This document shows, in pieces, positions 1 through 18,344 of a stretch of DNA of 18,344 bases (positions are counted from its first letter, which is position 1; each line of letters starts with the position of its first letter). The notes beneath the pieces are model-generated. The model was not told the DNA's origin and made no database searches. It was given only the letters and a program-made list of their open reading frames with translations. The position numbers and the translations under genes were made by a program. The DNA comes from an uncultured Nitrososphaerota archaeon (GTDB taxonomy: Archaea; Asgardarchaeota; Njordarchaeia; Njordarchaeales; Panguiarchaeaceae): positions 26,625-44,968 of the forward strand of contig CAZWPQ010000016.1 in NCBI GenBank assembly GCA_964636085.1, given 5' to 3'.

Positions 1-773
1 TTTCCAAGATGGCCGGGGTTGGGTTGGGGGCAGATGAGTGGCTTAAATATGCTCCTCCCGAGGTCTTAAACTTCCTACTACTCAAGCGCCATGTAGGAGA
101 CATCGAGAAAGATAGTTTAAGACATGTAGACTTCAATGTTCATGATATCCCTACCTATGTACAGAGATTCGATACCGACGAGTCCCTAGTTAGATCTATC
201 CTTAAGAAGAAAAATATCAGTTCTGATGAGAAGAAACTTATTATTGCCTATTTCTTAGCGCTAGTCGATCCTATAGAAACCCTATCATCCCCCATTAGAA
301 GAGTACCATACGATGTTGCTATTCAGGTTGCCTTATGGATGAAAGATCTTGAGGATGGCATCAATATGCTTCGACGAACAGGGGCATTGCCCAAAAACGC
401 ATCTAAGATCGAAATAGAAGACGCACTTACTCGCCTTAAATGTGCGAAAAACTTTATTTCTGATTACTGGGAACCCCCCGAGATAGATGTAGATGATATT
501 GTTGCCTCACTAAACCCTACCGAAAAAACCATTCTCAAAGATTTGTTGCAACAAGTCTTCAAATTAACCCCCCAACATATCACACAGGAGATAATTAGAG
601 ACATCGTAAAGAACCTATCTTCTAGGTATGGTGTAAAACCAAGAGATATTTATAGGATCATATATCTCGTGTCCTTGGGGGAAGAAAGAGGGCCACCAGT
701 ATATAGAATTCTCCAGAAATCGTTCACTAGAAACAATTTACGTAAAGCATTAAGTCTTCTGGGGGGTCCATAG
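1..773 (+). CDS. lysS: Class I lysyl-tRNA synthetase, 3' part (5'-truncated by window edge)
   Basis: Frame is open from the window start: SKMAGVGLGADEWLKYAPPEVLNF matches the class I LysRS region after KMSKS (KxSKSKGNG..xEWLxYAPPExL). The helical anticodon-binding C-terminus YLVSLGEERGPP matches the YxxLxGxxxGPR motif. The ATG at 9 is internal. Confidence 0.9.
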   Translation, partial: SKMAGVGLGADEWLKYAPPEVLNFLLLKRHVGDIEKDSLRHVDFNVHDIPTYVQRFDTDESLVRSILKKKNISSDEKKLIIAYFLALVDPIETLSSPIRRVPYDVAIQVALWMKDLEDGINMLRRTGALPKNASKIEIEDALTRLKCAKNFISDYWEPPEIDVDDIVASLNPTEKTILKDLLQQVFKLTPQHITQEIIRDIVKNLSSRYGVKPRDIYRIIYLVSLGEERGPPVYRILQKSFTRNNLRKALSLLGGP

Positions 774-774
774 C

Positions 775-1326
775 TTGAAAAGAATCATCGTAACGGTTGG
801 ATCAAATAACCCAGTAAAAATTTCTGCAACAAAAAACGCGTTTAAACTCGCATTTGGTGGCACTATTATCGTGAAATCGCTCCAAGTACCCAATACACCC
901 ATACAACCTCTATCTGATACAGAAATGATCGAGGGAGCTATCTATAGGGCCAAATATGCTTTCAACAATACCCTCACTGATTTTGGGGTTGGGATGGAGG
1001 GGGGATTGATCAAAAATAGGTATGGCGTATTTGTTAAGGGATGGGTAGCCGTTACTAACGGAATGGAAATAGGTTTGGCGTCTACCGTATCTGTAATGCT
1101 ACCAGACTACACATGGGATCTTATAGAGACTGGCCAGATCAGGGAGTTGGAGGAGATAATGGTAAAATTGTCGGGAATAAAAGACATAGGAAAGACTATT
1201 GGGGCCATCGGGTTTATGGCTTCGAATAGATATAACAGGGAAAAAGCATTTAGAGATGCGCTACTGTGTGCGCTAGGAAGGTTCATAAGAAGTGAAATTT
1301 TTAAAAGAAAATCCTTAGAGGAATAA
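775..1326 (+). CDS. yjjX: Inosine/xanthosine triphosphatase (YjjX/NTPase_I-T family)
   Basis: Motifs VGSNNPVK, QPLSxxExxxGAxxRA, GVGMEGG and GAIGFM..R. TTG start lies 1 nt after the lysS stop with a G-rich RBS, consistent with co-transcription. Confidence 0.9.
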   Translation: MKRIIVTVGSNNPVKISATKNAFKLAFGGTIIVKSLQVPNTPIQPLSDTEMIEGAIYRAKYAFNNTLTDFGVGMEGGLIKNRYGVFVKGWVAVTNGMEIGLASTVSVMLPDYTWDLIETGQIRELEEIMVKLSGIKDIGKTIGAIGFMASNRYNREKAFRDALLCALGRFIRSEIFKRKSLEE

Positions 1327-1340
1327 TTCGTGAGGATAAT

Positions 1341-2192
1341 TCAGATTTTTACCTTGACCCTAGGTCTTCTCTTGGCCTTCTTTCTTAGTTCAACCTTTAC
1401 TCCCGTAAGTTCTTCAAACAACTTTGCGAACTCGATGAATCGATTTCTAATTGTGACTTCTGTTATTCCACAGGCTTTGGCTATTTCCCTTTGTGTTTTT
1501 CTTATGGCGAACGCCTTTACAATCACGTATATTATGCCGCCTATAACCCCCCTTATATCTTTTCCAGATATCATGCCTCTCTCCTCTGCTACCTTAAGGA
1601 GATTCCTAGCAGCTTGGGCGGCCTCGTAATCATTGATTTTAAGTTTTTCAATTATCTGTTGGAGATATATACGGGGGTCGACTTGTCGAGGCTTTAAGTG
1701 AAGTGTCTCATATGATGCCCTAATAGCCTTCATTATTTTTTCTGACTCAATGCGGAGAGTTTTTTTGATAACTTTATAGGAAAGTGGATAGTTATTCTCT
1801 CTCGCCGCGATATATAGTAATGCTATGGCGAAATATTTGACATTTTCTGGATATATCTTTTTGTTACTATCCAACATCCTGACAAAATAATTTATCGCAG
1901 TTTCCTTCACATAGTAGGGAACACCTAACCTATAGGCAAAATTATTAATATAGTTCTGGAATGCCTCTAATAATTTTCTCTCCCGATCCCCTGCTACAGA
2001 ATCATAAGGTCTTATTCTTGTATAATCACTCCTCTCCTCATATATTGGCGGTGGTTTAAAATCTAATGAAGATTCATCTATCACCGTTCCACATTTCGCA
2101 CAGTATATTTCTCCGCTTGACTCATCCTTTATGATGCTCGTGGATCCACAAACTGGACACTTCATCTTGGCACTACCATAATCGTCGACCAT
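1341..2192 (-). CDS. tfb: Transcription initiation factor IIB (TFB) paralog, divergent
   Basis: N-terminal Zn ribbon CPVCG...GEIYCAKCG, two cyclin-like repeats, and C-terminal SGKD and TQREIAKACGITEVTIRNR (BRE-binding HTH). Confidence 0.92.
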   Translation of the reverse strand: MVDDYGSAKMKCPVCGSTSIIKDESSGEIYCAKCGTVIDESSLDFKPPPIYEERSDYTRIRPYDSVAGDRERKLLEAFQNYINNFAYRLGVPYYVKETAINYFVRMLDSNKKIYPENVKYFAIALLYIAARENNYPLSYKVIKKTLRIESEKIMKAIRASYETLHLKPRQVDPRIYLQQIIEKLKINDYEAAQAARNLLKVAEERGMISGKDIRGVIGGIIYVIVKAFAIRKTQREIAKACGITEVTIRNRFIEFAKLFEELTGVKVELRKKAKRRPRVKVKI

Positions 2193-2216
2193 ATGTAGAA
2201 CCCAACCTATCCAACA

Positions 2217-2230
2217 CTATAAAAACCTTG
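2217..2230 (-). promoter_or_regulatory. Putative BRE/TATA promoter of tfb
   Basis: Minus strand reads CAAGGTTTTTATAG. The TATA-like element lies about 25-33 nt upstream of the ATG at 2192, typical archaeal spacing. Confidence 0.5.
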
Positions 2231-2317
2231 AACCTATAATATTCCTAATTGAGAAAATTTAAAGAAAAAATAAAGAAGTGTATAGTTACGCTATTAATTG
2301 TATATTTACCCTATTAT

Positions 2318-2336
2318 AAAAAACAGAAAAGGAAAA
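2318..2336 (-). terminator. Oligo-T terminator after the aminotransferase
   Basis: Minus strand TTTTCCTTTTCTGTTTTTT directly follows the stop codon; archaeal intrinsic terminators are U-rich tracts. Confidence 0.5.
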
Positions 2337-2337
2337 C

Positions 2338-3651
2338 CTATCCAATATGTTTCGACAATAGCATCCCCAATCTTCTAATACCCTCTTCAATGTCCGCTGG
2401 TTTTAGCAAAGAGTATGAAAGCCTCATCGTGTTTAAATGATATTTAATTTTCTCGATTGACCCAGTATCTGGGTTATAAATCCATCCCAACTGCTCTACA
2501 GGATAAAAAGCGACGCCAGGTACATAATTTACATCATTTTTCAGCGCTACTTCCTCTAAAAATGTGGGGGCATTGAACTCTCCCTCACTTTCATACCATA
2601 CAAAGAACCCTCCCTGCGGTTTCGTGTGGATACCAGGCGGAAAATATTTTTCGATGCTTTCAATCATCGCATTTCTTCTCCTCATATACTCCCCAACAGC
2701 TTCAGGAAGTACGCGGTCTATCCATTTCTCGTAGTACTCTTTCAGCAACACTTGATTGATTACGGGTGTACATAGATCTTGATAGCCCTTCGATTTTATG
2801 AACTCATCAACAATAGTTTTGGGTATTACACCATATCCAACACGAAATACTGCTGCTTCCTTGCTTGATGTACGTAGATAAGCTACATACTCATTTTCTT
2901 TATCCATGGATTTTATCGGAGGGATTTTTTCTCCTCCAAAGTATATATCCCTATACGCAGCATCCTCCACGATCAAAATTTTATATTTGACCGCTATCTC
3001 ATATAATTTCTTTCGTCGAGATAATGGCAATGTTGTTCCCTTAGGATTATCAGAGTCTGCCACAACATAGATGAAATCAGGCGTTTTTCCAAATTTTTCC
3101 ATAGCCTTCTCTATAGCCATATCTACGTATTCAGGAATTATTCCATGCTCATCCGTCGGTACACAGACTATGTTCGCCCTATGCATCCCCAATGGACCAA
3201 GCGCTCCTAGATAAACTGGTGCTGGACAAATAACAACATCCCCGGGATCAATGAGTATATTCGTTAATGTAAATAGGGCCTGTTGACTTCCAGTAAAAAT
3301 GGTTACCGCATTTATCCTCTCATTCTCGTCTTTTGGGAGAGGAACCCCATCTTTTTCGAGCCTATCTGCCAATACTCTTCTTAAGGGATCATATCCAGCT
3401 GTTTTTTCGTAGTTAAATATCTCCAATACCTCCTTCTCCTTTCCATCCTTCACCAACTTGCCAAGCTCTTCGCCAATATCAACAAGTATTCTTGTCAATG
3501 TCTCTAGTGGTAGAACACCAGGTTTGCCTCCAGCAAAGTAGTATCTCACCTTGAACCTTAGAAGTCTTCTAATCTCGCTCTCGGGTATAAGTTTGGTCCA
3601 AGCGGCAAATTTAAAGCCAAATTCATGCACTTCTGTTACGATGCTTGACAT
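2338..3651 (-). CDS. PLP-dependent aminotransferase, fold type I (class I/II; aromatic/2-aminoadipate aminotransferase-like)
   Basis: Motifs SEIRRLL, AGGKPG, TGSQQAL, DNPKG, EDAAY, TSSK (PLP lysine), RVGY, PQGGFFVW, VPGxAFY, MRLSYS. ATG at 3651 is preferred over TTG at 3672 because a TTTTTAAG TATA-like element sits about 30 nt upstream of it. Confidence 0.9.
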   Translation of the reverse strand: MSSIVTEVHEFGFKFAAWTKLIPESEIRRLLRFKVRYYFAGGKPGVLPLETLTRILVDIGEELGKLVKDGKEKEVLEIFNYEKTAGYDPLRRVLADRLEKDGVPLPKDENERINAVTIFTGSQQALFTLTNILIDPGDVVICPAPVYLGALGPLGMHRANIVCVPTDEHGIIPEYVDMAIEKAMEKFGKTPDFIYVVADSDNPKGTTLPLSRRKKLYEIAVKYKILIVEDAAYRDIYFGGEKIPPIKSMDKENEYVAYLRTSSKEAAVFRVGYGVIPKTIVDEFIKSKGYQDLCTPVINQVLLKEYYEKWIDRVLPEAVGEYMRRRNAMIESIEKYFPPGIHTKPQGGFFVWYESEGEFNAPTFLEEVALKNDVNYVPGVAFYPVEQLGWIYNPDTGSIEKIKYHLNTMRLSYSLLKPADIEEGIRRLGMLLSKHIG

Positions 3652-3701
3652 ATTTCCCTTCAATATCCCCAAAAAACTACTTAAAAATGTATCGCTATAT
3701 A

Positions 3702-4508
3702 CTATTTTGTGACACGTGCAATATTAATTCCTTCCAAGTGAGAGAGAAATTCAATAATGCTCGGAAGACTTGGCGCGGAGAGGATACCATGGCAATCAAC
3801 CAAGAGACCGTTTTCGAGACGTATTCTTACAAGAGGGCCAAATATTGATAAGGATCTAGACATTGTGTCGAGTCGAAACATTATCCCATATAAACCATTT
3901 ATGACATCACTCCCCCTAACCTCTATTTCATCCACTCCTACAACCCCCGTAATTTGCGGGTTTAGCATAAAGACGGCACTTGTAACCTTTGTCTTTAGTG
4001 TCTTCATCAATATATTAAATTTATATGGGGCAATAGTATATTCAGAAAAAAGCACTAGATCACCAGATTTTTTTGTTATCTTCCTTAATTTCTCCATTAG
4101 ATCTCGATTTGCAAGTAAGTATCGGTACTGTCGTAGCTTTACTATAACTCCTTCAGGAAACTTTCCACTGGGCCGAATTTCCATACCAGTTACGTAGTAT
4201 ATGTAATCAACAGGCTTGTTAGATATCCTATTAAATAATTTTGTAAAGTTTACGCATTCAAGTTTTTGATTCTTTAATACCCCTCTTAGACTCCTAAAAC
4301 TAGTCTTACAACCGTATAGCTGCCAATTTTCTATGCCTACTTTAAAAAATCTATGGACAAACATCAAAGCTTTCTTTATCCTCTTGTACCTAATTTTTCT
4401 GCGGATAGCCTCGTGGGGGTTTTTGGAGCCTCTTATGTTCAGGATTTCCTCGACAATCGCCAGTGCTTCCTTCTTAGATAAGTCTCTTAGTAATTCTGAG
4501 AGGCCCAC
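3702..4508 (-). CDS. Hypothetical basic protein (268 aa); possible CENP-N/L- or RdgC-like (TBP-like) fold
   Basis: Long ORF filling the gap between two genes, with a GTG start preceded by GTGA. K/R-rich, with a helical N-terminus followed by an alpha/beta pattern. The fold assignment is speculative. Confidence 0.75.
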   Translation of the reverse strand: MGLSELLRDLSKKEALAIVEEILNIRGSKNPHEAIRRKIRYKRIKKALMFVHRFFKVGIENWQLYGCKTSFRSLRGVLKNQKLECVNFTKLFNRISNKPVDYIYYVTGMEIRPSGKFPEGVIVKLRQYRYLLANRDLMEKLRKITKKSGDLVLFSEYTIAPYKFNILMKTLKTKVTSAVFMLNPQITGVVGVDEIEVRGSDVINGLYGIMFRLDTMSRSLSIFGPLVRIRLENGLLVDCHGILSAPSLPSIIEFLSHLEGINIARVTK

Positions 4509-4669
4509 AACTCATCACTTTAAACTCAATAAATAATCTAAAATTATTCGGTTTAAAAAGTGTTGGGAGAGCTTGTGGACATATCAAACTAGGGATCAAT
4601 AATTATGCGAATCTAATTAAAATGCTAATTTGTCTATATATATGTTTAGGTCTATCGGTGATTTTTTAG

Positions 4670-5062
4670 GTGATAGACCGCATTTATGTATTTACGGGTG
4701 GTGGATTATTATCTATAGTGCAGATAAAAAACAATGAAGCAAGAGTCCTAACAAATTGGCCCGAAGAGGTCTCCCTTAGTGCAATGAGCGTCGTAGCCTA
4801 TATGTTAAAGGAATATCAAGAAACAAAAAATAGGGTAGTCATACACAAGGATTGGATAGCATATATACCCGAGGAATCAAACTTTATTCCTATGGTGAAG
4901 ATTAGTAATAAGCGTTACCTCCTAGCCACCATAGGGTTCATCAGAAGATTATCACTTAAGCTGAAAGATCTACCTGAGGAATGCAGAACTGTTGCCGAGG
5001 CCATAATAAGTATCTACGAGAAACATTTCAAACAAAAAATCTCTAAGATAATAATGATTTAG
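4670..5062 (+). CDS. Small hypothetical protein, possibly longin-like
   Basis: GTG start 8 nt after a GGTGA RBS; 130 aa. N-terminus MIDRIYVFTGGGLL resembles the longin beta1-G-beta2 start. The stop overlaps the udg stop by 4 nt. Confidence 0.65.
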   Translation: MIDRIYVFTGGGLLSIVQIKNNEARVLTNWPEEVSLSAMSVVAYMLKEYQETKNRVVIHKDWIAYIPEESNFIPMVKISNKRYLLATIGFIRRLSLKLKDLPEECRTVAEAIISIYEKHFKQKISKIIMI

Positions 5063-5685
5063 AAGAAAGAATCCAGCGTGATTTTTTCTTCACCTAAATT
5101 AAGCAGTTGTTTGATTTTTTTGAAATCATCCATTAAAAATTTCTTCCAAGGAGGCCTATATAGGGCGGCAGCAGGGTGTATCGTTACTAGAACTTTAATG
5201 TTTTTACCATGAGCAACTAGGTTAAACACTTTACCCCTGACACTCAAAATGCTCTTTAAACCAAAACCCACCCTTGATAATATGTACCTTGCGGAATGTC
5301 TACCCAAGCATACAATTATGTCAGGCTGTATGATGGAAATCTGGCGATCCAAATAAGGACTACATGTGCTTATTTCATCTGGCTTGGGATCTCTATTATT
5401 GGGTGGTCTACATTTTACAACATTGGTTATATACACATCTTTCCTTTGCATGCAGAGTATGTCCTCTATTAGTGATGTTAGTAGTTTTCCAGCAGCACCA
5501 ACAAAAGGTTTACCCTGTAGATCCTCTTGATAACCAGGAGCCTCGCCAATAAACATGATCTTGGCGTCAGGAGTTCCTTCTCCAGGAACAGCATTTCTTC
5601 TGTTTCTCCAAAGCGGGCATTTCTTGCAATTTAGGATTTCTCTCTCGACTTCTTGTAGGGCGCGGAGTTTGTCATCTATTTCCAT
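5059..5685 (-). CDS. udg: Uracil-DNA glycosylase family 4 ([4Fe-4S])
   Basis: Motifs CKKCPL, GEAPG, PFVGAAG, NVVKCRPPNNRDP, C..YL and HPAAALY. GGTGA RBS upstream; C-terminal KITLDSFF. Confidence 0.96.
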   Translation of the reverse strand: MEIDDKLRALQEVEREILNCKKCPLWRNRRNAVPGEGTPDAKIMFIGEAPGYQEDLQGKPFVGAAGKLLTSLIEDILCMQRKDVYITNVVKCRPPNNRDPKPDEISTCSPYLDRQISIIQPDIIVCLGRHSARYILSRVGFGLKSILSVRGKVFNLVAHGKNIKVLVTIHPAAALYRPPWKKFLMDDFKKIKQLLNLGEEKITLDSFF

Positions 5686-5770
5686 TTAATCACCGTCAAA
5701 AAAAGAAAAAAGTTAAATAGATTCAAAGAACTATAATAATATAGGAACATATTGAATAAATTGAATAAAA

Positions 5771-6127
5771 ATGCCTAAGAGGAAGCGTGAATTTTGGTAT
5801 ATAAGTGAGATAAGACCCACATCTGGAAGGGTCGACATAGTAGTAACCGTAATTCGGGTACAGTCGCTGAAAAAATTCTTTAAGGGAGATGAGATACATA
5901 GGGTAGCAGAGGTACTTGTTGGGGACCGGACCGGCATAATAGTACTTGTAGTATGGGACGATCTTATTGACAAAATTCGGGAAAGAGAGACATATGTGAT
6001 AAGGAACCTGAGGCCTAAGATATACAAGAATAGGATGAGGGTCGTATGTACCAGGGATAGTACAATTGAGGAGGCCCCATATAGGATCCCAATCAAAGAA
6101 ATAAACGTAGCCCCAAAAATCAGATAG
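5771..6127 (+). CDS. Single-OB-fold single-stranded DNA-binding protein (crenarchaeal SSB/RPA-like)
   Basis: ISEIRP...VDIVVTV...VAEVLVGDRTGxIxLVVWD...IRN...YK...STIEEA aligns by eye with the Sulfolobus-type SSB OB fold (GDETG/LxxW). Confidence 0.82.
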   Translation: MPKRKREFWYISEIRPTSGRVDIVVTVIRVQSLKKFFKGDEIHRVAEVLVGDRTGIIVLVVWDDLIDKIRERETYVIRNLRPKIYKNRMRVVCTRDSTIEEAPYRIPIKEINVAPKIR

Positions 6128-6188
6128 CTATTTCTATAAATTTTTAGTATATTTAGGATAAGCAAGGTCATCCTGTGTGTGGCTAAAA

Positions 6189-6872
6189 ATGCATCATAGA
6201 ATCAACCTACCAATTCTTCAAGTTGCATTAGATATGACGGATATCGACACAGCTGTAAGGATAGCTAGGGAGGCTCTTGGTGGTGGAGCTGATTGGATAG
6301 AGTGTGGCACCCCTCTGATAAAGGCGATTGGTATTGGGGCGATCAAGGCTTTGAGGAAGGAGTTTCCGGATGTGGTAATAGTTGCAGATATGAAGACAAT
6401 GGACGCCGGAGCACTTGAGGCTGAGATGGCTTTTAGTAGTGGGGCTAATATAGTCACGGTCTTGGGATTAGCCAGCATAGAAACAATTAGTAATGTTGTA
6501 AAAGTAGCGAAAAAGAATGACGGTCTAGTTATGGTTGATATGATAAATCATCCTGATCCGATCAATAGAGCAACAGAGTTAAGAGAATACAACATTGATG
6601 CCGACATAATCTTACTGCATGTAGGGATAGATCAGCAATGTATGAGTATTAGTCATCTCGAAATTATACCCAGTCTAAAGGAAAAATGGGGGTACCTTGT
6701 CGCGGTTGCTGGGGGCCTGAATCCACAATCATCGAGCTCCGCAATAGAGTTGGGTGCCGACATAGTAATAGTTGGTAGATATATAACACTATCTAGTAAT
6801 GTAAAGCAGAAAGCGAGAGAAGTTAAGAGTGCTATAGCCAAGGCGTGGAAGGAATCGAGAGCCCACAAATAA
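6189..6872 (+). CDS. hxlA: 3-hexulose-6-phosphate synthase (OMPDC/HUMPS family, stand-alone)
   Basis: Motifs LQVALD, WIECGTPLIKAIG, VADMKTMDAGALE, HVGIDQQ, AVAGGL, IVGRYIT. HVGIDQQ favours HPS over KGPDC/OMPDC. Start is ATG 6189 or GTG 6177. Confidence 0.85.
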   Translation: MHHRINLPILQVALDMTDIDTAVRIAREALGGGADWIECGTPLIKAIGIGAIKALRKEFPDVVIVADMKTMDAGALEAEMAFSSGANIVTVLGLASIETISNVVKVAKKNDGLVMVDMINHPDPINRATELREYNIDADIILLHVGIDQQCMSISHLEIIPSLKEKWGYLVAVAGGLNPQSSSSAIELGADIVIVGRYITLSSNVKQKAREVKSAIAKAWKESRAHK

Positions 6873-6884
6873 ATAAAAAAGATT

Positions 6885-7541
6885 TTATTCCTCTATGCCC
6901 AAGCTTAATATTCTTTTTATCAAAATTTTGACGGTAGGGACGCCAACTGTGAATACTTTTCCATTGTAATTACCATTAACACTAAGTATTATCGTTGGTA
7001 CGGCATTAACACCATATTTTTCAGCGATCTCAGGGAACTCATAGGCATCTACTACATCACTGATAACTTTTCCCTTGGATGCAACAGCAATTCTGTGGGC
7101 CTCTAATGCCGCATGAGGGCACCAAGGGCAACTAGGCGTAACGATGGTTTCTATCTTAACCTTTTTATCCAGAGAGGCTAGATCTGCCTCATACTCTTTT
7201 AGACCGTGTTGTCTATTTGACGCGAGTGTTATTCCTTCAAGAAATGCCCAAGCTTCCTCGCCGATAGGGGCTCCAGTATATCTAATCTCCCCATGTTTTC
7301 CGATGAGAATTACTGGTCCTCTATCAACACCAAGGATCTCCATATGTATTCTCTGCAATTGTTGTTTTTCTACTCTGAGCTTTTGATCGCTTATCCCCGA
7401 GATGTCCTCCAGTAATTGCTCTACAGTATCACAGAGTTTGCAGTCCTCTGAAGCAAAGTAGAGTATAGGGATCGCGTCGACAAGCCTACTCATATATTTT
7501 TCTCTAATATATTTGAGCTCGTCTTCTCCAAGTACTCCCAT
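6885..7541 (-). CDS. Protein disulfide oxidoreductase (archaeal PDO, AhpF-NTD-like, two thioredoxin folds)
   Basis: Two CxxC sites (CKLC and CPWC); IRYTGAPxGxE..FLE; A.EFPEIAEKYGVNAVP. Start at 7541 (MGVLGEDE) has a GGTG RBS; the ORF track starts at 7559. Confidence 0.9.
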   Translation of the reverse strand: MGVLGEDELKYIREKYMSRLVDAIPILYFASEDCKLCDTVEQLLEDISGISDQKLRVEKQQLQRIHMEILGVDRGPVILIGKHGEIRYTGAPIGEEAWAFLEGITLASNRQHGLKEYEADLASLDKKVKIETIVTPSCPWCPHAALEAHRIAVASKGKVISDVVDAYEFPEIAEKYGVNAVPTIILSVNGNYNGKVFTVGVPTVKILIKRILSLGIEE

Positions 7542-7606
7542 ATACGACACCAGCATCATAGTAACTTTTGATTAAACATATTTAAATGGTCAAGTTTTTA
7601 TGGCTT

Positions 7607-8818
7607 TTAGAAGCCACTATAGTCGCCAAGATAGATATTTGAGTTAACTATATATATTGGATTCTTCATATTGGGCACGAGTGAAAATATGTCGGTCAGG
7701 GTTATCCTAGGTGCCTCAATATTATGATGCCAGATCCATGCAATAGATTTAAGAAGATCAGTTTCGCATATCCCCCTGTCCTCACGTCTAGAAAGGTGTT
7801 GTTTAAGCTCGAGTATTATACTGGAAATTTTTGGCGAAAATCGCCATAGGGCATATCTTTTGTATATATCGTAGCCAATAGTGCTATGGTATTTTTTATG
7901 TGTAATCCTTATGAGCTCCTCAACAAGTCCTGGATCGTGGGTGTCCTTCAAAGTTTTATTCAATTCTATTATTGTCCTATATGGACACAGAGAACATGAT
8001 ATGCGTGAGCATCCTTGGAGATAATGCGGATGTACTAGATCGATTTTTTTACATATGTTTACTATATCGAGAATTGTCAGTGGGAATATGGGCTTGAATT
8101 GGTTGCCAGATATAAACATGAATTGCTTTGCGTATTCCCTGAGGGATCTAAACCTCTTAAAACTCTCAAAAATTCTTTCAGCACTTATTTCAAAATCACA
8201 ATTTAGATTTCTCTTGATTTTTCTCATAACCTTTATCTTTGCATTATATGTACACCACCTATATCCCCTGTAAGGTAAGCCTCTTTCCATTAACAGTCTA
8301 TACATATAATTCTTGCCAATGGAGGCTCTTATTATATCTATAGAGAATTTCCTTTCGACAAAATCTATGAATTTAGAGTTTTCCTCTCCATCAAGGAATG
8401 GGACATGTATATAACCAACAAACAATTTAAAATTAATGAGCTCTTGGAGTCTAAGGATTATATATAATGCACTAGTAGAATCTTTGCCTCCAGAGTACCA
8501 CAGAACTAGCCTTTTGTCCTTTAATTTGGAACCTACTATTTCGGCGAGAGTGTATATATAGTGGTCCACATCAGAAATAATGCGCCCAAATATTGATGGT
8601 GCAGCATCTATTAGAGTAGAGTATCTGATCTTATTGAAAAGAAACCCAGAATGCTCATTGGCTCTAAAATCTGATAGAAATTTAGCAATATGCTCTATCA
8701 TGAAATATACTTTTATTCCCCTATTGTTAAAAATTGCTATTGAATCCATTCCAAGGCTAATAAAACATTTAGAATCAAGCAAAAATGTAGGGATCCATTC
8801 CCCTATCGGAAGCACCAT
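7607..8818 (-). CDS. PAPS-reductase-family (COG0175) PP-loop protein, function uncertain
   Basis: PP-loop YSGGKDS, GLP..xxRWCT..K, ERxxESxxR, KPI, HPxYxxGxxRxSCxxCP. No C-terminal ECGLH motif. ATG lies 1 nt after the metG stop. Confidence 0.85.
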   Translation of the reverse strand: MVLPIGEWIPTFLLDSKCFISLGMDSIAIFNNRGIKVYFMIEHIAKFLSDFRANEHSGFLFNKIRYSTLIDAAPSIFGRIISDVDHYIYTLAEIVGSKLKDKRLVLWYSGGKDSTSALYIILRLQELINFKLFVGYIHVPFLDGEENSKFIDFVERKFSIDIIRASIGKNYMYRLLMERGLPYRGYRWCTYNAKIKVMRKIKRNLNCDFEISAERIFESFKRFRSLREYAKQFMFISGNQFKPIFPLTILDIVNICKKIDLVHPHYLQGCSRISCSLCPYRTIIELNKTLKDTHDPGLVEELIRITHKKYHSTIGYDIYKRYALWRFSPKISSIILELKQHLSRREDRGICETDLLKSIAWIWHHNIEAPRITLTDIFSLVPNMKNPIYIVNSNIYLGDYSGF

Positions 8819-8819
8819 A

Positions 8820-10358
8820 TTAATGGTTTAGTTTTTTAAACAATATTTCCCTCTTCCCGATCTTATGACCATGCTTAAGGTTGCCCCAAACCCGCAAGTT
8901 TATAAGCTTGGGAACAGTATTTAGGCCCATCTGTTCCGCTATTTTTTTAGATGCATCAGGCATAAATGGATATAGCATGGCACACAGGACATATATCCAA
9001 TCTAGGCAATGTCGAATAATAACCGCAACTCTTTCCTTCTCACCGTCTTTCCAGAGCTTCCATGGTTCGGTTCTGTTAAGATATGTATTGATTAATTGGG
9101 CTACAAGAAGTGCCTCCATGACCGCATGATGTATATATAGCCTCCTCATATATTCATGATATTTCTTGAGATGGTCTCCTATTTTTTTGGAGAATTCACT
9201 CTCAATGTTGGTGTGTCCTTGGATCTCAGGCAGGACGCTGCCAAAATACTTCTCTACCAACGTCATTACTCTGAACACCATATTCCCAATCTCATTTACT
9301 AACTCATTATTGTAATATCTAATCAGTTCCTTCTCGGAGAAATTACCGTCTTCCCCAAAGGGAACGGCTCTACATAGATAGTATCTTACCGCATCCCGGC
9401 CATACTTCTTTACCAGATCTATTGGATCTATATCCGTTCCTAAAGACTTACTAATTTTTTTCCCCTCAACAGTTAGGAATCCATGGGCAAAAATTTTCTT
9501 TGGTAATGGCAAACCCGCAGACAGGAGTATGGCAGGCCATATAACAACATGAAACCAAAGGATGTCCTTTCCAATTAATTGTATATCAGGAGGCCAGAAT
9601 TTGTCAAAAATACTCCGATTGTCCAAGTATCCAATACCAGAAACATAGTTTAGAAGGGCATCTAGCCATACATATAGCACATGATTACTATCCCAGGGAC
9701 ATTCTATGCCCCATGGTAGATACCACTTTGGTCTTGTTATTGATACATCCATCAATCCTTCCTCGAGGATCTTCTTTACTATATAATTTTTTCTCTCTTC
9801 TGGCTGTATGAAGTCTTTTTCTTCATACAAGTTAAGTAGAGCGTCCTTGTATTTGCTTAACCTAAAGAAATAGCACTCCATATCTAGGTACTCCACAGGT
9901 TTATGATGTATTGGGCACTTTTTCCCCTCTATTAATTCCTTGCGCGTATAGTATCTCTCACATTCCACACAATATAGGCCCCTATATGTGCCCTTGTATA
10001 TGTCGCCATTCTCATAGATCTTCATCGCTATTTCCCTTACAACCTGCTCGTGGGTTGGCTCAGTAGTCCTAATGAAGCGATCATATCTTATGTTTAATGC
10101 TTTCCAAGCATTCTTGAAATAAGGAATCATCGTATCCACAAACTCCTTTGGCGACATCCCCCTTTCCTTAGCTATTTTATATAGTTTCATTCCATGCTCA
10201 TCTGTCCCTGTGAGATAGAACGTCTCATATCCATTTGATTCGTAATACCTCGCCAATACATCGCCCATTATCGTAGTGTATGCGGATCCTATGTGTGGTG
10301 GTCTATTCGGATAGTATATTGGGGTTGTTATATAGCACTTTCTTGGTTTGTCCGACAT
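8820..10358 (-). CDS. metG: Methionyl-tRNA synthetase, short monomeric bacterial-type
   Basis: YITTPIYYPN, HIGS (HIGH variant), GTDEHG, single Zn knuckle CVEC...CPIH, YVWLDALLNY, IGKDI, KISKS, GN..xR, N.YL..TEPW. No C-terminal OB domain. Confidence 0.97.
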   Translation of the reverse strand: MSDKPRKCYITTPIYYPNRPPHIGSAYTTIMGDVLARYYESNGYETFYLTGTDEHGMKLYKIAKERGMSPKEFVDTMIPYFKNAWKALNIRYDRFIRTTEPTHEQVVREIAMKIYENGDIYKGTYRGLYCVECERYYTRKELIEGKKCPIHHKPVEYLDMECYFFRLSKYKDALLNLYEEKDFIQPEERKNYIVKKILEEGLMDVSITRPKWYLPWGIECPWDSNHVLYVWLDALLNYVSGIGYLDNRSIFDKFWPPDIQLIGKDILWFHVVIWPAILLSAGLPLPKKIFAHGFLTVEGKKISKSLGTDIDPIDLVKKYGRDAVRYYLCRAVPFGEDGNFSEKELIRYYNNELVNEIGNMVFRVMTLVEKYFGSVLPEIQGHTNIESEFSKKIGDHLKKYHEYMRRLYIHHAVMEALLVAQLINTYLNRTEPWKLWKDGEKERVAVIIRHCLDWIYVLCAMLYPFMPDASKKIAEQMGLNTVPKLINLRVWGNLKHGHKIGKREILFKKLNH

Positions 10359-10406
10359 TTTTACTACCAGAATACTTTTGATAATTAATAATTATAAGAT
10401 TTCAGC

Positions 10407-10886
10407 CTACTTCTTACCAAAAAGCCTTCTAAAAGCCGACTTTATCTTATCTATTATGCCTAGTTTCTTCTCCTCTGGTTTTTTATGCTCTACTATCAAC
10501 TCCTCCTCTTCAGGACGCCCAGCCTCCTCAACAGCCCTCCTTACCTCCTCGTCCGTTACTTCAGGCATCTCTTCGGGCACTTTAGACTCTATATCTGCCG
10601 CTCCTACTTCCTTCTCCTGCTTGTATACTTCTATCTTAACCGAGGCCCAATCCACATGTATTGTACCATCCACAATATCAATATTAAACATTATGCGGAC
10701 TACATCCGATTTATCAACATTGTTCTCTCTCAATATCTTGAATAGATGCTGATTCATGTGTGCCGCGACCTTGACGGCGTCCTCCGTTTTTACCCCCCTT
10801 TTCCTTGTAGCTGCTATTAACACCCTCCTAAGCTTATCCGCATATCCCGACGCCCTAACCGGGCCCGTGCTGATACTCAACCGCAT
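10407..10886 (-). CDS. ThermoDBP-related (DUF2258) ssDNA-binding protein with acidic linker and C-terminal amphipathic helix
   Basis: STGPVRASGYADKLRRVL...AAHMNQ.LF...VDKSDVVRI...IEVY matches the DUF2258/ThermoDBP-RP N-terminal domain. GGGGGT RBS upstream. Confidence 0.82.
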   Translation of the reverse strand: MRLSISTGPVRASGYADKLRRVLIAATRKRGVKTEDAVKVAAHMNQHLFKILRENNVDKSDVVRIMFNIDIVDGTIHVDWASVKIEVYKQEKEVGAADIESKVPEEMPEVTDEEVRRAVEEAGRPEEEELIVEHKKPEEKKLGIIDKIKSAFRRLFGKK

Positions 10887-10985
10887 TATGACCCCCAGTG
10901 AAAGATTTTATGATTTTCCGTATATTAATATTATATAAATGAAATATAGAAATTTTAATGGTAGATAATTAGGGTGTTGTAAAAA

Positions 10986-11714
10986 ATGCAGATTGACGAG
11001 GAAATTCCCGAAAGTTTAGAGGAACTAGAGAAAGAAATAGAGGAACTAGAGAAAGCCGAAATTGCCCCCCCACCCGAGGTAGCTAAACGCGGTAGAATAA
11101 GGCCTGAGGTTCCCACCGAAAGAAGATTTCGAGTATCATCCATATTTCTCGGATTTCTCATACTGTTTATCTACTTATTCGCATTAAGCTATATATCTAT
11201 AAGTAATCTCCTAAGTGAACTAGAAATTTCGAGTGTCTCCTCGGGAGAAAAGTTCATGATAGCTGCCCTATTACCGCTCACGGTTTCTCCCTCGTTACCA
11301 AATATAATGTTGCTTATTATAACTGGGGAACTCGAGCTCGCTGTGTTATCGGTGGAATCGTATGAGACTATAATTACATTCCTTTCATTAGTTTTGATAT
11401 ACTCATACTCGCTTTCGTTTAGTTCAGATGTGTATGTCCTACTATTCTTTGTTGGAATATTGCCCTACCTTCTAGCGGGAATCGTTGCTGGGTTATTAAA
11501 CAGGGATCCTGGATATGGCTTTGTGGCTGGCCTAATAATATGGGTATTGCTACTAGCAATATCAAGTACTATCATGTACTTCTTTATGCTTGGAATAACA
11601 GATACAACAGTATCATTCAGCGACATTATTGTGAGCTATATTGGTTCAGGGTATCTATCGGCGATTTTCCTTTGTATATTTGGAGCCCTTGGTGGGGCTT
11701 CGGGAAAAGGTTAA
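10986..11714 (+). CDS. Hypothetical integral membrane protein with acidic N-terminal coiled coil
   Basis: Charged N-terminus (EELEKEIEELEK, then a basic patch) followed by about 5-6 hydrophobic segments with Gly-rich motifs (LAGIVAGL, GALGG). GGGTG RBS. Confidence 0.8.
   Translation: MQIDEEIPESLEELEKEIEELEKAEIAPPPEVAKRGRIRPEVPTERRFRVSSIFLGFLILFIYLFALSYISISNLLSELEISSVSSGEKFMIAALLPLTVSPSLPNIMLLIITGELELAVLSVESYETIITFLSLVLIYSYSLSFSSDVYVLLFFVGILPYLLAGIVAGLLNRDPGYGFVAGLIIWVLLLAISSTIMYFFMLGITDTTVSFSDIIVSYIGSGYLSAIFLCIFGALGGASGKG
11017..11055 (+). repeat. Perfect 18-nt direct repeat with 21-nt period (TAGAGGAACTAGAGAAAG x2)
   Basis: Copies at 11017-11034 and 11038-11055 encode the heptads LEELEKE/IEELEKA. 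Confidence 0.9.
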
Positions 11715-11758
11715 ATATGACCAGCCACTTTGCCTCTACTATTTTCATATCTCTCATA

Positions 11759-12490
11759 TCACTGCTCATCCTCAACTATTTTTCTCAGCTCTTTTAATAG
11801 CGGAATCGCATCCAGCCTATCCATAACTAGTTCCCATAGTATTCCAATAGGCTTAACATACCTTGTATTTGTATATATGACTCTCTTCGGAGTGGCTATT
11901 ATGTCCAAGGGGAAATCGTTTTTCGTCATCGGTATGTTCTCCACAATCTGTATTTCATGTACAGTAGTGGCGGTAATAGTATTCTTATCTACAAGACCAT
12001 AAGTACTCAGTATTCCCCATTCTATATCTGAAAATCCATGACCTTTTCCGAGCCTCCCGCCTCTCATATCTACTGCAACACATCCAGTTACTTTCATGTC
12101 GATATACGGAAGTTTTGTGGGATGCATGTTAATACCATATTTAAATGCACCAGAGATAGTGGACGCCTTTCCTATCGCGTGAGGAGGTATTCTAGACGGA
12201 TCCAGCATTATGAATCCAGATCTTATCCTTGGAGACGCCATTATTAGTTTCTTCCTATCGATGAGGGCCAACCTACGTACATGCTTCTGGGGAGAATCTG
12301 GATTTGCAAAAATTACTGATGATTTCCCCCATTCCTTTGTCCTTCTTAGTTTTAGAGCTGCTTCCTCAGCCCCCACAAAATTGGGTATTCTACCATATAC
12401 TGGTCTCGGGAACCTAGCAATGTTTAATGACTCCATTTTCCTCCATATTTCCTCTCTAATCCTCCGCTTTGCTTCTTTTATGTCTTCCAC
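11759..12490 (-). CDS. 5-formyltetrahydrofolate cyclo-ligase paralog (MTHFSD-type, COG0212)
   Basis: FPRPVYGRIPNFVGA, NPDSPQ, PRIRSGF, GCVAVD..GGRLGKGHGFSDIEW, TTVHEIQ, DFPLDIIATP. The RIPNF and NPDSPQ motifs mark the paralog subfamily. Confidence 0.9.
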   Translation of the reverse strand: MEDIKEAKRRIREEIWRKMESLNIARFPRPVYGRIPNFVGAEEAALKLRRTKEWGKSSVIFANPDSPQKHVRRLALIDRKKLIMASPRIRSGFIMLDPSRIPPHAIGKASTISGAFKYGINMHPTKLPYIDMKVTGCVAVDMRGGRLGKGHGFSDIEWGILSTYGLVDKNTITATTVHEIQIVENIPMTKNDFPLDIIATPKRVIYTNTRYVKPIGILWELVMDRLDAIPLLKELRKIVEDEQ

Positions 12491-12509
12491 TTGGAATCAA
12501 CCAGCATGG

Positions 12510-14234
12510 CTACGTGACAATCATGAATATTATGGGGATAAGGATCCCCAATGTTATGGCCATGTATAATATACTAGTTTTTACAAAGCTTTCGTACTTT
12601 AGAAACCCTCTACCTCTCGCATGTTCTTCTAAAACAACACCATTTGGCCCAAATATTATCGCTGTAGATACCAACGACAAATATATCACAAATCCTATAT
12701 TGACATTCATTGTTGATACCACAAGAGGCAATATTATTGCGATGCTGACCATTGATCCGAGTATACCCGATAAGATTGTTATTATGGGCAGAATCAACAT
12801 TGTGATCTTCATTGGCGATAATCCATGGAGTTCTGAAATAAATACATCTAACAAACCACTATTCTTCATTAATACAGCTAAGGATAGGCTCCCACCAAGT
12901 ATAAGCAGGATATCCCATCGTAGATTTTTGAGGTCATCAACACTAAACACATTAGTGGCTAGTAAGATTAATGCCCCACACATGGATATTGCAGCCACAT
13001 TGTAGTAATATGTCAAACCAATCTTAGATAAGATGGAAGAGACCAACCAAGACACTATAACTATGGTAAGAACAGATATCGTAATTTTTTCCTCACGCGT
13101 CAGTGGACCCATACCCATCAAATGTGCCTCAAATGCCAGAAATGATGCCTGATCAAACTTTATATAGCCATCCTTCACATCCTTCTCCGCATCGAAAAAT
13201 CTTGATAGTATGTAGATGATGACAAACAATACAAATACCGACACGGGCACGGAGTATATCATCCAATCTACGAATTCTATTCTAATTTCCGATGACCTAT
13301 ATACTATCGATGCCGCAAGAGCATTTGCTGGATTACCCACAAGTGTAGACATTCCACCTAATATGGAGGCAAATATAACTGCCAATGTTATGCCTTGGGC
13401 ATACCTAGACTTCTCACTAGCATTGAACGCCTTCAATATCGTGGAGATTATCGGCAACATCAGCAACATTGTGGCTAGGGAACTCATCCACATTGATAGA
13501 ACATATGATATAAACGCCAAGTAAAACATTAATTTCCTTGGAGATTTTGCTTTACTCACCGCAGAATAGGATAGTCTCTTAGCTAGACCACTCTTGTCCA
13601 TCGAGTATGCAATTACGAATGCTCCAAAAACTAGTGCGATGGCTGGATCCCAAAAAACAGAGAATACATCATACGGCGGAATGTTCACTATCAATATTGC
13701 AAGAACTGGGATCAACAAGGCTATAATCAATGGATTAAGCGCCACTGCTGACCATAGAATAATCACTATCAGAAAAATATAGAATGCTAAATCAACATTG
13801 ACCCTTATTGTCTTCGCCAATTTTATTCTATCGCCCTCCTTAATACTATCCATCCACTCTACAGATTTATCCTCGGATATTAACTGTCCATTGATATTAT
13901 CTGGGGATATGTCGACAGGCTTACCATCTATCAGAAGCCTCACATAGGCCCAGAACATGTTGCCGGGTTTTCTAGCGTAACTATCGAGAGCCATTATTTG
14001 TAGCACAAAACCTCCACCCTCATTGCTCGAGTTCTGGATGAGCATCCCGTCGTTGTCACCTAGCTTGGTTTTCACACACACTGATATTTTAGTGATAGTA
14101 TTATCATAGCTAACGGTTACTGTGGCCTTGATTATATAATTCCCCGCCTTATGTTCCTTTGGTGCTACAGCAATTGCCAGATATGTAGCGGAGATACATA
14201 AAATGATCAGGCCGAATAGTTGGTATTTCCTCAT
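12510..14234 (-). CDS. DASS/SLC13-family (anion:Na+ symporter-like) permease with inserted beta-rich domain
   Basis: DPAIALVFGAFVIA..MDKSGLAKR, SMWMSSLAT.LLMLPI, FASILGGMSTLVGNPAN, IEFVDWM, WDILLILGG. About 120 aa of polar beta-rich sequence sits between the first hydrophobic segment and the core. Confidence 0.85.
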   Translation of the reverse strand: MRKYQLFGLIILCISATYLAIAVAPKEHKAGNYIIKATVTVSYDNTITKISVCVKTKLGDNDGMLIQNSSNEGGGFVLQIMALDSYARKPGNMFWAYVRLLIDGKPVDISPDNINGQLISEDKSVEWMDSIKEGDRIKLAKTIRVNVDLAFYIFLIVIILWSAVALNPLIIALLIPVLAILIVNIPPYDVFSVFWDPAIALVFGAFVIAYSMDKSGLAKRLSYSAVSKAKSPRKLMFYLAFISYVLSMWMSSLATMLLMLPIISTILKAFNASEKSRYAQGITLAVIFASILGGMSTLVGNPANALAASIVYRSSEIRIEFVDWMIYSVPVSVFVLFVIIYILSRFFDAEKDVKDGYIKFDQASFLAFEAHLMGMGPLTREEKITISVLTIVIVSWLVSSILSKIGLTYYYNVAAISMCGALILLATNVFSVDDLKNLRWDILLILGGSLSLAVLMKNSGLLDVFISELHGLSPMKITMLILPIITILSGILGSMVSIAIILPLVVSTMNVNIGFVIYLSLVSTAIIFGPNGVVLEEHARGRGFLKYESFVKTSILYMAITLGILIPIIFMIVT

Positions 14235-14246
14235 AAAATAACACCC

Positions 14247-15332
14247 CTAGGATTTTATTCTAGCAATTATGGCTATTACAACAGCCAAAAATAGGAAACC
14301 TAAGACAAAAAACAACAATTTTGGTTGACTATTAGCCCCACTCTCCCCCTCTATATCCAACATAAACTCATAGGTCGCGTCCTTGTAGTTCTCCTTCTTA
14401 ACAATAATCTTAATGCTATGCTCACCACTATCCCTGGGCTCCCATGTGAACTCATATACACCATTATTATCCGTTCTGCCGGCCCCTACGACTTGATCAT
14501 TTATAAGAACCCTTACCTCCGCCATGGATACAGGACTATTATCGTTGTCCACTACCTTTATTATAATAACGATTGATGACCCCACAATCTGTTTCCCCAC
14601 GGTAGAAACCATTATTGATATCTCCTCCTTTGTCACATTTAGTATATCCTTGCATGAGGATCCGAAGTAATACTCATCGCCCTCGAAAATTATGACAAAA
14701 TCATATGTATTAACCCCCAACTCTCCATATGTACCGTCGACTGTAGATATGTTAAAACAGACAATACCATTGTCATCGGTAGTAGCATTCATACATGGCC
14801 CAAGAGACTCATTAATAAAGCAGAAAGTTAACTCCTTTCCTGGAATTCTATGTCCATCATCATCCTCCAATGCCGCATAAATAGTGATCAAGTCGGAATA
14901 TTCAACACTAGGAATATTTAGCAGTCTTATACGCGATATTTCCTTATATACATAGAAATCTGCCTGCGCTTCTGCATAATCATCCCCATATTGCGCAGAT
15001 GCATTCACTCTGTAGCTTCCCGGAGGATACCGAACATCATCAATCCTGAACTGTGCACGGCCATCATTTCCAGTTCTTGAATAACCTATATACTCCTTAT
15101 CTGTACCTCCAATAATCAGATAGAAACTAACATTAACACCCACGATTGCTGTACCATATGCATCCGTCAATCTTACCTCGAAAATTACTGGATCAGAATA
15201 ATTAGTCTCATATACCTTATCGGTAAACTCCAAGCTAATTCCTTGGCGTGGCTTTGGTATGCTGTAGACATGCGTCCCCATCGTTATATGGGATAGTATA
15301 ACCATAAGCAATACTAGATGTACACTCCTCAT
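14247..15332 (-). CDS. Membrane-anchored surface protein with three Ig-like domains
   Basis: N-terminal signal-like segment, three beta-repeats with TxxDG/TDxxG turns, and a C-terminal TM helix LLFFVLGFLFLAVVIAIIA followed by RIK. Confidence 0.85.
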   Translation of the reverse strand: MRSVHLVLLMVILSHITMGTHVYSIPKPRQGISLEFTDKVYETNYSDPVIFEVRLTDAYGTAIVGVNVSFYLIIGGTDKEYIGYSRTGNDGRAQFRIDDVRYPPGSYRVNASAQYGDDYAEAQADFYVYKEISRIRLLNIPSVEYSDLITIYAALEDDDGHRIPGKELTFCFINESLGPCMNATTDDNGIVCFNISTVDGTYGELGVNTYDFVIIFEGDEYYFGSSCKDILNVTKEEISIMVSTVGKQIVGSSIVIIIKVVDNDNSPVSMAEVRVLINDQVVGAGRTDNNGVYEFTWEPRDSGEHSIKIIVKKENYKDATYEFMLDIEGESGANSQPKLLFFVLGFLFLAVVIAIIARIKS

Positions 15333-15364
15333 AAGTATAACCGTATTAACAAAGAAAATTCTAG

Positions 15365-15405
15365 AAAAAACATAAAATGTTTTTTATTCAGTACTGAATA
15401 AAAAA
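15365..15405. repeat. 26-bp perfect palindrome (15380-15405) overlapped by a second inverted repeat (15365-15385)
   Basis: TTTTTTATTCAGTACTGAATAAAAAA is its own reverse complement. AAAAAACAT-aaa-ATGTTTTTT has 9-bp arms and shares the T6 tract. Confidence 0.9.
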
Positions 15406-15410
15406 TAGCA

Positions 15411-18344
15411 CTACTCCGACTCTTCGAGTGGTTCCATCTCAAATTCTTCTGCCTCACCCTCTATTGCCGATTCAATCCCAGCAATCTCCGCTTTCCTCCT
15501 CTTATTCTTGAAAACCACTAACCCAATTATAGATGCTACGCCTAGTAGAGCAAACATGAATATATATGATGGTGCTCTACCACCAACCACACTTCTTTTT
15601 ATACTATATTTCAGAGGGCTATAGTACTGCTTGGTAATAACGATAGTGATGTTATAGTCTCCAGCCTCGTCTGGAATCCACTCGGCACTATATTTGCCAG
15701 TCGCATCGGTCACGCCTTGAGCCGCTATGTCTCCATTTATCATTATTGTGACATTGGCACCCTCCACATATTTCACAGTTTCATCATTCTCGCCGACTAT
15801 TATTTCGATACTCACCTCATCCCCCGCATATATGGTCTCTGGATATATCCTAAGGTCTAGGAGAACGATCCCTTCTGGGATTATCCTTATTGTTGTTGAT
15901 GCTGTTGTTTTGGAATATTTGCCCTCAGAATCAACAAAGTATGCAACGAGTGTATAATTACCCACAGGCAAGTCTCCTGGAATCGTTATCACTGCTTTCC
16001 CATCCCCAGAAGTAATTACTGGCGACAATTCATATGTCCCTCCAGCATATGTAAGATTGGCATATATAGTTTTACCAGCCAATTTCTCTCCATCATCCGT
16101 TTCTAGATACAGACCTATAGCGATAGCATCAGTATATTCAGTGGTATATTCGTTACGGTCAAATCTTATTATTGTTTCCTCTGAAACAACCCTAAGAGTC
16201 GTAGACTTTGATGATGAGACATAGCCTTCTAGTCCCTCACATACAGCAAAAAGCATGTATTCTCCTGGGATTATTTCCGCGATCCAAGTTATATATCCAT
16301 AACCATCGGCATTTGTTACTGCGCTACCTATCGATACATTATTCCCAGAAATCTCCAACAGGAACGTAACATTTATATTACCTACTGGGCGTCCTTCTTC
16401 GTCTAGTACCCTTATATCTATAGTTATCTCGTCCCCATACTCGACTTCATATTCTGCCTGAGTAAACTGTAGATTTAAATACCCTATGACATATTCAACA
16501 CTAAATCTAACTACCGACTTTGCAACATTACCAGCTAAGTCAACTGCCTTAACTATTATGCTATAATTGCCAATGCTTAAGTTTGTGAATGTGTATGACT
16601 TGTTTAGCCCGACATATATCCAATCCCCATCTATAGTGATATAATGACACAGAACTTCAATATTATCATCACTATCCCAAATCACGGTTACAGTATCATT
16701 ATCGATCACAGTGTCGTTTTCTGGATATGATATATATATAGTTGGCGGCGTCACATCTATATAGATAACGAGGAGTTTAATTGCCTCATTCCCCACCATA
16801 TCTACGGCCTTGACTAGTATTGTATGGTTGCCTTCCGTCAGGCTGAGATTATAGTACGTATTGTTGCCAACATTAATCCATGAGCCATTATAGTTTATCT
16901 CATAATGATCTATCCCAGAGAAATCCTCCTTAACATCCCACACCAAATGTATGTCTGTATGATTTATATAGGATTGATTTTCTGGTGCTATTATGTCCAA
17001 AAGTGGGGCCGTAATATCTACATATACAACTAAGAGAATTTTGGCCATATTTCCGGCCTTATCCAGACCCTTTATATAAACCATATACATCCCATCTTCT
17101 CCACAGCTCATATTGTATGATGTAGAAAGCCCAAGGCTTATCCAAACACCATTAACGAATATCTCGAAATGATCTAAGTTTTCATCACTACCTTCCCATT
17201 CTATAAATACATATCGCTGATTATGCCAACTATTATTTTCCGGGCTCAAAAGATTCAGCGTTGGTGCCATCGTATCTATTACTATCCATACAGAATCCTC
17301 ACCAACATTTCCAGCATAATCATACGCCCTAACACATATCGTGTAGTTACCATCCACCAATCCAGATATCTGATAAGAAGTTAGAGCGCCAACATCAATC
17401 CATGAGCCTCCCCAAGATATTTCGTAGTGGTCTATACCATACGAGTCTGTCCCATTCCACATAACCAATACGGAAGACTCATTTATATAGGAGGCCGTCT
17501 TCGGATCCAATATTTGAACAACAGGGGGTGATAGATCAACCACTATACTAACCAATGCTACTGCACTATTACCCGCTCTATCAACAGCCTTTACATATAT
17601 TGTATGGTTACCCTCCTTCACACCAACAAATACATATGAATTATTTGTGCCTACATCTATATAGCCCTCATTATCTATCCTCACATAATACCTATCCAAA
17701 TAATCATCACTACCACTCCACAGTACACTAATGTTGTTACTATTCAGATAATCCCCATCATTGGGCGATAATATGGTTAGTGAGGGAGGCGTCAGGTCCA
17801 CAACCACGGTAACGTTATCGGAAACACTATCCCCAGATATATCGACAGCAAACACACTAATTTTATGCTGGCCCTCTGAAAGACTAGTAATATTATATGT
17901 GGTAACATCACTAGGAATGCTCTGATTTACAGGAGTATCATCCACATATATCTCGAAATGATCTATATCACCACTAGAATTCCAGACAACACGTACCCAA
18001 GAAACATTGAAGAACAATCCATCAGGAGGAGAGAGAATGCAAACACTCATAGATATTACATATACACTTATATCATCACTACCCCTATTGCCTGCCCCAT
18101 CAAAGGCAACAACACAAACATTATACCACTTACCCCCCTCCAGACCACTAAAATCATGATGATCAGTCAAATTGACACCAGCAACATAAACAGCCTGCAA
18201 ACTACCATTAAGATAAACCTTGACACTACCAATAGACGAACCATCATCACTAGCATTCCAGAAAACAGTAAAGGCGGTACCAACACTAGCACCATCCTTA
18301 GGACTCGAAATAGTGACTGTCGGCGGAGAGGTATCAACAGTGAA
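15411..18344 (-). CDS. Giant Ig/FN3-like repeat cell-surface glycoprotein (5'-truncated by window edge)
   Basis: Frame is open to the window end (FTVDTSPPTVTISSPKDG... upstream of 18200). Seven ~86-95-aa repeats DxxPP..I.SP..W...D..DHYEI...G.HTI.VKAVD.AGN, then three Ig-like domains, a TM helix, KNKRRK and an acidic tail. Many N-x-S/T sequons. Confidence 0.9.
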   Translation of the reverse strand, partial: FTVDTSPPTVTISSPKDGASVGTAFTVFWNASDDGSSIGSVKVYLNGSLQAVYVAGVNLTDHHDFSGLEGGKWYNVCVVAFDGAGNRGSDDISVYVISMSVCILSPPDGLFFNVSWVRVVWNSSGDIDHFEIYVDDTPVNQSIPSDVTTYNITSLSEGQHKISVFAVDISGDSVSDNVTVVVDLTPPSLTILSPNDGDYLNSNNISVLWSGSDDYLDRYYVRIDNEGYIDVGTNNSYVFVGVKEGNHTIYVKAVDRAGNSAVALVSIVVDLSPPVVQILDPKTASYINESSVLVMWNGTDSYGIDHYEISWGGSWIDVGALTSYQISGLVDGNYTICVRAYDYAGNVGEDSVWIVIDTMAPTLNLLSPENNSWHNQRYVFIEWEGSDENLDHFEIFVNGVWISLGLSTSYNMSCGEDGMYMVYIKGLDKAGNMAKILLVVYVDITAPLLDIIAPENQSYINHTDIHLVWDVKEDFSGIDHYEINYNGSWINVGNNTYYNLSLTEGNHTILVKAVDMVGNEAIKLLVIYIDVTPPTIYISYPENDTVIDNDTVTVIWDSDDNIEVLCHYITIDGDWIYVGLNKSYTFTNLSIGNYSIIVKAVDLAGNVAKSVVRFSVEYVIGYLNLQFTQAEYEVEYGDEITIDIRVLDEEGRPVGNINVTFLLEISGNNVSIGSAVTNADGYGYITWIAEIIPGEYMLFAVCEGLEGYVSSSKSTTLRVVSEETIIRFDRNEYTTEYTDAIAIGLYLETDDGEKLAGKTIYANLTYAGGTYELSPVITSGDGKAVITIPGDLPVGNYTLVAYFVDSEGKYSKTTASTTIRIIPEGIVLLDLRIYPETIYAGDEVSIEIIVGENDETVKYVEGANVTIMINGDIAAQGVTDATGKYSAEWIPDEAGDYNITIVITKQYYSPLKYSIKRSVVGGRAPSYIFMFALLGVASIIGLVVFKNKRRKAEIAGIESAIEGEAEEFEMEPLEESE

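Follow-up and report, generated by a model that had tools for sequence, protein, structure and literature searches.

In eukaryotes, CENP-L is the obligate partner of CENP-N inside the CCAN, and the two proteins pair via their C-terminal domains to form a vault over one DNA duplex. Pesenti et al. (2022, 10.1101/2022.01.06.475204) proposed that the CENP-LN dimer goes back to a singleton, a homodimer that bound DNA and whose gene was then duplicated. The same structural superfamily includes RdgC of Proteobacteria and phages (PF04381; PDB 2OWL, 2OWY), whose ring combines base-domain pairing with a second, tip-to-tip closing interface. RdgC-like proteins have also been described in Halobacteria and Bacillus, where they are linked to histone-fold proteins: a three-gene operon encodes them together with a histone and a membrane protein (PMC11390915). 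According to a 2025 review, essentially nothing is known about chromosome segregation in Asgard archaea (PMC12188315). Our survey of the literature, mostly outside subscription papers, found no published Asgard homolog of CENP-L/N, and the text and available supplements of a 2024 structure-based Asgard preprint contain no mention of CENP, kinetochore or RdgC.

We analyzed an 18,344-nucleotide stretch of Asgard DNA (the window) that carries, at 3702..4508 on the minus strand, an unannotated ORF with a GTG start for a 268-aa protein with a predicted CENP-L/N-RdgC fold. The host is most probably an Asgard archaeon of the Njordarchaeia: the MetRS encoded in the window shares 69-72% identity with that of Ca. 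Njordarchaeota GB_136, and NCBI gives the name Njordarchaeia to a family member of the same clade. The start position matches that of a metagenome homolog, P0002, that is 56% identical. With 24 lysines and 21 arginines against 24 acidic residues and a pI of 10.0, the protein lies in the top ~4% by net charge among the 200-400 aa ORFs of its genome, so that its initial description as K/R-rich was accurate. The four motifs quoted in the initial annotation were all located, at residues 3-21, 54-65, 112-133 and 195-209. Pfam and PDB sequence searches with this protein alone gave no match, and a single-sequence Atlas search returned nothing useful, the Atlas's own model having a pLDDT of only 0.35. 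Despite the absent Pfam and PDB matches, the protein is not the orphan it was taken for, as about 100 homologs exist across the Asgard archaea.

These homologs were collected by iterating searches from relatives over 301 genomes of the phylum. An iterated profile search found full-length homologs in 101 of them, and a larger profile in about 102 after three spurious matches were taken out; weak matches in genomes G015, G227 and G254 turned out to be other proteins. As a negative control, a phylum of small genomes yielded 1 spurious match in 251. The gene almost always occurs as a single copy and is near-universal in several numbered host families: f7 (27/29), f22 (20/21), f16 (11/11), f27 (10/11), f20 (6/6), f10 (5/5), f5 (4/4), f18 (4/5), f21 (3/3) and f25 (3/3). 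By source name, members come from Hodarchaeales, Kariarchaeaceae, Odinarchaeia and Njordarchaeia. The profile search of the 301 genomes did not find the gene in f9 (0/76), f12, f14 (0/19), f15, f17 or f23; we infer that f14 belongs to the Thorarchaeia and both f9 and f12 to the Lokiarchaeia, and a few family matches bear the NCBI labels 'Thorarchaeota' or 'Promethearchaeota'. A profile search over 1.84 billion representatives returned only 84 proteins. Almost all fall inside the Asgard clades of our tree; two, P0083 and P0084, are distant relatives. The family is thus almost entirely restricted to Asgard archaea, a point that the initial annotation had proposed to check.

In a quick tree, each host family forms its own clade, with f16 a partial exception, which indicates vertical inheritance. 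This pattern bears on whether the gene could be a defense or mobile-element protein. Such a role would fit its patchy presence in Njordarchaeia, where 3 of the 13 further genomes from the order of the host carry it, the helicase fusions among some Atlas matches, and the setting of P0083 (E 2e-6), which precedes what by eye is a restriction-endonuclease-like ORF and lies near a PDC-S05-like gene. Single copy number, a tree that follows host families and housekeeping neighbors that are stable within each lineage all argue the other way, and PADLOC gave no match. Searches for plasmid relatives and for a metagenome locus of P0083 found none. Vertical inheritance largely excludes a defense or mobile function, which we consider quite unlikely.

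We obtained two high-confidence predicted models of the fold, and both rank CENP-L/Iml3, CENP-N/Chl4 and RdgC above every other solved fold. The structural comparison proposed to challenge the original reading therefore did not refute it. Residues 1-57 (4338..4508, minus strand) form a predicted four-helix, SAP/pyrin-like N-terminal domain, located where CENP-N has its pyrin domain. Residues 58-157 (4038..4337, minus strand) form a beta-sheet/helix unit of the TBP-like type, the counterpart of the CENP-LN homology domain and the predicted DNA-contacting arm, and residues 158-268 (3705..4037, minus strand) form a C-terminal dimerization domain. This layout agrees with the helical N-terminal part and the repeated beta-sheet/helix units after it that had been read from the sequence. 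A TBP-like LN-homology domain followed by a C-terminal dimerization domain, seen in both models, defines the superfamily. We conclude that the family belongs to the CENP-L/CENP-N/RdgC structural superfamily, while by Pfam cut-offs it is not CENP-N, CENP-L or RdgC. It is most unlikely that the structural match reflects convergence on a common TBP-like beta-sheet arrangement.

Within the superfamily, CENP-L scores ahead of RdgC by ~2 Z units in both models, and RdgC is about level with CENP-N. CENP-L/Iml3 (PF13092; PDB 7R5V_L, 7PKN_L, 4IT3) nevertheless shares only 9-15% identity with the family, and its Pfam model gave no match to the family gene in 54 genomes. Proteins of the family also fall below the Pfam cut-off for CENP-N/Chl4 (PF05238; PDB 6EQT, 7XHN_N, 6QLD_N, 4JE3_B) and lack the long linker of Chl4; CENP-A recognition is not known to have an archaeal counterpart. 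The protein had originally been proposed as a relative of CENP-N/Chl4. The fold and a C-terminal link to the Chl4 motif lend this idea partial support, but the N-terminal sequence likeness is not significant, and the whole chain fits CENP-L better, making the protein a relative of the pair and not a CENP-N.

Across the family, conservation is strongest in the C-terminal domain, where G188, G191, G199, R212 and G224 are invariant and V202 and G205 nearly so. Two of the motifs first noted, a W-x-x-Y strand and a C-terminal G-x-D-V-x-x-G, occur family-wide, whereas P..P..VV....Y is confined to the closest relatives. The C-terminal motif singled out at the outset also marks the only part of the protein for which a sequence link to Chl4 could be measured. 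In two genomes, PF05238 picked out this motif in the family gene, with scores under the cut-off and amid noise matches; across 54 genomes nothing exceeded the cut-off (best 13.7 bits against 25). One of 23 members matched at E 0.055, and the window protein did not match. For the C-terminal half of one member, picked after the PF05238 result, the sole PDB sequence match was yeast Chl4 (E 0.019). A full-length Chl4 HMM placed five family members on top of 4,183 ORFs.

In a profile comparison with hhalign, residues 174-235 of the window protein aligned to residues 381-438 of Chl4 with P values from 1.6e-4 to 2.7e-4, which come from a narrow Chl4 profile of eight full-length proteins and would lose significance in a large library search. 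The same register appeared in four of five disjoint subfamily profiles. It was best in the basal group (79%, P 1.6e-5), where the score was 46.3; in 120 column shuffles it never rose above 25.6, and the alignment in reverse scored 15.9. The Njord profile gave P 0.01 and the Hodarchaeales profile, over the same segment, P 0.12. RdgC, compared with Chl4 as a control, showed no link (P 0.33). The RdgC model PF04381 matched 2 of 97 members below its cut-off (best E 0.02), and the basal subfamily is weakly linked to RdgC in the TBP-like unit, residues 58-157 (P 4.5e-4). Whole-family and half-family profiles searched against PDB sequences did not retrieve CENP-N, CENP-L or RdgC. The window protein alone against the Chl4 motif was not significant, nor were N-terminal profile comparisons with Chl4 or any comparison with CENP-L. 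These alignments weakly suggest that, at the family level, the C-terminal dimerization motif of CENP-N/Chl4 is present.

This motif coincides with a predicted dimer interface. Two copies of the window protein gave a pairing score of 0.53, compared to 0.00 for the best control. Of the proteins with solved structures, 20 of 30 pairs attained this mark, but only 1 of 23 single chains. Prediction runs agreed in at least 76% of contacts, with a partner pLDDT of at least 77. The two-fold interface spans residues 182-222 (3843..3965, minus strand), inside the segment aligned with Chl4, and holds six of the seven most conserved residues. Strand 192-200 lies antiparallel to its mate, with helix 202-212 alongside. 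This is the only interface listed, and residues outside the list are uncertain; RdgC's tip-to-tip contact was among the features compared. Because similar complexes have already been solved, the pass may show likeness only. The model thus predicts that the protein self-pairs through its C-terminal domain. In contrast to the CENP-L/CENP-N heterodimer, one gene per genome is the rule: the source genome (83% complete) has one family gene at 136.7 bits, with the next-best ORF at 12.8, and no second member that could act as a paralog partner was found there or in nearly all other genomes.

We propose that the protein is probably a homolog of CENP-L/CENP-N and RdgC that acts as a homodimeric, non-sequence-specific dsDNA clamp. 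In this model, two chains would join through strand 192-200, antiparallel across the two-fold axis, with helix 202-212 packed on it. If the vault of CENP-LN and the ring of RdgC are a guide, the two arms with the TBP-like fold would form an arch whose basic inner face grips one DNA duplex regardless of sequence, and the N-terminal helical domains at the tips could add contacts to DNA or protein. Single-copy vertical inheritance suggests a housekeeping protein of chromatin or DNA maintenance, and not a defense or mobile gene.

Prokaryotes have several RdgC-like lineages, and the family might instead be just another of these, without any special tie to CENP-LN, working as a nucleoid protein or in recombination and repair, for example by restraining RadA as RdgC restrains RecA. 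We take this possibility seriously without favoring it. RdgC scores about as high as CENP-N, and the RdgC-like fold is widespread, occurring in archaeal clusters of 223, 252 and 782 aa, in MJECL33-like, helicase-fused and DUF6119 proteins, and in phage RdgC. By their published description, the histone-linked proteins of Halobacteria and Bacillus resemble the Asgard family in adding a small N-terminal domain to the RdgC fold (PMC11390915). Unlike the family, they have an additional C-terminal domain, and no comparable three-gene operon was seen around the family loci. In f10, genes read by eye as KaiC/RAD55-like ATPases follow the family gene. Against an RdgC-like lineage stand the lead of CENP-L over RdgC in both models and two differences from RdgC itself: the N-terminal domain is unaligned in RdgC, as it also is in Iml3, and at the Chl4 motif RdgC shows no sequence link.

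A stronger version of the clamp proposal sees in the gene the direct ortholog of both CENP-L and CENP-N from before their duplication, passed on from an Asgard ancestor and duplicated in eukaryotes into a heterodimer. This origin is plausible, if short of probable. The family unites features that are split between the eukaryotic paralogs, namely a predicted CENP-N-like N-terminal helical domain and a full CENP-L-like C-terminal domain, and it bears the Chl4 dimer motif that RdgC lacks. The gene is found in 23 of 24 genomes of the Hodarchaeales order. Moreover, an Atlas search by features with Chl4 as the query, covering clusters of at least 50, found no cluster outside CENP-N/L above 0.77, a level below noise. 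On the other hand, the Chl4-like signal peaks in the basal subfamily and not in Hodarchaeales, Pfam CENP-L is silent, and other prokaryotic families equal or surpass a CENP-L cluster in their match to the model of the window protein (TM 0.65, 0.55 and 0.53 against 0.55). Tentatively, the family may be the surviving unduplicated ortholog of both proteins, a homodimeric DNA clamp on Asgard chromatin with the CENP-N-type N-terminal domain and dimer motif already in place; if so, a core module of the inner kinetochore is older than eukaryotes. Being conserved, mostly single-copy and predicted to self-pair with a CENP-L/CENP-N/RdgC-like fold, the family is a testable candidate for the ancestral single DNA-clamp gene, small and concrete and in the archaeal group nearest eukaryotes. 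Whichever leading interpretation holds, the singleton hypothesis becomes testable by structural, DNA-binding and histone-binding assays.

The neighbors of the family gene vary by lineage but are housekeeping genes that remain stable within each one. In the window, a co-oriented class I/II aminotransferase gene (2338..3672, minus strand) lies 29 nt downstream; this adjacency is kept only within the genus, and we treat it as incidental. The divergent gene at 4670..5062 (plus strand) encodes a 130-aa protein, which is not part of the system. It had been described as a longin-like gene arranged head-to-head with the clamp candidate. The two genes are indeed divergent here, but not in two congeneric genomes that carry both. 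Its orthologs in two congeneric genomes (37% and 56% identity) belong to no matched family, and none of three orthologs had a Pfam or PDB match to back a longin identity. We therefore rejected a link between the two genes.

Another neighbor is an unnamed Zn-ribbon and winged-helix family of 130-140 aa with a strongly conserved core. Of the 301 Asgard genomes, 88 encode it, usually as a single copy; they belong to Heimdall-side families, Njord, f6, f13 and f18 (examples at L004:620-1024, L099:3941-4351 and L224:1331-1723). Its gene sits on the upstream side of the family gene, or close to it, in f7, f16, f24, f25 and one Njord genome. We dismissed it as an obligate partner, since searches did not find it in f5, f10, f20 or f21, which have the family, and it is unlinked in the source genome and most Njord genomes.

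CENP-M, a pseudo-GTPase, binds the apex of the CENP-LN dimer. A Rab-like small GTPase gene adjoins the family gene upstream in Hodarchaeales, f5, f19, f21 and f30 (e.g. L118:3388-3939), although not universally. In JALUHM01, of the Hodarchaeales order, the Rab-like gene is followed by two tandem family paralogs of 311 and 314 aa that are 26% identical (L212:70-2570, JALUHM010000160.1; L207 has the same genes), the first without the conserved two-glycine loop. This one genome possibly records an independent homodimer-to-heterodimer duplication, and, were the family the unduplicated ortholog, the diverged pair would be a separate natural replay of that step.

Several further genes deserve mention. 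In f5 and f21, an E2F/DP winged-helix protein (PF02319, E 6e-8, above the Pfam cut-off) is encoded one or two genes from the family gene and adjoins a PDCD5-like gene (L094:1995-2438; also L073, L095, L097 and L101). The gene upstream of the family gene in f27 (L093:4984-5571) encodes Rpb5 with an extra N-terminal restriction-endonuclease-like domain, a layout that recalls the two-domain Rpb5 of eukaryotes. At the P0083 locus (L129:4968-8132), a 474-aa nuclease-like ORF follows the P0083 gene, and a TrmB/nucleotidyltransferase pair joins the PDC-S05-like gene nearby in a defense-island-like setting unlike any Asgard locus we saw. The window also encodes nucleic-acid proteins at 1341-2192 (TFB), 5059-5685 (uracil-DNA glycosylase), 5771-6127 (single OB-fold, SSB-like) and 10407-10886 (ThermoDBP-related). 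Finally, positions 14247-18200 encode two long, acidic proteins, secreted or anchored in the membrane, that contain repeated beta-rich units; by eye they look like ordinary surface proteins of archaea.

Follow-up and report, generated by a model that had tools for sequence, protein, structure and literature searches.

The small ORF at 10407-10886 raises the question of why an archaeal nucleic-acid-binding domain should be joined, through an acidic linker, to a short basic amphipathic helix at the extreme end of the chain, and what that helix might bind. The ORF lies in a window of 18,344 nucleotides (the whole stretch of DNA that was analysed) from an uncultured, heat-loving Asgard archaeon of the Njordarchaeales. 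ThermoDBP-related proteins are widespread in thermophilic archaea, and what is known of their role is the ssDNA binding of the RP2 type. The ORF is present as the preliminary description of this DNA had it, with its final 20 residues encoded at 10410-10469, and it is divided as follows:

10407..10886, minus strand: whole ORF, 159 aa plus stop, a tail-bearing ThermoDBP-RP variant (below, the tail protein)
10617..10886, minus strand: residues 1-90, ThermoDBP-RP/DUF2258 nucleic-acid-binding domain (Pfam, PDB matches, AF2, Foldseek)
10461..10616, minus strand: residues 91-142, acidic, Pro-containing linker, mostly disordered by prediction (AF2, charge, alignments)
10521..10553, minus strand: residues 112-122, short conserved acidic linker helix of the E-V-T-E-E-E-V-x-A-A-L-E-E type (AF2, alignment)
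10419..10460, minus strand: residues 143-156 (GIIDKIKSAFRRLF), basic amphipathic terminal helix, candidate membrane-targeting sequence (hydrophobic moment, AF2, conservation)
10410-10418, minus strand: GKK, directly after the terminal helix

Sequence and fold both place the tail protein in the ThermoDBP-RP family. Pfam family PF10015 (ThermoDBP-RP_arch, formerly DUF2258) matches residues 5-76 over profile positions 1-77 of 78, scoring 63.9 bits where the gathering cut-off is 25 (E 1.5e-17), and a phmmer search of the PDB finds 4psl (pfuThermoDBP-RP1) at E 2.2e-18 and 4psn (apeThermoDBP-RP2) at E 6.3e-16. In an AlphaFold2 (AF2) model built from a 40-sequence family alignment, residues 1-90 have pLDDT 96-98, with strands at 2-6, 62-72 and 75-88 and helices at 12-28 and 34-54; this is a beta-sheet packed on helices alpha1 and alpha2, as in the solved relatives. 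Foldseek ranks 4psl, 4psm, 4pso and 4psn ahead of 3tek (ThermoDBP), with E values of 7.9e-9 for 4psl, 2.2e-8 for 4pso and 8.7e-3 for 3tek. The DUF2258 domain proposed in the preliminary description, which named an HMMER search as the check, is thus confirmed.

Beyond this domain the protein departs from its characterised relatives. Residues 90-139 contain 19 D/E, 4 P and 7 K/R, and residues 91-140 have a net charge of -11 and a pLDDT of 48-63, so that the flexible Glu/Pro-rich linker that had been placed after the domain is also borne out. With an N-domain of net charge +6, the whole protein is a +6/-11/+6 tri-block. The linker varies from ~50 to ~90 residues among orthologs, and the tail is always at the extreme C-terminus. 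The only helices C-terminal to the N-domain in the AF2 model are 112-122 and 145-156. In the ortholog alignment E109, E113, E114 and A118, in and beside the first of these, are invariant or nearly so, and this linker helix, (D/E)EE(V/I)xxA(L/V), is partly common to the tail type and a third ThermoDBP-RP type (T3, below). The long alpha3 helix of the RP1 type is not found in the model, residues 89-111 and 123-144 being non-helical with pLDDT mostly ~50, and the C-terminal domain of the RP2 type (PF20754) is not found in a Pfam search of the protein, which gives PF10015 only. The C-terminal parts make the tetramer in both RP1 and RP2 (PMC4041433). The tail protein is without every known oligomerisation element of its characterised relatives, and it does not have the defining C-terminal features of either described subgroup, RP1 or RP2.

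Of the putative nucleic-acid contacts, the basic ones on helix alpha1 and in a loop have counterparts in the tail protein, and the aromatic one is changed. The residues through which apeThermoDBP-RP2 contacts ssDNA are K17, R20, F23 and K63 (PMC4041433); by phmmer alignment K17, R20 and K63 correspond to K18, R21 and K59 of the tail protein, with K18 and K59 invariant across the family, and the stacking residue F23 becomes Ile24 throughout the tail clade. Since RP2 binds ssDNA, this is a candidate ligand of the tail protein's putative binding domain, but it is not a secure one, because RP1-type proteins bind nucleic acids weakly in vitro (PMC4041433), because the Sulfolobus RP1 was formerly linked to box C/D sRNA and the 30S subunit (an old, unconfirmed report cited in PMC4041433), and because the RP2 aromatic is replaced by Ile. 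Deletion of the Saccharolobus homolog gave no phenotype.

The terminal helix is the most distinctive part of the protein. AF2 predicts it at residues 145-156 with a moderate pLDDT of 65-69, and the 14-mer 143-156 has a hydrophobic moment of 0.73 on the Fauchere-Pliska scale, the maximum of any window in the protein. Its hydrophobic face consists of Ile144, Ile145, Ile148, Ala151, Phe152, Leu155 and Phe156, bordered on its edges by Lys/Arg, and Asp146, Ser150 and Gly157 are on the other side; the last 18 residues have a net charge of +5, and seven K/R lie within the last 19. The helix that had been read from the letters as a basic amphipathic one is therefore there, both in its moment and in the AF2 model. 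When the terminal 18-mer is shuffled, the observed moment is reached in 466 of 10,000 trials, which is marginally significant for a single sequence, so the case for a real tail rests on conservation. The motif G-phi-phi-x-[KR]-phi-x-x-x-phi-[KR]-x-phi-F ends all of the full-length orthologs (9/9) and one fragment, among sequences that are 46-68% identical overall; a survey of homolog C-termini had been proposed as a check on the tail, and in it the tail is kept throughout. Little or no variation is seen at G143, at F156 and at only two basic positions. The ortholog tails have moments of 0.65-0.83 and net charges of +3 to +7, and in every full-length ortholog the tail is the most amphipathic window of the entire protein. 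The HeliQuest-type discriminant, D = 0.944 x moment + 0.33 x charge, is 1.5-2.7 across all ortholog tails.

Of the 2882 ORFs in this genome that are 100 aa or longer, 37 (~1.3%) have comparably amphipathic basic C-termini. Most of these are probably packed helices of folded domains, and among the 37 the present ORF has by far the most acidic and Pro-rich approach, with 20 E/D/P in the preceding 40 residues against 13 for the next. Two other identities for the tail were considered by eye and rejected: a PCNA-binding PIP box (Q-x-x-[ILM]-x-x-[FY]-[FY]), for which the Gln and an in-register aromatic pair are missing, and an ESCRT-III MIM1-like helix ([DE]xxLxxRLxxL[KR]), which does not fit in register.

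Seven K/R in the last 19 residues, at the end of a flexible leash, might also be taken as a further arm for nucleic-acid binding, by which an N-domain that is now monomeric would gain affinity. We regard this as very improbable: an invariant Phe and a continuous Ile/Leu/Phe face would have no purpose in a purely electrostatic arm, the adjoining leash of charge -11 would oppose nucleic-acid binding, and known basic arms are not Gly-capped amphipathic helices.

The distribution of the tail places it in a narrow group of archaea. An HMMER scan of 1.84 billion cluster representatives gave 95 family members, and these have four kinds of C-terminus: RP1-like (~150 aa, with a long heptad helix), RP2-like (210-290 aa, many with PF20754), T3 (~176-190 aa, ending ..IRIKY.G....EF..EILG) and the basic-tail type, which is confined to one clade. 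We attributed two of the hits among the representatives, each ~4000 aa long, to repeats or low complexity. Named records put the tail clade in Candidatus Njordarchaeota, with one record labelled 'Crenarchaeota archaeon'. All five genomes of the window's genus, in the Njordarchaeales, have one tail-type gene and one T3 gene each, and in the other genomes of the same order with matches (66-91% complete) the tail type was not found; these carry RP1 and/or T3.

In a tree of the N-domain (96 columns, quick search) the tail clade forms one group (SH-aLRT 97); T3 is its sister (98), and it branches from within the RP1-like sequences. A reasonable inference is that a T3-like paralog gave rise to the tail type by losing a beta-rich segment and reversing the charge of its last helix. 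The preliminary description had held that the coiled-coil oligomerisation region of the characterised proteins is replaced by a linker and a membrane anchor; the long RP1 alpha3 helix is indeed absent, but as a history this is too simple, since the nearest relatives are T3 proteins and not canonical RP1. Its remark that it did not recognise the architecture as a described one agrees with the papers found that mention DUF2258 or ThermoDBP, in which neither a membrane-tail form nor the T3 form is described.

The protein might be soluble and make no membrane contact, its tail serving as an oligomerising helix in place of the RP1 bundle, as a cis-autoinhibitory helix that folds onto the linker helix or the N-domain, or as a docking helix for a soluble partner. 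The tail is in register with the T3 terminal helix (G..K...F..IL-G), which there is presumably packed on a folded domain; there is a precedent for autoinhibition in pfuThermoDBP-RP1, where the C-terminal tail of one subunit covers the presumed DNA-binding face of its neighbour (PMC4041433); the conserved acidic helix 112-122 of the tri-block could pair with the basic tail; and the arrangement of domain, linker and tip follows the logic of bacterial SSB. On the other hand, tails with a net charge of +3 to +7 would be poor partners for one another in a homo-oligomer, no confident packing of the tail appears in the AF2 model, and its conservation is physicochemical rather than residue-specific. 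In addition, the T3 helix has a charge of -5 to +2 and this is reversed throughout the tail clade, which points to a new, anionic target. We consider a soluble protein unlikely.

The reading that we favour, tentatively and with a little less than even confidence, is that the protein acts as a peripheral tether, holding a domain that binds single-stranded nucleic acid at the membrane. The terminal helix would lie flat in the cytoplasmic face of an anionic membrane, with its Ile/Leu/Phe in the interface and its Lys/Arg snorkelling at the edges, as in MinD, FtsA and RNase E. Repulsion from membrane and nucleic acid alike would let the acidic leash keep the binding domain off the surface, and the cargo could be ssDNA or RNA. 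High-affinity ssDNA binding by RP2 depends on several N-domains juxtaposed in the tetramer (PMC4041433), and for this reason confinement to the two dimensions of the membrane, possibly beside a neighbour protein (below), could stand in for the lost oligomerisation module and increase avidity locally. The candidate membrane binding is a matter of physicochemical resemblance only, and the pattern of substitution is what favours lipid over a specific protein interface: the hydrophobic positions of the tail interchange among I, L, F and V, and at positions 149 and 151, which border the hydrophobic face on either side, one of two sub-variants has a basic residue such as Lys where the other has a hydrophobic one such as Ile. 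There is precedent in Asgard archaea, where the terminal amphipathic helices of OdinFtsZ1 and OdinSepF bind liposomes (PMC12583498), and a longer MinD-type helix can function as a single copy (PMC8155659).

The genes that surround the ORF bring in further evidence, some of which bears on how such a protein might reach the membrane. The relevant features are:

8820..10358, minus strand: metG, methionyl-tRNA synthetase, 512 aa, downstream on the same strand after a 48 nt gap (Pfam tRNA-synt_1g, E 6.8e-104)
10887..10985, no strand: divergent intergenic region of 99 bp between the tail gene and the membrane protein gene
10986..11714, plus strand: divergent neighbour, a 242-aa polytopic membrane protein with 6 TM segments, family unassigned (AF2, synteny)
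11007..11063, plus strand: residues 8-26 of the neighbour, invariant acidic heptad helix PESLEELEKEIEELEKAEI, net charge -7 (alignment, AF2)

The metG gene is linked to the tail gene in 5/5 genomes, with a gap of ~37-48 nt in four of them and ~175 nt in the fifth, and there is no T5 run in the gap in the window. This tight linkage, together with the box C/D sRNA and 30S report for the Sulfolobus RP1, makes an RNA or translation-related role a possible one for the tail protein; Rfam finds no RNA family in the window. By eye, the 99 bp intergenic region has AT-rich, TATA-like boxes toward both sides, and a Shine-Dalgarno-like motif, GGGGGT, stands 5-10 nt ahead of the ATG at 10886.

On the other side, the membrane protein gene adjoins the tail gene divergently in all five genomes, and the genes outside the trio differ in three ways. 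This conserved neighbour, with its invariant acidic helix, had been missed in the earlier account of the locus. Tail proteins and homologs of the membrane protein are alike in their rarity, 9-10 each among 5.8 billion. For the neighbour no Pfam family was found above threshold (DUF5518 is sub-threshold at E 0.011), and in the ESM Atlas it falls in unnamed Asgard clusters. Its AF2 model is a helical membrane bundle (pLDDT 85, pTM 0.76), for which Foldseek against the PDB finds nothing at E <= 0.001 and a VIA wide search gives a best Z of 5.4 (MprF), within helical-bundle noise. The core of its acidic helix, EELEKEIEELEK, comprises two E-coil-like heptads, xLEELEK-EIEELEK, and E12, E13, L14, E15, K16, E17, E19, E20, L21, E22 and E25 are invariant in 10 homologs that are 40-55% identical. 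AF2 places a helix at residues 9-23 and has low pLDDT at 31-36, and a disordered linker of about 27 residues (listed as residues 27-50) follows before the membrane domain. The neighbour is thus a mirror design of the tail protein, and from its sequence its N-terminus is predicted to be cytoplasmic by the positive-inside rule.

The invariant acidic helix suggests a protein-mediated route to the membrane, in which the basic tail would pair with it in the manner of an E-coil and a K-coil, the two proteins forming a two-part device that perhaps has weak lipid contact as well. The 3-4-3 hydrophobic spacing of the tail (I145, I148, F152, L155) and its charge, opposite to that of the acidic helix, are consistent with such docking. 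So too are the persistence of the divergent pair despite three outer-flank arrangements, the about equal rarity of the two families, the mirrored order of helix, disordered linker and membrane domain, the predicted cytoplasmic N-terminus, and two near-perfect heptads of charge -7 that do not change while the rest of the protein does. A search of the window's own genome found no further proteins with the acidic helix or the tail motif beyond this pair.

Several observations nonetheless make docking a doubtful explanation of the tail. Distant homologs of the membrane protein (27% identity, a sister family) have a shorter helix, SLEDLEKEL-EVE, and lie between genes that by eye encode an acyl-CoA dehydrogenase and a probable glycosyltransferase; their genomes yielded no tail-type gene. 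The acidic helix is therefore older than the tail, and a common origin of the two, which we had considered, is rejected. In one genome a second, unrelated membrane protein, a DUF5122 beta-propeller, bears the same N-terminal acidic helix. If helix and tail were specific for each other, an invariant helix facing a variable tail would be unexpected; two heptads offer little length for a coiled coil to be stable, above all in a thermophile; and the g/e positions of the tail are basic only in part. Finally, the five genomes are kin, so the synteny may simply be inherited.

A full version of this arrangement, in which the neighbour's acidic 'E-coil' on its flexible stalk captures the ThermoDBP-type domain through a basic 'K-coil' tail that also touches lipid, strikes us as rather improbable. 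If true, a binder of single-stranded nucleic acid that is co-expressed with MetRS would be held at one specific site on an Asgard membrane, where it might serve to pass nucleic acid in or out through the partner, or to localise RNA or translation to the membrane.

The membrane-tether reading that we prefer must be weighed against the same body of evidence. The acidic helix of the neighbour, complementary in charge, counts against it as a potential protein partner, and so could the acidic helix in the protein's own linker, if it pairs with the tail in cis. Against it also count the marginal amphipathicity of the single sequence and the share of similar ORF ends in the genome, the moderate confidence with which AF2 predicts the tail helix, and, for the binding domain, the weak binding of RP1-type proteins, the phenotype-free Saccharolobus deletion and the change of F23 to Ile24.

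What is new here is a conserved ThermoDBP-RP variant with an acidic leash and a membrane-type tail, encoded beside a neighbour of mirror design, whose function we infer. The principle of an amphipathic-helix tether is already known, and the variant is limited to a handful of uncultured genomes. The exchange of an oligomerisation module for a membrane-type anchor nevertheless gives a testable hypothesis about where a ThermoDBP-related protein may act and how its avidity could be supplied. The membrane biology of Asgard archaea is relevant to eukaryogenesis, and the variant would add a nucleic-acid-binding case to the few amphipathic-helix anchors so far studied in them.

Among known systems, pfuThermoDBP-RP1 of Pyrococcus furiosus (4psl/4psm; Ghalei et al. 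2014, PMC4041433) is the best PDB match in both sequence and Foldseek searches. It shares with the tail protein the N-terminal fold, a length of ~150 aa and the GYADK-RRVL helix alpha1. RP1 has one long amphipathic alpha3 that makes an antiparallel four-helix bundle and a permanent tetramer, whereas the tail protein has an acidic linker of low order, an 11-residue helix and a basic terminal helix of 12-14 residues, and on the N-domain tree its clade is sister to T3, not to RP1. The Aeropyrum pernix protein apeThermoDBP-RP2 (4psn/4pso) is the sole family member with a solved ssDNA complex. Its N-domain matches the tail protein (phmmer as above; Foldseek TM 0.57 over 129 columns), but its C-terminal alpha/beta domain (PF20754), which cradles the N-domain of the partner, is absent from the tail protein. 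Without that domain and the connecting helix, the tunnel-forming tetramer of RP2 could not be built in the same way.

The T3 paralog in the same genome (L002:1465-2022) represents the sister clade and co-occurs with the tail type in the same genomes. The two have in common the linker helix and the in-register terminal helix (G, K, F, I/L, L/F, G). T3 differs in an extra beta-rich segment of ~50 aa (..IRIKY.G..) and in a terminal helix that is acidic or neutral, and its gene adjoins neither the membrane protein gene nor metG.

On paper the tail is much like the membrane-targeting sequences of MinD and FtsA, which are terminal, 10-15 residues long, with an Ile/Leu/Phe face, Lys/Arg flanks and a Gly cap; it has the terminal helix of 8-15 residues, flexible linker, high moment and positive charge by which such sequences are recognised, and as to membrane binding this is a resemblance only. 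In length it is nearer the longer type of Bacillus subtilis MinD, which can act in single copy (PMC8155659). There is no homology to MinD or FtsA, and the tail protein is without a Walker-type ATPase and hence without a nucleotide switch on membrane affinity: Pfam finds no deviant Walker A ATPase domain in it, and no true MinD was found in the genome, where nothing scores above the TIGR01969 cut-off. The tail protein is not a relative of MinD, and the likeness is limited to the tail.

Bacterial SSB, an OB-fold protein with an intrinsically disordered linker, has the same logic of domain, leash and tip, and its membrane-proximal storage pool in E. coli is a precedent for an ssDNA binder kept near the membrane (PMC7584906). 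The folds are unrelated, and the SSB tip is acidic and binds proteins; its membrane association does not involve a dedicated amphipathic helix. The closest functional analogy is E. coli RNase E, in which a nucleic-acid-handling domain is bound to the inner face of the membrane through an amphipathic helix in a disordered region, as related in PMC12594526, where Khemici et al. 2008 is cited for it, and in which the avidity of the oligomer strengthens membrane binding. RNase E is a tetrameric bacterial enzyme with an internal helix, whereas the tail protein is small, archaeal and non-catalytic, and carries its helix at the end of the chain.

The membrane protein encoded divergently from the tail gene (the 159-aa ThermoDBP-RP variant at 10407-10886) shares an N-terminal element with a second, otherwise different membrane protein:

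10986-11714, + strand: polytopic membrane protein, fold unnamed (AF2 pLDDT 85)
L019:379-1665 (contig C48 of G002, another genome compared), - strand: single-pass membrane protein of 428 aa that contains DUF5122 beta-propeller repeats

In the former, an invariant N-terminal acidic heptad helix, EELEKEIEELEK, is carried on a disordered stalk, and the DUF5122 protein shares both this acidic helix and a PP motif with it (EELEMEIERLEKAEIVPPEE), with a weak echo at L058 in G001. In this lineage the acidic N-terminal helix is a cytoplasmic module that is portable, since both proteins carry it. The polytopic protein also has the conserved motifs PYLLAG..AG..NRDPGYGF.AG..IW and IFGALGGA; its best match among PDB structures has a Z of 5.4, its DUF5518 match is weak and sub-threshold, and its Atlas neighbours are Thor/Promethearchaeota clusters without names.

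A small ORF labelled longin-like in the preliminary description has no Pfam match:

4670-5062, + strand: small ORF, with homologs at loci L004, L005, L023 and L024

Its homolog directly adjoins the membrane protein in two of the five genomes, with the tail gene on that protein's other side; in the window the two lie 6 kb apart.

Downstream of the tail gene lies metG:

10359-10406: 48-nt gap from the tail gene stop codon to the metG ATG

This gap has no run of five T's, and an AT-rich TATA-like stretch lies ~35 nt upstream of the metG ATG. The sequence is compatible both with co-transcription of the two genes and with a promoter of metG's own. Pfam matches of the MetRS extend to residue 511 of 512, and it is therefore without an appended C-terminal tRNA-binding domain. 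Across the whole window (1-18344), every Rfam family stays below its gathering score.

The window's own genome also encodes a paralog of another type, T3:

L002:1465-2022 (contig C21): PF10015 N-domain plus C-terminal part
L025, L026, L029, L030, L033, L036-L040: further T3 loci

T3 proteins (~176-190 aa; found in 12 of the 14 genomes searched within the order) have the PF10015 N-domain followed by a ~90-aa C-terminal part that no Pfam family covers and that ends in ..IRIKY.G....EF..EILG or ..GDWLRKILGWKE. T3 and the tail type are sister clades, and T3 is a third ThermoDBP-RP architecture, its C-terminal part undescribed in the papers found.
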